From contig JACPGK010000008.1 in the NCBI GenBank assembly GCA_016182495.1, forward strand, positions 2,870 to 66,869: a stretch of 64,000 bases of DNA, in the 5' to 3' direction. The DNA is from Candidatus Kerfeldbacteria bacterium. GTDB taxonomy: Bacteria; Patescibacteriota; Patescibacteriia; UBA9570. Positions 1-64,000 of the stretch are shown piece after piece; the stretch's first letter is position 1, and every line of letters begins with the position of its first letter. Under the pieces are notes generated by a model. It saw only the letters and a list, made by a program, of their open reading frames with translations, made no database searches and had not been told where the DNA came from. The translations under genes and the position numbers were made by a program.

Positions 1-31
1 AAGCAAGATGGCTAAGTCAGAATATAGAATC

Positions 32-676
32 TCAATCTATTGAATTGTAAATTGATTTAATTATTTGTTTTTTTTGTTCATTAACATTTTTGAAAAAGAA
101 TTGGCAAGTGTCCTCAAAGAAATTATCATACTCATTATTCTTAATATTACTTCTTTTTACAAAAATCAAACCGATATTAGTCACACCTGAATTTTCCTTT
201 GCATCAGCTGTGCTTAATTTGAGACTATATTTTTTACCATCCTTTTGAAATGTTCTAGAATCATCTTTCCAATTTTCCCAAATTTCATAACCTGTTTCTA
301 CTTGTGGACAACGCATCTCTCCATATTCAATTTCATTCTCATAAAATGTGAGAACTATATATTCATGATCATTTCCCAATTTTTCAGATGATTCTGTTAA
401 TTTTAAATTGTTAGGATACCTAAAACTAAACCCATACTCCTCATTGGTATAGATGAGCCAGTCTGCTTCGCCCTCTGGACTTCGCAGAACTCCATCACTC
501 GTATCGACCTCACTCCCCTGCTCGGTATTCGTATTATCATTGGTATTCTCTACCACAACTGCATTAGCATTGCTGATGTTGTTCTCATTAGTGGTTGGTT
601 GTGTGCACCCGGCTCCGGCTAGTACTAAGAGGCTAGCGGTGAGAGTGGAGATAATCATGGTTTTAGATGGGTTCAT
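32..676 (-). CDS. hypothetical lipoprotein (signal peptide with lipobox LAGAGC)
   Basis: N-terminus MNPSKTMIISTLTASLLVLAGAGCTQ is a type II signal peptide with a lipobox Cys. The remainder is Asn/Thr/Glu-rich with no recognised domain. The gene is visibly AT-richer than its neighbours. Confidence 0.55.
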   Translation of the reverse strand: MNPSKTMIISTLTASLLVLAGAGCTQPTTNENNISNANAVVVENTNDNTNTEQGSEVDTSDGVLRSPEGEADWLIYTNEEYGFSFRYPNNLKLTESSEKLGNDHEYIVLTFYENEIEYGEMRCPQVETGYEIWENWKDDSRTFQKDGKKYSLKLSTADAKENSGVTNIGLIFVKRSNIKNNEYDNFFEDTCQFFFKNVNEQKKQIIKSIYNSID

Positions 677-941
677 AGTGAGCTTGCTGTAGTATTCATT
701 AGATGGGTTTAATAAAATAACGTCCTAACCAGTACTCCACCGATGTTGAATCGCTGTGGGTAAAGGTGGACGCCTTTGGAAATGATAAATTGTATTGGCA
801 GTCTAGCATGTACACGATGAAGTGTACAGTGGATAAATGGGAGTGCTTTCGCCTCCCTCGTGATCCCGATTCATCCGTTGTAGATTGAATCCGGATCGCC
901 GAGGGAGAACCAGAGCATAAAGAGAATTAGTCCACCAAAGT

Positions 942-2804
942 TTATCCAGCCGTTTGAAACGGAATCTTTTTCGAATAGGCTCCGCCCAAATAGTTGCCAA
1001 CCGCGCGTACCTGCACTTTGTAGTGTTTACCGGATTTTAAGCCTTTTACTTTAGTATTGGTTTTAGTAGTGGTGACGGTTTTGGTTACCGTACTACCACG
1101 CTTCACTTGTACAACATAATGATCACTGCCGGTCACTGCATTCCAGCGCACCTTGGCCGTTTTGGCAGTAACATTGGATACTGTAACGCCCTTCACCTTG
1201 TTGGGAGCGGTTAACATTGAGCCAGAAGGCAAATAGGCTGTGGTGCCGTTATCTTGGACTGAAACTCCACCAATCAATTCAGCTTTTTGGCCATCAGGAT
1301 TAATGACATCAACATTCTGAAAACCACCAGCAGCGCCAGCTAATAAGGTGCCAGTAATCGTTGTTTCAGTAACAGCAACATCCGTTAATGGTACACCACC
1401 AATAACAGCCATAGCTCCGTCAACAAACCCTGTTCCAGTAATAGTAATAGCGGTATCCGCTGTATCATCAACTGCTTCCGGAGATACCATAGCGATATCA
1501 GGCGGTGTATCTGTACTAATGGTAATAGCGTTAGCTAGAGTAGTTTTTTTACCACTTGGAGTAGTAACCCGTAAACCATATTCACCGTCAGTTAAACTAT
1601 AGGGCACGCTAATCTGAATTTCGGTACTACTTACCACAATAGTGGCATCAGCATCAATTACTGTTTGTACGGCGGTACTGCTTGATCCGGGAATAAATTG
1701 GGCAGTTGAGTTGGAGACAAAATCTGATCCGTACACATACACTAATCCACCAGGGTAAGCAATGGCTTGACCCGGCCCACCATAAAAACTAGCCGTGCCG
1801 GTGACCGGTAACGCATCGGGACAAGTTTGGCCTTCTGGTAAGGTAACCCACAGCACAAAATAGCCAGCATTCAAAAATATACCGCTGTTAATGCCCGCCA
1901 CACCCGAGGCAACGTAATCGTTCGAGCCAAATGGTGTGATGTACCAATCACCAGCACTGGTCACTTGCACCTGTTGTGATCGATATAAATACAGTTGCGC
2001 TGGGGTAGCAATTTCTCCACCACTATCCCCACCACAGCTAGCACTGGCTTGTGCGGTTTGTGAATCAAACGACGGTTTCACCGTGATATCATTAGTAACC
2101 CGAACATCATCAATGAGCCAACCTCGGAAACCATTGTATTTTTGGTCAACGGTTTCAAAATAAAATTTCAGTTGAATAGTGTTGCCAACATAGTCTGATA
2201 AATCGGCTTGGGTATGAATCCACTGGCCCACTTGGCCTAAACCACCCGAACTAAATGGCTTCCAGGATTCACCATCTACATCATTTAATGGATTCAAATT
2301 AACCACTGCACTCCAAGTTGCACCACCATCTGTGGTGATGTACACCGACATTAAATCGTATTGATCAACATCAACGCCTTCAATTTCCCACCAATTCCAA
2401 AATGTGAGCGTGGCATTTTCAGAAGTTGTTAAATCAATCGCTGGACTAATTAACTCACCATCGTTGGCTAAATTTGACCAACCGCCATTTTTGGCATCTT
2501 GATCAGCTAAAGTCCAATCCCCTAAAAAGGTTCCATCACTGGCGCTACCATACCACCACACACCCTCACCTGAATAGGCATTAGGTAAAAAACCAAAATC
2601 TGGTAACGATACTAGGGCTGGATTGATATCATCAGCAATGGAAATATTTTCCGGATTGGTTTGTTGATGCCACAAACCAGTGGCTGTCCACGAACCATCA
2701 TCGATTTCCATTTCATCAAAAAATAATGTACCAGCTTGGGCTGGTTGCTTAAACGCCAATACAGCTAAGCCTATAACCAGGCCCAGCCAAACTTGTTTTT
2801 TCAT
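942..2804 (-). CDS. secreted cell-surface protein with IPT/TIG-like Ig repeats and a C-terminal fibronectin type III domain
   Basis: It has a cleavable signal peptide (MKKQVWLGLVIGLAVLAFKQPAQA). The middle segments (ITITGTGFVDGAMAVIGGVPLTDVAVTETTITGTL..., IQISVPYSLTDGEYGLRVTTPSGKKTT) resemble IPT/TIG beta-sandwiches. The C-terminus (VSNVTAKTAKVRWNAVTGSDHYVVQVKRGS...YKVQVRAVGN) is FN3-like. A GGAG lies 7 nt upstream of the ATG. Confidence 0.6.
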   Translation of the reverse strand: MKKQVWLGLVIGLAVLAFKQPAQAGTLFFDEMEIDDGSWTATGLWHQQTNPENISIADDINPALVSLPDFGFLPNAYSGEGVWWYGSASDGTFLGDWTLADQDAKNGGWSNLANDGELISPAIDLTTSENATLTFWNWWEIEGVDVDQYDLMSVYITTDGGATWSAVVNLNPLNDVDGESWKPFSSGGLGQVGQWIHTQADLSDYVGNTIQLKFYFETVDQKYNGFRGWLIDDVRVTNDITVKPSFDSQTAQASASCGGDSGGEIATPAQLYLYRSQQVQVTSAGDWYITPFGSNDYVASGVAGINSGIFLNAGYFVLWVTLPEGQTCPDALPVTGTASFYGGPGQAIAYPGGLVYVYGSDFVSNSTAQFIPGSSSTAVQTVIDADATIVVSSTEIQISVPYSLTDGEYGLRVTTPSGKKTTLANAITISTDTPPDIAMVSPEAVDDTADTAITITGTGFVDGAMAVIGGVPLTDVAVTETTITGTLLAGAAGGFQNVDVINPDGQKAELIGGVSVQDNGTTAYLPSGSMLTAPNKVKGVTVSNVTAKTAKVRWNAVTGSDHYVVQVKRGSTVTKTVTTTKTNTKVKGLKSGKHYKVQVRAVGNYLGGAYSKKIPFQTAG

Positions 2805-2866
2805 AATTCACTCCAATTTAAGAATAAACTTTTATTAACAGTAAGTATAGAACAACAGCTGGCATT

Positions 2867-3417
2867 CTACCAGGGAGTAGCTTTAAAATGCCAACGATAG
2901 CCTAGTCGATTAACCACCACATGCAAAATAATCCCTAAACTTAGCACAATCAGCCAAGTAAGAGCATTCACCGGATAAAACCAATGAATCAGCAAAGTTG
3001 GGCCAATTAAATAATCCACTTGATCGAATGGAAACCACAACGCTCCGGGAGCAATTCGAAAACGTCGCTTAAAAAAACTTTTTATCAGATCGCTCAATAG
3101 AGCGGCGGCTCCAAAAGCAAATCCAAACCACCACGGAAATAAACGATAATCATACACCCCTAACTCTAAAAACTTTGGAAAAATGATGGCTAACAATTTT
3201 TGAATGCTAAACAAAGCCCCACCAAACAAAGTGCCAACCAATAATCCACGCCAAGTTTTATTGCTGCCAAAAATCGGCTGGCCAAACAATTGGTGCCCAC
3301 CATCAATTGGTTGAGCTAACCACTGCCAATGTTTGGCAATTAACACTGGCGACATATTGGCTAATCCAGCTGGCAGAAAAAACCATACTAGTCGCCCAAT
3401 CCATTCAAATACTTCCA

Positions 3418-3418
<1 letters not shown>
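2867..3418 (-). CDS. CTP-dependent cytidylyltransferase-family integral membrane protein (CdsA/CarS-like, short form)
   Basis: It is polytopic. The KTWRG motif and the C-terminal block LIKSFFKRRFRIAPGALWFPFDQVDY resemble the phosphatidate cytidylyltransferase / CDP-archaeol synthase (DUF46) signature region. At 183 aa it is much shorter than bacterial CdsA. Confidence 0.45.
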
Positions 3419-7696
<4,278 letters not shown>

Positions 7697-7702
7697 AGCT
7701 GT

Positions 7703-8734
7703 TTAAAATTGATCAATAAACCTAAAATCTCCGCCCATAAATAATCGAATATCATCAATGTTATACTTCAACATCGCCAAACGCATTAAACCCATACCAA
7801 AGGCAAAGCCAGTATACTTGCCTGGTTCATACCCGGCCGAAGCGAACACTGTAGGATGAATCAAACCGCAGCCGAGCATTTCTACCCAGCCAGTGTATTT
7901 ACAAACAGCACAACCTTGGCCAGCACAGTGTGTACAAGAACAATCGGCTTCAAAGCCTGGCTCAACATACGGAAAATACCCCGGCCGTAATCGCACCTGC
8001 ACATCGCTTTGTAACACTCGCGACATGGCCGTTTTCAAAAAATAGGTTAAGTTACCCAGTGAAATATTCTCATCCACCACAAAACCTTCCATTTGGTAAA
8101 AAGTATGTTCATGCGAGGCATCAATCGCTTCATTACGAAACGCCCGACCCGGTACCACCGCGCGTAGTGGCGGAGTGTATTGCTGCATCAAACGAACTTG
8201 CATGTTAGAAGTATGAGTACGCAATACTCGCTTTACACCCTGATCGTCACCGCTCACATAAAAGGTATCTTGCAAATCTCTGGCGGGATGATGCGGCGGG
8301 ATGTTTAAATATTCAAAACAGTACAACTCGTTTTCTAATTCGTTGCCTTCCATCACCATGAACCCCATGGCATAAAAAATATCAACTAATTCTTCTTGTA
8401 ATTGACGTAACGGGTGTACATGTCCCACCGTTGGCCAAATGCCAGGCAACGTGACATCTGGCACTAGGGTAGTGCTGGCATGGTGATGCTGATTTTGCCA
8501 GGCACTGAACAGTTGTTGCAGCTCTTGTTTGGCATTATTAGCCAAAGCTCCCAGTTGACGCTTATGTTCAACATTATCAAGATGTTGGATTGATCGTAAT
8601 ATTTTCACCAATTCACCCTGTTTGCGACCAAAATAATGATCACGCAATTGCTCAAACTGTTCAACAGTTTCTGTACTTGCCAGCGCTGTACGACCATGAT
8701 TGATTAAGGCTTGAATTTGGTCAGCAGTGATCAT
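7703..8734 (-). CDS. pheS: phenylalanine--tRNA ligase alpha subunit
   Basis: Class II aaRS motifs are present (FRNEAIDASHEHTFYQMEG, GWVEMLGCGLIHP, GFAFGMGLMRLAM). The track ORF begins at a TTG at 8863. I place the start at the internal ATG (MITADQIQ...) at about 8734, which overlaps the upstream gene's stop as ATGA. Confidence 0.88.
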   Translation of the reverse strand: MITADQIQALINHGRTALASTETVEQFEQLRDHYFGRKQGELVKILRSIQHLDNVEHKRQLGALANNAKQELQQLFSAWQNQHHHASTTLVPDVTLPGIWPTVGHVHPLRQLQEELVDIFYAMGFMVMEGNELENELYCFEYLNIPPHHPARDLQDTFYVSGDDQGVKRVLRTHTSNMQVRLMQQYTPPLRAVVPGRAFRNEAIDASHEHTFYQMEGFVVDENISLGNLTYFLKTAMSRVLQSDVQVRLRPGYFPYVEPGFEADCSCTHCAGQGCAVCKYTGWVEMLGCGLIHPTVFASAGYEPGKYTGFAFGMGLMRLAMLKYNIDDIRLFMGGDFRFIDQF

Positions 8735-9120
8735 GCTGCCTGTTTTGTTAAATACAAGGCTTCCACCGCCACCAAGCCTAACACTAATACCATGGCCGAC
8801 CACCAAGTAAACAGCTGGTTCGCCAATAAGGCTAACGACACTACTACGCTTACGGTGAACCAAACCGCTTGACGAATGGCTGGCGTAATATATTGAAAAG
8901 CCATACTACTGTGTTGTCGCAGACGGGCTAATACTAAACGTACTCCTAGGCCAAGCAAAGTAAAGCTGCTTACCAGGGCAATCATTAAGGCTAGGTAAAA
9001 TACGGCCAGACCGATTGCGCCACTAGTTTGTGGATTGATGTACAATACAACTGTCAGCCAAGCTAGCCAACTCATGGTACTGACAATACCTAACACAGCC
9101 AAAAAATGACTGAATTTCAT
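8731..9120 (-). CDS. small hypothetical membrane protein (4 predicted TM helices)
   Basis: It is 129 aa and wholly hydrophobic-helical. It lies between the giant gene and pheS with a start/stop overlap, so co-transcription is likely. Confidence 0.5.
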   Translation of the reverse strand: MKFSHFLAVLGIVSTMSWLAWLTVVLYINPQTSGAIGLAVFYLALMIALVSSFTLLGLGVRLVLARLRQHSSMAFQYITPAIRQAVWFTVSVVVSLALLANQLFTWWSAMVLVLGLVAVEALYLTKQAA

Positions 9121-9171
9121 GCAGCTAGTGTAGCAGATTTATCTGAACCTGGGAACTCATTATTTGCTTTG

Positions 9172-12100
9172 TTAACCCTTTGCTATTTGTTCTACCCGAA
9201 TATTAACGTAGCGTAATTGTTTTCCAGAAATTTTATAGTTAGCATCTTCTATCTGCGGTGTAATTACTTCTCCTGCTAATACCCCATAACTGGTGAGCGA
9301 TACCTCTACTCGGCTGCCAGGAGCTGGTAATGGGCCAGCCATTTTAACAATTTCAACATCACCGTCGCGATCTAACCGATAGCGCACGCCATGAACATCG
9401 TAGCGACCATTACCGGCACTAATTAAGGCTTTCATTTGGCTAACAAAGTTATCATAACCGCGTAGCCATAACGAACGTTCAGCTGCCACCCCGGTTAATG
9501 TTTCTACCCCAACCGTTTCAGCTGCCGTACCAGGTTCAGCCTCTTCTGCCCCAGTTCGTGTAACTGCTTCATCACCGCCACCGCCAGTGCCACGTGTTCC
9601 ATCAAATACACCTTCATCAATTAGTACTCGTTCGCCAGATGTAGAGACTGCTACTCCATCAGCATCACTGCCAGTTGATGTAGCCTCTAACGGCCTGGCG
9701 GCAATGGCGGCATCAAATTGAGCTCCAGCCTGCTGTGATAATGCCGCTCTACTGCTTGCATCAAGTGTCCAGGGATTGTTAGTTATTTGAGCAGCAATGT
9801 ACGCTGCACGATTTACACCATCTACCAATAGTTCGCCGGTAATTGGCCTAGTGGGTGATGCGGCAGCTGTTTCAACCACAGTTGATTGCACGGGCCGTAA
9901 TGGCACCTGTTCAAAGGCTTTATCAAACGCTTCGCCATTATTTAGGAGTTGATGAGTTTGAGCATCGTAAATGAGCAATGTTGGATCATCAGCCGTACCG
10001 CCAACAATAATAGTATATTTATCCGGTTGCATTACCCACACCTGTTTATGAGTAGCCGGGTCGATAATATGAACCTGTTTACCATCAACCGTGATGGTGG
10101 TTTTGGTCAGTATTTCTAACACTTTCTGCTCGATATTTTTACCGCCATTAGTCCAATCCGGTTTAGCCCGTAGTTGATCGCGCACTACGTGCCAAAAACC
10201 TTCTCTGCGGTGCACGGTATAATCTTGCCATTGCTCGTTAGACGGTACGACCGCTGAAGCAACTGGTGGCGCTACTGATTCTGCTGGTGGCGTGACCGGT
10301 GCGGTGACTGGGGTTACGGTTTCAGCTACCGCTGCTGGCACAGTACGAACAGCCACCGGTGCAGCTGTGGCAGCGGCTGGTTCTGCTGGCGGTGTCGTAG
10401 AAGCAGGGGCAACTGGTGGCGCAACAGTCTCGGCCACCGGTGTAACACTGGCTGGCGTAGCTGCCGCTACTGCCGGCGCTTCGGTAGTACTGCTAGCGGT
10501 TGGTGGGGTAGACGGTTGTTCTACAGGGGCGGCAGGCGCTGGCGTTGTTGGGGCTGGAGCAGCCGGTTCGGGGGAAAACCAAAATTTTCCAGCTGTACTT
10601 AACCAATCTTTCACGTGTTCACCCACCAAATCCATCACATCTGGGCCAACTATGGCGCCGACTGCTCCTCCGAGTATTTGAGACCACCGAATAACAGCAC
10701 GATCAGTTCTTTGTAGGTGACCGAATCTTTTTACAGCCTTTGCTAAATCATCATTCAGTTGATTCATTACAGCCACGCCTGCATCGCTAGCCAAACTAGC
10801 CTGGCTGATTTGTTCAACCAGCAAGCGATCAACCTGTTCACGCAAGGCAGCATATTCTTTGGGATGATCAGCTTGCCACATAGCATCAGCCAATTGAGCC
10901 CGAGCTCGAGTAAGATATCTACGACCGGTATCAGTGTCTGTAATGGATTTTAATTGATCAATTGAAACATATCGTCGGCGTTGCTCACCTGCCAGCATAG
11001 CTTTAGCCGCCACCTCGCCTAATTTCATGGTACCGATACCTAGCACAACTTCCCGCAGTATTGGAACTGATCGGCCAATATAGCCAGCCACGGTAAACGC
11101 AGCCGCGGTAGTAACTTGTTCATTTAACCGTTGGCCACCACGAAATAAAGATGCTTGAGTGACTTTATCAAAAAGTTTAGTAACGATACCGCCGTTTTGA
11201 CGGATGGTTTGTTCTTTAAGCGTCGCATCGTTTTGTTTAACGGTATATAAAGCCGCCACGCCAGCCGCTCGCGCTGCACGGCTAGCCTGTAAATCAGCAG
11301 CCATCTCAGCAGATACTCTATCACTATTCCCTAGCTGCCTAATTTGTTCATCGATCGTTTCATTAGTAAGGCGCTGGTGCCAAGCTGCCCCGTCGGCAAT
11401 AGCTTGTTGTAACGCGGCTTGCTGTTCTGGTGTATTACGTTTCAGTAGTTCATCTCGACACTCAACAATTCTTAGCTCTAAACGGTCATTTTCACTAGCT
11501 AAACGATCAATCTCGTGCTGTTTAGCCACGGCCAGTTCAACAGAGAGATTTTCCAGTATATCGCGCAAATTGATACCAACATCATCACTCTGTTTTACTA
11601 TAGCATTCATTAATTTCTGCTGGCGTTGATCAATGGCGCGATCGGCCTGATACAACCAGCCAGCCCGGGCGCCAATTACCGCCGCTACACCTAGTACCGG
11701 GTTAGCCGTTAACGCCGTGGTGCCGGCACCAACCCCAATAATAGTGCCGATTTTGCCTAAAAATTTTCCTAATTTTATGATCTTGCTATCTTTGGCCCGC
11801 TCTTGAGCAGTAGCTATTTCTCGAATAGCCTGGCGTTGTTTTAATAAGGCCGCAGTGACTACGGTACGATCTTCTAGCCCCAAACGAGCTAATAAATCAA
11901 CCACAACGGTACTGGTTGATAAACGATCCGGGGTAGTGAGAGTTAATTGAACTAAATCGGTCAGTAGCCGAGTGATTGTTCCATCATTGGCAATTTCAAG
12001 GCTGCTGGCATATTTTATTTTGGATAATTTTTCATTAATTATGCCACTAGTGCCATAGGATTGTCTCACTTTTTGCTCATTCAACATTCGGCGCACCAAT

Positions 12101-15100
12101 TCAGGTGGCACGGTAGCTACACCTATCGTAGGAGGTTTGAATGATGGTGCCGGCGGCGTTGGCGCTGGAGAGACTGATTCTGGTGGCGTTGGCGCTGGAA
12201 GTGTTGGAGTTGGCTCTGAAGCGGCGGTATTTGGAGTAGCGGAGCCGACCTGGTGACGTTGAGTCCAAAGTTCTTCGATTTTTACACGAATAGCTTCAGG
12301 TTGAGAGCCATCAGGTAAACTAATACGAGCATCGTTCCATAAACTTATGCCTGCGGGTGTAGTGCGATCTGGTACAAGTGGTATCGCGGCGGTGGCAGGC
12401 ACAGTTGGTTCTGTAGCAACAGGTGCGGCTGACATTGCTACTTCAGCAGCATCTAAGGCTGGACTTGTAGGTACTGCTAGTATTGCCTGGTCGGTATCGC
12501 TACTACCTAAGTTTTCATCGAGCATGGTTTGTAATGGCGCGACTTCCGTTGCTTTTGATGCATGATCCGTCATTTGATAGATCTTTGCTAAACTAGCAGC
12601 TAACTTGGCTACTTTAGTTGAGTCAATTTGGCCAGGATTTTTGCCTTTACGCCGTTCAGTGACTAACACATTTAAAGCGGCTAGTTTTTGTGTATTAGGT
12701 AATTTGGCATTAATTCGTTCTATCGTATCAAGATACCTTTCCAATATTGTCGCTACCGCAGCCTGATCGCCAGAAAAAGCAGCACCTAATGCTTTGGTTA
12801 AGGCGGTGATCAATTCAACCGCCCGAACTTCTTTACCGCCAGCCTCTCTAAAATAGGTTTTCATGCCTTCAAGTACTGCTCCACGGCGTTTCTTTAAAGC
12901 AGTATCAACCTTTGTTTCTTCAGCATCAGCTACGGCTGCTGCAGTTAAAGTTGCCTCTGTATCATCGCCAGAGCTAGCTGCCGGAGTTGCTACGGATTCA
13001 TCGGCCGCTGATATAATACCAAATTGAGGAGCTGTCTCGGCAGCAGCGACGGGTTCGGGAGCCATCTTTTGTTTAGCTTCGGCAACTACTGCCGGTAAAT
13101 CTGCTACTGTAGCTGTGCCACCAAATACTCGCTCGTTATTAATAAAAGCAACCACTGTTATAGTGCCATCTGTGTGCGAGGTGTCGCTGACTGATAAACG
13201 TAATACATTGTTGTCACCTTGGTAGTGAAAATCAACTTGGTGTCGCTGGCCGCCAGTATCATCTATTCGGCCAAACGTATCAGGCGTAACTTTTACAATT
13301 GGAGACAATGTATCTAAATGCATACTAATCTCTCGATCATCATCTAGCACTACTGTTTCATCACTAGGCCGATATAATCGTATTCCAGGAATGTTGTAGT
13401 TACGCACTTCTGCATTAACCTCTGGAATGGACGGTTGCCGTTCAATTGGTGCACTTACCCGGCTGGTTGTTTCTTGTAAGTGTTTAACAATAATTACTTG
13501 CAGGGTAATATTATCGCCGCTGCCACTAGACCGACCCTGAATAGTTCTGGAATATAAATTAGCGATATCATTAACCCCCGGGCCTACTCGAACAATAAAA
13601 GGAGCTGTAGAATTATTCCGATCATAAGCTAATTTTATAACATCATTACGAATAGCTTCGACGTCACCAGGATGTTTAGCCACAATTAGCTCAATTTCAT
13701 ATTCACTCACCAAATCAGTAATAGCACCATCAGAACCAAGCAACATCACATCACCTACTGCGGCTTGAAACGAATCAAGCTCGTGTTCTGATGGACGATT
13801 CACATAATAACCACTCGTTCTTGATACTACATTATTGCCAACCCATCCATCTGACGTGTGAACTTTATGACTATAATATAATTTGGCAGCTTCGATGGGC
13901 GATAAATCATCCGCAGCCACTTTGGATTGCAAATCTTCAAACACGGCATTATGAGGCCGAGATGTGCCTGGACGATATACTGCACCACCACGAATAGTAA
14001 CCAACTTAGCATCACCAGCCCAACCATAATTAACTTGGCCGGTAGGCTGTAACTTTAAAAACACCGGGCAAGCATAGCCACCTGGTACAGTTTGTTTGAT
14101 AGTATCATGAACAGCCGTTAAGGCTTGATCAAGCGTACCATCATTCTGAAAAGCTTTCATGCTAGCATTTACACCTGCCAGAGCCGAAGCTCGGCCAGCA
14201 TCACTGCCGCCGGCGCCATCAATCACGCCGCTGAATACTGCACCATCCCGGCCAACTCCAGCAAACATAACATCTTCGTTGGTTTGATATTTTGAACCAG
14301 CTCCACCATTTTCGGTACTACCAGCCAAATGGACATAATCGGTTACAAATTTTAATTCCCCGAACTGTTTATCGGTAATAGCGCGGGCATCGCCTGGGTG
14401 AAATACTTCAAAACCAGTTGGCACTGGTTCTCCAGTTTCCACTGCTGGTGTTGGCTCGACGCCACTGGCAGGTATTGCTGCAGCTTCGGGTTCAGCCAGG
14501 CCTAGGGTAGTAGCATCCTCAATAACAGTTGCCCGAGCTACATAATCGGCTATCCAGCCAGCTGGCACCAAATTTTCCCAAAGTCGAACAACAGCTGGAT
14601 CAATTTCGTTATACTCGCCTCCAACTTTTTGACAAGCTTCACGCACTTTGCGTTTACATTGCTCTTGATCTTCAAGCTGAAGATTGTTTAAAAATCTCTG
14701 GAACGCTTGGCGTACTTCTTGAAAAGCTGGCAACCTAAAATAACTATATGGATGGTGTAAATCAGCTTGATAACCACGCTGATAATGTTCAATTTCCCGT
14801 TCAGTTAATTCTTCATGCGACGGTATTGGTATGTCAGACACATATTCACTAACGCCTAATGTCGCAAATTGACTAGTATGATCATAACCATCGGCTAATT
14901 GTTTATTAAATAGAGTACGAAAGCCGGTGCACAAATATGATTGCAATGCTGGTACAGTGGCAGCTTTAGTTTGAACATATTGTAGATAGTTACTGTTGGA
15001 CGACCAAGTAATATACGTCTCGCCAAAATAAAGGTTAGTTAAAAAATAGCGCCAGTCTTTTAAGCTCTCTGGCCGATTTTTTATATCAGCCAGTTCCATT

Positions 15101-15834
15101 AATGTATCGTAATCGCGTAACTCTGCTACAGCCTTTGTAACATAGCTTTTAGCATCAGTAATAGCCAGACGATCATTATTATGTGCTAGTGCATTAAAAA
15201 AATATCCTGAATCATCAACAAAACCATTACCTTTGCGGTTCAGTGTTAAACGTTCCGATATACTACCATCAGAAATGTACGTAAAAAACAAAGAAAAGTT
15301 GGCTTCATCGTCAGTTCTATCCACCATTTGGGCGTTAGATAAAAATTCTACTGTATAGTGAGGGACAGTAACATCAATTCTATCCCCATCAGCAAAAATC
15401 AAGTGGCCATCTTCTAGGCCAGTAGCCATGGCTGGTTTGAGTGCTGCTTCCGTTTCTACATCAACCGCCACACCCCGCACGCCAGCTTCAGCGGCGGTTC
15501 CAGCCAGCCGTGCTTGAGCGGCCGTACCAGCTAACTCGGGTACATCTGGATGATCATGAACCACCGCTGCTACAGCAGCCACTTCTTCCCGAACAGCTGC
15601 TACGGTTGCAGTAGCGGCCTCAACTAAAGCCTCGCTTGGTTCTGGTACTGCAGCGACATCAAGCGCTGCCTTATCTGGTTTGTGTGGTAATTCTGCTGGT
15701 GTAGGCACCAAATCAGTGCGGGTTCTGCGCGCACCGGCACCAGAGCGTTTCTTTGGTTTACCTTGTTGTGGATCTCCGGATTCTGCAGATTTTTTAGCCA
15801 TGTTTGCGATGTAAATCTTCCAAAATTGATTCAA
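9172..15834 (-). CDS. giant multidomain protein (2220 aa) with an embedded PPM/PP2C-type Ser/Thr phosphatase domain, coiled coils, Pro/Thr/Ala-rich linkers and an internal hydrophobic hairpin
   Basis: The ORF is uninterrupted for 6.6 kb. The PP2C motifs fall at about residues 475-785 (about nt 13480-14412): TNEDVMF, FSGVIDGAGGSDAG (the DGHGG equivalent), MLLGSDGAITD and GSGDNITLQVIIV (the DN[IV]T motif). Residues about 1351-1395 form a glycine-rich hydrophobic hairpin (IIKLGKFLGKIGTIIGVGAGTTALTANPVLGVAAVIGARAGWLY). Residues about 1400-1680 are long heptad-like helical stretches. Low-complexity P/T/A linkers lie at about residues 445-475, 1200-1240 and 1700-1790. There is no N-terminal signal peptide; the N-terminus is basic (KPKKRSGAGARRTRTD). 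Confidence 0.8.
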   Translation of the reverse strand: MNQFWKIYIANMAKKSAESGDPQQGKPKKRSGAGARRTRTDLVPTPAELPHKPDKAALDVAAVPEPSEALVEAATATVAAVREEVAAVAAVVHDHPDVPELAGTAAQARLAGTAAEAGVRGVAVDVETEAALKPAMATGLEDGHLIFADGDRIDVTVPHYTVEFLSNAQMVDRTDDEANFSLFFTYISDGSISERLTLNRKGNGFVDDSGYFFNALAHNNDRLAITDAKSYVTKAVAELRDYDTLMELADIKNRPESLKDWRYFLTNLYFGETYITWSSNSNYLQYVQTKAATVPALQSYLCTGFRTLFNKQLADGYDHTSQFATLGVSEYVSDIPIPSHEELTEREIEHYQRGYQADLHHPYSYFRLPAFQEVRQAFQRFLNNLQLEDQEQCKRKVREACQKVGGEYNEIDPAVVRLWENLVPAGWIADYVARATVIEDATTLGLAEPEAAAIPASGVEPTPAVETGEPVPTGFEVFHPGDARAITDKQFGELKFVTDYVHLAGSTENGGAGSKYQTNEDVMFAGVGRDGAVFSGVIDGAGGSDAGRASALAGVNASMKAFQNDGTLDQALTAVHDTIKQTVPGGYACPVFLKLQPTGQVNYGWAGDAKLVTIRGGAVYRPGTSRPHNAVFEDLQSKVAADDLSPIEAAKLYYSHKVHTSDGWVGNNVVSRTSGYYVNRPSEHELDSFQAAVGDVMLLGSDGAITDLVSEYEIELIVAKHPGDVEAIRNDVIKLAYDRNNSTAPFIVRVGPGVNDIANLYSRTIQGRSSGSGDNITLQVIIVKHLQETTSRVSAPIERQPSIPEVNAEVRNYNIPGIRLYRPSDETVVLDDDREISMHLDTLSPIVKVTPDTFGRIDDTGGQRHQVDFHYQGDNNVLRLSVSDTSHTDGTITVVAFINNERVFGGTATVADLPAVVAEAKQKMAPEPVAAAETAPQFGIISAADESVATPAASSGDDTEATLTAAAVADAEETKVDTALKKRRGAVLEGMKTYFREAGGKEVRAVELITALTKALGAAFSGDQAAVATILERYLDTIERINAKLPNTQKLAALNVLVTERRKGKNPGQIDSTKVAKLAASLAKIYQMTDHASKATEVAPLQTMLDENLGSSDTDQAILAVPTSPALDAAEVAMSAAPVATEPTVPATAAIPLVPDRTTPAGISLWNDARISLPDGSQPEAIRVKIEELWTQRHQVGSATPNTAASEPTPTLPAPTPPESVSPAPTPPAPSFKPPTIGVATVPPELVRRMLNEQKVRQSYGTSGIINEKLSKIKYASSLEIANDGTITRLLTDLVQLTLTTPDRLSTSTVVVDLLARLGLEDRTVVTAALLKQRQAIREIATAQERAKDSKIIKLGKFLGKIGTIIGVGAGTTALTANPVLGVAAVIGARAGWLYQADRAIDQRQQKLMNAIVKQSDDVGINLRDILENLSVELAVAKQHEIDRLASENDRLELRIVECRDELLKRNTPEQQAALQQAIADGAAWHQRLTNETIDEQIRQLGNSDRVSAEMAADLQASRAARAAGVAALYTVKQNDATLKEQTIRQNGGIVTKLFDKVTQASLFRGGQRLNEQVTTAAAFTVAGYIGRSVPILREVVLGIGTMKLGEVAAKAMLAGEQRRRYVSIDQLKSITDTDTGRRYLTRARAQLADAMWQADHPKEYAALREQVDRLLVEQISQASLASDAGVAVMNQLNDDLAKAVKRFGHLQRTDRAVIRWSQILGGAVGAIVGPDVMDLVGEHVKDWLSTAGKFWFSPEPAAPAPTTPAPAAPVEQPSTPPTASSTTEAPAVAAATPASVTPVAETVAPPVAPASTTPPAEPAAATAAPVAVRTVPAAVAETVTPVTAPVTPPAESVAPPVASAVVPSNEQWQDYTVHRREGFWHVVRDQLRAKPDWTNGGKNIEQKVLEILTKTTITVDGKQVHIIDPATHKQVWVMQPDKYTIIVGGTADDPTLLIYDAQTHQLLNNGEAFDKAFEQVPLRPVQSTVVETAAASPTRPITGELLVDGVNRAAYIAAQITNNPWTLDASSRAALSQQAGAQFDAAIAARPLEATSTGSDADGVAVSTSGERVLIDEGVFDGTRGTGGGGDEAVTRTGAEEAEPGTAAETVGVETLTGVAAERSLWLRGYDNFVSQMKALISAGNGRYDVHGVRYRLDRDGDVEIVKMAGPLPAPGSRVEVSLTSYGVLAGEVITPQIEDANYKISGKQLRYVNIRVEQIAKG

Positions 15835-15985
15835 TGTTAGCTTGATCGATTTTTGTTAACGCTTGATTAATCATGGTGTGCTGTTGGCGCTTCAGTTCAT
15901 CAATTTCTTTTTTAAATTCGGCGTAGATTTGGCGAATGCGCTTAATGCGCTGTTTTGCCTGAGCCGGCGTTAAGGCCTGGGCCAT
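15794..15985 (-). CDS. small basic helical protein (63 aa), hypothetical
   Basis: The sequence (MAQALTPAQAKQRIKRIRQIYAEFKKEIDELKRQQ...) has coiled-coil character. It overlaps the annotated start of the giant gene, so both cannot be fully correct; the giant gene may start at the internal MAKK codon. Confidence 0.35.
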   Translation of the reverse strand: MAQALTPAQAKQRIKRIRQIYAEFKKEIDELKRQQHTMINQALTKIDQANIESILEDLHRKHG

Positions 15986-15993
15986 ATAAATGG

Positions 15994-16350
15994 TTAAACA
16001 GTTTTGTTTTGAAGGACGTTAGCTTGCTGCACCGCAGTCAAAAATTCTTTCGCAAACTGTTCTAATCCAGCCGCCGTTTTCTGTGATATATTTTCTATCC
16101 GGCTACTTAAAAATGCTTGCATAGCGGCTGTATTCGGTTGGTCAACATCAATAAATTGAGCCCGAAATTGGTCAGCATCATTACCTGATAATTCCGCCAT
16201 CATTAATAAACCAAGACGGCGAGCAATTTGATCGGATAATTTATTGCGATAAACCAGCAAAGCCTCTTCACCCATGGTTTGTAACCCAGCCTGCTGTATT
16301 AACCAATCAGCAAATTCTTCGATGGTTTGTGTATTATTTGATGTATTCAT
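15994..16350 (-). CDS. hypothetical acidic protein (118 aa)
   Basis: It is a clean ORF co-oriented with and immediately upstream of the giant gene. No motif was recognised. Net charge is acidic. Confidence 0.5.
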   Translation of the reverse strand: MNTSNNTQTIEEFADWLIQQAGLQTMGEEALLVYRNKLSDQIARRLGLLMMAELSGNDADQFRAQFIDVDQPNTAAMQAFLSSRIENISQKTAAGLEQFAKEFLTAVQQANVLQNKTV

Positions 16351-16357
16351 GATCTAT

Positions 16358-16386
16358 AGAATAAACGAAAAATCAAAAAATGTCAA
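16358..16386 (-). promoter_or_regulatory. candidate sigma70-type promoter (TTGACA-17-TATTCT) placed so that the transcript of the 118-aa gene would be nearly leaderless
   Basis: The reverse complement of 16381-16386 is TTGACA. A 17-nt spacer follows. The reverse complement of 16358-16363 is TATTCT. The ATG lies at 16350, only about 7-8 nt downstream. Confidence 0.3.
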
Positions 16387-16469
16387 GTTTTCGTCCATGC
16401 TAGTTCCAGATTTTAGTACTTTTTCTACAAGAGTTCGTATATTCTGCGCATGACAGCAGCATAAAGAAT

Positions 16470-16769
16470 TTATGAGCGTTTGATCCATACCACGGGATTT
16501 TGTAATACATTGTTTCGAAAAGAATCATCGACTTGATCAAAATCAATAATATCAACAAAAAATGGAAATGTTGAATTTTCAAATTCTTCTTTTAAACGCA
16601 TGATGTCTTTTTTTTCTATATCGCCCTGAATCCCAATATCGACATCACCAAAATGATCTCGCACGATACTGGACCCAAAAAGAAAAGCTTGAGTGTTAGG
16701 TTTATCAGCAAAATGCTCTTGAATCTTAGTTGTAATAAAATCTAAATATTTCCTTTGTTTTTGAATCAT
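16470..16769 (-). CDS. minimal nucleotidyltransferase (Pol-beta superfamily, MNT-type; orphan toxin-antitoxin component)
   Basis: The G[SG]x(9-13)Dh[DE]h signature is present as FLFGSSIVRDHFGDVDIGIQ. The protein is 99 aa. The gene is AT-rich. Confidence 0.7.
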   Translation of the reverse strand: MIQKQRKYLDFITTKIQEHFADKPNTQAFLFGSSIVRDHFGDVDIGIQGDIEKKDIMRLKEEFENSTFPFFVDIIDFDQVDDSFRNNVLQNPVVWIKRS

Positions 16770-16873
16770 TATAGGTATGATACCATCTTACTTGATATTC
16801 TGTAAATTCAGTTTTTGCCTTATCCACAGAACTACTGGACCAAAACGACTAAATCGCCTAAACTATAGGCGCC

Positions 16874-17110
16874 ATGAATAGTATTGTAGTTCAAACGATC
16901 CAATTATTCGGTGTGATTACTGCTTATATTATTAGCCCATTAGTACTATTTTTACCACTAGGTTGGTGGATCGGCCAGCGCTTTGATGACAGCCGATGGT
17001 TATTTGGAGCGATTGCGGTAGCCTTTGTGGTATCGTTAGTGATTGTAACGCGCCTGCTACCTAGCACTATTAAACGTTTTGTAAGCAAACATCAGTCCCA
17101 TGGCCAGTGA
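16874..17110 (+). CDS. small 2-TM protein at the head of the atp operon (AtpZ/AtpI-like)
   Basis: It is 78 aa with two hydrophobic helices. Its position immediately 5' of atpB is where atpI/atpZ normally sits. Confidence 0.4.
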   Translation: MNSIVVQTIQLFGVITAYIISPLVLFLPLGWWIGQRFDDSRWLFGAIAVAFVVSLVIVTRLLPSTIKRFVSKHQSHGQ

Positions 17111-17888
17111 GTATACCGAGAGCGATAGTGGCGTAGCCATTAGTTTAAAGCCTGAAGTGCTTGGCCACCTTGGCCCTTTGCCGGTGACCAATTCTTTTTT
17201 ATTTTCGCTAGTGATTATGGTTGGTTTGGTGGTAACATTCGCCATTGGGGCTCGGCGCTTAAAAGCCGTGCCCGGTAAAATTCAAGTACTGGGTGAAGCG
17301 TTAGTGATGGGAATGTATAATTTTGTGCTAACCACCACCGGTAACAATAAACGAGCGGCTAATTTTATTTTTCCAATTTTTTTAACCCTGTTTTTATTTA
17401 TTCTCACCTCCAACCTGATGGGCTTTTTACCGGGCACCACTTCGATTCATTATGGTGAGCATCATTTTTTCCGTCCACCCACAGCCGATTTTGGCTTTAT
17501 ATTTTCGGTTACTCTATTGGTATTTGCCCTAATCCAATTGGCTGGTTTTTATTTTTCTGGGATTGGCTATTTGAAAAAATTTTTCGATTGGTCGAGTCCG
17601 ATTAATTTTGCTATCGGTTTACTGGAACTGGTCGGTGAATTAGCTAAAATGATGTCGTTATCGTTTCGGTTGTTCGGCAATATTTTTGCTGAAGAAGTGT
17701 TAGCGTTAGTGGTATTATCATTAGTACCGTTTATTGCCCCGGTGCCTTTTTCGTTGATTGGTTTTTTGGTATCAATTGTGCAAGCTTTTATTTATCCAAT
17801 TTTGGTATTAATCTATATAACGTTAGCCCTGGCTCACGGCAGTCACTCACCTACTCCGGAGCCAAGTTCAGCGTTAAATACTAATTAA
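17100..17888 (+). CDS. atpB: F0F1 ATP synthase subunit a
   Basis: The protein is polytopic. The SFRLFGNIFAEE block carries the conserved subunit-a Arg. Confidence 0.9.
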   Translation: MASEYTESDSGVAISLKPEVLGHLGPLPVTNSFLFSLVIMVGLVVTFAIGARRLKAVPGKIQVLGEALVMGMYNFVLTTTGNNKRAANFIFPIFLTLFLFILTSNLMGFLPGTTSIHYGEHHFFRPPTADFGFIFSVTLLVFALIQLAGFYFSGIGYLKKFFDWSSPINFAIGLLELVGELAKMMSLSFRLFGNIFAEEVLALVVLSLVPFIAPVPFSLIGFLVSIVQAFIYPILVLIYITLALAHGSHSPTPEPSSALNTN

Positions 17889-17893
17889 TTTTA

Positions 17894-18136
17894 ATGTTCT
17901 ATGTTATGGAAGTAGAAGCCGTACGTATCCTCACCGCCGGTTTTATGATGGCCATCGGTGTTAGCTTACCAGCCTTCAGCATGGGCTTGATTGCTTCAAA
18001 AACGTTTGAAGCCATTGGTCGTAACCCCAGCATCAAAGATGATGTGTTTACCAAAATGGTCGTGGCCATGGCCTTGGTTGACTCGCTGGCGATTTACTGT
18101 TTAGTGGTATCGTTAATCTTGTTGTTTGCCGTGTAA
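17894..18136 (+). CDS. atpE: F0F1 ATP synthase subunit c
   Basis: It is an 80-aa helical hairpin with a GxGxGxG-like region and a carboxylate helix (MVVAMALVDSLAIYCLVV). Confidence 0.9.
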   Translation: MFYVMEVEAVRILTAGFMMAIGVSLPAFSMGLIASKTFEAIGRNPSIKDDVFTKMVVAMALVDSLAIYCLVVSLILLFAV

Positions 18137-18154
18137 AATTTTGGTGACTAATGA

Positions 18155-18194
18155 TGTTACCTGACGAACTGTATCATACACTTCACAGGTAACA
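18155..18194 (+). promoter_or_regulatory. perfect 9-bp stem / 22-nt loop hairpin in the atpE-atpF intergenic region
   Basis: TGTTACCTG at 18155-18163 is the exact reverse complement of CAGGTAACA at 18186-18194. No U-tract follows, so it is not a classic intrinsic terminator. Confidence 0.45.
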
Positions 18195-18216
18195 GATTAA
18201 CCACTAAACCACCTTT

Positions 18217-18723
18217 ATGGAAAAAATGCTCGGGGCCTTTGGGGTCGATTACAAATTACTGATAGCAAACTTTGTTAACTTTGGCATTTTATTATTTGTG
18301 CTGTACAAAATCGGCTACAAACCAATGCTCAAGTTTATCAATGACCGCACCAAAACTATCGAAGATGGTCTCAAAAATGCTGCCCTGGCGAAACAAAACA
18401 TCGCCGAAGCTACTCAACAGCAGCAAGCTATGCTTACTACTGCTCGGCAAGAAGCTCAAAGCATTGTAGTAGCAGCCAACGATCAAGCGATCAAGCAAAG
18501 TCAACTGTTAATTGAAAAAAGTAAACTTGAGGCCAAAAAAGTGATCGATCAAGCCAAACTGAATATTCGCCAAGAACATGATCAAATGATGCAGCAAGCC
18601 AAAGCCGAATTAACTGATTTAGTGTTGCTGGCCACCGAAAAAGTATTACAGCAAAAATTAGATCAATCGGCCGATGAAGCCTTGTTGAAAAAAGTCGTTG
18701 CCCAATATGAAAATCACTCCTAA
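18217..18723 (+). CDS. atpF: F0F1 ATP synthase subunit b
   Basis: It has a single N-terminal TM helix followed by a long charged helix (…AKQNIAEATQQQQAMLTTARQEAQ…). Position in the operon supports the call. Confidence 0.8.
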   Translation: MEKMLGAFGVDYKLLIANFVNFGILLFVLYKIGYKPMLKFINDRTKTIEDGLKNAALAKQNIAEATQQQQAMLTTARQEAQSIVVAANDQAIKQSQLLIEKSKLEAKKVIDQAKLNIRQEHDQMMQQAKAELTDLVLLATEKVLQQKLDQSADEALLKKVVAQYENHS

Positions 18724-19099
18724 ATACTACGCTCAAACTTGGCTGGAACGATTGCAACAGCAACCAGCTGATCAGTGGCCGGAGCTATCACTAGGCCTGT
18801 TGCGCGAATTGCAACGTCGTAATCGTATAAAATGGTTACCAGAAATTGTTCGGTTATTAGAAGAACAATTGCATCGCCAAGCTGGCATTACTCCTCTTCG
18901 CGTCACTTCGGCTCAACCATTATCACCAGCCGTCATTGAACAGTGCGTTGAGAAGTTATTTCCAATATCCCGTGTGATGCTTACCCAACAGCATGATTCA
19001 GCCGTGGTGGGTGGAATACGATTAGAAACCGCCAACCAACGCTGGGATTTTTCATTACGTCAACAACTCAATCAATTAGCTAATACACTCAAGCAATAA
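18698..19099 (+). CDS. atpH: F0F1 ATP synthase subunit delta (short form)
   Basis: The call rests on operon position between atpF and atpA plus OSCP-like C-terminal similarity (VVGGIRLETANQRWDFSLRQQL). At 133 aa it is shorter than the usual roughly 177 aa. Confidence 0.6.
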   Translation: MPNMKITPKYYAQTWLERLQQQPADQWPELSLGLLRELQRRNRIKWLPEIVRLLEEQLHRQAGITPLRVTSAQPLSPAVIEQCVEKLFPISRVMLTQQHDSAVVGGIRLETANQRWDFSLRQQLNQLANTLKQ

Positions 19100-19108
19100 T
19101 TAATTTTT

Positions 19109-20611
19109 ATGGCAGAAATTGTCGAACACATCAAAAGTCAAATCCAACAGTTTAAAGCCACGTTGGTCACGGAAGAAATTGGCACAGTGGTAGAAGTGAA
19201 CGATGGTATTGTGCGGGCCATTGGTTTGGCCAATGTACGCGCTTCTGAAATGGTAGAATTCGACAATGGCGTAAGAGGCGTAGCTCTCAATTTAGAAGAA
19301 GGCACGGTGGGTATTATGGTGATGGGAGATTACGCCGGTATCACCGAAGGGATGAAAATCAAAACTCTCGGTACTATTTTAGAAGTGCCGGTAGGCAACG
19401 GTTTGATTGGCCGCGTAGTCAATGCTTTAGGCGAAGCCAAAGATGGTAAAGGGCCTATTACAGCAACGGCTCATTACCCAATGGAACGCATTGCCCCGGG
19501 AGTAATTACCAGAAAATCTGTTCATCAACCGGTACAAACTGGAATAAAGTCAATCGATGCCATGACGCCAATTGGTCGGGGTCAACGCGAACTGATTATT
19601 GGTGATCGTCAAACTGGTAAAACAGCCATTGCCATTGATACTATTCTGAACCAAAAAGGTGAGGATATGATTTGTATTTATGTGGCGATTGGTCAAAAAG
19701 AAAGTAAGGTAGCTCAATTAGTGGCCAAATTAGAACAACTTGGGGCGATGGAGTACACTATTATAGTATCGGCTAGTGCTTCCGAACCGGCAGCCTTGAG
19801 TTATTTAGCACCGTACGCTGGTTGCAGTATGGGTGAATACTTTTTGGATAACGGTAAAGATGCTTTGATTATTTATGATGATTTATCGAAGCACGCGGTA
19901 GCTTATCGCCAAATTTCTTTGTTACTACGCCGCCCACCAGGCCGCGAAGCCTACCCCGGCGATGTATTTTACTTGCATTCTCGTTTACTTGAACGGGCCG
20001 CGAAACTGAACGAAACCAATGGTCATGGTTCGTTAACGGCTTTACCAATTATCGAAACTCAAGCCAACGACGTTTCAGCCTACATTCCAACCAATGTGAT
20101 CTCTATTACTGATGGCCAAATTTACCTCGAAACCAGCTTATTTAATAAAGGCTTTCGACCGGCCGTGAACGTAGGGTTATCGGTATCGCGGGTTGGTGGA
20201 GCTGCTCAAATTAAAGCCATGAAACGAGTGGCTGGTAATTTACGTTTGGCTCTAGCCCAGTATCGCGAATTAGAAGCCTTTAGCCAATTTGGTTCCGATT
20301 TAGATGAATCCACTAAACAACAACTTGAACGTGGCAAGCGTTTAGAAGAATTACTCAAGCAAGATCAATATCAACCATTGCGGGCGGAACAACAGGTGAT
20401 TCAAATTTACACCGCCGTGAATGGTTTACTGGATGATGTGGCCGTACCAGAGGTGAAAAATTTCGTTCAAAAACTGCTGGAGTATACTGAACAACAGGCG
20501 CCGGATTTACTCGAAACCATTCGTCGAGAAAAAAACTTTGATGACGCCTGGGAAGAAAAATTAAAAGCCACCGTGGCTGCGTATAAATCGATTACTGTGC
20601 CCAAGGTATAA
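19109..20611 (+). CDS. atpA: F0F1 ATP synthase subunit alpha
   Basis: The P-loop GDRQTGKT is present. The length and sequence throughout are typical of alpha subunits. Confidence 0.95.
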
Positions 20612-20613
20612 CT

Positions 20614-21543
20614 ATGGCGTTGAATACACGAGAAATTAAAGGTCGACTACGCTCGATTAAAAATACTCAAAAGATTACCCATACCATGGAGCTAGTGGCC
20701 GCTGCTAAAATGCGCCGCGCAGTGACCGGGGCGATTAATAGCCGAACCTATAGCACCCTGGCCTGGGATTTAGTACAACGGTTACGACAGGCCGTGCAGT
20801 TTAACGATGATGATCCCCGACAATTTTGGTTTGATCAATCAACCAGTATTACCAAACAACCGCACACTACTGTATTAGTGTTTACATCGAATCGCGGTTT
20901 GTGCGGCGCCTTTAACAATAATGTGATTAAACAAACGGTCAAATTTTTAAAAACGGTTCCTACTGAAGCTGTCACAATTGTGTGTGTTGGAAAAAAGGGA
21001 GCCGGTACGTTAAGTACTTTAGGCTACACAGTACATCAAGCTTACGCTAAAGCAGATTCGGCCCGTAATGATGAATCTATTCAAGAGCTAGCCGAATATG
21101 TGTATGAAGAATTTACCCAGCAACGTACTCATCGGGTAGTAGTGGCCTATACCGATTACCAATCGTCAATTAGTCAAACCGCTGTCATTCGACAGTTGTA
21201 TCCTTTAACAAGCCAAAATACCATTAGCCAGGCGGTTGATAATGCTGACGCAGCTAAACCAAAAATTACCCCTCCAACCAAGCATGCTGTATACAAATAT
21301 GAACCATCAGCGGAAGCGGTGCTCGAATACATTGTTCCTCGAATTGCTGAAGTACAGTTGTACCAAGCTTTATTAGAAAGTAATGCCTCCGAGCACAGCG
21401 CCCGCATGCTGGCCATGAAAAGCGCCACCGATGCCGCTGGTGATATGTCGGATGAATTGGTGCTGGCCTTTAATCGGGCTCGGCAAGCAGCTATTACTAA
21501 AGAAATTGCTGAAATTTCTGCCGGCAGCGCGGCGTTATCTTAA
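20614..21543 (+). CDS. atpG: F0F1 ATP synthase subunit gamma
   Basis: The N-terminus IKGRLRSIKNTQKITHTMELVAAAKMRRA and the C-terminal helix ITKEIAEISAG match gamma subunits. Confidence 0.9.
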   Translation: MALNTREIKGRLRSIKNTQKITHTMELVAAAKMRRAVTGAINSRTYSTLAWDLVQRLRQAVQFNDDDPRQFWFDQSTSITKQPHTTVLVFTSNRGLCGAFNNNVIKQTVKFLKTVPTEAVTIVCVGKKGAGTLSTLGYTVHQAYAKADSARNDESIQELAEYVYEEFTQQRTHRVVVAYTDYQSSISQTAVIRQLYPLTSQNTISQAVDNADAAKPKITPPTKHAVYKYEPSAEAVLEYIVPRIAEVQLYQALLESNASEHSARMLAMKSATDAAGDMSDELVLAFNRARQAAITKEIAEISAGSAALS

Positions 21544-21554
21544 ATTTTTAATAA

Positions 21555-22946
<1,392 letters not shown>

Positions 22947-22950
22947 TGCC

Positions 22951-23373
22951 ATGAGCGCTAAACGTCTCCAGTTAAAATTGGTGAGTCCCGTAAAAACGTT
23001 ATTTGAAGAAGACGTTGACGGAGTAACTTTGCCCACTACCGTTGGACAAATTACGGTGCTACCACACCACATGTTTTTAGTGAGCACCCTGGTGCCAGGC
23101 GAACTATTGGTACAAAATAATGGCCAAACCTTTCCTGTGGCCGTAGCTGGTGGTGTAATTGAAGTATACAATAATCATTTAGTAGTGCTGGCCGATTCAG
23201 CCGAACACGTTAGTGATATTGATGTACAAGCGGCCGAACAAGCGGCCGAACGGTTAGCCAAACAGTTAGCAGACGAAGCTAAACTTGATCTTACTACCTA
23301 CAACGCCTTGCAAAAAAATCTTGAATTTGAACGGATTCGAGCCGAGTTGGGTAAAAAATGGCGCAAAATTTAA
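22951..23373 (+). CDS. atpC: F0F1 ATP synthase subunit epsilon
   Basis: It has an N-terminal beta-sandwich and C-terminal helices. It is the last gene of the operon. Confidence 0.85.
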   Translation: MSAKRLQLKLVSPVKTLFEEDVDGVTLPTTVGQITVLPHHMFLVSTLVPGELLVQNNGQTFPVAVAGGVIEVYNNHLVVLADSAEHVSDIDVQAAEQAAERLAKQLADEAKLDLTTYNALQKNLEFERIRAELGKKWRKI

Positions 23374-23385
23374 GCTAGTGGCGGT

Positions 23386-24084
23386 TTAAAATTTTCGGAC
23401 TACGATTTCTTGTTGTTGTCGTACTTTAATAATACTATTGGCTGGCACCAAGCCGCGTACTAACGCACCAGGGTACACGGTAGTACAACGTCCAATCACT
23501 GTGCCGGGATGCAAGGTGGCGTGGCTGCCAATCTCGCAACAATCTCCAATCATCGCTCCTAGCTTGAGTAAACCAGTAGGATACGATTGTTCGCCAAGCT
23601 TGATGATAATTGCTGAATTATCACTTTTTTGATTAGCGGTTAACGCTCCTCCACCAAAATGCACTTGGTAACCTAGCACGCTATCACCAACATAATTCAA
23701 ATGCCCCAACCGTACTCCATTGAACAGTACGCTATTTTTCAATTCGCAGCTATGACCAATACTAACCGTATCACCCATAATCACAGCTGGACGCAATACA
23801 CTATGAGCTCGAATAACACAATCGGCTCCAATCAACGCTGGCCCTTCAATTACTACATATGGACCAATCACGGTACGTTCGCCAATCACTACGCCATCAC
23901 CAATGATGGCAGTAGAATGCACTTGGGCCGATGGTGCTAGCCTAGTAGTGGTAGATAGTTGACTGGATACTTTGAGCAAAATTTCCCATGGATAGGTACA
24001 ACCGTGCAGACAATTTGGAACAGTGGTGTGTTGGGGATCAAATAGTTGGTCGATACTGGGCAGTGTTTCCATTAATGATTCCAT
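23386..24084 (-). CDS. stand-alone left-handed beta-helix (hexapeptide-repeat) transferase-domain protein
   Basis: Multiple [LIV]-G-x-x-x-x hexapeptide repeats run through the protein (IIGDGVVIGERTVIGPYVVIEGPALIGADCVIRAHSVL...). It resembles the C-terminal LbH half of bifunctional sugar-1-P nucleotidyltransferase/acetyltransferases. Confidence 0.6.
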   Translation of the reverse strand: MESLMETLPSIDQLFDPQHTTVPNCLHGCTYPWEILLKVSSQLSTTTRLAPSAQVHSTAIIGDGVVIGERTVIGPYVVIEGPALIGADCVIRAHSVLRPAVIMGDTVSIGHSCELKNSVLFNGVRLGHLNYVGDSVLGYQVHFGGGALTANQKSDNSAIIIKLGEQSYPTGLLKLGAMIGDCCEIGSHATLHPGTVIGRCTTVYPGALVRGLVPANSIIKVRQQQEIVVRKF

Positions 24085-25031
24085 TATTGTAATAATTTAA
24101 TCTGATCAATCTTGCCAGCTAGCTTACTATATTCTGTTGTGACGCGGTCAAGAGCTCCTTTAGTATTCGTCACGTGTGTGGTGAGTACCCCCAAGGCATC
24201 CCCTACCTTTTGAGCATCTTTGGTCATACCTTCCAGGCTCATCAAAATACGTTGAGCTTGTTCTTCAATTTTTTTACCTTGCATGCCAATCATAATAACT
24301 TTCAAAAAATAAAAAAAACTATTGGGTGATACTAACAACACCTTGCGTTCGTAGGCGTAACCGGTGAGATCAGTGACATCGCGAATAATTTCATAATAAA
24401 CGGCTTCGGATGGCACATACAGCACGGCAAAATTTACGGTGCCGGCTTCGGGGACAATGTATTTACGCGCTACATCAGTGATATGTTTTTTAACGTCGCG
24501 AAAAAAAAGTTTTTTAGCGTCATCGGCAGCAGCACTGGTATCAGCCAACATCATTTCATCAAAATTTTCTAAGGGAAATTTTGAGTCGATCCCAATTAAG
24601 CCATTATCGGTTTTTAGCACCGCATCAACAATTTCGCCACTGCCAAATTTATACTGCATTTCAAAAAACGATTGGGGGAAATGTTGACTTAACAAATCAC
24701 GCAGCACTTGCTCACCGATGTTGCCGCGTAATTTTGGTGATTTTAAAAACGACTGTAAATCTTTCATGCCACGACCTAGTTCTTGCACCTGGCCTAATTC
24801 TTTACTGACATCGGCAATCACTCGAGCCGCGTTATCAAGCCGGTTATTCAAGCCATGGCTTACTTGATCAAGACGCTGCTGCATACCTTGAATATTTTGA
24901 TTCAACAGCGTCAGCGAAGTATCATCCTTTGGTGCATTCAAATAGTGACGCAACCGACGATCAATCAAAACATACAGTACCACTACAGCGCCACTAAAGA
25001 TGACTGCCAGACTAAACCATTGCCAGATCAT
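24084..25031 (-). CDS. rmuC: DNA recombination protein RmuC
   Basis: It has an N-terminal TM helix and a coiled coil. The conserved RmuC block LQSFLKSPKLRGNIGEQVLRDLL and the C-terminal nuclease-like region are present. Confidence 0.8.
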   Translation of the reverse strand: MIWQWFSLAVIFSGAVVVLYVLIDRRLRHYLNAPKDDTSLTLLNQNIQGMQQRLDQVSHGLNNRLDNAARVIADVSKELGQVQELGRGMKDLQSFLKSPKLRGNIGEQVLRDLLSQHFPQSFFEMQYKFGSGEIVDAVLKTDNGLIGIDSKFPLENFDEMMLADTSAAADDAKKLFFRDVKKHITDVARKYIVPEAGTVNFAVLYVPSEAVYYEIIRDVTDLTGYAYERKVLLVSPNSFFYFLKVIMIGMQGKKIEEQAQRILMSLEGMTKDAQKVGDALGVLTTHVTNTKGALDRVTTEYSKLAGKIDQIKLLQ

Positions 25032-25043
25032 GGCCGGATTGTA

Positions 25044-25931
25044 TCAAGAAAGACGAAACAACTCAATGGCATTGGCTGTAGTGTGCTTGGCGACGGTGGC
25101 ATAATCAACCCCGTGTAGTTTGGCCAAAGCTTCGGCCACGTAAGATACGTAGGCTGGTTCGTTGCGTTGGCCACGATGTGGTACCGGGGTTAAATATGGA
25201 GCATCAGTTTCGAGTAACAATCGATCCAGGGGTACCAGTGTAGCAGCGGCTTGAACATTGCTGGCCTGAGGAAAAGTAACAATACCAGTAAAACCAATGT
25301 ACCAGCCTAGTTCTAAAAACTGTTCAATACACTCAACCGGGCCGGTATAGCAATGAATTACTCCTCTCACCTGACCGTGATATTCACGGAGTAATTGCAA
25401 TAAATCGTTAAAAGCAGCTGTCGTGGTAGCAGTATGGATAGCGGCATCGCGACAATGAATGATAATGGCTAAATCTAATTCGTGAGCCAGCGCCAAGTGT
25501 TGGCGTAGAGTGGCAATTTGTTGTTGTTGCAGTTCAACTCGGTGGGCTTGTAACTGGGCTCGCTCAAAATGCAAATAATCCAGTCCGCATTCGCCAATGG
25601 CCACCACTCGAGATGATGATTGAGCTAATTGCTTATAGCGTTGGTAGTCAAATTGTTCAGCCCGCGTTTGAATGCGCTGATGCGTTTCGCCAATGGTTTG
25701 GATTTCAGTAATATCGCTAAATAAATGAATGGGGTGCACTCCTACTGCTGCCCATACACCGTGCGCCCACTGTTGGGCCAGTTGTACCGAGCGCTGTGAT
25801 GATTCCCATTGGGTACCAACATTAATCAATTGTACCTGCTGATCAAGGGCTCGCTGAATAACCGCCTCGGCATCGTTGGCAAACGGCTGAAAATTAACAT
25901 GAGTATGGGTATCAATCACCATATACCCCAA
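25044..25931 (-). CDS. tatD: TatD-family metal-dependent hydrolase (DNase)
   Basis: The IDTHTH start motif and the conserved His/Glu/Asp positions of the TIM-barrel amidohydrolase fold are present. Confidence 0.85.
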   Translation of the reverse strand: MGYMVIDTHTHVNFQPFANDAEAVIQRALDQQVQLINVGTQWESSQRSVQLAQQWAHGVWAAVGVHPIHLFSDITEIQTIGETHQRIQTRAEQFDYQRYKQLAQSSSRVVAIGECGLDYLHFERAQLQAHRVELQQQQIATLRQHLALAHELDLAIIIHCRDAAIHTATTTAAFNDLLQLLREYHGQVRGVIHCYTGPVECIEQFLELGWYIGFTGIVTFPQASNVQAAATLVPLDRLLLETDAPYLTPVPHRGQRNEPAYVSYVAEALAKLHGVDYATVAKHTTANAIELFRLS

Positions 25932-26205
25932 TCACACTGCCTACCACCATCACATAGTTCATCAGGCGAGATTCTTCAAAAGTGACTTGTACAATATCAG
26001 GCAGACTTTGCAATGATATCCACCATAACACCAACACCATCAACACCAAACTGATCAATCCACCAACCAGAGCACTCACTAATCGACTTAGTCCCCCAAT
26101 CAGTGGTATCCAACTGATAATTTTAAATAGTTTACGCAGCCCGCCTGTAATTACACTGGCCGTAATAATAGTAGTAATGATGATAACCCAATCAAACCAA
26201 GTCAT
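25912..26205 (-). CDS. small hypothetical membrane protein
   Basis: It is 97 aa with three hydrophobic helices. The call rests on position within the operon only. Confidence 0.4.
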   Translation of the reverse strand: MTWFDWVIIITTIITASVITGGLRKLFKIISWIPLIGGLSRLVSALVGGLISLVLMVLVLWWISLQSLPDIVQVTFEESRLMNYVMVVGSVIGVYGD

Positions 26206-26218
26206 AATAGGCTAGCTG

Positions 26219-27667
26219 TTATAAAATACGTGGAAATAACGGCGGTAATTTAGCTAAGATAGCTTGAGAAAAATGTTGCTGAATGACAGCGGCGGTGCTG
26301 GGTAAAAATGGCTCTAACGCTAGCGCGATATCTTGAATCATAACCACTAATTTTCCTAACACGGTTTGAAGTTTATCAACATTACTAACGGCGTATAGCT
26401 CCCAGGGTTTTTCATCATCAACCATTTTATTGGCTCGACGAATGATCACCCACGTTTTTTCCAGAGCTTCGTTAAAACGGTACTGTGATGTTAATAATTG
26501 TACTTCTTCTAGTGGTGATGTTACTTCGTTATCGTCATCGCTGGCGTAGGCTGGCACTACTCCAGCCAGGTACCGTTCTACCATATTCGATACTCGGCTA
26601 ATCAAGTTGCCAAGATCGTTAGCTAAATCGGCATTATATTTTTCTACAAAACGGTCTTCGGAAAAATCTCCATCATCCATGGCTGGAATTTCGCGTAATA
26701 AATAATAGCGCACTGCTTCACTGCCATAATTATGCACCAGAGTAAATGGATCAACCACATTGCCTAATGATTTACTCATTTTTTTGCCATCAACTGATAC
26801 ATACCCATGAATAAAAATCGATTTCGGTACGGCTATACCAGCTGATAACAACATGGCTGGCCAATACATAGCATGAAAACGTGAAATACCTTTACCAATC
26901 ATGTGCACATCGGCTGGCCAATACTGATCAAATGCAGTGGCATTATTACTGCCATAGCCTAAGGCGGTAATATAGTTACTTAAAGCATCAAACCACACAT
27001 ACATCATTTGATCAGGATCATTTGGCACTGGTACGCCCCAATCACCGGCCCGCTGGCGTGACCGTGAAATGGAAAAATCTTCTAGCCCGCGGCGGATAAA
27101 GGCCAATACTTCATTGCGTCTAAATTTAGGCACAATTTGAATAGCGCCCGACTCTACTAACCGTAATAGCGTAGCTTGATAATTTGATAGTTTAAAAAAA
27201 TAATTATCTTCTTCCACGATTTCTAATGACACAAAATGTTCCGGGCACTTACCATCAATTAAATCTTTATCGGCATAAAAAGCTTCGCAACCAACACAAT
27301 ATAAACCGCGGTAATGTTTGCGATAAATATCTTCTGGTCGGCAAGCTTGCCATAAGGCTTGCGCGCCAAGATGATGCGCCGGGCTGGAGGTGCGAATAAA
27401 TTGATCCAGCGATACCTGTAAGGTTTCGGCCAAGCGTTGAAATAAAGCCGCGTTACGATCACATAGTTGTTGGGTAGTTAATTGAGCAGCGGCGGCAGCC
27501 CGAACGTTTTTGGTGCTATTTTCATCAACCCCACTCAAAAAATAGGTATCGTCGCCAATAATACGATGATAACGCGCCATCACATCGGCCTGCACCAATT
27601 CTAAAGCATGGCCAATATGTGGCTGGGCATTCACATAAGGAATGGCAGTGGTTAAATAAAATTTCAT
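26219..27667 (-). CDS. metG: methionine--tRNA ligase (short form)
   Basis: It is a class I aaRS with HIGH (PHIGH), KMSKS (KMSKSLGN) and a CxxC zinc knuckle (CVGCEAF...CPEHF). Confidence 0.95.
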   Translation of the reverse strand: MKFYLTTAIPYVNAQPHIGHALELVQADVMARYHRIIGDDTYFLSGVDENSTKNVRAAAAAQLTTQQLCDRNAALFQRLAETLQVSLDQFIRTSSPAHHLGAQALWQACRPEDIYRKHYRGLYCVGCEAFYADKDLIDGKCPEHFVSLEIVEEDNYFFKLSNYQATLLRLVESGAIQIVPKFRRNEVLAFIRRGLEDFSISRSRQRAGDWGVPVPNDPDQMMYVWFDALSNYITALGYGSNNATAFDQYWPADVHMIGKGISRFHAMYWPAMLLSAGIAVPKSIFIHGYVSVDGKKMSKSLGNVVDPFTLVHNYGSEAVRYYLLREIPAMDDGDFSEDRFVEKYNADLANDLGNLISRVSNMVERYLAGVVPAYASDDDNEVTSPLEEVQLLTSQYRFNEALEKTWVIIRRANKMVDDEKPWELYAVSNVDKLQTVLGKLVVMIQDIALALEPFLPSTAAVIQQHFSQAILAKLPPLFPRIL

Positions 27668-28725
27668 TCTTCTAAACGGTTTTGTTCACGACGACGTTCG
27701 GCAAAAAAATCATCCGTAAAGGTGCTTAGTACCGTAATAATAGGAACGGCCAACAACATACCGGCTAACCCAGCCAATTTAGCACCTACTAATAAACCAA
27801 TAATCACAATGATAGGATTCAAGCCAACCGCCCGACGCATCACTCGCGGTACTAAAAATTGATTTTCAATTTGTTGAATGGCGATAAATACAATCAACAC
27901 AAAAAATACCTTGTATGGTGCCGCAGTAAAATCAGCCAGAGCAAAAAATAAGGCTGGAATGGCAGCGATGACTGGCCCAATAATTGGAATAAACTCTGTT
28001 AGGCCGGCTAACAAACCTAGCACCAAAGCGTATTTTACACCCAAAATCCACATTGATACACCCACCAGTATGCCAACAAAACACATCAGCACTACTTGCC
28101 CCCATAACCAGCTGCTTAATTTAGTTTGGATTTGATTTAATTTATGAATCACGTACGGCTGATACTGCACCGGCATAATGGCTTGAATAAATTTTTTGAT
28201 GCCATCTTCTTCTACCGTCATATAAAAGGCAATCACCAGCACGGCCACGGTGGCTGCCACACCGCCAAACACCGAGGCAATAGCAGCATAAAAGGTTGAG
28301 CCAACGTTAGAAATACTTTGTACTGCAGTATCAAGGGTTGATTGCAAAGTAGCTAGCAAACCAACTTGAGCGGTGGTGTTTTGCAAAAAGGCGATGCCAT
28401 CGCGAATTGAACTGTAATAGGATGGAAAATCATAAGCAATACTAGCCAATTCATGTGATACTGGTGGCACCAATAAAATGATAATGCCAACAATAATGGC
28501 GATAAATAAAATATACACTGACAAAATACCCAAAGCGCGAGGAATATTATAGCGCTGTAAACGATTCACCCAGGGATGTAAAGCCGACGCCAATACCCAA
28601 GCGATAATGACAATGGCAATAATATCGCGCACCGCCCATAAAAACACCAACCCAACACCGGCCAAAATAACCTTGATGATAGTAAGACTAGAAATATTCA
28701 CTTGCACTGGGGTTGGCGACGACAT
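27664..28725 (-). CDS. AI-2E family transporter (PerM/UPF0118)
   Basis: It is 353 aa and polytopic. The C-terminal region of that family (LLAGLTEFIPIIGPVIAAIPA) is present. Confidence 0.8.
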   Translation of the reverse strand: MSSPTPVQVNISSLTIIKVILAGVGLVFLWAVRDIIAIVIIAWVLASALHPWVNRLQRYNIPRALGILSVYILFIAIIVGIIILLVPPVSHELASIAYDFPSYYSSIRDGIAFLQNTTAQVGLLATLQSTLDTAVQSISNVGSTFYAAIASVFGGVAATVAVLVIAFYMTVEEDGIKKFIQAIMPVQYQPYVIHKLNQIQTKLSSWLWGQVVLMCFVGILVGVSMWILGVKYALVLGLLAGLTEFIPIIGPVIAAIPALFFALADFTAAPYKVFFVLIVFIAIQQIENQFLVPRVMRRAVGLNPIIVIIGLLVGAKLAGLAGMLLAVPIITVLSTFTDDFFAERRREQNRLEE

Positions 28726-28728
28726 ACG

Positions 28729-30003
28729 TTATGATACGGTCGTTAAGATTGATGGCTGCTTGATACGCTGTGGACCGATACTAGCCAGCGTAAGATTGCC
28801 AGGCCTAAATAATTGTCGAGCCACGCGTCGCACTAACTGACGATCCACTTTGGCAATCTGTTTAAGCTTTACAGTAGGAGAAATAAGCTTTCCCGTCAAG
28901 ACAGCTTGCCGACCATACCACGAGGCTACCGCTGAAGAATCTTCTAATCGTAACGCGAGCTGACCTTTAATAAATTCCTGGGCGCTGTGTAGTTCTTCAC
29001 TGGTGACGAGGTCTTTTTTGAGCAATTGCAACTCTGTACTAATGGCTGTAATTGCTTGATTAATCCGCTGATTATCAACTCCGGCTTGGATAGAAAAAAT
29101 GCCAGTATCGGTATACGAGCTAGCTTCGGCATGAATGGAATAACATAAGCCTTGGCGTTCACGCACTCGAATAAATAATCGAGAGCTCATATTACCGCCT
29201 AAAATAATTGCCAGCACTTGGGCGGCCGGTAACCACGGGTGATGATACGGATACGCCACCAAACCTAAACCGAGCTGGGTTTGCTGGGTATCTTTGTGAC
29301 GATACACGATGGTTGACTGACGCTGCGATTGACTAAATGGCTTCGGACGCAAACGCCGGTGCGGTTGTGTATAATTACCAAAATAACGCCGCGCCAACGC
29401 CAGTGTATTATGTGGCACATTACCAGCGATCACAAGCTGCATGGTACTAGGCCGATAATGCTGCTGCATAAATCGAAAAAAGGCCTGGCGAGGTAAATGA
29501 GTAATATTGGGTTTTGGTCCGGCAATATCGTATCCCAGTGGATGGTGTTCGCCAAATACTCCCATTTCTAAAACCGTATCCAAGTGCATCAGAGGATTAT
29601 CTTGATACATGTTAATTTCCTCTACAATCACTCCCCGTTCGCGTTCAATTTCTTTAGGGTCAAACACTGAATGAAATAACATGTCCGATAATAAATCGAG
29701 AGCCAGTTCAGTATGTTGGTTAGCTAACTTAATATAATATAAAGTATGGTCTTTAGCAGTATAGGCATTGTATTCGGCTCCCACGCTATCAAGCGCCTTG
29801 GAAATATCCAGGGTGGTGGGACGCCGGGTAGTACCCTTAAACATCAAATGCTCTAAAAAATGAGAAATGCCATTATTGGTTTTGGTTTCATAGCGTGATC
29901 CAACGGGAATTAACACCATCACGGTAACAGCGGCTGTATCGTGCTGGGTTACCGTAACAACGTTCAGGCCGTTAGCTAGTCGGTGTGATTTGATCATGTA
30001 CAT
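28729..30003 (-). CDS. M16-family zinc peptidase (insulinase-like)
   Basis: The inverted zincin motif HFLEH is present, with the downstream Glu in the EYNAYT region. Confidence 0.8.
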   Translation of the reverse strand: MYMIKSHRLANGLNVVTVTQHDTAAVTVMVLIPVGSRYETKTNNGISHFLEHLMFKGTTRRPTTLDISKALDSVGAEYNAYTAKDHTLYYIKLANQHTELALDLLSDMLFHSVFDPKEIERERGVIVEEINMYQDNPLMHLDTVLEMGVFGEHHPLGYDIAGPKPNITHLPRQAFFRFMQQHYRPSTMQLVIAGNVPHNTLALARRYFGNYTQPHRRLRPKPFSQSQRQSTIVYRHKDTQQTQLGLGLVAYPYHHPWLPAAQVLAIILGGNMSSRLFIRVRERQGLCYSIHAEASSYTDTGIFSIQAGVDNQRINQAITAISTELQLLKKDLVTSEELHSAQEFIKGQLALRLEDSSAVASWYGRQAVLTGKLISPTVKLKQIAKVDRQLVRRVARQLFRPGNLTLASIGPQRIKQPSILTTVS

Positions 30004-31276
30004 ATTGATCTACTTGATTAAGTGGTACGCGTACTTGAGTCATGGCATCGCGTTGTCGAATAGTAACGGCGTGGTCGATCACGGAATCAAAATCAATCGT
30101 GATGCAGTACGGCGTGCCAATTTCATCTTGGCGACGATAGCGCTTACCAATACTTTGCGTGGTATCAAAATCACAGCGCCAACGCTTACTTAATTGTTGA
30201 TACAATGGTTCGGTTAAGGCAGCCAGTTCGGGTTTGCGAGCTAACGGCAACACCGCCACTTGATACGGTGCCAACTGCGGAGTAAAACGTAACACTACGC
30301 GAGTTTCGCCATTGACGGTTTCGGTATGATACGCACTTAACAGTAGCGCCAACATAGTACGATCTACCCCCATGGTGGGCTCGATAATATGGGGTAAAAA
30401 TTTTTTGGTCGGATCCATCGGATCGGTATATTCTAATTTTTCGCCTGATTGAATTTGGTGATTACGTAAATCAAAATCACCTCGGTAAGCTAGCCCCCAC
30501 AATTCTTTACGCCCAAATGGAAAATCGAATTCAAAATCAATCGTCCGTTGTGAGTAATGAGCGCGCTCGTCCGCTGGCACCTCGTAGCGATGCAAGGCAG
30601 CAATATCAAGGCCCAGTTGTTGAGCCCACTGCTCCATCCATTGAGCCCACTGCTCAAACTGTTCAACCCAGTTTGCAGGTTCCACAAAGTATTCTATTTC
30701 CATTTGTTCAAATTCGAGTGTTCTAAAAATATAATTACCAGGAGTGATTTCGTTGCGAAAAGCCTTGCCAATTTGAGCAATGCCAAAGGGTAGGCGTTGC
30801 CGAGTAGTGTTTAATACATTACGAAAATTAACAAACATGGCTTGAGCCGTTTCGGGCCGTAAATACACTGGTGTAGTGCTATCAGCCACTGGACCAATCC
30901 AGGTTTTGAACATTAAATTAAAATCGCGCGGGGCAGATAAACTACCACCACAGTTGGGACAGTTGGATGTATCAAGATCATTCGCTCGATACCGCCGATG
31001 ACAGGCCTGACATTCCTTCATTGGATCATGAAATGTATCAACATGGCCCGATGCTTGCCACACTTTTGGATTCATTAAAATGGCACCATCCAACCCCACT
31101 ATATCAGGCCGTTGCTCAACCACCTGCTGCCACCACAACCGCTTGATATTAAAACGTAACTGGGCGCCAAGCGGACCGTAATCCCAGGCATTAGCTAAGC
31201 CACCGTAAATTTCTGACCCCGGATAAATAAACCCGCGCTGCTTAGCTAACGAAATAACAGTATCAATATCAACCAT
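29972..31276 (-). CDS. glyQS: glycine--tRNA ligase, dimeric (alpha2) type
   Basis: The N-terminus RGFIYPGSEIYGGLANAWDYGPLG and the class II motifs match GlyRS. The protein is 434 aa. Confidence 0.93.
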   Translation of the reverse strand: MVDIDTVISLAKQRGFIYPGSEIYGGLANAWDYGPLGAQLRFNIKRLWWQQVVEQRPDIVGLDGAILMNPKVWQASGHVDTFHDPMKECQACHRRYRANDLDTSNCPNCGGSLSAPRDFNLMFKTWIGPVADSTTPVYLRPETAQAMFVNFRNVLNTTRQRLPFGIAQIGKAFRNEITPGNYIFRTLEFEQMEIEYFVEPANWVEQFEQWAQWMEQWAQQLGLDIAALHRYEVPADERAHYSQRTIDFEFDFPFGRKELWGLAYRGDFDLRNHQIQSGEKLEYTDPMDPTKKFLPHIIEPTMGVDRTMLALLLSAYHTETVNGETRVVLRFTPQLAPYQVAVLPLARKPELAALTEPLYQQLSKRWRCDFDTTQSIGKRYRRQDEIGTPYCITIDFDSVIDHAVTIRQRDAMTQVRVPLNQVDQYVHDQITPTS

Positions 31277-31285
31277 GACGATAAT

Positions 31286-31807
31286 TTATTTTAGTGGTGA
31301 GTGACGATAAATGACACCATTAGTATAGTTCGACACAGTAATAGCAAACGGCAAGGTAAACAAGCCGCCAATTAAAAAAACAAATAAGCCAGCTGAACCA
31401 ATTAAGCCGGCCAAATACCCAATTGCCAAGCCAATTAAAATAGCCACAAAGTTGGTTTTGATATATGGCCAAATGTATTGTTTAATTTTCAGACAATCAC
31501 GGATTGTTCGGCCAGTCGCCAGTAAAGGCATATAGGCTGGGTGCACAAACCACAACACTACACTATAGGCTAGGGTCAGGAGATACCCCAGCATGCCACT
31601 GAACAATACAATGCTCAATAGTGGCTTTTGCTCAATCGCTAGTTGCGTACAACGAACGCCATAGCCAATTAAAAACGGTAAGCCGATAATAAAAAATGAT
31701 AGCCCTAATAAAACAGCGCCTTGACCGCATAACTTTGAAAACCAGTTTGGATCGCGCCATGGATAATGAATGATCTCACTAAAATCAGCGCTACTTAAAC
31801 TCATCAT
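31286..31807 (-). CDS. hypothetical polytopic membrane protein
   Basis: It is 173 aa with four TM helices. No motif could be named with confidence. Confidence 0.45.
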   Translation of the reverse strand: MMSLSSADFSEIIHYPWRDPNWFSKLCGQGAVLLGLSFFIIGLPFLIGYGVRCTQLAIEQKPLLSIVLFSGMLGYLLTLAYSVVLWFVHPAYMPLLATGRTIRDCLKIKQYIWPYIKTNFVAILIGLAIGYLAGLIGSAGLFVFLIGGLFTLPFAITVSNYTNGVIYRHSPLK

Positions 31808-31889
31808 ACTGGCGATAGTATACTGGAATTCATAGTATCATGCAACTTTGCTATCTTTTTATTAATTTTTTTTCTGCTATACTAAATTT

Positions 31890-32249
31890 ATGGAACTCAA
31901 TCCCCTCACTCCTGAAGAAGAACGCGTTATCGTGCACAAAGGTACTGAAGCTCCGTTTACTGGTGAATATGATGATTTCTTTGCAGACGGTACTTATATC
32001 TGCCGGCGCTGCAACGCTCCATTATATACTTCTGATAGTAAATTTCATTCTGGCTGTGGCTGGCCAAGTTTCGATCAAGAAATTCCTGGCGCGGTGCAGC
32101 GCACACTAGATGATGATGGCCGCCGTACCGAAATTACCTGTAATCATTGCGATGCCCATTTGGGACACGTGTTTGAAGGTGAACATTTAACCGAAAAAAA
32201 TGTCCGGCACTGTGTTAATTCTTTGTCGATGAAATTTATTCAAAAGTGA
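31890..32249 (+). CDS. msrB: peptide-methionine (R)-S-oxide reductase MsrB, zinc-binding form
   Basis: Two CxxC pairs are present (CRRCNAPLY...[12 protein letters not shown]), with the catalytic Cys in the GCGWPSF context. Confidence 0.9.
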
Positions 32250-32260
32250 AAAATTTGGGC

Positions 32261-32289
32261 TTGACAGCCTAATAAAGCCTTGTTAGACT
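32261..32289 (+). promoter_or_regulatory. sigma70-like promoter for rpmA (TTGACA-17-TAGACT)
   Basis: TTGACA lies at 32261-32266 and TAGACT at 32284-32289 with a 17-nt spacer. The rpmA ATG is 8 nt downstream, giving a very short leader. Confidence 0.45.
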
Positions 32290-32296
32290 AGCGCCT

Positions 32297-32581
32297 ATGG
32301 CACATACAAAAGCAGGTGGGTCTACCAGTTTAGGACGTGATTCCGTATCAAAACGGTTAGGAGTAAAACGCTATGCCGGTCAAGTTGTGTTGGCTGGTGA
32401 AATATTAGTGCGTCAACATGGCACTAAATTTCATCCTGGAAAAAATGTCCGTCGGGGTGAAGATGATACCTTATACGCTAGCGCCGCTGGAGTGGTTCAA
32501 TTTACTGCCCGCAGTGTGCGTCAATTTACTGGTAAGCTAGCGCGTCGACAATTTGTGAACGTGGTGCCGACGACGGCTTAA
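32297..32581 (+). CDS. rpmA: 50S ribosomal protein L27
   Basis: The sequence ([31 protein letters not shown]...[10 protein letters not shown]) is almost invariant L27. Confidence 0.95.
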
Positions 32582-34195
32582 CGACGCTTTCATAAAACCT
32601 AAAAATAATGGATGCGGTTGCAAAGGCCGCGATTTTAATTCTGGATGAAATTGTGTACCTACAAACCAAGGATGGGGTTTATATTCAGCAATCTCAACTA
32701 AATCTTGATCGGGATTGATGCCTGAAAATACTACTCCCACTTTTTCTAAAATTGGACGATAGGCATTATTAAATTCATAACGGTGACGGTGACGTTCGGA
32801 AATTAAAGTTTGGCGGTAGGCAGCATAGGCTTGAGTACCTTTTTTTAGGCTACAAGGATACGCGCCTAATCGCATGGTACCGCCATAGTTATTGGCTCGA
32901 ATATTTTTTTGTTGGAATGGATTCACATGAATAATCGGATGACTGGTAGCATCATTAATCTCAATAGTATGGGCGGTTTTTAATTTTGCCCGGTGGCGAG
33001 CAATTTCAATCATGGCTAATTGCATACCATAACAGAGCCCTAAATATGGAATGCCATGCTCACGCACAAACTGAACAGCTTTAATAATACCTTCTACTCC
33101 GCGCGTACCAAAACCACCAGGTACAATAATACCATCAAATTGAGCTAGCTCCTTAACTCGCTGCGGATGGTGTTCATACACTTCGGCATCAATCCAGGTT
33201 AATTTTGGTTTAACGCCATGAGTCCAAGCAGCGTGCCGAACAGCCTCGATCACTGAAATATAAGAATCCGCTAAGGTGAAATCACCCGTGCCAAAATATT
33301 TACCAACGACCCCGATATTAACTTGGCCGGTAGCGGTACGAATACGCTTCACTAACTTATTCCAATCAGCTGACTGTGAAGCCCGAGCCCGCAACTGGAG
33401 TCGCTGCAATAACTGATCGCCTAGTTTCTGTTTTTCTAACAGTAACGGCACTTCGTAAATAACATCAACATCTGGAGCTGAAATGGCCCGTTGGGGTGGA
33501 ATACCACAAAAGGTGGCTAATTTTTCGCGACGTTTTTTATCTAATTCTCGATCAGCTCGAGCAATAATAAAATCAACCTGAATACCAGCCGAATTCAACG
33601 TACGAGCGGCTGATTGAGTAGGTTTTGTTTTCATTTCTCCTACCCGAGCTGGAATTGGCAAATAACTCACCAACACAAAGGCAACGTCTTCTGGATGTTT
33701 AGTATACATCATCCGAGCAGCCTCTAAAAACAAGATGTTTTGATATTCCCCCACCGTGCCACCAACTTCGATAATCGTCACATCGGCTCGGTTAGTGCGC
33801 TGGGCCTTTTTGATGCGCCGGATAATTTCTTCTGGAATATGGGGTACTACTTCTACACAGGCGCCATTATATTCTAAATTACGCTCACGATTAATCACGG
33901 TGTGATATACTCGACCGGTAGTCATGTAATTCACCGAGTAAATGTTAGTGTTCAAAAACCGTTCATAATTACCAATATCTTGATCGGTTTCATCTTTATC
34001 TTCAGTCACAAATACTTCGCCATGTTCAGTGGGATTCATCGTACCAGCATCAAGGTTAATATACGGATCGGCCTTAATAGCTGTTACTTTAAGCCCTTTG
34101 GCTAATAAAATGCGCCCGATACTGGCAGTGGTAATGCCCTTACCCACGCTTGACATCACGCCACCAACTACAAAAATAAACTTTGGTCGGGCCAT
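32537..34195 (-). CDS. pyrG: CTP synthase
   Basis: The N-terminal synthetase domain ([23 protein letters not shown]) and the C-terminal class I GATase triad (GLCYGMQ...H...E) are present. The 3' end overlaps rpmA convergently by about 45 nt as called. Confidence 0.93.
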
Positions 34196-34199
34196 ACCA

Positions 34200-34625
34200 C
34201 TATGATAGTTTGGTAATATTTACTTGCACTTGAACAGCATCAATTGTTGGATAAGACACGGTGGCGGTATATTGACCAATGGCTTTGATTGGTTCAATCA
34301 TTACTTGGGCTGGTGTAGTTGAACAGTGATACTGTTGAGTAATGTGTTCGGCCAATTGAGCAGGGGTAATAGCTGCGAATAAAGTACCGGCAGCAGAGGC
34401 TTTGGCTGGCAAGGTAAGCGTAGCCGTACGCAACTGATCAGCCACCTGCTGATACTGCTGATGTTGTTCAGCCTGATCGGCCTGTTGACGAACGTGATGT
34501 TGTTCAGCTTCAGCTACAGTAGTGGCAGTAGCGACGCGAGCTAACTTTTTAGGCAATAAATAATTACGGGCATAGCCATCGGCAACATTTTTTATTTCTC
34601 CGGTAGTAGCCATGATCACTTTCAT
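34200..34625 (-). CDS. rplI: 50S ribosomal protein L9
   Basis: The N-terminal domain (MKVIMATTGEIKNVADGYARNYLLPKKLA) is followed by a linker helix and a C-terminal domain. Confidence 0.8.
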   Translation of the reverse strand: MKVIMATTGEIKNVADGYARNYLLPKKLARVATATTVAEAEQHHVRQQADQAEQHQQYQQVADQLRTATLTLPAKASAAGTLFAAITPAQLAEHITQQYHCSTTPAQVMIEPIKAIGQYTATVSYPTIDAVQVQVNITKLS

Positions 34626-34641
34626 AAGTAGTAGTATAGCA

Positions 34642-35862
34642 TTAGTTGGTTAACTGTGATAGTAGATAATTCAAGGCCGCTTCGCGTTGTGGATCACGAT
34701 TAGCTTGGTAATCAGTCAGCGTACGTTCAACCACACTATCAGGCGTAATACCAGTTTGATCAATAGAGTGTCCGAGCGGTGTTTGCCAGGTAGCCACGGT
34801 AATTTTTAAACTCGAAGCATCGGAAAATTTTTGATACTCTTGCACCGAGCCTTTGCCAAACGATTGTTCACCAATAATGTAGGCTCGCTGATAATCTTGT
34901 AAGGCGCCAGCTACTATTTCGGCAGCCGAAGCAGTGCCTTGATTCATCAACACAACCACTGGTGTGATGGTAGTGAGTAAGCTATGACCAGTGGCAGCAT
35001 GATCTTGCACTCGACCATCAGTGTACACTTCGCTCACAATAGTGCCTTCGTTGATAAACTGTGAAGCAATGGCAACGCTTTCTGATAATAAGCCGCCGGG
35101 ATTATTGCGCAGATCAATAATTAACCCAGCTGGCTGATCGAGCAGTATTTGTTGAGCAACGTTAGCAAACTCGGTACTCGAATTTTGATTAAAATGAGCT
35201 AGCGTAATAAGGCCGATCATTTGCCCAGCCTGATCAACGGTTTCATAGCGCACCCCAGAGTAATGAATAGTATCGCGAGTTAAAGTAACATCTATGGTAT
35301 CGACTGCACCAACATGATAGATGGTTAAAGTAACGGCAGTACCTTTCGGTCCACGAATACGATTCACTGCCTGATCAAGCGTTAAGCGACTGGCATCAGT
35401 GCCATCAATTTTAACAATAATGTCATTTGGTAAAATTTCAGCAATCGCGGCCGGACTACCAGCCAATGGAGCGATAACCACAATGTTACCATCTTTGACC
35501 CCTAGCTCGATACCAACCCCATCAAAATCCCCCGATAAATTATCATTAAACTCTTCGGCTTGATCGGGCGTAAAAAATACCGTGTAGGGATCATCAACCG
35601 CATCGGCAATACCAGCAATCGCACCGTAATACAAAGTTTCATCAGACACTGGCTGGTGTACATAGGAAGTTTTGACTGCTTCCCATACTTGCCAAAATAG
35701 TTTGAAATCTACAGTGCTGCTGGTAGCGTTACTACTAGAGGTTGGTACTGTAGCAGTAGCTCGCTGATCAGCTACGCCATAACCAACACCAAAGCCAAGT
35801 AAGGCGATGGCTCCTACCCCCAGCCACACTGTTAAACGAGACCAACGTTGTGCCTGATACAT
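34642..35862 (-). CDS. ctpA: carboxyl-terminal processing protease (S41, PDZ-containing)
   Basis: It has a signal anchor, a PDZ domain (GIELGVKDGNIVVIAPLAGSPAA) and S41 catalytic Ser/Lys blocks (GTASAAEI...K). Confidence 0.85.
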   Translation of the reverse strand: MYQAQRWSRLTVWLGVGAIALLGFGVGYGVADQRATATVPTSSSNATSSTVDFKLFWQVWEAVKTSYVHQPVSDETLYYGAIAGIADAVDDPYTVFFTPDQAEEFNDNLSGDFDGVGIELGVKDGNIVVIAPLAGSPAAIAEILPNDIIVKIDGTDASRLTLDQAVNRIRGPKGTAVTLTIYHVGAVDTIDVTLTRDTIHYSGVRYETVDQAGQMIGLITLAHFNQNSSTEFANVAQQILLDQPAGLIIDLRNNPGGLLSESVAIASQFINEGTIVSEVYTDGRVQDHAATGHSLLTTITPVVVLMNQGTASAAEIVAGALQDYQRAYIIGEQSFGKGSVQEYQKFSDASSLKITVATWQTPLGHSIDQTGITPDSVVERTLTDYQANRDPQREAALNYLLSQLTN

Positions 35863-35896
35863 ACTCTGCAGAGTGTATCAAACCGACTAGGCTGGG

Positions 35897-37159
35897 TCAA
35901 TTACTCACTCGGCGAATATGAACGCCAATCGAACGCAGCCGCCGATCAATCGCCTCGTAGCCACGGTCAATTTGATACACATTGCCAATTTCGCTTTTAC
36001 CTTGAGCAATACAAGCCGCAATGACCATAGCAATACCTGCCCGTAAATCAGGGCTTTCCACCTGCTTACCGCGTAAGGCAGTACCGCCATGAATAATGAC
36101 ATGTTGCGGTGTATGCATCACGATATGAGCACCCATTCGATTCAACATATCTGTATAAAATAAACGGTCGCCATAAATAGTTTCCACGACTTCATTACTG
36201 CCAGGAATTTGAGTTAATAACACCGTCAAAGGAGATTGACCATCGGTTGGAAATCCAGGATATTCTTCAGTAGCCACGACCATAGGTTTTAACTTTTTCC
36301 AGGGATGAACCGTAAGACTATTTTTATGGACCGTAAATTTTGCACCGCTAGCGCGTAATAACTGCAATGGCACTTCAATCGTAGTGGGATCACAGTCAAT
36401 AATAGTTAGCCGGCTATTTGATGCTAACGCCAGCACAATAAATGATACTGTTTCTATCCGATCAGGCATAATTGTGCACTGACCAGCTCGTAGGGCTGCT
36501 ACACCCGTAATCGTTAATTCACTAGTACCGGCTCCATGAATTTGGGCTCCCTGACTGTTTAAATAATTGGCTAGGACTAAAATTTCTGGTTCGCGCGCCA
36601 CATTGACTAATTCGGTAGTACCATCGGCTAACACCGCAGCCTGCATTAATGTTTCGGTAGCGGTGACGCTCACTTTGGGAAATACAAAACGACCGCCATG
36701 TAAGCCATGGGGAGCTTGAAAACGATATACTCCATTCCGTTCTTGGAAGCGTGCTCCCATGGTTTTGAAACCAGCGATAAAAATATCAATCGGGCGACGA
36801 CCAATAGCGCAACCACCCGGATGAGGAAACACTACTGAATGAAACCGGGCTAGCAACGGACCAGTTAATACAATAGCGGCTCGTAAGCGGGGTACTAAAT
36901 TTTTTGGTAAATGAGTAGTATGAATACCAGCAGTGCTGATAGTGTAGTGGCCATGACGCGGATGCCGAATAGTAGCGCCAATATCGGTAAGAATTTCAGC
37001 TAAGCGAAAAATATCTTCAATTTCAGGTACATTATCGACTGTCATTGGTTGATCTGTCAGCACGCTAGCCGCAAATACCTTCAGGGCATGATTTTTAGCC
37101 CCGCGTACAGCGATATTACCATGCAGACGATAACCACCTTGTATAATAAATTTGTCCAT
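35897..37159 (-). CDS. murA: UDP-N-acetylglucosamine 1-carboxyvinyltransferase
   Basis: The start MDKFIIQGGYRLHGNIAVRGAKNHALK is canonical MurA. The track extends 13 codons upstream to a TTG at 37198; I prefer the ATG at about 37159. Confidence 0.9.
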   Translation of the reverse strand: MDKFIIQGGYRLHGNIAVRGAKNHALKVFAASVLTDQPMTVDNVPEIEDIFRLAEILTDIGATIRHPRHGHYTISTAGIHTTHLPKNLVPRLRAAIVLTGPLLARFHSVVFPHPGGCAIGRRPIDIFIAGFKTMGARFQERNGVYRFQAPHGLHGGRFVFPKVSVTATETLMQAAVLADGTTELVNVAREPEILVLANYLNSQGAQIHGAGTSELTITGVAALRAGQCTIMPDRIETVSFIVLALASNSRLTIIDCDPTTIEVPLQLLRASGAKFTVHKNSLTVHPWKKLKPMVVATEEYPGFPTDGQSPLTVLLTQIPGSNEVVETIYGDRLFYTDMLNRMGAHIVMHTPQHVIIHGGTALRGKQVESPDLRAGIAMVIAACIAQGKSEIGNVYQIDRGYEAIDRRLRSIGVHIRRVSN

Positions 37160-37177
37160 GTAGAATGGTATTCTAAG

Positions 37178-38092
37178 ATGACCAAACGCAGCCGTCAACT
37201 CTATTTTAGCTTGGTGGTATTGGCTTCAGCCATTATCCTACCAGGACTATTGCTGTATAGTTCTGGTTATCGCGTTGATTGGCGATCCTGGACGATTGAA
37301 CGAACTGGGTCGTTACGCCTGACTACAGTGCCATCGGCCGCTACTGTGAGCGTGCTTGAATTGAATATATCGGCCCAGACACCGGTGTTAATGAACCAAC
37401 TGTTTCCCGGAACGTATACCGTGCAAGTAACTAAACCAGGCTATATGACCTGGTTAAATAAAGTCACTATCACAGCTCAACAAACAGTCCAATTTGATCC
37501 GTTGCTTCTATTTAGTACCGATGCCAATACTATTAAACTAACAGACTATCCTAATACTCTGCGCTCATCAGCTGATGACCTGCTGGTGCAACAATTATCG
37601 CCCAATGTGCAATATGCGCTATCACAGTTGCCGCTGGCAAAAAATTATCAACTGACCCAGTTAGCCGATGAACTCTATGCCGTTTGGAATAAGCCAGCCG
37701 ATCAATTACTCCTGGTGCAGGCTGTTGATACGACGGCCGAACTTACTACACTGCATCAACACGCCATTAGTGTTGATTGGAATGATGCGACTAACCAACT
37801 ACTCTATGCCACTGAACATGAATTATATGTGTATGATGTGCCAACGCAACGCAGTCGATTAGTAACCCGTTTAAGTAGTACGATACGTGAAGCGCACTGG
37901 CACCCACTAGGTTGGTATGCTGTATTAGTCAGTCAAGACAAAATTCAAATATTTGATACCCGCGTACTAGCCGCCGCCTATAGCTTAACCGTCTACCAAG
38001 GTACGGCTCCACAAGCTTTAGGCTTTGATCGACGGGGCACCACTGTATACTTTAGCGATAACGGTAGTATTCAAGCCTTACGATTGCAGTAA
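37178..38092 (+). CDS. membrane-anchored PEGA-domain protein
   Basis: It starts at MTKRSRQLYFSLVVLASAIILPGLLL (N-terminal TM anchor); the track ORF starts earlier at 37049. The PEGA-like beta-sandwich is LRLTTVPSAATVSVLELN...PGTYTVQVTKPGYMTWLNKVTI. Confidence 0.55.
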   Translation: MTKRSRQLYFSLVVLASAIILPGLLLYSSGYRVDWRSWTIERTGSLRLTTVPSAATVSVLELNISAQTPVLMNQLFPGTYTVQVTKPGYMTWLNKVTITAQQTVQFDPLLLFSTDANTIKLTDYPNTLRSSADDLLVQQLSPNVQYALSQLPLAKNYQLTQLADELYAVWNKPADQLLLVQAVDTTAELTTLHQHAISVDWNDATNQLLYATEHELYVYDVPTQRSRLVTRLSSTIREAHWHPLGWYAVLVSQDKIQIFDTRVLAAAYSLTVYQGTAPQALGFDRRGTTVYFSDNGSIQALRLQ

Positions 38093-38950
38093 GTAGTCTG
38101 CCAACGCATCAGCCCATGGCCGAGCTGGGGGTAGTTTGGTATTGAGCAAAATTGAATAGTGTGGCCGAGTAGCTGGCCGTGGAAATTCGGCTGACGTGCA
38201 TGGTTGCACTGTTACTGAAGTATTGGTTAATTTAAAAATAGTGGTGGCGAATTCATACCAGGTACAACTACCGGCGTTGGTGACATGGTACACCCCAGCA
38301 GGCAGGTTGTGTTCAATGAGATAACGAGTGGCCTTGGCTAAATCTTTGGTATAGGTAGGGCTGCCATGTTGATCGTTAACCACGGTCAGGGTTGGATGTG
38401 TTTTGGCCAAGGCGAGCATTGTATCAACAAAATTCTTACCTCCTGGACCGTACAACCAAGCTGTTCGAATAATATAATATTTCTTCCAACGATCATCTCC
38501 TAACTGTTGAATGGCAACTTCGCCAGCGGCCTTTGATTGGCCATAGGCATTAACTGGTTGAATGGTTGGATAATCTTCTGAATAACCAGTCGATTGATCA
38601 CCAGCAAAAACGTAATCGGTGCTGTAGTGTATCAACCAGGCATCTAACTCTTTAGCCACTTGAGCTAAATAGCTTGGACCAGTGCCATTAACGGCCATAG
38701 CTAAATCGAACTTGGTTTCACAATCATCTACTGCCGTGAAGGCGGCGGCATTAATAATGATATCAGGCTGATACGAACTTAACACCCGGCGCACAGTATC
38801 GAGTTGAGTGATATCAATATCAGCGTGAGTTAAGCCAACAACAGTATAACCGACTAAACATTGCTGCAGCATACTACCAAGCATGCCCGTAGCGCCCACT
38901 ATAACTATGGTTTTATTGTGTTCCATGAGTTTTTTGTACACAGTGATCAA
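38078..38950 (-). CDS. rmlD: dTDP-4-dehydrorhamnose reductase
   Basis: The Rossmann motif VGATGMLG and the YxxxK catalytic pair (YGQSK) are present. It is the last gene of the rml operon. Confidence 0.85.
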   Translation of the reverse strand: MITVYKKLMEHNKTIVIVGATGMLGSMLQQCLVGYTVVGLTHADIDITQLDTVRRVLSSYQPDIIINAAAFTAVDDCETKFDLAMAVNGTGPSYLAQVAKELDAWLIHYSTDYVFAGDQSTGYSEDYPTIQPVNAYGQSKAAGEVAIQQLGDDRWKKYYIIRTAWLYGPGGKNFVDTMLALAKTHPTLTVVNDQHGSPTYTKDLAKATRYLIEHNLPAGVYHVTNAGSCTWYEFATTIFKLTNTSVTVQPCTSAEFPRPATRPHYSILLNTKLPPARPWADALADYLLQS

Positions 38951-39896
38951 GCCATTGGCGATGCTGTTGAAACCATTGAACGGTTTGCGCTAGGCCATTG
39001 GTTACTGTTACGCGCGGAGTCCACCCTAATTGGCGTTGAATTTTAGAATAATCCATAGCATACCGTTCATCATGGCCTGGCCGATCAGCCACAAACGTAA
39101 TCAACGATTCATCTTTATGCAATAAATGTATCAATTCACGGGCCACTGTCACATTCGACCATTGTTCTCCTCCACCGATGCAATAGGTTTCACCACTGTG
39201 GCCAGCTTGAATAATAGCATCAAGGGCTCGGCAATGATCCTCGACATATAACCAATCGCGCACATGGCGACCATCGCCATATATTGGAATGGGTTGATCA
39301 TTGAGCAGTTGAGTAATGGCTAGTGGGATCATTTTTTCTGGGAAATGCCATGGTCCATAATTATTCGAACAGTTACTGATGGTAACCGGTAAACCATACG
39401 TATGCCAGTACGCTCGAACAATATGATCAGCCCCGGCTTTAGAGGCTGAATACGGACTGCGCGGTTGATACGGAGTAGTTTCGTTAAACGTAGCTTGGCC
39501 AGTTAACGGTAACGAACCAAATACCTCATCGGTAGAAACATGATGAAAGCGAGTTTCAAACTCAAGAGCAGCTTGCAGTAGCACTTGTGTACCCAGCACA
39601 TTGGTACGAATAAATGGACTAGGTTCTGCAATTGATCGATCAACATGACTTTCGGCGGCAAAATGGACAATCTGATCAACTTCATGAACCAGTGGGTTCA
39701 CTACAGTAGCATCGCAAATATCACCTTGAACAAATCGATAATTAGGATGATTTTCAACTGCCTGAAGATTTTCTAAATTACCAGCATAGGTTAATTTATC
39801 AAAATTAATAATACTATCATTGGGATACTGTTGTAACCAGTAGTGAATAAAGTTGGAACCGATAAATCCAGCTCCACCGGTGACTAATAATTTCAT
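38913..39896 (-). CDS. rmlB: dTDP-glucose 4,6-dehydratase
   Basis: It carries MKLLVTGGAGFIGSNF and the extended-SDR catalytic YSASK. Confidence 0.9.
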   Translation of the reverse strand: MKLLVTGGAGFIGSNFIHYWLQQYPNDSIINFDKLTYAGNLENLQAVENHPNYRFVQGDICDATVVNPLVHEVDQIVHFAAESHVDRSIAEPSPFIRTNVLGTQVLLQAALEFETRFHHVSTDEVFGSLPLTGQATFNETTPYQPRSPYSASKAGADHIVRAYWHTYGLPVTISNCSNNYGPWHFPEKMIPLAITQLLNDQPIPIYGDGRHVRDWLYVEDHCRALDAIIQAGHSGETYCIGGGEQWSNVTVARELIHLLHKDESLITFVADRPGHDERYAMDYSKIQRQLGWTPRVTVTNGLAQTVQWFQQHRQWLDHCVQKTHGTQ

Positions 39897-40426
39897 AGCG
39901 TGTGAATTAACTGCCAGGCGGCTAATGTCATGCCGTCGGTAATTTTACCACTAGTGATTAATTGAATAAAAGCTGCAATAGTAGTGATTTGTACCTCAAT
40001 TTGTTCAGTCGGTTCTGGTTGACGCTGGGTGGGTTGTAAATGATCAGCTCGAAATACCCAACAGTGTTCATCCGATAAACCATTACACGGTACAAACCAA
40101 CCAACCGGGGTTACGGTAGCCGTATAGCCGGCTTCTTCCGCTAATTCACGAGTAGCTGCTTGTAATGGCGTTTCATTAGCATCAATCCGACCAGCTGGAA
40201 ATTCTATACTGTTACTTTGCAACAAATAGCGATACTGTTGCAGAGTGATGATCTCCCGGTCAGATAAAAATGGTACAATCAATACAGATTGTAATCCACG
40301 CAAACCATAGTATTCACCAGTAGTACCATTTGGTAAACGATACTGTTCATGCGATACTTGATAATAGGGGTTGCGATGAACAATCTTGGCAGTAAGCTGT
40401 TGAAATGTCATCGCTCTATTAGCCAC
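39893..40426 (-). CDS. NUDIX hydrolase embedded in the rml operon
   Basis: The Nudix box GRIDANETPLQAATRELAEEAGY fits Gx5Ex7REUxEExGU. Start/stop overlaps with rmlC and rmlB indicate translational coupling. Confidence 0.75.
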   Translation of the reverse strand: MANRAMTFQQLTAKIVHRNPYYQVSHEQYRLPNGTTGEYYGLRGLQSVLIVPFLSDREIITLQQYRYLLQSNSIEFPAGRIDANETPLQAATRELAEEAGYTATVTPVGWFVPCNGLSDEHCWVFRADHLQPTQRQPEPTEQIEVQITTIAAFIQLITSGKITDGMTLAAWQLIHTL

Positions 40427-40976
40427 GAGTTAATTCCCATACCGAAGTACCAAACTGATCCCACGGTAACCGATGTTCATCGGTGACATCAGGCTGGGGA
40501 GTAAATTGATTATTCACAAAATAGATAATAGCCGCTGGCTGTTTCCATAGATTAGCCGCCCCATGCGCCACACCCCGAGGAATATAAATTAACTTGGCTT
40601 TACCCGCTCCAGCGACTAGCCGTAGTAATTGGCCAGCCGTCGGTGATTGTGTTCGACAATCGCGTAAGCACACTAACAGTTTATCGCTGGGCGGCACAAA
40701 CCAGATATCTTCTTGCTGGTAATGTAGATGCCAAGCTTTAATTACACCGGGATCCATTTCGGAATAATTCATCTGCTGCAAACTGAACTCTGGAAAATCA
40801 GTCATGGCTTGCTTGGTCCAGCGCTGTAGTTCAAGAAAATATCCACCATCATCAATCAAAGTTTTTAACTCAACAATCTTCACGCCGGCAATCATTGTTG
40901 TACCAGTATAATCCTGCACCGTGACGGCTGATTGTAAATCGGTAATTAAATCTTGACTGGTGAGTGGTGATGTCAT
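40419..40976 (-). CDS. rmlC: dTDP-4-dehydrorhamnose 3,5-epimerase (cupin)
   Basis: The cupin core has the conserved His/Lys/Tyr pattern (IKAWHLHYQ...GVAHGAANL). Operon context supports the call. Confidence 0.75.
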   Translation of the reverse strand: MTSPLTSQDLITDLQSAVTVQDYTGTTMIAGVKIVELKTLIDDGGYFLELQRWTKQAMTDFPEFSLQQMNYSEMDPGVIKAWHLHYQQEDIWFVPPSDKLLVCLRDCRTQSPTAGQLLRLVAGAGKAKLIYIPRGVAHGAANLWKQPAAIIYFVNNQFTPQPDVTDEHRLPWDQFGTSVWELTRG

Positions 40977-40985
40977 AATAGTGGG

Positions 40986-41702
40986 TTATGATTTACGTAC
41001 CTGCTGGCGACGGAATTGGGCCGCCTTAAATAAACTTTCAAAGGTGCCGGTATCAATCCATTCACCGGTAATCAATTGAGCTGATAATGTACCCTGTGCC
41101 AGGTACAGATTATTTAAATCGGTAATTTCAAGTTCATGGCGAGCCGATGGTTGTAAGGCTCGAATTAAATCGAACACCTGCTGATCGTAGATATAGATAC
41201 CGGTTTGGGCAAGATTACTTTTTGGCTTGGTTGGTTTTTCTTCAATATTGATAACCTGATTATGCTCATTCATCACTACCACGCCAAACCGTTCTGGATC
41301 GGATACGGGTTTTACAAAAATTTTAGCACCGGCAGAAAATTGCTGAACATCTTTGGTAAAATTATATTCAAAAATATTATCTCCCAGTATCATTGTGCAA
41401 CTATCATCACCAACAAATGTTTCAGCAATCGATAACCCTTGAGCTAACCCCATGGGTTTATCTTGAATTTCGTAAGTAAATTTAGCCTTAAAATCTCGGC
41501 CGGATCCTAAAAAATTTAAAAAATCACCGGCGTGATCCGGCGCAGTAATAATCAAAATTTCTGTAATACCCGCTTGCAGTAAGGTATGCAAGGGATAATA
41601 AATCATCGGTTGATCATAAATTGGCAACAGTTGCTTACTGGTTACCCGAGTAAGTGGTGATAACCGCGTACCATTACCACCGGCCAAAATAATACCTTTC
41701 AT
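40986..41702 (-). CDS. rmlA: glucose-1-phosphate thymidylyltransferase (short form)
   Basis: The sequence MKGIILAGGNGTRLSPLT...KQLLPIYDQPMIYYPL is the invariant RmlA signature. At 238 aa it lacks the usual C-terminal extension. Confidence 0.85.
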   Translation of the reverse strand: MKGIILAGGNGTRLSPLTRVTSKQLLPIYDQPMIYYPLHTLLQAGITEILIITAPDHAGDFLNFLGSGRDFKAKFTYEIQDKPMGLAQGLSIAETFVGDDSCTMILGDNIFEYNFTKDVQQFSAGAKIFVKPVSDPERFGVVVMNEHNQVINIEEKPTKPKSNLAQTGIYIYDQQVFDLIRALQPSARHELEITDLNNLYLAQGTLSAQLITGEWIDTGTFESLFKAAQFRRQQVRKS

Positions 41703-41721
41703 GACGCCTACACTATCAGGT

Positions 41722-41940
41722 TTAGGCCCGTTTGTCTAGCGTAACGTAAACACTATACACTACTACATTGACTAGACCGATCCAACCAAACAGCTCGAGC
41801 GGAAAAATGATACCAACAAAATTTTGCCACCAAACATTTAACATCAACAGCCCACCATAGAGTAGCAACCAAAAAATTGTCAGGTCTCGCCAAAATTGTT
41901 TAAATAATTTTACCATAGTTTTGCAGTGAATCGTTCCCAA
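41722..41940 (-). CDS. small hypothetical 2-TM protein
   Basis: It is a 72-aa hydrophobic ORF between rmlA and the 512-aa gene. It may be spurious. Confidence 0.3.
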   Translation of the reverse strand: MGTIHCKTMVKLFKQFWRDLTIFWLLLYGGLLMLNVWWQNFVGIIFPLELFGWIGLVNVVVYSVYVTLDKRA

Positions 41941-43448
41941 GCATTATGCCACGTAATCGGTTCTTTATGGGCTACCACTGTAATCGAGCGCACCTTGATA
42001 CCTTCAGGCATGGTATCTAACCCTGGGGCAGAGATAATAAAATCAAGTGTCGTAGCATCAGCCCGGTGGGCTTGAGTTACATCAAACGAAGCAGTGGCGG
42101 TAGTCCAACTGCGAATTCGTTCGGGTTGGGCATAGCGAGCGGTAATAATGTAATTTAATTGCTCCAAACGAGTATATTGGTTTAATGGCTGAAAACCAAA
42201 TTGCGGATCAAACCAGGTATCTTTACTAAAACTAAAAAAACTATCGTTGGTTAATTCCATATCATTGTGCGGCACAGCGACGGTAGTTTCGAAACCGGCA
42301 ATTGGATTACGCCATAGGTACAGGCTGTTAGCCTTAGCCACCACCAGCGGGCCATCATAAAATTGTACTTCGCCCAAACCGCCAGGGTGTTTAGCATTCA
42401 TGGTGACATAATTGCTGCGTGTATACACCGTGGCCGGAGTGGTGACGATATCGGGCAAAACCGTTGTATACTCGGCAGCGCCGGCTAAATGCAATTTATT
42501 TTTGAACACCACCCGATGCTGACTGGTAACAATTTCCGTAAAAAAGATATCATCACTGCCACTAAAACTAACTTCATACACGCCCTCTGGCAAATCAGTC
42601 AAGGTGAGTTCGTCGCTACGTACTGGGCTGGCGGTACCAGTGATACCTTCATCACCATCTTCTTGGTAAGTATTTAACCAAATATCTTCACCCAAATGTC
42701 GCACGGCTACGGTTAATGGATCTGGACCAGCGGCAAAATTAATATCACGATAAGTCCAGCCTACCTGCAACGGCTCATCCTGCACATACACCATCATGGT
42801 ATGAGCCCCGCGTAATGGCTGATCAATCACCGTGCTGCCGGGTTGAGCGTGATAATCAAGATCAACGAACGGAAATTCAATCGTGGTAAGAAAAGTGCCA
42901 ACACCGGCATTAACTGGCGGGTGAGTTAAAAAATCGGTCACACTAGTGTAAGTGGGCGTGCGTTGCAATACAATATACTGATCATCTTCTAATCGTTCCC
43001 AGGTAGAATTATCAATAAATTTATTTTCCAGTGGTTTAAAATCAAAAGCCCACACCGTATCGTCGTCGCTTAAACGTAAACCCAACTGCACTACTGGTTG
43101 ATGTGGATTTTGATATTCCAAAGTGACATCGGCCTGCGGGTAGGCACTCGGCAAATTAATACTAAAATATACCGGCTCCCCAATTAAGCGCTGATAGTAC
43201 TCTCCGTTTTCGGCGTTTTGTTCGCGATCTAACGCTCGACCGCGTGGAGTGAATTGAGAAATAACATTAGCCGTGGTATCAAAATAATACGCGGCTCGAA
43301 ATTCACCATTCATGCCATAATACCGCCAACCAATGTAAGCGATTACTAATAAGCCACTGGCGGCTAGCGCTAATCTCCACCACTGTTGCATGGTCATAGG
43401 CTGCAGTATACCCAATCTGGCACTGGGTTGCAATTTTGAATAAAACAT
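41910..43448 (-). CDS. hypothetical membrane-anchored extracytoplasmic protein (512 aa)
   Basis: A single N-terminal TM helix (WWRLALAASGLLVIAYIGW) is followed by a roughly 460-aa beta-rich region with no recognised motif. It is divergent from the glycan locus with only a 15-nt gap. Confidence 0.5.
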   Translation of the reverse strand: MFYSKLQPSARLGILQPMTMQQWWRLALAASGLLVIAYIGWRYYGMNGEFRAAYYFDTTANVISQFTPRGRALDREQNAENGEYYQRLIGEPVYFSINLPSAYPQADVTLEYQNPHQPVVQLGLRLSDDDTVWAFDFKPLENKFIDNSTWERLEDDQYIVLQRTPTYTSVTDFLTHPPVNAGVGTFLTTIEFPFVDLDYHAQPGSTVIDQPLRGAHTMMVYVQDEPLQVGWTYRDINFAAGPDPLTVAVRHLGEDIWLNTYQEDGDEGITGTASPVRSDELTLTDLPEGVYEVSFSGSDDIFFTEIVTSQHRVVFKNKLHLAGAAEYTTVLPDIVTTPATVYTRSNYVTMNAKHPGGLGEVQFYDGPLVVAKANSLYLWRNPIAGFETTVAVPHNDMELTNDSFFSFSKDTWFDPQFGFQPLNQYTRLEQLNYIITARYAQPERIRSWTTATASFDVTQAHRADATTLDFIISAPGLDTMPEGIKVRSITVVAHKEPITWHNAWERFTAKLW

Positions 43449-43463
43449 GGTATAGTTGCCGCC

Positions 43464-44387
43464 GTGTATAGCGTAGTTGTGCCAATCTATAATGAAGCGG
43501 CTACCTTGGAAGAATTACACCGCCGTTTAGTAACAGTAATGGAACAACTCCAACAACCGTTTGAGCTTATTTTTGTTAATGACGGCAGTACTGATACTAC
43601 GCATCGGGTGCTAGAACAATTATCGCCTATTACGGTAGTAACCTTACGTCATAATTTTGGACAAACCGCTGCTTTAGCGGCCGGCATTAAACAAGCCAAG
43701 GGTGATAGTATTATTACCCTTGATGCCGACTTACAAAATCCGCCTGAAGAAATTCCTAAGCTGTTGCGGGTACTGCGTGATCAATCACTCGATGTGGTAT
43801 CTGGCTGGCGCCGCCAGCGGCACGATAGCTTAAGCAAACACCTGTTATCACGTGGCGCCAACGTATTGCGGCGCTTGATTATTCATGACGGTATTCATGA
43901 TTCTGGCTGCACCTTAAAAGCTTATCGCCGCATTTGTTTTGAGCAACTTGATTTGCTGGGAGAAATTCATCGCTTTATTCCCGGTATGTTGCGCTGGCAA
44001 GGTTTTACCGTTGGTGAAGTGGAAGTACGCCATGAACAGCGTCGATTCGGTAACACTAAATACAATACTTGGCGGATTGTGAAAGGATTAATCGATATGA
44101 TTGGAGTATGGTTTTGGCGTAAATATTCTTCGCGACCGTTACACTTATTTGGCGGCAGTGGCATACTACTCACCATCATTGGTTTAGTTGGATTTGTTAG
44201 CCTGGGTATTGCTCGGATATTTTTTTCCTACCCATTATCGCAAAGTATTTGGCCATTACTGGCTAGCTTAGCGATGGTATCGGGCATTCAGTTATTTGTG
44301 TCGGGCTTGCTAGCTGAAATATTGATTAAACAGTACTATCACAGCAATCGCACTGCCTACAGTATAAAAAGTGTTGAACAACACTAA
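43464..44387 (+). CDS. GT2 polyprenyl-phosphate glycosyltransferase (Dpm1/GtrB/ArnC-like, C-terminal TM helices)
   Basis: The N-terminus VVVPIYNEAATL, the DxD (TLDADLQ) and two C-terminal TM helices are the architecture of enzymes that make polyprenyl-P-sugars. Confidence 0.8.
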   Translation: MYSVVVPIYNEAATLEELHRRLVTVMEQLQQPFELIFVNDGSTDTTHRVLEQLSPITVVTLRHNFGQTAALAAGIKQAKGDSIITLDADLQNPPEEIPKLLRVLRDQSLDVVSGWRRQRHDSLSKHLLSRGANVLRRLIIHDGIHDSGCTLKAYRRICFEQLDLLGEIHRFIPGMLRWQGFTVGEVEVRHEQRRFGNTKYNTWRIVKGLIDMIGVWFWRKYSSRPLHLFGGSGILLTIIGLVGFVSLGIARIFFSYPLSQSIWPLLASLAMVSGIQLFVSGLLAEILIKQYYHSNRTAYSIKSVEQH

Positions 44388-44391
44388 ACTT

Positions 44392-45504
44392 ATGCGAGTA
44401 TTGATGATTGCTCCCACCCCGTATTTCTCGGATCGCGGCTGTCACATTCGCATTTACAATGAAATTGAAGCCTTACAGACGACTGGCCATAGCGTGGTGT
44501 TGTACACCTATCACTTAGGTCGCCAAGTTGGTTCTGCTACCATCCAACGCTCGGTAGCAATACCATGGTATAACAAAACCACTGCCGGACCATCGTGGCA
44601 TAAACTGTACCTCGATGTGTTACTGTGGTGGAAAATCATCACCACCGTGCGGCGCGAACACGTGCAGCTGATTCATGCTCACTTGCATGAGGGGGCTTGG
44701 ATTGGTTGGTGGGTAAAATTATTCACTGGCTTGCCACTGATTTTGGATGCCCAAGGCAGTTTAGTAGCCGAGTTAGATTCGTACGGCTGGTTACAGGCTG
44801 GTTGGCGACGGCGCTGGTTTGTGATGATTGAACGCTGGATTGTACATCACGTTGATTATATTTTTGTCAGTTCAACGACACTACTGCAACAGTATAGCGA
44901 ACGCTGGCCAAAACTTACCGAAAAAATGACTGTGCTAGCCGATGGTATTCTGCCAAGGCAGCCTATCAGCCAGATTGCTAATTCAGCTTTAGCACGCACT
45001 GTTATTTACACTGGTGGATTAACAGCCAGTAAGGGAATCAACGATCTGCTTCGAGCGATTCCTTTAGTTGTAGAAAAAATTCCAGCAGTGCGGTTTGTCA
45101 TCATCGGCTATCCTGTACCGCAGCCATTACCAACTAATCTACCAATTGATTGGGTTGGACAAGTAGATTATTTCACCTTGAGTCGTTACCTGGCTAACGC
45201 TCAAATAGCTGTAGAGCCAAAACCGATGAACAGTACAGAAAGTAGCGGTAAATTACTGCAATACATGGCACATGGTTTAGCAGTGGTGGCATTTTCATCG
45301 AGCCATAATGCCGCTACTTTGGGTCAGGCTGGCCTACTGGCTACCACCCAATCAGCCGAGGCGTTAGCTGAACGGATCATTTGGTTGTTACAGCATCCTG
45401 AACAGACAACCGCTTTAGGCCAAGCCGCCCAACGCCGGGCGCAAAATTTTAGCTGGCTGAAAATAATTGTTCAAGCAACCACAGTGTATGAACAAATGGT
45501 CTAG
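44392..45504 (+). CDS. GT4-family (GT-B) glycosyltransferase
   Basis: The N-terminus is MRVLMIAPTPYF. The C-terminal E-x7-E-like region is typical of GT-B retaining GT4 enzymes. Confidence 0.7.
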   Translation: MRVLMIAPTPYFSDRGCHIRIYNEIEALQTTGHSVVLYTYHLGRQVGSATIQRSVAIPWYNKTTAGPSWHKLYLDVLLWWKIITTVRREHVQLIHAHLHEGAWIGWWVKLFTGLPLILDAQGSLVAELDSYGWLQAGWRRRWFVMIERWIVHHVDYIFVSSTTLLQQYSERWPKLTEKMTVLADGILPRQPISQIANSALARTVIYTGGLTASKGINDLLRAIPLVVEKIPAVRFVIIGYPVPQPLPTNLPIDWVGQVDYFTLSRYLANAQIAVEPKPMNSTESSGKLLQYMAHGLAVVAFSSSHNAATLGQAGLLATTQSAEALAERIIWLLQHPEQTTALGQAAQRRAQNFSWLKIIVQATTVYEQMV

Positions 45505-46873
45505 TATTTGGCTAGTAAGCGGTGAATTGATTAGTCGAGCCTTGGCCTTTATTGTAGTAGTGCGAGTCGCTAATTATCTTGGTGCTACCGCCTATGGTGA
45601 ATTGAGTTATGTATTAGCGATGGCTAGTGTATTAGTTATCATCGCTGATTTTGGTTTAAGTACTTTTGTGGTTACGCACGTATCACGCCATGATGATGAT
45701 CGCAGTATCTGGTTGAGTCAAGTATTCATCATAAAAGGTTTGCTCGGTATCGGCATGGTACTGTTAGCAGTAGTGGTTGGCCTAGTTTTGCCCAATGTAT
45801 CGTTGCTGTTGATGGTGTTGGCGGCTGGTGCCATTTGGCTCAACAACTCGCGGATGTTTATTGAAGCCTGTTTCCGAGCTTATCAACGTATGCCATTGGA
45901 AACATTCACAAAAATACTGGCCGCTGTTATCAGTCTGATCATTATTTCTCTTGGCGTATATTGGCAGACGAATGTACTAGGTTTAATTATCACCTACGTC
46001 ATCGCCGCGGTATTGGGTACCACTGCTGCCGGATTGGTGTTAGTATTGAAAGTCACTCGCCTACAGTTCGTGTGGTCAAAAAAAAGCTTTCAGCAAATTA
46101 TTATGGCCAGTTGGCCATTTGCCATCAGTATCGCTTGCAATTTTTTATTTAATTACGAAGACGCTGCTTTACTTGGTATATTTAAACACACAACGGCCTT
46201 AGGCTGGTATACCGCAGCCTATAAACCTATTTTTGTCATCACAGCCTTGGCTGGTATGATTATTAATGCTTTTTTACCAACCATTGTCACTGCCTATCAA
46301 CAAAACAACACTACTTGGCGAACCACCATTCAACAATTGTTCGCTACCAATATCGCTTTAGCCCTGCCACTAGCTGCTGGCGGTACTATCATTGCTCAAC
46401 CGTTGATTGGACTACTGTTTAAAGCAGATTTTGCCCCAGCCGCTTTGGCTTTTCAGATATTAATTTGGGGTACTGCTACAATTTATCTATGGGCCGTGTT
46501 TGGCAATAGCTTACAAGCCATTGGTCAAGAATTAATCTACACCCGTGCCTTTGGTTGGGGGGTATTATTAAATACCGGGCTTAATCTGGTGCTGATTCCC
46601 ACCTGGAGTTTGTATGGCGCAGCCCTGGCCACAGTAATAACCCAATTATTTTTACTAGGTTATTTGTATTATTTTTTCCGCAAACATATCAAAGTACCGG
46701 TGTGGTTATATAGTTGGCGGCCACTGATAGCCACTGCAGTAATGGTAGTGGTGCTGCAATTAGTACCGGCTGATTTGTGGTGGCAAATTGGATTAGGTGT
46801 GATAACGTACGTTGTGGTACTGTACTGTGTAGGTGGTTTAACTCCAATGCTATGGCCAAAGTCGCCGTCTTAA
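45488..46873 (+). CDS. Wzx-like oligosaccharide flippase (MOP superfamily)
   Basis: It is about 460 aa with 12-14 TM helices and the polysaccharide-biosynthesis-protein pattern. Confidence 0.75.
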   Translation: MNKWSSIWLVSGELISRALAFIVVVRVANYLGATAYGELSYVLAMASVLVIIADFGLSTFVVTHVSRHDDDRSIWLSQVFIIKGLLGIGMVLLAVVVGLVLPNVSLLLMVLAAGAIWLNNSRMFIEACFRAYQRMPLETFTKILAAVISLIIISLGVYWQTNVLGLIITYVIAAVLGTTAAGLVLVLKVTRLQFVWSKKSFQQIIMASWPFAISIACNFLFNYEDAALLGIFKHTTALGWYTAAYKPIFVITALAGMIINAFLPTIVTAYQQNNTTWRTTIQQLFATNIALALPLAAGGTIIAQPLIGLLFKADFAPAALAFQILIWGTATIYLWAVFGNSLQAIGQELIYTRAFGWGVLLNTGLNLVLIPTWSLYGAALATVITQLFLLGYLYYFFRKHIKVPVWLYSWRPLIATAVMVVVLQLVPADLWWQIGLGVITYVVVLYCVGGLTPMLWPKSPS

Positions 46874-47697
46874 TTTTAAACTGGAATGGTTGGCAGTGGA
46901 CCGAACAAGCGATTCGGTCCGTTCAGGCAAGCCGTGATGCAACACTTGATATTGTAGTGCTCGATAATGGCTCTATCACCAATGAAGCTGTTGTATTAAA
47001 AAAAATCTTTCCGGCCATTACTATTGAGCGCTCCGAAACCAATTTAGGCTTTGCTGGTGGCAATAATTATCTGTTTAAAAAACTACTGCCAGATAATCAC
47101 TACGATTTCTTTCTACTACTCAATCAAGATGCTACGGTTGATCCAGCCTGTATTGCCAGGCTGGTAGCCTATAGTCAAAACCAACCCCGAGTAGCGGTAG
47201 TTGGGCCAACCGTATACCAATCGAATAGTCGTGTTATTCAATCCGTTGGTGCTGACATTAATTTTTTTACCGGTAAAGTGATCAGTCGCTACCGTGGTGA
47301 TACTACTCCCCCAGCCCAGCCAGCCGTGGTGGCTAGCGTGATTGGTAATTGTTGGTTGGTGCGTACAGCCGCTTTGCAAGCCTTAGGGTATTTTGACGAT
47401 CGCTATTTTGCCTACTACGAAGAAGTAGCCTGGTGTGTGCGAGCTAACCGAGCCGGTTGGCAGTGTGTGGCGATACCTGCAGCCAGCGCCTATCATGCTA
47501 AAGCTGGTGGTTTTCGGACCTATTGGAATGTGCGTAATATGATTTGGTTTGAACGCCAGTATGCCAGTGGCTGGCAACGGTTTTATTTTAGAATCTATTT
47601 TTGGGTAAAGTTTTTTCCTGAACGCCTGGTAAAAGGTTCGCCCTGGAAAGAATTATGGCGAGCCAGCCGCGATGGTTGGCTAACAACTTTATCGTAA
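46852..47697 (+). CDS. GT2 glycosyltransferase
   Basis: The start MAKVAVLILNWNG and the DxD-type GT-A core are present. The track ORF starts earlier at 46777. Confidence 0.75.
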   Translation: MAKVAVLILNWNGWQWTEQAIRSVQASRDATLDIVVLDNGSITNEAVVLKKIFPAITIERSETNLGFAGGNNYLFKKLLPDNHYDFFLLLNQDATVDPACIARLVAYSQNQPRVAVVGPTVYQSNSRVIQSVGADINFFTGKVISRYRGDTTPPAQPAVVASVIGNCWLVRTAALQALGYFDDRYFAYYEEVAWCVRANRAGWQCVAIPAASAYHAKAGGFRTYWNVRNMIWFERQYASGWQRFYFRIYFWVKFFPERLVKGSPWKELWRASRDGWLTTLS

Positions 47698-47701
47698 AAG
47701 T

Positions 47702-48589
47702 ATGATTTCAATTATTATACCAGTATATAACGACCGCCGCATTAGCCAATGTATTGCTGCGTTAGAACGGCTGCATTGGCCAAAAACCGATTATGAAATT
47801 ATTGTGGTTGATAATGCCTCGGAACCATGGCTAAAACCCTTAGTCACTGCTACCAGTGCTCGTTATAGTACAGAGCCACAACCAGGATCATATCGCGCTC
47901 GTAACACTGGCATGCGGCAGGCGCGTGGTGAGGTGTTGGCTTTTCTCGATGCCGATTGTGTGGCTGCACCAAATTGGTTACAAACTATTACTACAGCCTT
48001 ACAACAGTACGATGCGGTGTTAGGGTTAGCCAGTGGGGCGAATCAACAAAAACTGGCCATCGTAGAACAACGGCTGTATGAACAGATTGTGGCGGCGTTC
48101 ACTGCCCACTTACCGCTACGGCGAATCGATACGCGTAATTTTGCTATGCGCCGCACTGCCTACGAAAAAATTGGCGGCTTTAATGAAACGCTATTGTATG
48201 GCGGTGATATGGAATATGGCGCGCGTTTGCATCAAGCCGGTGTGCCCATTGGGTACAGTGCCGCCATGATAGTACAGCATGATCATCCAACTGATTTGCC
48301 TAGTTTGCTTAAAAAACGCGTTCGCCAAAATTATGGCAATATGCGAATTCTAGAAATCCATCATCAACCATTTATTCAACAGTATTTCCCACAATTACTA
48401 CGGTATCACCGCAGTTGGTTTAATACTATACTCTGGTATAGCCTGCGTAGCTATGCTGCCTGCACTTTTCCGATAGCACAAGTCATCATCACCCTGTTGC
48501 CATTATCACTGGCTTTTTATTTTTATAAAATCCAAACTGCCGTAGCGGTGCGCCTTGGCCAACTACACTATGTCTACACCACGTCTTAG
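47702..48589 (+). CDS. GT2 glycosyltransferase
   Basis: It carries MISIIIPVYND...IIVVDNAS, a DAD motif and the GT-A fold. Confidence 0.75.
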   Translation: MISIIIPVYNDRRISQCIAALERLHWPKTDYEIIVVDNASEPWLKPLVTATSARYSTEPQPGSYRARNTGMRQARGEVLAFLDADCVAAPNWLQTITTALQQYDAVLGLASGANQQKLAIVEQRLYEQIVAAFTAHLPLRRIDTRNFAMRRTAYEKIGGFNETLLYGGDMEYGARLHQAGVPIGYSAAMIVQHDHPTDLPSLLKKRVRQNYGNMRILEIHHQPFIQQYFPQLLRYHRSWFNTILWYSLRSYAACTFPIAQVIITLLPLSLAFYFYKIQTAVAVRLGQLHYVYTTS

Positions 48590-49490
48590 TATTTTAATTT
48601 TATCGTGGAATGCCCCGCGGCATATTACCGCCTGCTTAGATAGTTTGATGGCGGCCACTGCCACTGGCGACGTTGAAATTATTGTGATCGATAACGCCTC
48701 AAGTAATCAGCTGGCTCATACACTGCGGCAGCGTTATCCAGCGATCCGCCTAGTGTGTAATCAAACGAATGTTGGCTACGCCTTGGGTAATAATCAAGCT
48801 TACCAATTAGCTCGCGGCCACTATAGTATGTTACTCAATCAAGATACGGTGGTAACGCCAGCAACGGTGCAGCAACTGATCAGCTTTTTAGATAGTCATC
48901 CTGGCTATGCTGCTGTCACACCAGTACTGCGTAATCCTGATGGCAGCCTGCAGTACTACATGCATCGCCGTTGGCCTACAGTTACTGGCCTACTATTGGC
49001 GTTGCTGCATAAACGCTGGCCTCGCTTTCAACCCAAATTGGTGCAACGCTATCTGTATTTAGATCAAACTTGGCAGCAAGATTTTGATATCGAACAAGCG
49101 GCCGGTGCCTGCCTAATGCTGCGACGTTCGGCCATTGTAGAACTAGGTGATTTGTTCGATGTCCGCCATTTTCCACTGTACTATAATGATGTTGATTTAT
49201 GTTATCGCTTAGCCCAACATCATCAAACTATCCGCTGCTTAACCACGGCCTCAATTGTACATGATAAAGGCACTAGTGTGCGCACCCTACCAGGAACCTT
49301 CAATGCGTTAGAATACGCCTACGCCTCGCTGTGGTTTTTTAAAAAGCATGGCCAGTGGTTTGATTTTTGGCTGTTACGTTTAGCCTATATTACCCTATTT
49401 ACTATCCTAGTGTTGTTTCGACCAGCGTATTATAAAGCCTGGCTGACAGCCGTTACCCTGAAGTATTACGGAATATTTCCGGTAAAATGA
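48570..49490 (+). CDS. GT2 glycosyltransferase
   Basis: It carries MSTPRLSILILSWNA...IIVIDNASSN, which is GT-A. The track ORF starts at 48555. Confidence 0.7.
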   Translation: MSTPRLSILILSWNAPRHITACLDSLMAATATGDVEIIVIDNASSNQLAHTLRQRYPAIRLVCNQTNVGYALGNNQAYQLARGHYSMLLNQDTVVTPATVQQLISFLDSHPGYAAVTPVLRNPDGSLQYYMHRRWPTVTGLLLALLHKRWPRFQPKLVQRYLYLDQTWQQDFDIEQAAGACLMLRRSAIVELGDLFDVRHFPLYYNDVDLCYRLAQHHQTIRCLTTASIVHDKGTSVRTLPGTFNALEYAYASLWFFKKHGQWFDFWLLRLAYITLFTILVLFRPAYYKAWLTAVTLKYYGIFPVK

Positions 49491-50947
49491 TATACCACCA
49501 CCAAAGCATCATTAAACTCGGGATGCTTGTGAAAATATTTTTTGGCATATAGTTTAATATCTTCGCGTATATGACGCTGATTGGGTTTGTTATAAATCAG
49601 CCACCCCCCGTGCTGACCAGACCGAGCTAAATCTTTAAAATCCTGTAACGATAAACTCTTATACCCACCTAATTTATACAGCGGCACAGATCGATTGGGC
49701 CAATAATAAAACCGGGGACCTTGAATTAACACAATCTCACCGGGTTGAATTTTTTCAGCCACGGCTTGGTAAACGCTACGCATATCAGGGTAGCCTAATT
49801 GGCTAGCCGATTGATCAGCTAACGCCTGACCAAATACCCCTGGTAAGGTGAGAACGGGACCAGTAATAATAAAGGTAGCCGCTACTACTACAGTTGCTAG
49901 CCAGCGCCAGCGCCGTAACTGTCGCCACACCAGTTGCAGTACCCAATACCAGCCGGTAGCGACCACTACATACACCAACGGCACAATAAAGCCAATGTAC
50001 CGTTGCGCTTCCCAGCGATGACTGAAAAATACAAAGTATGTCAGCACGACAATTACAATCATTGCGGCCATACCAGTAAAACTACGCCCAGTACGACTGA
50101 TCACACACCCCAATACAAACCAACCAGCTGCTAACCACGGCAGTAGCCAACTCGAAAATAACTGGGTAGCATACGTCCAGTGCGGTTGTTCACGTATAAT
50201 GACTGCATCCAGCGGCAAAAATCTCCACCATAGTTGATCAAGTGTGATGAGGCTAGCCACCAGCAGCAGCCCCAACCCAGTGGCCCAAGCCCAGGCAATA
50301 TCTTGAACGTGTCGCTGCCCTAAAAACAGTATGCCCCGACACAGTACATATACTCCGATGCCAGCTAGTAAGGCGAGCGTTAATTCTTTGAACACTAACC
50401 AATGCACTATGGTACTTACTATAAATCCACCCAGGTATATATAGCGCTGCCGACGCTGTGACCAGGCTGACAAAAATTGATACAAGCAATACACCATCAA
50501 AGTACTGAACACAATCACCATGGTATACATTCGCACATAGCGTGATAACCCAATCATCAAAGCATCAAAAGTGACTAACCAACTAGTCAATAGCGCAATC
50601 CACGGATTACCAGTCACTTGGCGCACTATAAAAAAAAGTACTGGTACTAAGGCTACGCCCCACAGCAAGGCTGGTAAGCGAGCGGCGGCTTCATTGATAC
50701 CAAACGCTTGCATACTAACAACCACCTGCCAAATAAATACAGCTGCCCGAGTATAGGGCTTAGCCACAGTAGCATGGTAAAAATCATAGCGGGCGTACTG
50801 GCCAGTGGTGATCAATCCGACGGCTGTTTCGAATTGTAAATACTCATCATGATAAAAATTAACCGCTCCTAAATTGACGGCTCGTAACCATAATGCCAAG
50901 CTGGTAATAAAGATAATGGCCAATGTTTGCCCAGATAGACTTTTCAT
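49466..50947 (-). CDS. GT-C fold membrane glycosyltransferase (ArnT/PMT-like, GT39/GT83-type)
   Basis: It is 493 aa and polytopic. The first extracytoplasmic loop carries the acidic HDE motif (FYHDEYLQFE) characteristic of polyprenyl-P-sugar-dependent GT-C enzymes. Confidence 0.65.
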   Translation of the reverse strand: MKSLSGQTLAIIFITSLALWLRAVNLGAVNFYHDEYLQFETAVGLITTGQYARYDFYHATVAKPYTRAAVFIWQVVVSMQAFGINEAAARLPALLWGVALVPVLFFIVRQVTGNPWIALLTSWLVTFDALMIGLSRYVRMYTMVIVFSTLMVYCLYQFLSAWSQRRQRYIYLGGFIVSTIVHWLVFKELTLALLAGIGVYVLCRGILFLGQRHVQDIAWAWATGLGLLLVASLITLDQLWWRFLPLDAVIIREQPHWTYATQLFSSWLLPWLAAGWFVLGCVISRTGRSFTGMAAMIVIVVLTYFVFFSHRWEAQRYIGFIVPLVYVVVATGWYWVLQLVWRQLRRWRWLATVVVAATFIITGPVLTLPGVFGQALADQSASQLGYPDMRSVYQAVAEKIQPGEIVLIQGPRFYYWPNRSVPLYKLGGYKSLSLQDFKDLARSGQHGGWLIYNKPNQRHIREDIKLYAKKYFHKHPEFNDALVVVYHFTGNIP

Positions 50948-50988
50948 GACTTTTCAAGTATAATCGACAAGGTTATTTTACTCAAGCT

Positions 50989-52584
50989 ATGGCAAATAAA
51001 GCAGTCATTATTGGATTAGATGGTGCTACCTGGCAATTGTTCGATACTCTGCTGGCCGCTGGCATCATGCCTAATCTACAACGCATCATTCGCGGCGGTA
51101 CGCGGGCGGTGTTACGTTCCACCATGCCGCCGTACACTGCGCCAGCCTGGACCACCTTTGCTACCGGTGTCAACCCAGGCAAGCATGGCTGTTACGATTT
51201 TTTATTACCAACCGACAATTTGGAAAATTTTGATTTATGTAACAGTAACCATATTCGTACTGCTACCATCTATGAATTACTGCATCAGGCTGGCAAACGA
51301 TCAATCTTAATTAATTTACCAAATAGTTATCCGCCCAAGCTATCTAGTCCAACCATTACTGATATGCTGACCGTGGGAGATAATTGCGTTTTTCCGGAAA
51401 CTTTAAAAGCTCGCTATCCTGAATTACGGCGTTATCGGCTAGCACCCGATGAATCACTACAGGTCAAAGGTAAGCTCACCGAATATATTGATGATATTAT
51501 TGCGGTAGAGCGCGATCATATGGCTGTTGTCAAAACGTTGTGGCAGCATGAACCCTGGGATATGTTTTTTTATCTGTTTTCATCAACTGATTGGATTTCA
51601 CATGCCATGTTTAATCAGTTGTTGGAATTGCATCCTAAGGCTATGGAATTGTTCAAATTTATTGATGACCAGTTGGGTTGGTTTTGTGATCAGTTGCCGC
51701 CTGATGCCAATTTATACATTTTGTCCGATCATGGTTTTAAAGTGTACCACCATACTTTTTACTTTAATAAATGGCTTGAACAACAAGGCTACCTGGTTAC
51801 TCGCCCGGCGGCGGCTGATAGTTTTCACCAAAATATTAGCAAACAAGATGATCAACGCAGCAGTTTACAACAGCATAAGCGCTGGCATATTGGTATTAAT
51901 CAAACTACCTTGCACTGGCTAAGCCAGGTAAAACCAATTGAACGAGCGGCTCGCTGGCTATACCATCATGTTGCCAAACCGTTTTTACCAATCCGGTTTA
52001 GTTTGGATGTGACGATTGATTTCAGTAAAACCAAAGTCTGTTTTCCCAAAGGTCGTACCATGACCGCCATTTACATTAATGATGGTCGTAAATATCGTCA
52101 CGGACAACCCTTCACTGAAGCTGATTACTTGCAGTTGCGCGCGGCTGTGGCTAAAAAATTAGCCGCTGTCAAAGGGCCAGATGGCCAACCAGTTACTCCG
52201 CGAGTGTATACCAAAGAAGAAATTTATGGCACAACAGTACCAGAGCGTTGCCCCGATTTATTTTATGAATTTGGTGACTATTGGTTTGTCGGTCAATTTC
52301 ATTCTAGTGAATTATTTGTTAAGGAATTATCCAATAAACATGACCCGTTCGGTATGTTTGTAGCCTATGGGCCCACCATTAAAGCTGGCGCTCAATTACC
52401 CGAGCAACCGATCGCTGCGGTCACAGCGACAGTACTGCATGATTTGCAACAACCACTCCCACAGTATTTCGATGCCAAGGTGATGGATATTTTTACCCAA
52501 CCACAGCCAGTGCGTTACAGTAATCGAGCATTGGTGAATGAACATCAGGCTGTAACTGAACTAATCAATGAATTAGTCGTATGA
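50989..52584 (+). CDS. alkaline-phosphatase-superfamily protein, type I phosphodiesterase/nucleotide pyrophosphatase-like (paralog 1 of 3)
   Basis: The N-terminus VIIGLDGATW supplies the metal-ligand Asp. The candidate nucleophile is the Thr/Ser of T(A/V)PAWTTFATG. SDHGF and TDWISH are metal-ligand blocks. The protein is 531 aa. Confidence 0.75.
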   Translation: MANKAVIIGLDGATWQLFDTLLAAGIMPNLQRIIRGGTRAVLRSTMPPYTAPAWTTFATGVNPGKHGCYDFLLPTDNLENFDLCNSNHIRTATIYELLHQAGKRSILINLPNSYPPKLSSPTITDMLTVGDNCVFPETLKARYPELRRYRLAPDESLQVKGKLTEYIDDIIAVERDHMAVVKTLWQHEPWDMFFYLFSSTDWISHAMFNQLLELHPKAMELFKFIDDQLGWFCDQLPPDANLYILSDHGFKVYHHTFYFNKWLEQQGYLVTRPAAADSFHQNISKQDDQRSSLQQHKRWHIGINQTTLHWLSQVKPIERAARWLYHHVAKPFLPIRFSLDVTIDFSKTKVCFPKGRTMTAIYINDGRKYRHGQPFTEADYLQLRAAVAKKLAAVKGPDGQPVTPRVYTKEEIYGTTVPERCPDLFYEFGDYWFVGQFHSSELFVKELSNKHDPFGMFVAYGPTIKAGAQLPEQPIAAVTATVLHDLQQPLPQYFDAKVMDIFTQPQPVRYSNRALVNEHQAVTELINELVV

Positions 52585-54188
52585 CCAAAGCTGTTATTAT
52601 TGGTTTAGATGGTGCTACTTGGCGCTTACTTGATCCCCTGCTGCAGCAAGGTCGTTTACCAAATTTGCAGTATCTGATTGAGCATGGTGTTCGTCGCACG
52701 CTAATTTCAACCCGCCCCCCAGTAACGGTACCGGCTTGGACCACTTTTGCCACTGGAGTGCACCCTGGTAAACATGGCTGTTACGATTTTTTTCTACCGG
52801 GAAAAAGTATCCGCGACTTTCGACCAGCCACTAGCCAAGAAATTAAAGTACCAACGTTATACGAATTACTGCACGATCAAGGCAAAAAAGTAATTTTAAT
52901 GAACCTGCCCAATTCGTATCCACCGCGCGTACCAGCGATGACTATGGTATCCGATTTCATGACCATTGGCGATCAAGCCGTTTTTCCCGCCAGCCTGTTA
53001 GAAAAATATCCGGTGCTTAAACGTTATCGCTTATCGCCCGATGAGCGCCTAAAATTAACGACCGATAACGATGCATATATTCAACACATTATTGATTTAG
53101 AAAAAGATCGTTTAGCTGGCATGAAGGAATTATTTATTCATGAACCTTGGGATATATTCTTCTTTTTGTTTTCCTCAACTGATTGGGTATCGCATTTAGT
53201 ATTTTACGATATGCTGACACAGCATCATCCAACCGCCTTGCAAGTGTTTGATGTGGTAGATGAATTTTTTGGTTGGCTGCGACAACAATTACCAGCCGAA
53301 GCTAATTTATATATTATGTCCGATCACGGTTTTACCTATTATACTGAACTGTTTTATATTAATCGCTGGCTGGAACAACAAGGCTACTTGGTGACTCGAT
53401 CTGGTGCCGGACAATTAGAACAAGATGCTACCGCTCGGCGGCGCAATTTGGCAGCGGCGCGAAGCCAGCGCAGGCGTTGGCGAATTTCAAAACGATGGCT
53501 GAATATATTATTTTTTCATCCAGTGATTGAACGAACCATGAAGTGGTGTTACCATCATATTGTGAAACCATTTTTTCCGGTGCATATCACTGTTGATGTG
53601 GGCATTGATTTAGATAAAACCAAAGTGTGTTTTCCGCGCGGTAGTATGTTACAAACCTTGTACCTCAACTATCAAGGTAATTTTAAAGAGGGCCTCATTA
53701 CCGATCGGACAGAATACGATCGTGTACGGCAAGAGGTGAAAGAAAAATTAGAAGCTCTGTACACACCGTCTGGTAAGCGCGTCACCGAGCATGTCTATAC
53801 CAAAGAAGAATTGTACGGTAACCAGCCACCAACGCCATCGCCGGATTTACATTGTGTCACCAAAGATGTTTGGATTGTTGGCCATTTACATTCAAAAGCT
53901 ATTTTTGAACAGGCAATATCGAATAAACACGACGAATTTGGAATTTTTATCGCCTATGGGCCGGATATCGTGGCTGGTGAACAACTGGCCGAAGCCAATA
54001 TTGCTGATATCGCGCCTACCATTTTGCATCAATTCAACAGTTTGATTCCAAGCTATACCGATGGTCGGGTGCTGTTGGATATTTTTCAAAACCAGGCTGA
54101 ACCAGCCCAGCGACCAGTGCGTTTGAGTCAAATTGAACGGTCTGAAAAAACTCAACTCAATGAATTAGTCGACAATTTGGTAATTTAA
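52581..54188 (+). CDS. alkaline-phosphatase-superfamily protein, phosphodiesterase/NPP-like (paralog 2 of 3)
   Basis: It is roughly half identical by eye to paralog 1 across the whole length. The same IGLDGATW / PAWTTF / NLPNSYPP / HEPWD / STDWVSH / SDHGF blocks are present. Its start overlaps the stop of paralog 1. Confidence 0.75.
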   Translation: MTKAVIIGLDGATWRLLDPLLQQGRLPNLQYLIEHGVRRTLISTRPPVTVPAWTTFATGVHPGKHGCYDFFLPGKSIRDFRPATSQEIKVPTLYELLHDQGKKVILMNLPNSYPPRVPAMTMVSDFMTIGDQAVFPASLLEKYPVLKRYRLSPDERLKLTTDNDAYIQHIIDLEKDRLAGMKELFIHEPWDIFFFLFSSTDWVSHLVFYDMLTQHHPTALQVFDVVDEFFGWLRQQLPAEANLYIMSDHGFTYYTELFYINRWLEQQGYLVTRSGAGQLEQDATARRRNLAAARSQRRRWRISKRWLNILFFHPVIERTMKWCYHHIVKPFFPVHITVDVGIDLDKTKVCFPRGSMLQTLYLNYQGNFKEGLITDRTEYDRVRQEVKEKLEALYTPSGKRVTEHVYTKEELYGNQPPTPSPDLHCVTKDVWIVGHLHSKAIFEQAISNKHDEFGIFIAYGPDIVAGEQLAEANIADIAPTILHQFNSLIPSYTDGRVLLDIFQNQAEPAQRPVRLSQIERSEKTQLNELVDNLVI

Positions 54189-54190
54189 TT

Positions 54191-55786
54191 ATGGCCCAAC
54201 CAAAAGTAATCGTGATTGGTTTAGATGGTTCCAGTTGGGAACTCGTCAACCAATTGCGCGCTGAACAACAACTGCCTGCCCTGGAAAAAATGATCAATCA
54301 GGGTATGAGCAGTACGATGTACTCGACTCATCCAGCTCATAGCGCTCCGGCCTGGACCAGTTTTGTCACCGGCGTACCACCCACCGAGCATGGTTGTTTA
54401 GATTTCTTGGTGGTACATAATGATATTACCGATTTAGACATTATTGATAGCACCAAAATCAAACAGGAAACTATCTATGAAGCCATGGTACGACATGGTC
54501 GCCGGCCAATTTTAATCAATTTACCGAATACCTTTCCGCCAAAATTAAAAGATGCCATTACCATTACCAGTTTAATGACACGCGGTGAAAAATTTATTTT
54601 TCCGGCCAGCTTGAAACAGCGCTATCCCGAATTGCAGCACTATCGCCTATCACCTAATGCCAAGTTACGCTCAAAAGATCAGTTCGATGCCTACGTTCAA
54701 GATCTCTGTCAGCTAGAACGCGATCGCATCGCCGCAGCTAAACAATTACTGCTGCACGAACCTTGGGATTTTTTCTTTTATCTTTGCTCTGGCACCGATT
54801 GGGTATCGCACGTGGTGTATGATCAAGCGGTGCAACACCACTATCAACCGGCTTTAGAGATGTGGCGCCTGATGGATGAATTTATTGGTTGGGTGATGCA
54901 ACAGCTGGACGATGACACTATTATATACGTCATATCGGATCATGGTTTTAAAGTGTACGATTCTATTTTTTATGTTAACCGCTGGCTGGAAGAACACGGC
55001 TATCTAGCCACCACCGCCGGTACCAGTTCGTTTCAACAAACCCATACCAAACTGTCACGTGAAGTAGCCAAAGTACAACAACGACAGTTCCAGTTCAATG
55101 TTGGTAAACGACTGCGTAATGTACTGCGTCATTCGCCACGGTTAGAACAAGGTGCTAAATGGTCGTATCATCATATTATTAAACGGTTTGTACCGGTGAA
55201 TGTGAAGATTAATTTACAACTTGATCTCACCAAAACCCAAGTGGGCTTTCCACGCGGCTCGATGGCCAGTTTGTTGTATGTCAACGATCAAGTTCGGTTT
55301 CGTCATGGCATTGTGCCAGCCAACCAACGGGCCAGCCTAACCCAGCAACTCCAGCAACAATTGCAAGCCATTACTGATCCTGGTGGTCAACCAGCCATTG
55401 CCCAGGTATACACCACTGAACAACTGTATGGTAACCGCGCTATGGCCATTGCCCCTGATTTATTTTTACAGCCAAACCAGCATTATTTATCAGGCTCATT
55501 ACATTCGGCAGCTTTGTTTGAAAACACTTCCAAAAATTATCATGATGATCAAGGGATGTTTTTAGCCTATGGCAAAGCCATTGCTCATCAACCGATGTCA
55601 GATAGTTCTATTATGCAAATGGCCCCAACCATTATGCATAGTTTGGGCTTACCGCTATTGCCACAATTCAGCGCTACCGTGATGGACATTTTTGCTTCTA
55701 CCAGTTCGCTACATCAACCAGCCCAGTACGAAGGCTCATCTGAACAAGCTGACCTACGTACTATCATTAACACTATCGAGTTGTAA
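54191..55786 (+). CDS. alkaline-phosphatase-superfamily protein, phosphodiesterase/NPP-like (paralog 3 of 3; Ser at nucleophile position)
   Basis: The same motif set is present but more diverged (IGLDGSSW, SAPAWTSF, CSGTDWVSH, SDHGF). It is colinear with paralogs 1 and 2. Confidence 0.7.
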   Translation: MAQPKVIVIGLDGSSWELVNQLRAEQQLPALEKMINQGMSSTMYSTHPAHSAPAWTSFVTGVPPTEHGCLDFLVVHNDITDLDIIDSTKIKQETIYEAMVRHGRRPILINLPNTFPPKLKDAITITSLMTRGEKFIFPASLKQRYPELQHYRLSPNAKLRSKDQFDAYVQDLCQLERDRIAAAKQLLLHEPWDFFFYLCSGTDWVSHVVYDQAVQHHYQPALEMWRLMDEFIGWVMQQLDDDTIIYVISDHGFKVYDSIFYVNRWLEEHGYLATTAGTSSFQQTHTKLSREVAKVQQRQFQFNVGKRLRNVLRHSPRLEQGAKWSYHHIIKRFVPVNVKINLQLDLTKTQVGFPRGSMASLLYVNDQVRFRHGIVPANQRASLTQQLQQQLQAITDPGGQPAIAQVYTTEQLYGNRAMAIAPDLFLQPNQHYLSGSLHSAALFENTSKNYHDDQGMFLAYGKAIAHQPMSDSSIMQMAPTIMHSLGLPLLPQFSATVMDIFASTSSLHQPAQYEGSSEQADLRTIINTIEL

Positions 55787-55790
55787 TTAT

Positions 55791-57260
55791 ATGTCGCAGG
55801 CTCGCCAATTGTTACAGGTGATTGCCCGTTTAGTGACATCGCGTTTACTCTATCGCATTCTGGTAGCACTATCAATTATCATCGCTTCTAATTATCTCAT
55901 TACCATTCCCGAACTGTCGGATATTTTTGATGTGGCCAGTGCGGCGGTCAGTATTATTATGATCGGCAGCGAAGTGGGCATGAGTATGGTGTTGATGCGG
56001 CATGGCGCCGAACAAAATCGTGAAAAATTACGGCCGTACTATGGCACCGCTTTAGTAATTGAATCACTGGCTTGGCTGGGTTTGTTTGCCAGTATTATTG
56101 GTGGTTACGCCGTGTTCAATGGTTTCACAACCATGTTTTGGTTGCTGGCAATTTTGGGTGTCAACCAAGCGATCATTCAGTATCGAGTGGTCATTCGATC
56201 AATCTATCGTAGTTTACGTGATAATGAAACCATTACCTATATTGAAATAATTGATGGGGCCTGCAAATTGCTGGGTGTTTGGCTGATTACGCATTGGATC
56301 AGCAATCCAATCACTGGGGCTTACTGGATTGCCTTGCTCTATACCATCACCACCATCATATTTATTGGGCTGTACGGTTGGCATTCATTTAGTTTGGTGA
56401 AACCGCTGATCCAGTGGTCATTACGTAGCGGTATGATTAAAGAAGGGGTGTGGTATAGCTTGCAAGGCTTGATTATGACCGTGTATTTTGAAATTGATAA
56501 ATTAATCATGCGCTTGTTTCAAAGCACCGGCTGGGCGGATATCGCGGCTGGTGATATTGCTCGTTATGGTGCGGCCGCTCGCTTGATTGTGTTTTTTTTA
56601 GTATTTCATCGCATTGGTTTACAAGTAATCACACCTGATTTATATGCTTCGTTTGCTACGAATAAAGATCGTTACCGGCGGATTGTTCAATGTTCTACGC
56701 GCTACATGGGAGCCTTTGGCATAGCTCTAGGCACTGGCTTGATTGTGCTAGCCGATGATATTATGCACCTGTTGTATCGAGCTGAATTTTGGAGCGCCAT
56801 TCCAGCCTTGCAACTATTTGGCGCTTTTTTAATTATTCGATTTATTGGCATTACCTCCAGTCAAGTGTTGGCTACTACCGGTAATCAACCCTTACGCACT
56901 CGCCAAGAAGGCTATGCCGTGGTGGTAAATATTGTGCTCGATATTATTCTTATTCCCCGTTACGGCTTTATGGGTGGAGCCATGGCTACCTTAGCCACTG
57001 AATTACTATTTCAAAGTATCTTTTTTGTGATGACCCGCCGGTTAATTCAGGATTCCATCAGTCGCAGTCTGTGGCAAATTGTGCCGGCTCTGGCTGCCGG
57101 GTTGGTGATGGGTATGGTGATATGGTTTTTAAAACCGCTGGTGCTACTTTGGCTACTGCCGTTGATTGGCGCGGCCGTATTTGTACTGTTATTATGGTTG
57201 TTTCGTTTTTTCAATGAAGCAGATTTCAAGTTACTCAAAAAAACTCCGACTGTCATTTGA
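55791..57260 (+). CDS. second Wzx-like flippase / polysaccharide biosynthesis membrane protein
   Basis: The ATG at 55791 (MSQARQLLQ...) was verified on the sequence. It is about 490 aa with 12+ TM helices. The track ORF begins upstream at 55692 inside the preceding gene. Confidence 0.7.
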   Translation: MSQARQLLQVIARLVTSRLLYRILVALSIIIASNYLITIPELSDIFDVASAAVSIIMIGSEVGMSMVLMRHGAEQNREKLRPYYGTALVIESLAWLGLFASIIGGYAVFNGFTTMFWLLAILGVNQAIIQYRVVIRSIYRSLRDNETITYIEIIDGACKLLGVWLITHWISNPITGAYWIALLYTITTIIFIGLYGWHSFSLVKPLIQWSLRSGMIKEGVWYSLQGLIMTVYFEIDKLIMRLFQSTGWADIAAGDIARYGAAARLIVFFLVFHRIGLQVITPDLYASFATNKDRYRRIVQCSTRYMGAFGIALGTGLIVLADDIMHLLYRAEFWSAIPALQLFGAFLIIRFIGITSSQVLATTGNQPLRTRQEGYAVVVNIVLDIILIPRYGFMGGAMATLATELLFQSIFFVMTRRLIQDSISRSLWQIVPALAAGLVMGMVIWFLKPLVLLWLLPLIGAAVFVLLLWLFRFFNEADFKLLKKTPTVI

Positions 57261-57322
57261 CGTAAATATTAGTTTTGTCTATACTTAAAATGTTCACATA
57301 CATAAGCATATATTTTAAGTAT
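57257..57322 (+). promoter_or_regulatory. near-consensus sigma70 promoter (TTGACG-17-TATACT) overlapped by an 11-bp inverted repeat that also covers the start codon of the AAA+ gene
   Basis: TTGACG lies at 57257-57262 and TATACT at 57280-57285. The repeat arm ATACTTAAAAT at 57281-57291 is the exact reverse complement of ATTTTAAGTAT at 57312-57322, with a 20-nt spacer. The right arm contains the AT of the ATG at 57321. Confidence 0.5.
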
Positions 57323-58535
57323 GATTAAAACCTATATTCGGCGCCCTGTCTATTGGCAAAAAATTGCTCCCTTTGTTGGTAAAGATATCATTAAGGTAAT
57401 TGTTGGCCAACGACGGGTAGGTAAAAGTTATTTTTTATTTCAGATCATGGACGAAATAAAAAAAACTAACCCCAAAGTTAATTTTATTTATCTTAACAAA
57501 GAATCAGAGGAATTTTCTGCTATCAAAACAGGTAAGGATTTGTTGGTTTTTGTCGCTAAAAAAGTTTCCCGTCGCCATAAAAATTGTATCTTTATTGATG
57601 AAATTCAAGAAATAGACGGTTTTGAAAAAGCGTTACGTCATTTGTCCGCTCAAGGTGGCTATGATATTTATTGTACTGGTTCTAATGCGCATATGTTATC
57701 TTCGGAAATTGCCACTGGTTTATCGGGACGTTATGTGGCAGTGACCATGCATAGTCTATCGTTCCCTGAATTCCTAATTTTTCACCAATTAAAAAAAGGT
57801 GAGGATACTTTATTTAAATATATTCGTTATGGCGGGCTGCCATATATCATTAATCTAGAATTAACCGATGAGGTTGTGTATGATTATTTAAAAAATATTT
57901 ATAACACCATTTTGCTTAAGGATGTAGTAGCTCGGTTCGGAGTGCGTAATATCAATTTTTTGGAACGATTGGTAGTGTATCTGGCTGATAATATCGGTAG
58001 TTTTGTGTCAGCTAAAAAAATTAGCGATTTTTTAAAATCCCAAAATATACGAATATCGCCTAATATCGTTCTCAATTATTTATCCTATTTAGTGGCTGCG
58101 TATTTTATCAGCCCAGTGAAAAGATCAGATATAAATGGTAAAAGAATTTTTGAAATCAATGAAAAATATTATTTTGCAGATCTAGGATTGCGCCAGGCGT
58201 TGATCGGTTATCGTCAGGTGGATATAGGAAAAATTTTAGAAAATCTAGTATATAATCACTTACAATTTTTAGAATATACTATTACCGTGGGGAAAAGTGG
58301 TGCCAAAGAAATTGATTTTATCTGTGAAAAAGCTGGAGAAAAACTATATATCCAAGTGGCTTATTTGCTTCCGGATGAAAAAGTCAAAGCCAGAGAATTT
58401 GGCAATCTGTTGCAGATAGCCAACAATTATCCTAAACTGGTAGTTTCTCTAGATGTCATGGCTGGCGGTAATTATCAGGGAATACACCATCTTCATCTGT
58501 TAGATTTTTTAACGAATAACCACTACCCCCTATAA
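57321..58535 (+). CDS. AAA+ ATPase of the AAA_14/DUF4143 (COG1373-like) family
   Basis: The Walker A is VGQRRVGKSY and the Walker B is CIFIDEIQ. The C-terminal DUF4143-like region has a restriction-endonuclease-like EIDFI...YIQVAY block. The gene is conspicuously AT-rich relative to both flanks. Confidence 0.75.
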   Translation: MIKTYIRRPVYWQKIAPFVGKDIIKVIVGQRRVGKSYFLFQIMDEIKKTNPKVNFIYLNKESEEFSAIKTGKDLLVFVAKKVSRRHKNCIFIDEIQEIDGFEKALRHLSAQGGYDIYCTGSNAHMLSSEIATGLSGRYVAVTMHSLSFPEFLIFHQLKKGEDTLFKYIRYGGLPYIINLELTDEVVYDYLKNIYNTILLKDVVARFGVRNINFLERLVVYLADNIGSFVSAKKISDFLKSQNIRISPNIVLNYLSYLVAAYFISPVKRSDINGKRIFEINEKYYFADLGLRQALIGYRQVDIGKILENLVYNHLQFLEYTITVGKSGAKEIDFICEKAGEKLYIQVAYLLPDEKVKAREFGNLLQIANNYPKLVVSLDVMAGGNYQGIHHLHLLDFLTNNHYPL

Positions 58536-60962
58536 AGCCGTAGTTGAGCTGCGGTTTGGTTTGTTCGATTGTCGGTACGTACTGATCAATTGTTTTAATA
58601 ATAAAACTGGGATGGGTAATGTTACCAGCCACAATACATAGTATTCCAGTTGCAATAGTACTCCCCACGATAATAAAAATGTAATCACATCAACCGTGCC
58701 AATGTGTAAGCCCGATTTTAACACAATCTCGGGTTTGCGCTCTTGTAAAAAAATACTTTTTTTGGCTTCCCGTAAATACCCAACTAATAAATTACCCAAC
58801 ATGGCGGCAAAGGCCAGATACACTATCCATACACTATGCCCCACGTAGCCAAACGCCAGGTCGGTAAATTCCATCGGTACCGGGGCCAGTGGTGCAAACC
58901 AATATAATTGCCAAGCCATTGCGCCAAACCATATAATTTCTTTCACCCGATCAGAAATACTATCAAACCAAATGCCAAACTTGCTGCCCCGCCCTAACAT
59001 GCGCGCCACTTCACCATCAGAACAATCAAAAGCAAACGACAATTGAATACACGTAAATGCCAGCACTCTACCCCACCAAGTGGGATACAATAACCCGACC
59101 GCTCCAATACCACCAACCACAAAAGAAATAATCGTTACATCCGGCGCGGTAATTCTAGGAAATAATTTTAATGAATAATACGTGAGGTACTTCGAAATCC
59201 GCCGGTAAATTAAACGACTAAATATACTGTCGTGCGGCTGTTGATATTGAATAATATCGTGTGGTGAAGTTGGTAATGGCACAAAATAGTAGTTAGTATG
59301 TATAGTATTTAGTATAAAATTATACGTGGCCACTGGTTCGAGTTGCGCTATATTCAATAACCGTTGTTCATCGGCATTAGCGCTGCCATCATACCACAGA
59401 TATAACTGATAGTCTGTAGTGAGCTCTCTCAAAAAACTATACACCTGATTCACCGGCGGTTTTTCTTTTGGCTTACGCGGAAATCGAATCACCCGAGCCG
59501 CACTATGGGTCATGATGGTTTCTGAAATACCGGCTTGCCAATCTCCTACCATCAGCAGCAAAGCATTGTTTGGTAACTGTTCGGCCATAGCTTTTAATTG
59601 ATGTAAATCATCTCGGGTAATAGCTTTATATACCGGATCAGCCTCACGATTATGTCGCTGTCGTTCGGCGATTGAAGGTTGTAACGACACAAAAAATGAT
59701 CCGATGAACACCATTACTAACGCAGTCCAACTCCAGCGTTGCAATTGCAGTTTTTGTTGCAACCATAGTACACCAGTAACACTGCCATAGGCCGCCAGTA
59801 AGGTAATTACCGGTACGGCTGGAATTAAATAGCGTGGATATGGATTGATCCAAGCACTAAACAACAAAAATAACGGCCCAAACCAAACTAGTAACATCAC
59901 AGCGGTAGATTTTTGTGCGCGCCATAATAGTATCAAACCAACTGCTGCTGCCAGTAAAAATAAGGGCCAAGTACTCACTGCAGTCAACACCTCCCAGTAC
60001 TGTTTTAACCCACCCACCCCGGGACGAAATTTTCCTTGATTGTTATATAAATTCTGTAGCTGTAACGACCGTACATGATCAAAATTCGAGGTAATGGCAA
60101 TGCGACTAATATCTTTGTCGCGAAATTTTTCTTTATGCAGAGTAATATTCACTGAATTCCATAATGATAGCGATCCAACGCACACTGCCCCAATCAAAAA
60201 TACGCCCACTACTTGATAGCGCTGGGCTGTGTTCCACTGCCGCCACCATTGCCAGCCAAGCACAATGAATACCCCCAATAAAATGCCACTGGTTTCTCGA
60301 ATATTAACGCTCATGCCATAGCTGGCTCCGGCGCCCAGCCATAACCCAAGCTGGCACCACCATCGTTTGGTTACGGGCAATAGTAATATCAGCCACAGCG
60401 CCAGCATGAAAAAAAATAATGCTGGTATTTCACGCATTGGTTGGGCTACGGCATAATTGGCATACAAACTAGCTAAGCCTAAACTTAAAGCGGCCATTAC
60501 AGCGCTGGCGCGTTGCAAGGCGGGTGGCAACTGAAATAACCGGAGCGCTAACAGATAAGTGAGCAGCACCACTCCCACCGCTAACCCTGGTTCCACATCA
60601 TACCAGGCTTCATCGCTGCCTGATATTTTTGCAACGCTATACAGCAACCAACCTAAACCAATCGGATAGCGCGAAGCAATCCAGCCAGTTGAAGAGATAA
60701 TTTCATGATGCGTCGGCGCCACAAATCGAGCAAATTTTTCATCGCCAAAATAGGTTAAGGCGCGTTGTACCAGGCTATCCTGGCTCACTAATGGTTCATC
60801 AGCCCACCACTGCCCGGCCGTATATAAGTAGCCAGGGGCATCATCCCCCCACGATCCCCAGGCATGACTGGTGATATAAAAAAAACCAAAAATCAACGTC
60901 AGTAGCGCTAGTATAATGCCATCGATTATCCACCACCATTTAGGCGAAGTAGCTGTGTTCAT
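58530..60962 (-). CDS. 810-aa polytopic membrane protein: GT-C-like N-terminal membrane domain fused to a C-terminal CDP-alcohol phosphatidyltransferase domain
   Basis: The C-terminus holds the complete signature D646-x2-D-G-x2-A-R-x8-G-x3-D-x3-D671 ([29 protein letters not shown], about nt 58950-59027) inside a 6-TM block. The N-terminal roughly 430 residues are 10+ TM helices with an acidic first loop ([13 protein letters not shown]). A roughly 170-aa soluble linker lies between them. The start overlaps the cysC stop (ATGA). Confidence 0.7.
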
Positions 60963-61567
60963 GCAGCCCGCAGTACGCCACGCTGTTGCAATTGGTGTAC
61001 CAATTCAGCTAGGGCTGGCTCGACCGTTTGGCGTTCGGTGTTAATTGTAATGTCAGGTGCAATGGGTGCTTCATAGGGCGCCGAAATGCCGGTAAATTCT
61101 GGAATAGTGCCAGCGCGAGCTTTGGCGTACAACCCTTTGGTATCACGCTGTTCACAAGTTGCCAACGAACACTCCACATACACTTCAATAAATTCGCCTG
61201 GCTCGACCATGGCTCGCACCAAATCGCGGTCGGCCTGGTAAGGAGAAATAAAAGCGGTCATAGCAATAGTGCCACTATCAACCAATAATTTAGCCACCTC
61301 GCCAATTCGACGAATATTTTCGGTACGATCAGCCGCCGAAAAACCTAAATCACTATTTAACCCATGCCGAATATTATCTCCATCTAGGCGATACACCCGA
61401 TAATTACGCTCAAACAAATATTGTTCTAAGGCAACCGATAAGGTTGATTTCCCCGAGCCTGATAAACCAGTAAACCATACAATACAACTAGTATGCTTGG
61501 CCTGATCACGACGTTGTTGTTTTGATACAGCACTATCATGCCACACAATATTGGTTGCTGCTATCAT
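60959..61567 (-). CDS. cysC: adenylyl-sulfate (APS) kinase
   Basis: It has the P-loop GLSGSGKST and the APS-kinase blocks ([21 protein letters not shown]). The protein is 202 aa. Confidence 0.9.
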
Positions 61568-62565
61568 ACTTGAATACTGGCTACCTTGGCTTGTAATTTT
61601 GGAAATATCTCATTCAATTGCTCACGGGGAATAATAATACCGACCACTTCTTCTTTGCCGCCAGCATTTAAACCAAGGTCGCGAGCAAATTGAATCAGTT
61701 GACGCATATCGTACTGCAATTGGCGGCGCCGAATATAACACGTATACTGATCAGCTTTTAATTGGCGGGTAAAAATAATTTTATCTGGGTACTGGCGAGA
61801 GATATTACGCGTCACGTGCGATAAAATATTCAGCGACGTATGCAAATCTAAAAACAACACTTGATTACTCAAGGCTTGTGGAGCTTGTTCCAATAAACGA
61901 TCAATTTCTCCCCCAATCTGCTGCAGATTATTTTCTAGTTTTACATCGGTCAATAACGCTAGTGGATCGTGGCGTAATAATTGAATGGTATCATGCATGC
62001 CACTATAATCATCAACCATATAGTTCGAATCAATCAACCGGCGCAAGGTGAGTAATTGAGCAAAGCTAATATTATACTGTTGCATCATTTCTGCTACCCA
62101 GGGATAGTACTGTGTATCTTGTTGAATTGATTCTTCTCGATCCCCCACCATGGCAATGGCCGCCAACAAATTATTGGCTAAGCCCAGGGTGGCGGTGATA
62201 AATGAGGCGCAAGCTGGATGAGGTTGATTAAAATAATGAACCTGGCGATACGGCGTTTGGTGATGGTGATCAAAAATGTAGGTTTGATCAGGCCAAACTC
62301 GCGCCAAGCCATTAACCGTTTGTTCAGGAAAATTAATATCACAGGTAATAGCAAATTGATACTGGGCGTCACTAAGCTGTTGCAACTGCTGGGCCGTTAA
62401 ATAGTAATTGGTAATCGTTGGAACAAAGGTAGTCAGTTTTTTTTCTGGAAACCGTTCAGCGAGATAATTGAATAGCACGGCGGCGGAACATAGCCCATCA
62501 GTATCCCAATGATGGATAATAACACCATGGCGTTGACTAGTAGTGAGGGTTTGAAAAGGATCCAT
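61564..62565 (-). CDS. DHH-family phosphoesterase (NrnA-like; candidate 3'-phosphoadenosine 5'-phosphate phosphatase)
   Basis: DHH motifs are present (HHWDTDG, IFDHHHQ) with a DHHA1-like C-terminus. It sits between sat and cysC with 4-nt overlaps at both junctions. Confidence 0.65.
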
Positions 62566-62570
62566 AAAAT

Positions 62571-63719
62571 TCAGTCAACAAAAATTTGAGCTTGTTGAAT
62601 TAACAGTTCAGAAATTTCCGGTCGCATAATTTCGGTGGGAACTACTTCACCAGCCTGCAGCAATTTTCGAATCACCGTACCGGATGGACCAGTACGATCA
62701 GCTTCGCTATGGCCACAGGTTTTACTAGTAGCGATAGTTTCACACCGTTTGCAGTGGAAGCTATTTTCTAATTTCAAAATAGTAATGCCAATATCTTCAA
62801 GGCTGTTAAAAATTTCTTGGCCAGCATAGGTGCCGTAGTAATTACCCACTCCAGCATGATCACGCCCAACAATAAAATGACTACAGCCGAAATTTTTACG
62901 AATAATGGCATGTAAAATAGCTTCGCGTGGCCCGGCATAGCGCATTTGTAAAGGAAGAATAGATAATACTACACGCTGGCGAGGATACACCTGTTTAGCC
63001 ATGTAATCGTAGGCGGCTAAAATAGCTTGATCGGTAAAATCACCGGTTTTCTTTTTACCGATGACTGGATTAATAAATAAACCATCAGTTAATTCTAGAC
63101 CAATGCGCTGTAAATACTCATGAGCACGGTGCGGAGCGTTGCGCGTTTGAAAACCAGTCACCGTGGTCCAGCCTTTTTCCTGAAACAGTAAGCGAGTTTC
63201 CAAAGGGTCTAAATTATATTGATTAAAAGGTTCTTTAGAGTTATCAATTAATTCAATATCGCCACCCAGCAACACCGGTTGCCACTGCTGTACCATGGCT
63301 ACGCCAGGATGCTCATTATCACTAGTACCAAATACCTGTTCAGCCACTACCTTGGCATCGCAACTATATTTATCTTGCACCATCATCACGGCTACGGCTT
63401 GATCAACCTCATCAACCAGCAACACTTGTTCGCCAATGGTGATATCATCACCAACCGTTTGTGTTACATCTAATACAAACGGAATGGGCCACACCGTGCC
63501 GTTGGCTAATTTCAAATGATGCACCACGCTTTCAAAATCAGTTTTGCCCATAAAACCGGTCAGCGGACTGTACACCCCCCGAGCAATATTCTTAACATCT
63601 TTGACTAACTCTTCGTGTAAACGAATATGGCGTAAATGGCCAGACCGTTCTTGCAAGCGTTGAGCATCCTCATTGCGCAATACTCGATTGATCAATAAAT
63701 TGCCGTGCGGTTCAATCAT
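62571..63719 (-). CDS. sat: sulfate adenylyltransferase (ATP sulfurylase)
   Basis: The QTRNAPHRAHE block and GRDHAG, both diagnostic for ATP sulfurylase, are present. The protein is 382 aa. Confidence 0.9.
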   Translation of the reverse strand: MIEPHGNLLINRVLRNEDAQRLQERSGHLRHIRLHEELVKDVKNIARGVYSPLTGFMGKTDFESVVHHLKLANGTVWPIPFVLDVTQTVGDDITIGEQVLLVDEVDQAVAVMMVQDKYSCDAKVVAEQVFGTSDNEHPGVAMVQQWQPVLLGGDIELIDNSKEPFNQYNLDPLETRLLFQEKGWTTVTGFQTRNAPHRAHEYLQRIGLELTDGLFINPVIGKKKTGDFTDQAILAAYDYMAKQVYPRQRVVLSILPLQMRYAGPREAILHAIIRKNFGCSHFIVGRDHAGVGNYYGTYAGQEIFNSLEDIGITILKLENSFHCKRCETIATSKTCGHSEADRTGPSGTVIRKLLQAGEVVPTEIMRPEISELLIQQAQIFVD

Positions 63720-63722
63720 GCC

Positions 63723-63950
63723 TTAATCAAGGTAGCCTAAATTCTTCAAGCGTTCACGAATTTTATCTTCGTCGGCTTGAGAATAGGTATGATCTTGTTT
63801 CGTTTGAGCAGAACTGGTCTGCTGTTTTTTTTCAACGACTTGTTGCAAAATATAACTAACGTAGCTGGCCACATCGGAAAATTCTTTGCTCTGCTGCACA
63901 ATTTTTTCTAACTGCGCATATACTTCATCGGGGAGTTGCACTTGAGCCAT
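63723..63950 (-). CDS. small ribbon-helix-helix (CopG/Arc-like) protein, putative regulator heading the sat operon
   Basis: The N-terminus MAQVQLPDEVYAQLEKIVQQ matches the RHH beta-strand/helix-A pattern (hydrophobic-x-LPDEhY-x2-L). It is 75 aa and lies immediately 5' of sat with a 3-nt gap. Confidence 0.45.
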   Translation of the reverse strand: MAQVQLPDEVYAQLEKIVQQSKEFSDVASYVSYILQQVVEKKQQTSSAQTKQDHTYSQADEDKIRERLKNLGYLD

Positions 63951-64000
63951 ATACTATTCAAATTAATTCATTAAACATTACCGCGCGATACTGCTTAATC

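Follow-up and report, generated by a model that had tools for sequence, protein, structure and literature searches.

One recognisable module, a PP2C-type Ser/Thr phosphatase domain that is divergent and probably active, is found in a giant protein encoded by a groundwater Candidatus Kerfeldbacteria (CPR) genome, and the protein packages a known enzyme in an unusual way rather than being a new kind of system. The preferred reading, given about an even chance, is that the giant is a cytoplasmic, metal-dependent PPM Ser/Thr phosphatase from a divergent subfamily, carried on a fast-evolving, lineage-specific scaffold that may be tethered to the membrane. The features of the locus are given below by their coordinates in the window, the whole 64-kb stretch of DNA that was analysed; residues are counted from the TTG at 15834, and numbers in the annotated protein are lower by 11.

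15994..16350, minus strand: gene for a 118-aa protein, conserved (28% identity) upstream of the orthologue
15794..15985, minus strand: gene for a 63-aa helical protein, its stop overlapping the giant ATG by 8 nt; 38% identity upstream of the orthologue
9172..15801, minus strand: giant gene, encoding 2,209 aa when read from the ATG at 15801 and ending in the stop codon at 9172-9174
15418..15801, minus strand: basic N-terminus, then an Ala/Val/Glu-rich low-complexity stretch (residues 12-139)
14425..15417, minus strand: aromatic-rich N-terminal orphan region (residues 140-470)
13468..14370, minus strand: divergent PP2C/PPM phosphatase domain (residues ~489-789), from profile homology, family and AF2 fold
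13519..13620, minus strand: subfamily-specific insert of ~34 residues (739-772, RNNSTAPF...) that separates the last helix of the PP2C fold from its final GDNIT strand
13063..13239, minus strand: small module following the PP2C domain, predicted as a beta-sheet plus a helix (residues ~866-924), kept in the orthologue
12088..12495, minus strand: two Pro/Thr/Ala/Ser-rich linkers (residues 1114-1166 and 1188-1249)
10594..12105, minus strand: block predicted to be mostly helical (residues ~1244-1747), matching the orthologue at ~25-29% identity
11644..11766, minus strand: Gly/Ala-rich segment resembling a hydrophobic hairpin (residues ~1357-1397), with basic residues flanking each end
10993..11112, minus strand: second, weakly hydrophobic Gly/Ala-rich segment (residues ~1575-1614), PILRxV..GI kept in the orthologue
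10621..10698, minus strand: third, weakly hydrophobic Gly-rich segment (residues ~1713-1738)
10225..10617, minus strand: long Pro/Ala/Val/Thr-rich linker (residues 1740-1870), predicted disordered
9865..10239, minus strand: conserved C-terminal alpha/beta domain (residues ~1866-1990)
9175..9864, minus strand: non-conserved C-terminal tail (residues 1991-2220), including the GRYDVHGVRYRLDRDGDVEIVK segment singled out in the original prediction
8731..9120, minus strand: gene for a 129-aa membrane protein with four hydrophobic helices, between the giant gene and pheS

The 6.6-kb ORF described as uninterrupted in the original prediction (9172..15834, minus strand) is open throughout, with 2,220 codons counted from the first TTG. 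The start is likely the ATG at 15801, favoured by gene callers and by the overlap with the upstream 63-aa gene. Two further assemblies (loci L001 and L002; SRR12113422 and SRR12113390) carry the same 6,663 nt at 100% DNA identity, which makes a frameshift artefact unlikely, and the ORF is real and intact. In the annotation its product is a Candidatus Kerfeldbacteria hypothetical protein, and the literature searched gave no earlier description of it.

The assignment of an internal PP2C domain is right, though not obvious from the giant sequence alone, which matches none of the Pfam PP2C models and meets NCBIfam Stp1_PP2C over residues 470-800 at E=9.7e-8, scoring 31.8 bits against the 230-bit equivalog cut-off. 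The subfamily recovered by exhaustive phmmer search consists of 84 cluster representatives at 50% identity, all aligning to residues ~489-789 only; Pfam PP2C is matched by 32 of 42 members, and the Pfam SpoIIE model is also touched by 13 of the 42. Searched against the PDB, the subfamily profile retrieves S. aureus Stp1 (E=1.6e-31) and PstP (1.5e-24), as well as tPphA, PppA and plant PP2Cs. The AF2 model of the core (pLDDT 80-95) is matched by Foldseek with a probability of 1.00 and TM scores of 0.74-0.80 (2pk0, 1txo, 6jkv), its structural matches being S. agalactiae STP, PstP, PppA and tPphA. The subfamily profile, the solved structures and the predicted fold agree in placing the domain as a homologue of bacterial Stp1/PstP-type PP2Cs, and together they exclude a chance occurrence of the motifs. 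The insertion before the last strand recurs as a subfamily consensus (RNNSxxPFxI...GDNIT) and forms a gap against PstP, while the local alignment to Stp1 ends there.

A check of conservation and synteny identified one syntenic orthologue, P0002 (1,853 aa, locus L003), in a related genome, with the same order of genes in both loci (118-aa gene, 63-aa gene, giant, 129-aa gene, pheS, pheT, gyrB and a CarS-like gene). The blocks common to both proteins are the PP2C domain, the helical block with its Gly/Ala-rich hydrophobic segments and the C-terminal alpha/beta domain. Identity is 25-31% in two blocks, compared with 62% for pheS, 46% for pheT and 76% for gyrB, and judged by these values the giant evolves far faster than its neighbouring genes. 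The same PP2C subfamily occurs in long CPR proteins (Magasanikbacteria, Parcubacteria and another Kerfeldbacteria) of up to 3,180 aa, and every named long member belongs to a CPR lineage. P0026 (Magasanikbacteria, 2,533 aa), P0019 (Parcubacteria, 2,940 aa), P0045 (Kerfeldbacteria, 1,250 aa) and P0002 resemble the giant in lacking a second Pfam domain and in their hypothetical annotation, and the long CPR members often carry, on the C-terminal side of the PP2C domain, a hydrophobic G/A-rich segment, but apart from P0002 (and marginally P0045) their non-catalytic parts have no detectable similarity to the giant. Single-domain members are ordinary stand-alone genes in Gram-negative MAGs.

Outside residues ~489-789 no relatives were detected except the syntenic orthologue, the C-terminal half having been covered by non-exhaustive means (a word-indexed search, a pattern scan and comparison with PP2C-bearing proteins). 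The N-terminus is basic, as had been noted, its first 40 residues containing 9 K/R and 4 D/E, and no signal-like hydrophobic stretch was found there. The orphan region that follows returned no relatives in exhaustive phmmer, Pfam, NCBIfam and PDB sequence searches and does not align to P0002, whose alignment reaches residue ~919 and so takes in the small module of four predicted strands and one helix (AF2 pLDDT ~65-79). The Pro/Thr/Ala-rich linkers of the original prediction correspond to PTAS-rich stretches at residues 924-955, 1114-1166, 1188-1249 and 1740-1870. The C-terminal alpha/beta domain is the best-conserved non-PP2C block against the orthologue (43-50% in 30-residue windows), with no Pfam or PDB sequence relatives. 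The orphan modules and linkers flanking the catalytic domain would act as spacers or docking surfaces that set its location and choice of substrate.

The long coiled coils proposed earlier fared less well: the region said to hold about 300 residues of heptad-like helix is predicted to be helical at low confidence, but its heptad periodicity is near the shuffled null, a crude heptad-register test giving almost nothing above it. AF2 produced no usable model of this half (pLDDT 34.6), and its description comes from secondary structure prediction. The Gly/Ala-rich hairpin is present and keeps its GxGxG pattern and turn proline in the orthologue (GxGxG...P...G.R), though it is weakly hydrophobic and not a confident transmembrane element: it reaches 1.36 on a Kyte-Doolittle 19-mer scale (maximum over the whole giant, 1.49), and it has a Hessa-type dG sum of +5.2, whereas the four transmembrane helices of the neighbouring 129-aa protein range from -2.1 to +2.7. 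Uncharged arms of the hydrophobic segments span 10-16 residues, and comparable G/A-rich segments are found in 7 of 28 other long subfamily members, always C-terminal to the PP2C domain. The three basic-flanked segments, too short and polar for classical transmembrane helices, would tether the giant to the inner face of the membrane in a monotopic or peripheral manner, leaving the PP2C and C-terminal alpha/beta domains both in the cytoplasm; alternatively, they may be helices buried within a soluble bundle.

The giant gene does not head its co-oriented run, since the 118-aa and 63-aa genes, both conserved, lie upstream on the same strand. It would be co-transcribed with them and with the downstream membrane protein gene, which overlaps the start of pheS by 4 nt and is 49% identical at the orthologous locus, and with pheST. 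Constitutive expression, as originally argued, is inferred from operon layout only. A promoter-like site is present at 16386-16358, by the 118-aa gene. The window contains no Hanks kinase motif, and there is therefore no evident kinase partner; Hanks kinase, FHA, rodA and pbpA genes are likewise not adjacent to the giant gene.

Phosphatase activity is plausible because the PP2C/PPM domain is real and every metal-binding residue is kept. The motifs quoted as diagnostic are present (TNED, 518-521; GVIDGAGG, 536-543; LLGSDG, 698-703; GDNITLQVIIV, 773-783), and the predicted metal ligands are D521, D539/G540, D608, D702 and D774/N775. The set is nevertheless not complete, as the DGxGGH histidine is replaced by Ser544 and the position of the phosphate-binding arginine aligns to Gln517, with Lys515 close by; with the general-acid histidine changed and the arginine unaligned, slow catalysis or a different substrate is possible. 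These two losses and the great distance from curated PP2C models would suit a catalytically weak or dead PP2C-fold module that binds phosphoproteins or is a purely structural part of the scaffold. However, positions D52, D70, D139, D233, D305 and N306 of the family alignments, which map onto PstP D25, D38, D118, D191, D229 and N230, are invariant or near-invariant; the retention of five acidic ligands and the DN asparagine across 84 diverged clusters suggests selection on catalysis, and several active bacterial PPMs also lack the histidine. A weak or dead module is accordingly considered very unlikely, and the domain would bind two or three Mn2+/Mg2+ ions through D521, D539/G540, D608, D702 and D774 and hydrolyse pSer/pThr on proteins.

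A rival reading is an exported host-interaction factor, which would leave the CPR cell independently of Sec, insert its hairpin into the membrane of a host bacterium in the manner of Inc- or translocon-type proteins, and dephosphorylate host proteins. The rapid divergence of the giant, its mostly orphan sequence, the absence of a cognate kinase from the window and the recurrence of the hairpin in long CPR paralogues fit such a role, as do the CPR affiliations of the named long members, these lineages being thought to be episymbionts (PMC7906910). It is an unlikely reading all the same: no signal-peptide-like N-terminus is seen in the giant or in ~90 family members inspected, no secretion genes adjoin the gene, which lies within a housekeeping operon with pheST and gyrB, phage, plasmid and viral collections contain no relatives, the hairpin is a poor transmembrane candidate, and single-domain relatives stand alone in Gram-negative MAGs. 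None of the tests favours the secretion suggested in the original prediction, or the divisome or cytoskeletal scaffold also proposed there. Improbable to a slightly greater degree is a receptor-type transmembrane phosphatase like PstP, with the N-terminal half and its PP2C domain in the cytoplasm, an odd number of passes within residues 1357-1738, and the 1740-1870 linker and C-terminal domain outside as a wall-spanning stalk and a sensor or adhesin. The succession of PP2C domain, hydrophobic segments, Pro/Thr/Ala-rich linker and conserved C-terminal domain is what such a receptor would have; Pro-rich stalks are typical of extracytoplasmic regions, and conservation outside the catalytic domain is highest in the C-terminal domain. 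However, no segment is transmembrane-like in hydrophobicity or in the length of its uncharged arms, the basic residues on both sides of the first hairpin suggest that both its ends lie on the same side, and PTAS linkers of a similar sort also precede the hydrophobic block.

The PP2C domain shares its predicted fold with the bacterial eSTP-type PP2Cs (Stp1/STP, PstP, tPphA and PppA), with profile homology at E 1e-31 to 1e-17, the NED, DGxGG, GDS/A-K/R, SDG and DN motifs, and a Stp1-like flap sequence (HPxxNxITxxxG). It differs from them in its N-terminal motif (GGPxSKYxxNED vs GxxRxxNED), in the serine where their DGMGGH has histidine, in the ~34 inserted residues, and in the position of the domain in the middle of 2,209 aa rather than as an enzyme of ~250 aa. 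Mycobacterium PstP, a protein of ~500 aa, has a PP2C domain followed by one clear transmembrane helix and an extracellular domain. The giant repeats the order of catalytic domain, hydrophobic element, Pro-rich segment and C-terminal domain, but with weak Gly/Ala-rich hairpins ~570 residues downstream of the PP2C domain in place of the single helix and with a putative topology. In SpoIIE and the RsbU/RsbP-type PPMs the catalytic domain is likewise fused to large non-catalytic regions, which control localisation or activation; there, however, it is C-terminal and its partners are anti-sigma-factor antagonists, and no genes or domains for such antagonists are present at the giant locus. The original prediction was aware of no described PPM phosphatase placed within such a scaffold, and the literature searched gave no account of this protein, but the novelty of the architecture is limited by the long CPR proteins that share the PP2C subfamily and by Omnitrophota and Actinobacteria giant genes, some of which are listed as having Ser/Thr phosphatase domains (bioRxiv 10.1101/2023.11.21.568195). 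Those giants, likened here by description and not by homology, are also very long ORFs mostly without detectable domains, but they are far larger, multi-enzymatic and linked to predation and cell-wall degradation, whereas the Kerfeldbacteria giant carries a single enzymatic domain.

A PP2C phosphatase domain was originally predicted inside the giant minus-strand gene product, and the motifs cited for it are present where they had been placed (TNED at residues 518–521, GVIDGAGG at 536–543, LLGSDG at 698–703, and GDNITLQVIIV at 773–783; residue 1 is the TTG at 15834, and the ATG at 15801, with which the annotated protein starts, is residue 12). Pfam returns no PP2C match for the giant, as a whole protein or in segments, and the only library match of the region is to NCBIfam Stp1_PP2C (E = 9.7e-8, 31.8 bits); beyond this weak match, Pfam and NCBIfam searches of the whole protein and of eight segments gave noise. 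A word-indexed homology search with the whole giant and with the PP2C segment found itself alone, or nothing. An exhaustive phmmer search with residues 140–960 against 1.84 billion representatives (cut-off E ≤ 0.001) recovered 84 proteins, all of which match residues ∼489–789. The motifs, whose restriction to this genome had been named as grounds for rejecting the assignment, are thus not confined to it, and the domain is therefore a genuine PP2C.

Significant homology to known members of the PPM superfamily is found at the profile level, where profile A1, built from 42 of the 84 family proteins, strongly matches solved PP2Cs in the PDB, including S. aureus Stp1 (E = 1.6e-31), M. tuberculosis PstP (1.5e-24), tPphA, S. 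agalactiae STP, PppA, and plant and human PP2Cs; 32 of the 42 match Pfam PP2C (PF00481) individually. An AlphaFold2 model of residues 455–960, computed from an alignment of 12 family homologues, contains the central β-sandwich and flanking helices of the PPM/PP2C fold, with a pLDDT of 80–95 in the PP2C core. Foldseek comparison of this model with the PDB gave 141 matches with E ≤ 0.001, the best of which (2pk0, 1txo, 6jkv, and 2y09) have a probability of 1.00 and target-normalised TM scores of 0.74–0.80.

The Asp residues of the NED, DGAGG, GDxK, SDG, and GDN motifs are invariant or near-invariant (≥90% conserved) in alignments of the family. When the giant is aligned with PstP, D521 corresponds to D25, D539/G540 to D38/G39, D608 to D118, D702 to D191, and D774/N775 to D229/N230, and these residues are predicted to supply every ligand of metals 1 to 3, with the acidic ligands of motifs 1, 2, 8, and 11 and the GDS Asp of the third metal all present. 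The general-acid His (DGxGGH) and the phosphate-binding Arg (RxxNED), which are common but not universal in PPMs, are both missing from the giant, which differs in this from standard bacterial PP2Cs. Ser544 occupies the His position of DGMGGH, DGAGGS being common to the whole family, and the Arg (R20 in PstP) aligns with Gln517, two residues after a conserved Lys515 in the family-specific GGPxSKYxxNED. The subfamily is further marked by a ∼34-residue insertion (RNNSxxPFxI...) between the last helix and the final GDNIT strand, because of which local alignments to Stp1 end early, and a low-confidence insertion specific to the giant lies in the flap region (residues 203–227 of the AlphaFold2 model). 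Judged from its sequence, the domain would be an active metal-dependent phosphatase, although with the His and Arg replaced its kinetics or its substrate may be altered. The retained metal ligands weaken the alternative of a catalytically dead scaffold module, in favour of which the two replacements speak.

The gene that encodes this domain is intact. As originally described, the minus strand is open without interruption from 15834 to 9172, and the public database entry that begins at the ATG at 15801 is a protein of 2,209 aa ('MAG: hypothetical protein HYV33_01635 [Candidatus Kerfeldbacteria bacterium]'). Two further assemblies (groundwater runs SRR12113422 and SRR12113390) contain the gene with 100% identity and no gaps over its entire 6,663 nt, which makes an artefact of frameshift or chimerism unlikely. 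The ATG overlaps the stop of the upstream 63-aa gene by 8 nt and is therefore favoured as the start; the overlap also suggests that translation of the two genes is coupled. The linkers rich in Pro, Thr, Ala, and Ser (residues 924–955, 1114–1166, 1188–1249, and 1740–1870), the basic N-terminus devoid of a hydrophobic signal-like stretch, and the C-terminal GRYDVHGV... segment (2143–2164) were likewise found as anticipated, and self-BLAST detected no internal repeats.

One protein, P0002 (1,853 aa, 'MAG: bacterium', isolate C24_metabat.bin.218), is a true orthologue of the giant. In the numbering of the annotated protein, the two align over residues 444–908 (31% identity) and 1212–1973 (25%), leaving the first ∼440 residues, residues 909–1211, and the last ∼235 residues of the giant unaligned. 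The locus of P0002 (L003) has the same gene order as the window, with genes of 111 and 73 aa, P0002, a 143-aa gene, pheS, pheT, gyrB, and a CarS-like gene at the positions held in the window by genes of 118 and 63 aa, the giant, a 129-aa gene, pheS, pheT, gyrB, and a CarS-like gene.

Small orphan genes beside the giant gene in the window, with their identity to the counterparts in L003
15994–16350, minus strand: 118-aa orphan gene, 28% identity
15794–15985, minus strand: 63-aa helical orphan gene, 38% identity
8731–9120, minus strand: 129-aa orphan gene with four hydrophobic helices, 49% identity

Among the loci of other family members, these three neighbours co-occur in L003 alone. Gene-end overlaps of 8 and 4 nt suggest translational coupling with the giant gene and with pheS. 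The housekeeping neighbours are 46–76% identical between the window and L003, and the giant therefore changes far more rapidly than the genes around it. No further orthologue with the giant's full architecture turned up in two scans of JGI metagenomes.

Two other genes of this neighbourhood deserve mention. In this bacterial genome, gyrB is immediately followed by the CarS-like gene (183 aa; 2867–3418, minus strand; match to PF01864, CDP-archaeol synthase family, with E 1.9e-19), which has 48% identity to its counterpart at 13506–14036 of L003. Upstream of the giant's cluster, a 99-aa Polbeta/MNT-type nucleotidyltransferase (16470–16769, minus strand; PF18765, E 8.5e-7) has no recognised HEPN partner and is absent from L003.

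All long family members with a named source are from CPR (Kerfeldbacteria, Magasanikbacteria, and Parcubacteria), and in those scanned no Pfam domain besides PP2C was found, except for a single weak match below threshold in the Magasanikbacteria protein P0026. Single-domain members of ∼300 aa occur as stand-alone genes in MAGs labelled Delta- or Gammaproteobacteria, and no kinase or FHA genes lie beside these small members. At least two single-domain paralogues of the subfamily are found on different contigs (L004 and L016) of one 'Deltaproteobacteria' MAG (GCA_015228875.1), and another small member, P0086, comes from the same sequencing run as the giant (SRR12113422). An origin of the giant as a phage tape-measure protein or from a mobile element was considered and dropped, since tblastn of phage and plasmid collections and a scan of viral contigs found no relatives.

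For the giant outside the PP2C block, neither Pfam nor NCBIfam holds a recognisable relative, and none was found among PDB sequences, which were searched with the helical block and with the N- and C-terminal regions; apart from P0002, the exhaustive phmmer search gave no relatives for residues 140–470 or 800–960. An AlphaFold2 model of residues 1222–2040, for which P0002 alone supplied the alignment, has a pLDDT of 34.6 and is unusable in three dimensions; its secondary structure points to a mostly helical block (1244–1747), a disordered linker (1748–1867), and an α/β unit (1868–1980). This α/β unit is the non-catalytic block best conserved in P0002 (43–50% identity in 30-residue windows) and shows marginal similarity to P0045 (1,250 aa), another protein from Kerfeldbacteria. 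The conserved C-terminal domain (YTVHRREGFWHVVRDQL) appeared LysM-like by eye, a resemblance that was dropped for want of Pfam support.

The hydrophobic hairpin that had been proposed exists as a segment (KFLGKIGTIIGVGAGTTALTANPVLGVAAVIGARAGWLY), but it is only weakly hydrophobic and does not yield confident transmembrane helices. Considered as an Inc-like bilobed hydrophobic domain, for which two adjacent bilayer-spanning segments would be expected, it has uncharged arms of ∼16 and ∼10 residues, and its Kyte-Doolittle 19-mer maximum is 1.36, against 1.49 over the whole giant; the best Hessa-type ΔG sum among the giant's segments is +5.2, whereas the 129-aa membrane protein beside it has four helices with sums of −2.1 to +2.7. 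P0002 keeps the hairpin's GxGxG pattern, its basic flanks, and the proline of its turn at a conserved position, and the giant contains two more Gly/Ala-rich segments, likewise weakly hydrophobic and not confidently transmembrane, at ∼1575–1614 and ∼1713–1738. Of the 28 other family members with 550 aa or more, 7 carry a comparable segment C-terminal to the PP2C domain, as do 3 of the 56 short members, and the hairpin-like feature is therefore recurrent rather than universal. The segments of the giant could equally well anchor it monotopically or peripherally or be helices buried in the protein. The heptad-like helix of ∼300 residues originally described did not hold up as an extended coiled coil: with a crude best-register a/d score over 35-residue windows, just two short windows marginally exceeded the 99.5th percentile of shuffles, and the extended heptad periodicity of a coiled-coil scaffold was not seen. 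The low-confidence model suggests that the region is probably helical.

These features lead to the hypothesis that the giant is an intracellular PPM Ser/Thr phosphatase, whose location and substrates would be set by a lineage-specific giant scaffold and which the Gly/Ala-rich, basic-flanked segments probably hold on the cytoplasmic side of the membrane. Its gene, the 118-aa and 63-aa genes, the gene of the 129-aa membrane protein, and pheST would probably be expressed as a single operon; a promoter and terminator scan, which has pointer value alone, gave nothing above shuffled expectation. A PstP-like, receptor-type topology would instead place the C-terminus outside the cell, and this reading is weakened by the low hydrophobicity of the segments. 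Giant 'dark' proteins of CPR are candidates for host interaction, and a further rival is an exported, host-directed effector. It too is weakened: by eye, no signal-peptide-like N-terminus is present in the giant or in any family member inspected, and the giant thus lacks this mark of Sec-secreted or surface proteins. A more elaborate version holds that a PP2C clade of the CPR (Parcubacteria group) has been repeatedly built into giant, fast-evolving proteins with Gly/Ala-rich membrane hairpins, which would act as contact-dependent, Sec-independent effectors or interface organisers that insert into the host membrane or the symbiont–host contact membrane and erase Ser/Thr phosphorylation. We consider this improbable; if true, it would signify a new class of episymbiosis factor.

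Comparison with known systems sets the intracellular phosphatase proposed here apart from Stp1/IreP, the eSTP that partners Hanks kinases and a ∼250-aa single-domain enzyme, whereas the giant's domain is embedded in a protein of 2,209 aa. The giant's score against the Stp1/IreP equivalog model (NCBIfam NF033484) is 31.8 bits, far below the 230-bit cut-off, and the linkage to a Hanks kinase expected of Stp1/IreP was not found, the motif [HY][RC]DxKxxN being absent from every frame of the 64 kb window, in which the giant lies near pheST, gyrB, and ATP synthase genes. The likeness to PstP and SpoIIE is one of general idea, namely the fusion of a PPM domain with modules for localisation. To our knowledge, Ser/Thr phosphosignalling in CPR is essentially unstudied, and the literature searched contains no account of a PP2C in these bacteria. 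In several very large CPR orphan proteins, one of them encoded within a conserved operon with essential genes, the one module that can be recognised belongs to a distinct PP2C clade, missed by Pfam in the giant and matched weakly by it in most other members. Some giant bacterial proteins have been noted to contain Ser/Thr phosphatase domains, in a preprint on giant genes (bioRxiv 10.1101/2023.11.21.568195). There is as yet no evidence of a new biochemical principle or new biology from the giant. The PP2C domain offers a concrete point from which this otherwise opaque protein can be approached by enzyme assay, and its profile could improve the annotation of members that have no Pfam assignment or are merely called 'hypothetical'.

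Elsewhere in the window, in which Rfam detected no family at gathering score and hence no tRNA, rRNA, or riboswitch, several further genes stand out. A 620-aa protein (942–2804, minus strand) with InhA-like MAM, TIG/IPT, and fibronectin type III domains is probably surface-located or secreted. An 810-aa protein (58530–60962, minus strand) has a CDP-alcohol phosphatidyltransferase domain at C-terminal residues 610–734 and no recognised domain in its N-terminal ∼600 residues. Three tandem paralogues of ∼531–535 aa (50989–55786, plus strand) match Pfam Phosphodiest, the type I phosphodiesterase/nucleotide pyrophosphatase family, with E of 1e-31 to 1e-37; they are preceded by a PMT-like glycosyltransferase (49466–50947, minus strand) and followed by a 522-aa ORF with no Pfam match (55692–57260, plus strand). 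Together these genes could form a cell-envelope or teichoic-acid-type modification cluster.

What the first reader, a model, noticed from the sequence alone, without database searches (positions are those of the whole stretch)
50989..55786. Three tandem, overlapping paralogs of an alkaline-phosphatase-superfamily (type I phosphodiesterase/NPP-like) enzyme inside the glycan locus
Three colinear genes of 531, 535 and 531 aa are packed with a 4-nt overlap and a 2-nt gap. They share the blocks IGLDG(A/S)(T/S)W, (T/S)xPAWT(T/S)F, HGC(Y/L)DF, NLPN(S/T)(Y/F)PP, HEPWD, TDW(I/V)SH, SDHGF and a conserved C-terminal tail. These blocks are the metal-ligand and nucleophile positions of the PF01663-type branch of the AlkP superfamily, so all three look catalytically competent. 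Paralog 3 has Ser where paralogs 1 and 2 have Thr at the putative nucleophile. Enzymes of this fold hydrolyse or transfer phosphodiester-linked groups (nucleotide pyrophosphates, phospho-alcohol head groups, sulfate esters in the related sulfatases). Three diverged copies sit between two flippases and next to a CDP-alcohol phosphotransferase and a PAPS module. This suggests a set of substrate-specialised enzymes that add, trim or remodel phospho- or sulfo-substituents on the exported glycan, or that recycle the nucleotide by-products.
Basis: partly seen in the sequence, partly recalled or inferred. Interest (0 to 1): 0.55.

Follow-up and report, generated by a model that had tools for sequence, protein, structure and literature searches.

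The report
Three tandem AlkP-fold glycan-locus enzymes
Three neighbouring paralogous genes in the cell-surface glycan locus of a Candidatus Kerfeldbacteria (CPR) bacterium encode soluble enzymes that appear catalytically intact and belong to a very large, uncharacterised branch of the alkaline-phosphatase superfamily; this branch travels with lipid-carrier glycosylation genes and its sister branches travel with sulfate-activation genes, but its chemistry is still unknown.

Summary
Three colinear ORFs (531, 535 and 531 aa; 4-nt overlap, 2-nt gap) are 39-48% identical paralogs. All pass PF01663 and keep every bimetal ligand. The nucleophile is Thr in paralogs 1 and 2 and Ser in paralog 3. An AlphaFold model (pLDDT 92) matches NPP and PhnA structures. 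The proteins have no signal peptide or TM segment, so they are probably cytoplasmic.

What is new is the context. The genes are NCBI 'alkaline phosphatase family protein' entries of a Kerfeldbacteria MAG. The triplet, flanked by a GT-C and a Wzx-like gene, is conserved with one-to-one orthologs in at least five other CPR genomes. The family has more than 5,000 50%-identity clusters in bacteria and archaea, is multi-copy in 32 of 80 loci, and sits beside ArnC/GtrB-type GT2, flippase-like and GT-C genes. It has a ~190-aa cap with no PDB match, and Asp-Phe where NPPs have the phosphoryl-binding Asn. Sister subclades lie between ATP sulfurylase and APS kinase and are sometimes fused to ATP sulfurylase.

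Best reading (inference): cytoplasmic tailoring of an anionic ester group on lipid-linked glycan precursors. The group could be phosphate, phospho-alcohol or sulfate.

The parts
50989..52584 (+). Paralog 1 (531 aa; NCBI MBI2415386.1). Soluble AlkP/NPP-fold enzyme with Thr50 as nucleophile and metal ligands D11, D201, H205, D247, H248, H451.
   Evidence: ORF. PF01663 at E 4e-34. AF2 model pLDDT 92.4. Foldseek hits to Xac NPP, ENPPs and PhnA at E 1e-16 to 1e-13. Ligand alignment to PhnA and NPP. Accession.
52581..54188 (+). Paralog 2 (535 aa; MBI2415387.1). Thr nucleophile. Its start overlaps the stop of paralog 1 (ATGA).
54191..55786 (+). Paralog 3 (531 aa; MBI2415388.1). Ser nucleophile, fixed in its orthogroup. 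Also gives a weak PF00884 hit.
50936..50964 (+). Best sigma-70-like match (TAGACT-17-TATAAT, 10 of 12) in the 41-nt divergent intergenic region upstream of paralog 1. This is a consensus match only.
   Evidence: The total number of such sites is not above the shuffled expectation.
49466..50947 (-). Divergent GT-C-type (PMT/ArnT-like) polytopic glycosyltransferase, conserved next to the triplet in other CPR genomes.
   Evidence: PF02366 at E 3.5e-7. Nine hydrophobic segments. Synteny.
55791..57260 (+). Wzx-like multi-TM protein (489 aa from the ATG) directly downstream, conserved after the triplet.
   Evidence: No Pfam hit, but it matches by BLAST the genes that follow the triplet in relatives, which cluster with PF01943 flippases. 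Called as 489 aa in L001.
43464..44387 (+). ArnC/GtrB/DPMS-type GT2 (polyprenyl-phosphate glycosyltransferase). This is the family's most frequent neighbour class elsewhere.
   Evidence: PF00535. ArnC 9bhc at E 2e-43, GtrB 5ekp at 3e-30, DPMS at 8e-19. Cluster GT2a is present in 32 of 80 loci.
45467..46873 (+). Wzx-type flippase (PF01943).
58530..60962 (-). GT-C-like membrane protein fused to a CDP-alcohol phosphotransferase (810 aa). Relatives, and another assembly of the same population, have two separate genes.
   Evidence: PF01066 at residues 610-734. Intact DxxDGxxARx8GxxxDxxxD motif. A 47-nt difference from L001.
60959..61567 (-). APS kinase.
   Evidence: PF01583 at E 2e-68.
61564..62565 (-). 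DHH-family protein, probably a pAp phosphatase.
   Evidence: PF01368. DHHA1 in the ortholog. A non-canonical PAP phosphatase is reported in the abstract of PMC10322725; that it belongs to the DHH family is my recollection.
62571..63719 (-). ATP sulfurylase (PUA_2 + ATP-sulfurylase).

Best explanation
The three genes encode cytoplasmic, two-metal AlkP/NPP-fold enzymes that work through a covalent intermediate on Thr50 (paralogs 1 and 2) or Ser50 (paralog 3). I propose that they tailor an anionic ester substituent on polyprenyl-phosphate-linked sugar or glycan intermediates at the inner face of the membrane. This would happen after an ArnC/GtrB-type GT2 has loaded the lipid carrier and before Wzx or PF03706-type flipping and GT-C transfer to the cell-surface polymer. 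The substituent is most likely a phosphate or phospho-alcohol ester. The three co-translated paralogs would either serve three different positions or substrates or form a Thr-type/Ser-type hetero-oligomer. Shown here: paralogy, fold, intact catalytic residues, soluble nature, conserved synteny and family-wide gene neighbourhoods. Inferred: the substrate class, the group handled, the direction (add or remove) and any oligomer.
For: Catalytic core: PF01663 is passed. The ligands align with the PhnA and NPP motifs TDYVQH, DHG and the nucleophile Thr. In 120 relatives D11 is kept in 117, D201 in 119, H205 in 117, D247 and H248 in all 120 and H451 in 116, and the nucleophile is Thr in 88, Ser in 31 and Cys in 1. 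The model is confident and its best structural matches are NPP and PhnA. Location: no signal peptide or TM segment. Context of the trio's H66/D70-type subfamily in 80 genome loci from CPR, Chloroflexota, Acidobacteriota and archaea: ArnC-like GT2 in 32 loci, often adjacent; GT4 in 28; Wzx in 25; PF03706 flippase-like in 14; several GT-C clusters. Typical operons are GT2-AlkP-GT-C and PF03706-AlkP-GT2-AlkP-...-GT-C. GT2a is a full-length ArnC/GtrB homolog. The triplet with its GT-C and Wzx flanks is conserved with 1:1:1 orthologs in L004/L008, L006/L007, L009, L010 and L013. Complex substrate recognition: a ~190-aa cap that is confidently folded and carries many invariant residues (N260, D344, Y362, N364, D423), and 33 positions fixed within but differing between the three orthogroups, many of them in the cap. 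Paralogs acting together: copies are translationally coupled; Thr-type and Ser-type copies co-occur in most multi-copy loci; P0128 is a natural two-domain fusion with Thr in the N-terminal domain and Ser in the C-terminal domain. Precedents for the logic: cytoplasmic phosphatases act on polyprenyl-P-ribose-5-P before flipping and GT-C transfer (PMC11127046); the AlkP-superfamily glycerol-phosphate transferase GacH sits in the GacI/J/K/L cluster (PMC9574508). In single-copy Kerfeldbacteria the ortholog closes an operon of Wzx, cytidylyltransferase, G1P-dehydrogenase-like and CDP-alcohol phosphotransferase genes.
Against: No substrate, donor or product is known for any family member. No informative annotation or paper was found. 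ArnC-type GT2s use ordinary NDP-sugars, so there is no obvious phosphate to trim. A soluble AlkP-fold phospho-alcohol transferase using CDP-alcohols has no precedent. In the window the ArnC-like GT2 is 6.6 kb upstream rather than adjacent. The canonical phosphoryl-binding Asn of NPP and PhnA is replaced by an invariant Asp-Phe, which is unusual for binding a phosphoryl group. The neighbouring PAPS operon has no identified consumer, which favours the sulfate rival.
Confidence: 0.4

Rival explanations
1. They are PAPS-dependent sulfotransferases built on the AlkP fold. Each paralog would sulfate a different position of the lipid-linked or nascent glycan in the cytoplasm, using PAPS from the adjacent ATPS-DHH-APSK operon.
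For: No canonical sulfotransferase was found among the Pfam-scanned ORFs of at least 150 aa in the window, and none in the 7.8 kb beyond it, although a complete PAPS-making and pAp-removing operon is present. Sister subclades of the same family (about 465 aa, L66/G70/R72 signature, and a Ser-type H/G form) lie within two genes of ATP sulfurylase or APS kinase in 41 of 80 and 7 of 8 cases. They occur as ATPS-AlkP-APSK(-PHP-AlkP) operons and as PUA_2 + ATP-sulfurylase + PF01663 fusion proteins. The regex found almost no PSB-type sulfotransferase motif in those loci. DHH or PHP putative pAp phosphatases co-occur, so the AlkP is unlikely to be the pAp phosphatase. H/D-type members sit near PAPS genes in six non-CPR loci (L025, L052, L059, L074, L084, L085). 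Multiple paralogs fit regiospecific sulfation.
Against: No AlkP-superfamily sulfotransferase is known (own knowledge), and two-metal Thr sites are very poor at sulfuryl transfer. The trio's own H/D-type subfamily is rarely next to PAPS genes (3 of 107 within two genes) and differs from the PAPS-coupled clade exactly at H66 and D70. Canonical sulfotransferases are present in four H/D-type loci, although unrelated genes separate them from the AlkP operon in three of the four (L033, L047, L076; in L065 only a GT4 intervenes). In the sister clade, a pyrophosphatase that pulls the ATP sulfurylase reaction would explain the fusion equally well.
Confidence: 0.2
2. They are ordinary nucleotide pyrophosphatases or phosphodiesterases that hydrolyse nucleotide by-products (UDP, dTDP, CMP-linked species, APS or PAPS) or salvage nucleotides for a CPR cell that cannot make them. 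They would sit in the glycan locus only to relieve product inhibition.
For: The best fold matches are NPPs, including NPP3 complexes with UDP-GlcNAc and Ap4A. CPR bacteria depend on salvage (own knowledge). The locus contains many nucleotide-sugar-using glycosyltransferases.
Against: Three diverged copies retained for a long time, each with orthogroup-specific residues in a large conserved cap, are hard to justify for small soluble nucleotides. The family is equally common in large-genome Chloroflexota in tight GT2-AlkP-GT-C operons. The Asn that binds the nucleotide phosphate in NPPs is missing.
Confidence: 0.12
3. They are AlkP-fold phosphomutases, like cofactor-independent phosphoglycerate mutase or phosphopentomutase, that supply sugar-1-phosphates for the nucleotide-sugar pathways of the locus.
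For: They are soluble, cytoplasmic, two-metal enzymes with a Ser/Thr nucleophile and an inserted cap. JGI labels them 'phosphohydrolase/phosphomutase'. RmlA and other NDP-sugar genes are nearby. GHMP-kinase and SIS genes occur near the sister clade.
Against: No sequence or fold match to iPGM or phosphopentomutase ranked among the top hits. The cap has no PDB match. The neighbourhood is dominated by membrane-step genes rather than sugar-activation genes.
Confidence: 0.07

Closest known systems
Bacterial and animal NPPs (Xanthomonas NPP 2gsn/7n1s; ENPP1-7), Pfam PF01663
   Same: Same AlkP core fold, same two-metal ligand set (Asp, Asp/His, Asp/His, His) and Thr nucleophile. Foldseek E about 1e-16 with TM 0.64-0.70 normalised to the NPP.
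   Different: The trio is cytoplasmic rather than secreted. Only profile positions 1-250 of 342 match. It has about 190 extra residues forming a cap with no PDB match. The phosphoryl-binding Asn is replaced by an invariant Asp-Phe. Sequence identity is 12-15%. The genomic context is lipid-linked glycosylation.
Phosphonoacetate hydrolase PhnA (1ei6, 3szy)
   Same: Best sequence match in the PDB (E 2e-9 to 6e-9, N-terminal 100 residues). It is cytoplasmic. The TDYVQH and DHG motifs align.
   Different: The NCBIfam equivalog score is 21-50 bits against a cut-off of 407.6. There are no phosphonate genes in the locus. The cap region gives only a non-significant fold match (E 2.5).
GacH/SccH, LtaS and EptA-type phospho-alcohol transferases (PF00884 branch), within the streptococcal GacI/J/K/L + GacH rhamnose-polysaccharide cluster
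   Same: An AlkP-superfamily enzyme encoded with a GtrB-like GT2, a Wzx flippase, a GT-C and rhamnose genes, which adds an anionic group to a wall glycan (PMC9574508). The window also carries rml genes.
   Different: Those enzymes are membrane-anchored, act outside the cell, use phospholipid donors and belong to PF00884. The trio is soluble, has no TM segment and belongs to PF01663.
GPI ethanolamine-phosphate transferases PIG-N, PIG-G and PIG-O (Mcd4, Gpi7, Gpi13)
   Same: These carry a PF01663-type catalytic domain. Three paralogs each modify a different sugar of one lipid-linked glycan (own knowledge). This is the best precedent for three paralogs serving three positions.
   Different: They are eukaryotic, multi-TM and ER-lumenal, and use phosphatidylethanolamine as donor. 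No homology beyond the shared domain was tested here.
ArnD, and the polyprenyl-phosphoribose 5-phosphate phosphatases (HAD-type PRP domain; Rv3807c)
   Same: Same pathway position: a cytoplasmic tailoring step on a polyprenyl-phosphate-linked sugar between the lipid-loading transferase and flipping and GT-C transfer (PMC11127046; ArnD from own knowledge).
   Different: Unrelated folds (deformylase, HAD, PAP2). Their lipid-loading step uses PRPP or UDP-Ara4FN.

Membership tests
PF01663 type I phosphodiesterase / nucleotide pyrophosphatase (NPP branch of the AlkP superfamily) | Passes the Pfam gathering score | tested here: met
   119, 129 and 110 bits against a cut-off of 23. Only profile positions 1-250 of 342 are covered.
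PF01663 type I phosphodiesterase / nucleotide pyrophosphatase (NPP branch of the AlkP superfamily) | Two-metal ligand set (Asp; Asp+His; Asp+His; His) | tested here: met
   D11, D201/H205, D247/H248 and H451 are invariant in the trio and in 65 relatives, and kept in at least 116 of 120 in the wider set. They align with the PhnA and NPP motifs. Superposition in 3D coordinates could not be inspected.
PF01663 type I phosphodiesterase / nucleotide pyrophosphatase (NPP branch of the AlkP superfamily) | Thr nucleophile after the second beta-strand | tested here: met
   T50 in paralogs 1 and 2 aligns with the PhnA and NPP nucleophile Thr. Paralog 3 has Ser, as in alkaline phosphatase.
PF01663 type I phosphodiesterase / nucleotide pyrophosphatase (NPP branch of the AlkP superfamily) | Conserved Asn that binds the phosphoryl oxygen (HGxxxN) | tested here: not met
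   The family has HGC(Y/L)DF. Depending on the alignment, the Asn is replaced by D70 (PhnA alignment) or F71 (Xac NPP alignment). D70 is kept in 104 of 120 members.
PF01663 type I phosphodiesterase / nucleotide pyrophosphatase (NPP branch of the AlkP superfamily) | AlkP core fold | tested here: met
   AF2 pLDDT 92.4. Foldseek probability 1.00 to Xac NPP, ENPP1/3/5/6/7 and PhnA.
PF01663 type I phosphodiesterase / nucleotide pyrophosphatase (NPP branch of the AlkP superfamily) | Phosphodiesterase or pyrophosphatase activity | not testable with these tools
   Needs an enzyme assay.
Phosphonoacetate hydrolase PhnA (TIGR02335 equivalog) | Reaches the NCBIfam equivalog cut-off | tested here: not met
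   21-50 bits against 407.55.
LtaS/EptA/GacH-type phospho-alcohol transferases (PF00884) | N-terminal multi-TM anchor with an extracytoplasmic catalytic domain | tested here: not met
   No hydrophobic segment in any paralog. PF00884 is hit only weakly, and only by paralog 3.
Canonical PAPS-dependent sulfotransferases (PF00685, PF13469) | P-loop-like 5'-PSB motif and the sulfotransferase fold | tested here: not met
   No Pfam hit. The fold is AlkP. The motif regex hits only cluster c28, which is a true PF13469 protein.
Gtr/Arn-like lipid-linked extracytoplasmic glycosylation module (the context, not the enzymes themselves) | Polyprenyl-phosphate GT2 + flippase + GT-C encoded together | tested here: met
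   In the window: an ArnC/GtrB-like GT2, Wzx and a GT-C. Family-wide recurrence.

The most novel reading that the evidence does not exclude
This AlkP-fold family, including the three paralogs here, is a previously unrecognised class of PAPS-using sulfuryl-transfer enzymes, or obligate Thr-type/Ser-type hetero-oligomers that couple PAPS chemistry to lipid-linked sugars. That would explain the thousands of ATP sulfurylase-AlkP-APS kinase operons and fusions that show no canonical sulfotransferase nearby. It would also make the Kerfeldbacteria trio a set of three regiospecific glycan sulfotransferases.
Probability: 0.15. Interest if true: 0.85.

Novelty: new variant of a known kind. Interest (0 to 1): 0.55.

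Why it matters
The trio is an entry point to a very large enzyme family whose function nobody has tested. There are about 5,250 50%-identity clusters at E <= 1e-30, spread over bacteria and archaea. The family has one of the clearest genomic contexts available for an unknown: it is a recurrent fourth component of ArnC/GtrB-type GT2 + flippase + GT-C glycosylation modules, and sister clades are embedded in, or fused to, the sulfate-activation pathway. Working out its chemistry would add a new tailoring step to lipid-linked glycan assembly. It might also identify the missing PAPS consumer in many genomes. For CPR bacteria, which have tiny genomes and live attached to hosts, keeping three copies suggests the decorated surface glycan matters for their lifestyle.

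Tried and rejected
(1) NCBIfam gave only sub-threshold PhnA, PafA and arylsulfatase fragments and no functional name.

(2) Eight literature searches (COG3379; PF01663 + glycosyltransferase; AlkP superfamily + sulfotransferase; Patescibacteria + sulfotransferase; ATPS/APSK + AlkP; NPP + ArnT; CPR + sulfated; sat/cysC + phosphodiesterase) found no paper on this family.

(3) Source annotations for 240 listed relatives are all generic.

(4) I looked for a canonical sulfotransferase. None was found among the Pfam-scanned ORFs of at least 150 aa in the window, or in the 7.8 kb beyond it. A true PF13469 protein (c28) occurs in only 4 of 80 loci. In three of them unrelated genes (HSP20, M1 peptidase) separate it from the AlkP operon, so I did not count it as a partner.

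(5) Longer family members were checked for informative fusions. Apart from ATP sulfurylase fusions and one AlkP-AlkP tandem fusion, the extensions have no Pfam domain, and some may be artefacts of my ORF calling.

(6) Other recurrent Chloroflexota neighbours (GNAT, Dam methylase, ABC transporter, response regulator) look incidental.

(7) The cap domain was modelled alone and searched against the PDB, with no significant match.

(8) I considered the 563-aa protein after APS kinase as a hidden sulfotransferase. It is a multi-TM, GT-C-like protein, so I rejected it.

(9) I considered the CDP-alcohol phosphotransferase as a PAPS user. Its CDP-binding motif is canonical, so this is unlikely.


Full report
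OBSERVATION. They encode 531, 535 and 531 aa, with an ATGA overlap and a 2-nt gap. Paralog 1 is 48% identical to paralog 2 and 39% identical to paralog 3, and every quoted motif block is present. In a database search with paralog 1, the other two return at E 1e-162 and 6e-129. The proteins are identical to NCBI MBI2415386.1, MBI2415387.1 and MBI2415388.1, annotated 'alkaline phosphatase family protein', from a 74.5-kb contig of a Candidatus Kerfeldbacteria (Patescibacteria/CPR) MAG.

FAMILY AND CATALYTIC CORE. All three pass PF01663 (110-129 bits against a cut-off of 23), but only over profile positions 1-250 of 342. Paralog 3 also touches PF00884 weakly. NCBIfam gives only sub-threshold PhnA matches. 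Profile searches of PDB sequences find PhnA (E about 2e-9 to 6e-9) and Xanthomonas NPP or ENPPs. In those alignments T50 sits on the nucleophile Thr, TDW(I/V)SH sits on TDYVQH, and SDHGF sits on the DHG metal motif. An AlphaFold model built from a 65-sequence alignment is confident (pLDDT 92.4, pTM 0.91). Its best PDB matches are Xac NPP, ENPP1/3/5/6/7 and PhnA (E 1e-16 to 1e-13, probability 1.0). D11, D201, H205, D247, H248 and H451 are invariant in the trio and in 65 relatives and are kept in at least 116 of 120 more distant members. The nucleophile is Thr in paralogs 1 and 2 and Ser in paralog 3, and this is fixed in each orthogroup across 5-6 genomes. None of the proteins has a hydrophobic segment, and the first beta-strand begins at residue 4-5, so they are soluble and most likely cytoplasmic.

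HOW THEY DIFFER FROM ORDINARY NPPs. First, the Asn that binds the phosphoryl oxygen in NPP and PhnA (HGxxxN) is absent. The family has HGC(Y/L)DF, with D70 or F71 at that position depending on the alignment, and D70 is kept in 104 of 120 members. Second, about 190 residues (roughly 252-445) form a family-specific cap rich in invariant residues (N260, D344, Y362, N364, D423). Modelled alone, the cap folds confidently (pLDDT 88, pTM 0.82) but has no significant match in the PDB (best E 2.5). Third, the family is very large and unnamed. A profile search of 1.84 billion cluster representatives gives 22,738 hits at E <= 1e-3 and 5,254 at E <= 1e-30, mostly 500-550 aa.

THE TRIPLICATION. A neighbour-joining tree places paralogs 1, 2 and 3 in three orthogroups, each with orthologs in loci L008, L009, L010 and L013. 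Paralogs 1 and 2 are sisters, paralog 3 branches outside them, and a single-copy Kerfeldbacteria clade is the outgroup. Gene tables of related contigs show the same block: a divergent GT-C, three AlkP genes, then a ~490-aa Wzx-like membrane protein. Thirty-three positions are fixed within each orthogroup but differ between them, many in the cap (354-369, 425-437, 448-450). This is the pattern expected for retained, functionally diverged copies.

FAMILY-WIDE GENE NEIGHBOURHOOD. Eighty loci from species-representative genomes were fetched. They include CPR, many Chloroflexota, Acidobacteriota, Caldithrix, and archaea such as Woesearchaeota, Thermoplasmatota and Aciduliprofundum. The family is multi-copy in 32 of 80 loci. 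Unbiased clustering of neighbour ORFs gives these recurrent partners: a ~330-aa GT2 (32 loci), GT4 (28), Wzx (25), an LPG_synthase_TM/PF03706 flippase-like protein (14), CDP-alcohol phosphotransferase (9) and several GT-C clusters. The GT2 is a full-length homolog of ArnC (E 1e-43 to 1e-59), GtrB and Dol-P-Man synthase, so it is a polyprenyl-phosphate glycosyltransferase. Typical Chloroflexota operons read GT2-AlkP-GT-C or PF03706-AlkP-GT2-AlkP-...-GT-C. The family is thus a recurrent extra component of Arn/Gtr-like modules. In those modules a sugar is loaded on the lipid carrier in the cytoplasm, flipped, and transferred outside by a GT-C. The window has the same parts: an ArnC-like GT2 (43464-44387), two Wzx-like genes, GT-C genes, several other GTs and rml genes.

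THE SULFATE LINK. Downstream and convergent to the trio lies an operon of ATP sulfurylase, a DHH protein (probably a pAp phosphatase), APS kinase, a GT-C-like membrane protein and a CDP-alcohol phosphotransferase. The abstract of PMC10322725 reports a non-canonical PAP phosphatase in a methanogen; my recollection is that it is DHH-derived. No canonical sulfotransferase is present among the window's Pfam-scanned ORFs of at least 150 aa or in the 7.8 kb beyond it. In other Kerfeldbacteria (L015, L016, L018) a shorter family member (~465 aa) sits inside that operon, between DHH and APS kinase. It groups with a Thermoanaerobaculum gene that directly precedes an APS kinase.

A metagenome scan with this subclade returned 80 loci, 34 with APS kinase and 37 with ATP sulfurylase. 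The usual orders are ATPS-AlkP-APSK or AlkP-APSK-ATPS, sometimes followed by a PHP-domain protein and a second, Ser-type AlkP. Fusion proteins with PUA_2, ATP-sulfurylase and PF01663 domains (822-929 aa) also occur.

Sorting members by active-site signature is important here. The PAPS-coupled clades have L66/G70/R72 (41 of 80 within two genes of a PAPS gene) or H66/G70 (7 of 8). The trio's H66/D70 type is within two genes of a PAPS gene in only 3 of 107 cases, and within the same 20-kb locus in 17 of 107, mostly CPR. The sulfate link is therefore strong for the sister clades and only circumstantial for the trio.

THR/SER PAIRING. In multi-copy loci a Thr-type and a Ser-type copy usually occur together. 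The combinations are ST in 16 loci, STT in 6 and TT in 10. Examples are T,T,S in the CPR trio, a Ser copy upstream and a Thr copy downstream of the GT2 in Chloroflexota, and T (L/G) plus S (H/G) in PAPS operons. P0128 is a natural 1,104-aa fusion of two family domains, with Thr in the N-terminal domain and Ser in the C-terminal domain. Together with the translational coupling in the window, this suggests the paralogs act as a hetero-oligomer or in consecutive steps.

INTERPRETATION. My best explanation (confidence about 0.4) is that these are cytoplasmic tailoring enzymes acting through a covalent Thr/Ser intermediate on an anionic ester of a lipid-linked sugar or glycan, before flipping and GT-C transfer. 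The ester is most probably a phosphate or phospho-alcohol.

Three precedents support the logic. Cytoplasmic phosphatases process polyprenyl-P-ribose-5-P in three-component pentofuranose systems (PMC11127046). The AlkP-superfamily glycerol-phosphate transferase GacH is encoded with GacI/J/K/L in streptococcal rhamnose-polysaccharide loci (PMC9574508). And, from my own knowledge, three PF01663-type GPI ethanolamine-phosphate transferases each serve one mannose. The single-copy Kerfeldbacteria ortholog closes an operon of Wzx, a cytidylyltransferase, a G1P-dehydrogenase-like enzyme and a CDP-alcohol phosphotransferase. That fits phospho-alcohol chemistry.

The main rival (about 0.2) is sulfuryl transfer from PAPS. 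It would give the orphan PAPS operon a consumer, but it has no precedent in this superfamily and rests mostly on sister clades. Simple nucleotide hydrolysis (about 0.12) and phosphomutase activity (about 0.07) fit the data less well. What is shown: paralogy, fold, intact site, solubility, synteny and neighbourhoods. What is inferred: substrate, group, direction and oligomeric state.

VERDICT. The genes are already annotated generically, so the finding is not a new gene. However, the subfamily is an uncharacterised variant of the NPP-type AlkP fold with a distinctive cap, an altered active-site residue and a strong, previously undescribed genomic association. Interest is moderate (0.55). The upside case, an AlkP-fold sulfuryl-transfer family, has a probability of about 0.15.

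Noticed in passing
window 58530-60962 (-), difference at about 59314/59315; L001 12232-12278: The 810-aa ORF fusing a GT-C-like protein to a CDP-alcohol phosphotransferase exists only because the window lacks 47 nt that are present in an otherwise 100% identical Logan assembly. There, and in all relatives, these are two genes (about 563 aa and 250 aa). The fusion is probably an assembly artefact or a strain-level deletion.
   Followed up: yes
L088-L167 (e.g. L095:1671-4262 +; L144; L162); L015:15891-17288 (-); L025:2079-3461 (+): A ~465-aa sister subclade of the family (L66/G70/R72 signature) sits between ATP sulfurylase and APS kinase in dozens of metagenome contigs. It also occurs fused to ATP sulfurylase (PUA_2 + ATP-sulfurylase + PF01663, 822-929 aa). 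It is often accompanied by a PHP or DHH putative pAp phosphatase and a second, Ser-type copy. Only one PSB-type sulfotransferase motif hit was found in those 80 loci. Its function is unknown; it could be a sulfotransferase, a pyrophosphatase or something else.
   Followed up: partly
L008-L167 multi-copy loci; P0128: Thr-nucleophile and Ser-nucleophile paralogs of the family co-occur in the same operon across phyla. One 1,104-aa protein is a natural Thr-domain + Ser-domain fusion. This hints at hetero-oligomers or two-step chemistry.
   Followed up: partly
L014-L018 (e.g. L015:4012-6641 +, then 9917-11614 +): Single-copy Kerfeldbacteria carry an operon of Wzx, an NTP_transferase, a Fe-ADH_2 (glycerol-1-phosphate dehydrogenase-like) enzyme, a CDP-alcohol phosphotransferase and an AlkP. 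This suggests a CDP-glycerol-type pathway feeding the same glycan system.
   Followed up: partly
window 2867-3418 (-): A CarS-like (CDP-archaeol synthase family, PF01864) gene lies in this CPR bacterium, next to gyrB.
   Followed up: no
window 9172-15834 (-): A 2,220-aa ORF was not analysed. Upstream at 942-2804 lies a 620-aa protein with InhA-like MAM, TIG and fn3 domains, which is probably a surface protein.
   Followed up: no
window 41910-43448 (-): A 512-aa protein with an N-terminal TM segment and no Pfam hit is conserved (cluster c32) upstream of the ArnC-like GT2 in three related CPR loci (L009-L011).
   Followed up: no
window 57321-58535 (+): An AAA_14/DUF4143 ATPase gene is inserted between the AlkP-Wzx block and the PAPS operon. 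It is absent at this position in several relatives, so it is probably not part of the system. A terminator-like hairpin follows at 58535-58557.
   Followed up: partly

Follow-up and report, generated by a model that had tools for sequence, protein, structure and literature searches.

A predicted sulfate-activation and PAP-recycling cassette in a cell-envelope glycan locus of a Kerfeldbacteria genome

Introduction

Classical bacterial sulfation systems, such as rhizobial nodPQ/nodH and mycobacterial cysDNC with its Stf enzymes, combine PAPS synthesis with a canonical sulfotransferase, the PAPS genes being dedicated to sulfation of an envelope or secreted glycoconjugate. A different setting for the same donor is provided by Methanothermococcus thermolithotrophicus, from which a PAP-specific DHH phosphatase, MtPAPP (PDB 8A8K), has been described (Jespersen & Wagner 2023, PMC10322725). 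According to that report MtPAPP is highly specific for PAP, from which it liberates Pi at 50 umol/min/mg; it functions in an assimilatory pathway and represents a family presented there as archaeal, occurring in 168 archaea.

Here we analyse a 64 kb stretch of DNA, called the window below, from Candidatus Kerfeldbacteria bacterium (CPR/Patescibacteria; GCA_016182495.1 JACPGK010000008.1:2870-66869), in which genes for PAPS formation are interleaved with one for a DHH protein. The MtPAPP-type enzyme was already published in 2023, so far from archaea only; its carrier here is a CPR bacterium.

Results and discussion

Locus and operon layout

ORF calls bear out the operon that a preliminary description of this DNA had proposed, five co-directional minus-strand reading frames, the last of which (810 aa, 58530-60962) is listed here as two genes together with a plus-strand group:

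63723..63950, minus strand: s75, a 75-aa protein, first gene of the conserved cassette (ORF call)
62571..63719, minus strand: ATP sulfurylase (sat), PUA-like plus catalytic domain (PF14306 + PF01747; NF003166)
61564..62565, minus strand: predicted MtPAPP-type DHH/DHHA1 PAP phosphatase (profile against 8A8K, AF2 + Foldseek, metal ligands)
60959..61567, minus strand: APS kinase (cysC; PF01583; NF003013), ATGA overlaps with both neighbours
59283..60962, minus strand: polytopic membrane protein, N563 family (position after cysC in CPR loci)
58530..59282, minus strand: CDP-alcohol phosphotransferase (PF01066)
50989..52584, plus strand: AlkP-fold NPP-like paralog 1 (PF01663, 3.8e-34)
52581..54188, plus strand: AlkP-fold NPP-like paralog 2 (PF01663, 3.4e-37)
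54191..55786, plus strand: AlkP-fold NPP-like paralog 3 (PF01663, 2.4e-31; a weak Sulfatase match too)
55791..57260, plus strand: polytopic membrane protein, mem522 family (homologue in related locus L090 matches MurJ)

The DHH gene had been said to overlap both neighbours by 4 nt; this is so at the DHH/cysC junction (ATGA), while sat and the DHH gene are separated by a 5-nt spacer. The ATGA overlap between cysC and the 810-aa reading frame is read directly in the sequence, and s75 and sat lie 3 nt apart. The gene array goes on upstream past the window end, a GT4 gene there ending 7 nt short of the s75 gene, so that the 63.9-64.0 kb stretch, suggested earlier as a mobility-shift target for a ribbon-helix-helix protein, is not a promoter region. 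The cassette is surrounded by genes for UDP-glucose dehydrogenase, epimerases, GT2/GT4/GT-C transferases and flippase-like proteins, and on this predicted gene content the operon sits inside a cell-envelope glycan or lipoglycan locus.

The 810-aa frame, in which the CDP-OH_P_transf domain occupies residues 610-734, had been interpreted as a CDP-alcohol-transferase fusion, but it is the product of a 47-bp deletion at 59314/59315, as comparison with another assembly of this population shows. Two genes, not one, are found in every related locus that reaches this junction; in L001, L003 and other related loci the transferase has a gene of its own, of 250 aa. The N563 membrane protein gene of the window is missing its final 14 codons together with the stop. 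The linker of the supposed fusion, once a candidate for the acceptor enzyme, is a deletion scar with no domain. The transferase itself scores 36.5 bits against PF01066 (cutoff 22), its translation shows the full D-x2-DG-x2-AR-x8-G-x3-D-x3-D signature, and its NCBIfam matches below cutoff (IPCT/DIPPS, archaetidylinositol-phosphate synthase, PIP synthase) would place it closest to the PIP, AIP and DIPP synthases. The N563 protein, which always follows cysC in CPR loci, has an invariant GDD near its N-terminus; no match was found in a PDB sequence search, a relative matches PMT_2 weakly, and the family is a probable GT-C-like glycosyltransferase.

The first gene product, s75, has no significant Pfam or NCBIfam match and no PDB sequence match. 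It carries an acidic linker and then an invariant C-terminal D-E-x5-R-L-x2-L-G-Y motif, and its homologues precede sat or the phosphatase gene in CPR and archaeal loci. A ribbon-helix-helix N-terminus is possible, the matches being sub-threshold (E values: RHH_5 0.09, a VapB-type antitoxin family 0.05, RHH_7 0.02; RHH_1 at 0.06 in 3 of 35 family members) and the hhalign probability against CopG 7%. We regard s75 as a putative conserved accessory or regulatory subunit.

PAPS formation and PAP removal

The assignments of ATP sulfurylase and APS kinase made in the preliminary description hold, with family scores above the curated cutoffs. The sat product matches PF01747 (9e-85) and PUA_2 (PF14306), scores 497 bits against NF003166 (cutoff 387) and 385 against TIGR00339 (cutoff 323), and contains both QTRNAPHRAHE and GRDHAG; the cysC product, with the P-loop GLSGSGKST, matches PF01583 (1.6e-68), NF003013 (308 bits, cutoff 163) and TIGR00455 (271, cutoff 139). 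By homology to characterised enzymes sat would convert ATP and sulfate to APS, which cysC would phosphorylate to PAPS.

The DHH protein matches PF01368 (4e-10) and, weakly, DHHA1 (E 0.005) in Pfam. A profile of its family aligns over the full length with chain 8A8K (E 4.7e-67; positions 11-337 on chain residues 19-332), and its AF2 model (pLDDT 96) retrieves 8A8K at Foldseek ranks 1-2 (TM 0.78-0.82, rmsd 3.2), followed by RecJ-like structures. Residues H19, D21, D23, D76, H100, H101 and D142 show no variation across 33 homologues and match the MtPAPP Mn ligands His6, Asp8, Asp10, Asp57, His76, His77 and Asp127, as given in PMC10322725. In the DHHA1 domain S249, R253, Y277, R279 and G302-G303-K304 vary little or not at all, and the alignment with 8A8K has the same residues at these positions; identity to MtPAPP is about 25%. 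The protein is therefore a clear MtPAPP homologue and a predicted PAP phosphatase, the function that had been proposed for it in a PAPS-forming operon; the accompanying NrnA-type label has to be given up, as GGK stands in place of GGGH and Foldseek TM to NrnA structures is 0.3-0.5. The enzyme, Mn-dependent, would strip the 3'-phosphate from PAP, the inhibitory product that would be left once PAPS has donated its sulfate, to give AMP and Pi. Because of this homology, there is good support for describing the operon as a PAPS generator with built-in PAP clearance.

Conservation of the cassette

Relatives number 266 among GTDB species genomes. The unit s75-sat-PAPP-cysC (PAPP, the phosphatase gene), with s75 first, is common to Patescibacteria and many archaea, and of 84 loci that were compared about 50, from two domains of life, have the order sat-PAPP-cysC, though these counts are not independent because the loci are phylogenetically related. 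Some relatives (L006, L012, L015, L090) have no sat at the locus; PAPP still adjoins cysC in loci lacking sat. Of the archaeal loci, 25 encode a protein of about 200 aa of the Sulfotransfer_1 family, with 5'-PSB and 3'-PB motifs, and 15 a Na/sulfate symporter; as the archaeal cassette is usually followed by these two genes, it is a sulfation cassette. In the examined CPR loci extending past cysC the cassette is translationally coupled to the membrane protein and the CDP-alcohol phosphotransferase, and an NTP-transferase and a G1P-dehydrogenase-like Fe-ADH lie nearby in relatives.

We therefore consider it likely, with a probability of roughly 0.7, that the window carries a sulfate-activation and PAP-recycling cassette within an envelope glycan locus and that its PAPS is used for sulfation. 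The sulfation reading proposed earlier gains support from the pairing of archaeal cassettes with a sulfotransferase and symporter and from the placement of CPR cassettes in glycan loci; PAP clearance alone is no proof, because the prototype MtPAPP works in an assimilatory pathway. PAPS would then sulfate a polyprenol- or lipid-linked, uronic-acid-containing envelope glycoconjugate, by a sulfuryl transfer that would not involve a canonical sulfotransferase of this locus.

Candidates for sulfuryl transfer

The earlier observation that the window holds neither cysH or sulfite reductase nor a recognisable sulfotransferase is upheld: among all ORFs of 120 aa or more across the 64 kb, Pfam reveals no such reductase, no APS-reductase-like protein and no sulfotransferase family. 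A scan for the 5'-PSB motif gave 0 matches in the window (positive controls 24/24), an HMM of the archaeal sulfotransferases found nothing there at E<=10, and no canonical sulfotransferase motif was seen in 16 related CPR loci, each taken with flanks of up to 10 kb on both sides. The 7.6 kb upstream of the window likewise contain neither a reductase nor a canonical sulfotransferase. A Sulfotransfer_3 gene does lie about 14 kb from the cassette of one CPR relative, L092.

The three AlkP-fold paralogs form an operon convergent to that of the cassette, and score 110-129 bits against PF01663 (cutoff 23). Their two-metal site (D10, D201, H205, D248, H249, H450) is invariant, a T/S49 nucleophile lies within a T-x-P-A-W-x4-T-G motif, and in the absence of any TM segment or signal peptide they are predicted to be cytoplasmic and soluble. 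The AF2 model of paralog 2 (pLDDT 90) has as its best Foldseek matches NPP-family nucleotide pyrophosphatases (target-normalised TM 0.65-0.70, E 1e-16). Among relatives, 8 CPR and 4-5 Asgard/archaeal loci have an AlkP gene inserted between PAPP and cysC, a slot held by a canonical sulfotransferase in archaeal L046, L065, L078 and L080; the window has only the long type, in the convergent operon, and the embedded short type is absent. AlkP genes occur in 17 cassette loci compared with none of 28 PAPP-only loci, three more distant CPR homologues (39-41% identity) also adjoin sat, PAPP or cysC, and a Freyarchaeota chromosome again combines three AlkP genes with the cassette and glycan genes, with no canonical sulfotransferase within 10 kb. 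AlkP has not cleanly displaced the sulfotransferase, since L078, L080 and L092 have both. Next to the paralogs, the mem522 protein has no Pfam or NCBIfam match in its window copy; its family recurs beside the cassette in CPR and several archaeal loci, and it is likely to be a flippase-type partner of the AlkP genes.

Gene order thus strengthens the earlier proposal of the AlkP-fold proteins as candidates for the acceptor enzyme. They are the best candidates for sulfuryl transfer with PAPS or APS, via the Thr/Ser nucleophile and two-metal site, an activity that we put forward only tentatively and think on balance unlikely. NPP chemistry normally attacks phosphorus, not sulfur, and no AlkP-superfamily sulfotransferase was found in the searchable literature.

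Alternative explanations

Somewhat short of even odds, but a serious contender, is that the glycan is sulfated by a canonical sulfotransferase whose gene lies outside the window, with the AlkP paralogs otherwise employed in the same pathway, possibly in phosphodiester or pyrophosphate cleavage or, via the CDP-alcohol transferase, in phospho-alcohol transfer for a teichoic-acid-like decoration. The distant Sulfotransfer_3 gene of L092 is a precedent for such an arrangement, and L078 and L080 possess a sulfotransferase and an AlkP gene together. Known PF01663 enzymes act as phosphodiesterases and pyrophosphatases, and phospho-alcohol transferases belong to the same family. Nucleotide pyrophosphatases are the best structural neighbours of the AlkP proteins, and a CDP-OH transferase is at hand, joined in relatives by the NTP-transferase and Fe-ADH. 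Against it stand the lack of a canonical motif in the window and the 16 CPR loci, the embedding of AlkP as sat-PAPP-AlkP-cysC in CPR and in Asgard loci without a CDP-OH transferase, and L091, where AlkP genes flank sat with neither PAPP nor cysC present.

Considerably less probable is that the cassette feeds assimilatory sulfate reduction, with the reductase encoded elsewhere, PAPP clearing its PAP and the glycan neighbourhood incidental. Amino-acid biosynthesis is generally missing in CPR bacteria. No PAPS/APS or sulfite reductase was found in the 64 kb or the 7.6 kb upstream, CPR loci reaching past cysC, as far as examined, show translational coupling of the cassette to membrane genes of the glycan locus, and the homologous archaeal cassettes have a sulfotransferase and no reductase, even though MtPAPP, the only characterised family member, acts in such a pathway (PMC10322725).

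Least credible are other roles for the DHH protein, either as a nanoRNase or cyclic-dinucleotide phosphodiesterase of general function (NrnA, GdpP, Pde2-like) or as a family II pyrophosphatase pulling the sulfurylase. DHH/DHHA1 enzymes are often promiscuous, B. subtilis NrnA having both nanoRNase and pAp phosphatase activities (cited in PMC10322725), and PPi removal would favour sat thermodynamically. Yet no NrnA or PPase chain appears at E<=1 in the PDB profile search, and in Foldseek NrnA, GdpP and PggH reach a TM of 0.3-0.5 where MtPAPP reaches about 0.8. There is no DHHA2 Pfam match and no family II PPase among the top 50 Foldseek matches, the invariant GGK replacing GGGH is common to MtPAPP, which is reported to be highly PAP-specific (PMC10322725), and PAPP adjoins cysC even where sat is lacking.

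Comparison with known systems

The sulfation cassette proposed here resembles the M. thermolithotrophicus system both in its phosphatase (DHH, linker and DHHA1, metal ligands, and the DHHA1 GGK, S..R and Y.R residues of 8A8K) and in its gene context, PAPP being encoded beside ATP sulfurylase and APS kinase in that organism too (PMC10322725). It differs in having no APS-reductase-like PAPS reductase nearby, and in its glycan locus, its conserved first gene s75 and its coupling to membrane transferase genes. The archaeal sulfation cassette (Thermoplasmatota, Borr-/Sifarchaeia) has homologues of s75, sat, PAPP and cysC, arranged as in the window, and often adjoins NTP-transferases and a mem522-like membrane protein; in place of its small canonical sulfotransferase and symporter the window has the AlkP/NPP-like paralogs, the N563 membrane protein and the CDP-alcohol transferase. 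NrnA/YtqI of B. subtilis and CysQ do the same job, PAP removal, but NrnA, which shares the DHH/DHHA1 fold, belongs to a different subfamily with GGGH, no sequence-level match and the low TM given above, and the fold of CysQ is described as unrelated (PMC10322725).

The nodPQ and cysDNC systems use CysDN, whereas sat here is of the homo-oligomeric type; PAP clearance is built into the operon, and the locus has no P-loop-like 5'-PSB sulfotransferase. The AlkP paralogs, finally, share with the NPP/PF01663 enzymes (Xac NPP, ENPP1-7, PhnA) the fold, the two-metal site and the T-x-P…T-G motif. They differ in being cytoplasmic by prediction, in an identity of only 11-15% to solved structures, in an extra C-terminal region of about 200 aa, and in their tight linkage to sat, PAPP and cysC.

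Organisation of the operon

Five closely packed ORFs lie on the minus strand between 58.5 and 64.0 kb of the window, and the motifs cited for the operon's enzymes in the preliminary description are found in their translations.

Features of the operon (window coordinates, strand, description)
63723-63950, minus strand, ORF for a 75-aa protein
62571-63719, minus strand, ATP sulfurylase (sat); PUA_2 and PF01747 domains, NF003166 at 497 bits (cutoff 387)
61564-62565, minus strand, DHH protein of 333 aa; PF01368 at 4e-10, DHHA1 at E 0.005 only
60959-61567, minus strand, APS kinase (cysC); PF01583 at 2e-68, NF003013 at 308 bits (cutoff 163)
58530-60962, minus strand, 810-aa ORF; sole recognisable domain a C-terminal CDP-alcohol phosphotransferase

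The description of 4-nt overlaps on both sides of the DHH gene is half right, as the DHH/cysC junction is an ATGA overlap and the sat/DHH junction a 5-nt spacer. The ATGA overlap between cysC and the 810-aa ORF is read in the sequence as described, and a 3-nt spacer separates the 75-aa gene from sat. The 63.9-64.0 kb region, previously taken as lying upstream of the operon, is internal to a longer array, and 63.95 kb is not the beginning of the operon. A GT4 gene stops 7 nt ahead of the 75-aa gene (window 63951-64000; 6578-7596 in L001, a sibling assembly of the same population), and the co-directional array extends past the window end by 7.6 kb or more; in the sibling assembly it encodes a GT4, GtrA, a polyprenyl-P-sugar-type GT2, two SDR epimerase/dehydratases, UDP-glucose 6-dehydrogenase, an AglJ-like GT2 and, last, the GT4 that adjoins the 75-aa gene. 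The window contains no tRNA genes or Rfam matches, and a scan of it for promoters and terminators gave nothing above shuffled expectation.

The DHH protein resembles an archaeal PAP phosphatase

A profile of 33 homologues of the DHH protein, searched against solved structures, identified by far most strongly, and over its full length, the PAP phosphatase MtPAPP of Methanothermococcus thermolithotrophicus (PDB 8A8K, E 4.7e-67), followed by archaeal RecJ-like proteins at 1e-9, with no NrnA or pyrophosphatase among the structure matches. The AlphaFold model (pLDDT 96) likewise has 8A8K as its top Foldseek match (TM 0.78-0.82, 25% identity), and TM values against NrnA, GdpP and PggH are just 0.3-0.5. 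The Mn ligands reported for MtPAPP, His6, Asp8, Asp10, Asp57, His76, His77 and Asp127 (Jespersen & Wagner 2023, PMC10322725), correspond to H19, D21, D23, D76, H100, H101 and D142, all invariant in the family, and an invariant GGK, common to MtPAPP, replaces the GGGH of NrnA-type DHHA1 domains. This agreement in profile, fold and ligands indicates that the DHH protein probably clears PAP within the PAPS-forming operon, as had been proposed, and that the functional guess was right while the family is MtPAPP-type. Motif, sequence search and fold comparison rule out the earlier NrnA-type assignment, and domain, profile and fold searches rule out a family II pyrophosphatase role.

Conservation of the cassette

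A protein identical to the DHH protein is on record for Candidatus Kerfeldbacteria, a group within Patescibacteria (CPR). Among GTDB species, each represented by one genome, 266 relatives were found, and the best 80 comprise about 20 from Patescibacteria together with Thermoplasmatota, Bathyarchaeia, Methanosarcinales and Asgard lineages. Labelling of the neighbouring genes in 84 loci, by phmmer and by clustering all against all, showed that the gene order 75-aa protein, sat, PAPP (the DHH protein) and cysC recurs in both CPR and archaea. Four loci (L006, L012, L015 and L090) have PAPP and cysC with sat absent at the locus.

The first gene of this cassette is a previously unremarked member, conserved and meriting follow-up. 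The 75-aa proteins are homologous between the two domains (pairwise E 1e-14) and share an invariant C-terminal D-E-x5-R-L-x2-L-G-Y motif, with no significant match in Pfam, NCBIfam or PDB. The N-terminal 40 residues show a beta-alpha-alpha-like pattern and sub-threshold RHH matches, making a ribbon-helix-helix fold a plausible guess.

A protein of about 200 aa that matches Sulfotransfer_1 and carries textbook 5'-PSB (ERSGTS) and 3'-PB motifs is encoded with the cassette in 25 archaeal loci, and in 15 loci a Na/sulfate symporter then follows. In most archaeal hosts this is therefore a sulfation cassette. These minimal sulfotransferases, encoded after cysC or between PAPP and cysC and often followed by the symporter and two NTP-transferases, go unrecognised by NCBIfam (L038, L041, L051, L052, L062, L064, L066, L070, L079 and others).

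The 810-aa ORF is the product of a deletion

Compared with the sibling assembly, the window lacks 47 bp at 59314/59315 (L001 12232-12278), so that a gene for a 563-aa membrane protein is deprived of its final 14 codons and its stop, with 3 nt of spacer gone as well. This loss joins the membrane gene in frame to a 250-aa CDP-alcohol transferase gene; the two are separate in other assemblies and in every related locus that reaches the junction. Either strain variation or an error of assembly would account for the deletion, the missing stretch of which has its end within the left arm of an 11-bp inverted repeat (AGTATTTAGTA / TACTAAATACT). The 810-aa CDP-alcohol-transferase fusion described before results from this deletion, and its linker, once a candidate acceptor enzyme, is no domain: its 11 residues result from deletion across stop codon and spacer, which dismisses it as a sulfotransferase. 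In the 563-aa membrane protein itself, which has no sequence match in the PDB, a GDD close to the N-terminus is invariant; this motif, with a weak PMT_2 match in one relative, suggests it is probably a GT-C-type transferase.

The glycan locus and the fate of PAPS

The CPR cassette sits inside a glycan locus. Besides the upstream glycosyltransferase and nucleotide-sugar genes, cysC is followed by the membrane protein and CDP-alcohol transferase genes, and convergent to the operon are three paralogs of the AlkP fold (AlkP1-3, plus strand, 50989-55786) and a flippase-like membrane protein. Farther along the window are more GT2 and GT4 genes, a Wzx-like protein, a PMT/Agl23-like GT-C and dTDP-rhamnose genes. 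As described before, the 64 kb contain no PAPS/APS reductase (cysH) or sulfite reductase. A sulfoquinovose route through an SQD1-like epimerase was rejected, as the upstream SDRs reach 53 bits with the UDP-sulfoquinovose synthase model, whose cutoff is 575, and this route is also without a visible sulfite source. The earlier interpretation is supported at its core, in which the operon generates PAPS and itself clears PAP; the PAPS is probably used in glycan sulfation. Literature searches on CPR sulfation and archaeal glycan sulfotransferases returned nothing relevant; Haloferax Agl7 (HVO_2046) is described as required for sulfation of DolP-hexose. On our reading, ultra-small episymbiotic bacteria would invest ATP in the sulfation of an envelope glycoconjugate, a surface feature that could matter for host attachment.

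Several other genes of the window merit mention. The PMT-family GT-C (49466-50947, minus strand) has as its best NCBIfam match, below cutoff, the archaeal Agl23 (E 4e-11), a flippase-activity-associated protein, and is another archaeal-flavoured component of the glycan locus. The mechanical ORF of the flippase-like gene after AlkP3 starts at a TTG and overlaps AlkP3 by 95 nt (55692-55790); sibling gene calls of 489 aa place the start at ATG 55791, 4 nt past the AlkP3 stop. Wedged between the two convergent operons is an AAA_14/DUF4143 ATPase gene (57321-58535, plus strand), which looks like a strain-specific insertion, given that L006 has a methyltransferase and L010 no gene at that site. A CarS-like gene (CDP-archaeol synthase family, PF01864, E 2e-19) at 2867-3418 (minus strand) adjoins gyrB. 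A 2220-aa ORF (9172-15834, minus strand) has no Pfam match whatever; the 620-aa protein beside it has MAM-like, TIG and fn3 domains, and the two products are therefore probably surface proteins.

Candidates for the sulfuryl transfer

As noted in the preliminary description, the window has no recognisable canonical sulfotransferase. Pfam and an HMM of the archaeal enzyme detect none, and a 5'-PSB scan that recovered 24 of 24 controls found no motif in the window or in 16 CPR loci. What does travel with the cassette is a cytoplasmic NPP-like AlkP-fold family (PF01663) with neither TM segment nor signal peptide. Its metal ligands are invariant and its Thr/Ser nucleophile lies inside a T-x-P-A-W-x4-T-G motif; the AF2 model (pLDDT 90) is closest to nucleotide pyrophosphatases, and sequence similarity to PhnA and NPP reaches about 1e-11 at most. 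Of the loci compared, 17 with the cassette have AlkP genes, against none of the 28 where PAPP stands alone, and three more distant CPR homologues (39-41% identity) also adjoin sulfate-activation genes. Eight loci of a basal CPR clade and 4-5 loci of Frey-/Jordarchaeia have a single AlkP gene embedded between PAPP and cysC; in Sif-/Borrarchaeia and one Methanomicrobia MAG a canonical sulfotransferase holds that slot. The embedded AlkP is of a short type, as in L007 and L024. The logic of the window recurs on a complete Freyarchaeota chromosome, where GT2 genes and three AlkP genes accompany the cassette along with genes for UDP-glucose dehydrogenase and epimerases, with no canonical sulfotransferase within 10 kb. 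In L091 (7200-11605), the CPR locus of one of the distant homologues, the order is 75-aa protein, AlkP (466 aa), sat, AlkP (534 aa), with PAPP and cysC not found within 10 kb, which hints at APS instead of PAPS as substrate in some lineages.

Cassette linkage and intact active sites thus make the AlkP paralogs, already named as acceptor-enzyme candidates, the best candidates for the PAPS- or APS-consuming step. We put at about 0.3 the probability that the soluble, cassette-linked AlkP proteins of Patescibacteria and Asgard archaea represent a novel sulfotransferase class that replaces the canonical P-loop-like enzyme; that the window's own paralogs catalyse this step is a similarly tentative proposal. 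Such an enzyme would draw on PAPS, or on APS in loci lacking cysC and PAPP, and act through a covalent sulfo-Thr/Ser intermediate at the two-metal site. Gene order, linkage and active site favour this proposal, but NPP chemistry normally acts on phosphorus, the window has the long AlkP type only, outside the cassette, AlkP and canonical sulfotransferases occur together in three loci, and the loci are phylogenetically non-independent. Literature searches for an AlkP-superfamily sulfotransferase found nothing relevant. The CPR locus L092 (1-243 and 7123-9678) carries a canonical Sulfotransfer_3 gene, separated by about 14 kb from its sat-PAPP-AlkP-cysC cassette, and also a trio of NTP-transferase, G1P-dehydrogenase-like Fe-ADH and CDP-OH transferase that suggests glycerol-phosphate decoration.

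The recurrent pairing of the cassette with an NPP-like AlkP where a canonical sulfotransferase would be expected is the result most worth pursuing, as it offers a specific, testable family for the missing sulfuryl transfer, cytoplasmic and with an intact active site. The same enzyme question arises in methanogens and other archaea with ATPS, APSK and PAPP and no recognisable sulfotransferase or reductase. For archaea, Jespersen & Wagner (PMC10322725) postulated a 'non-canonical sulfotransferase'. If the proposal is true, the AlkP proteins would be that enzyme, and sulfated envelope glycoconjugates would be implied in CPR bacteria.

Relation to the known PAP phosphatase

The enzyme type has been in the literature since 2023. 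MtPAPP, discovered because its gene adjoins those of ATPS and APSK, hydrolyses PAP at about 50 umol/min/mg with high specificity, and the passages describing its family present it as archaeal, in 168 archaea, with bacterial members unmentioned (PMC10322725). The operon therefore adds to a known kind what is apparently its first bacterial member: the DHH-type PAP phosphatase, described as an archaeal invention, now extends to CPR bacteria, and Patescibacteria share the whole cassette, the 75-aa gene included, with archaea such as Thermoplasmatota and Asgard groups. That the prototype MtPAPP serves assimilation tempers the probable assignment of the window's cassette to glycan sulfation.
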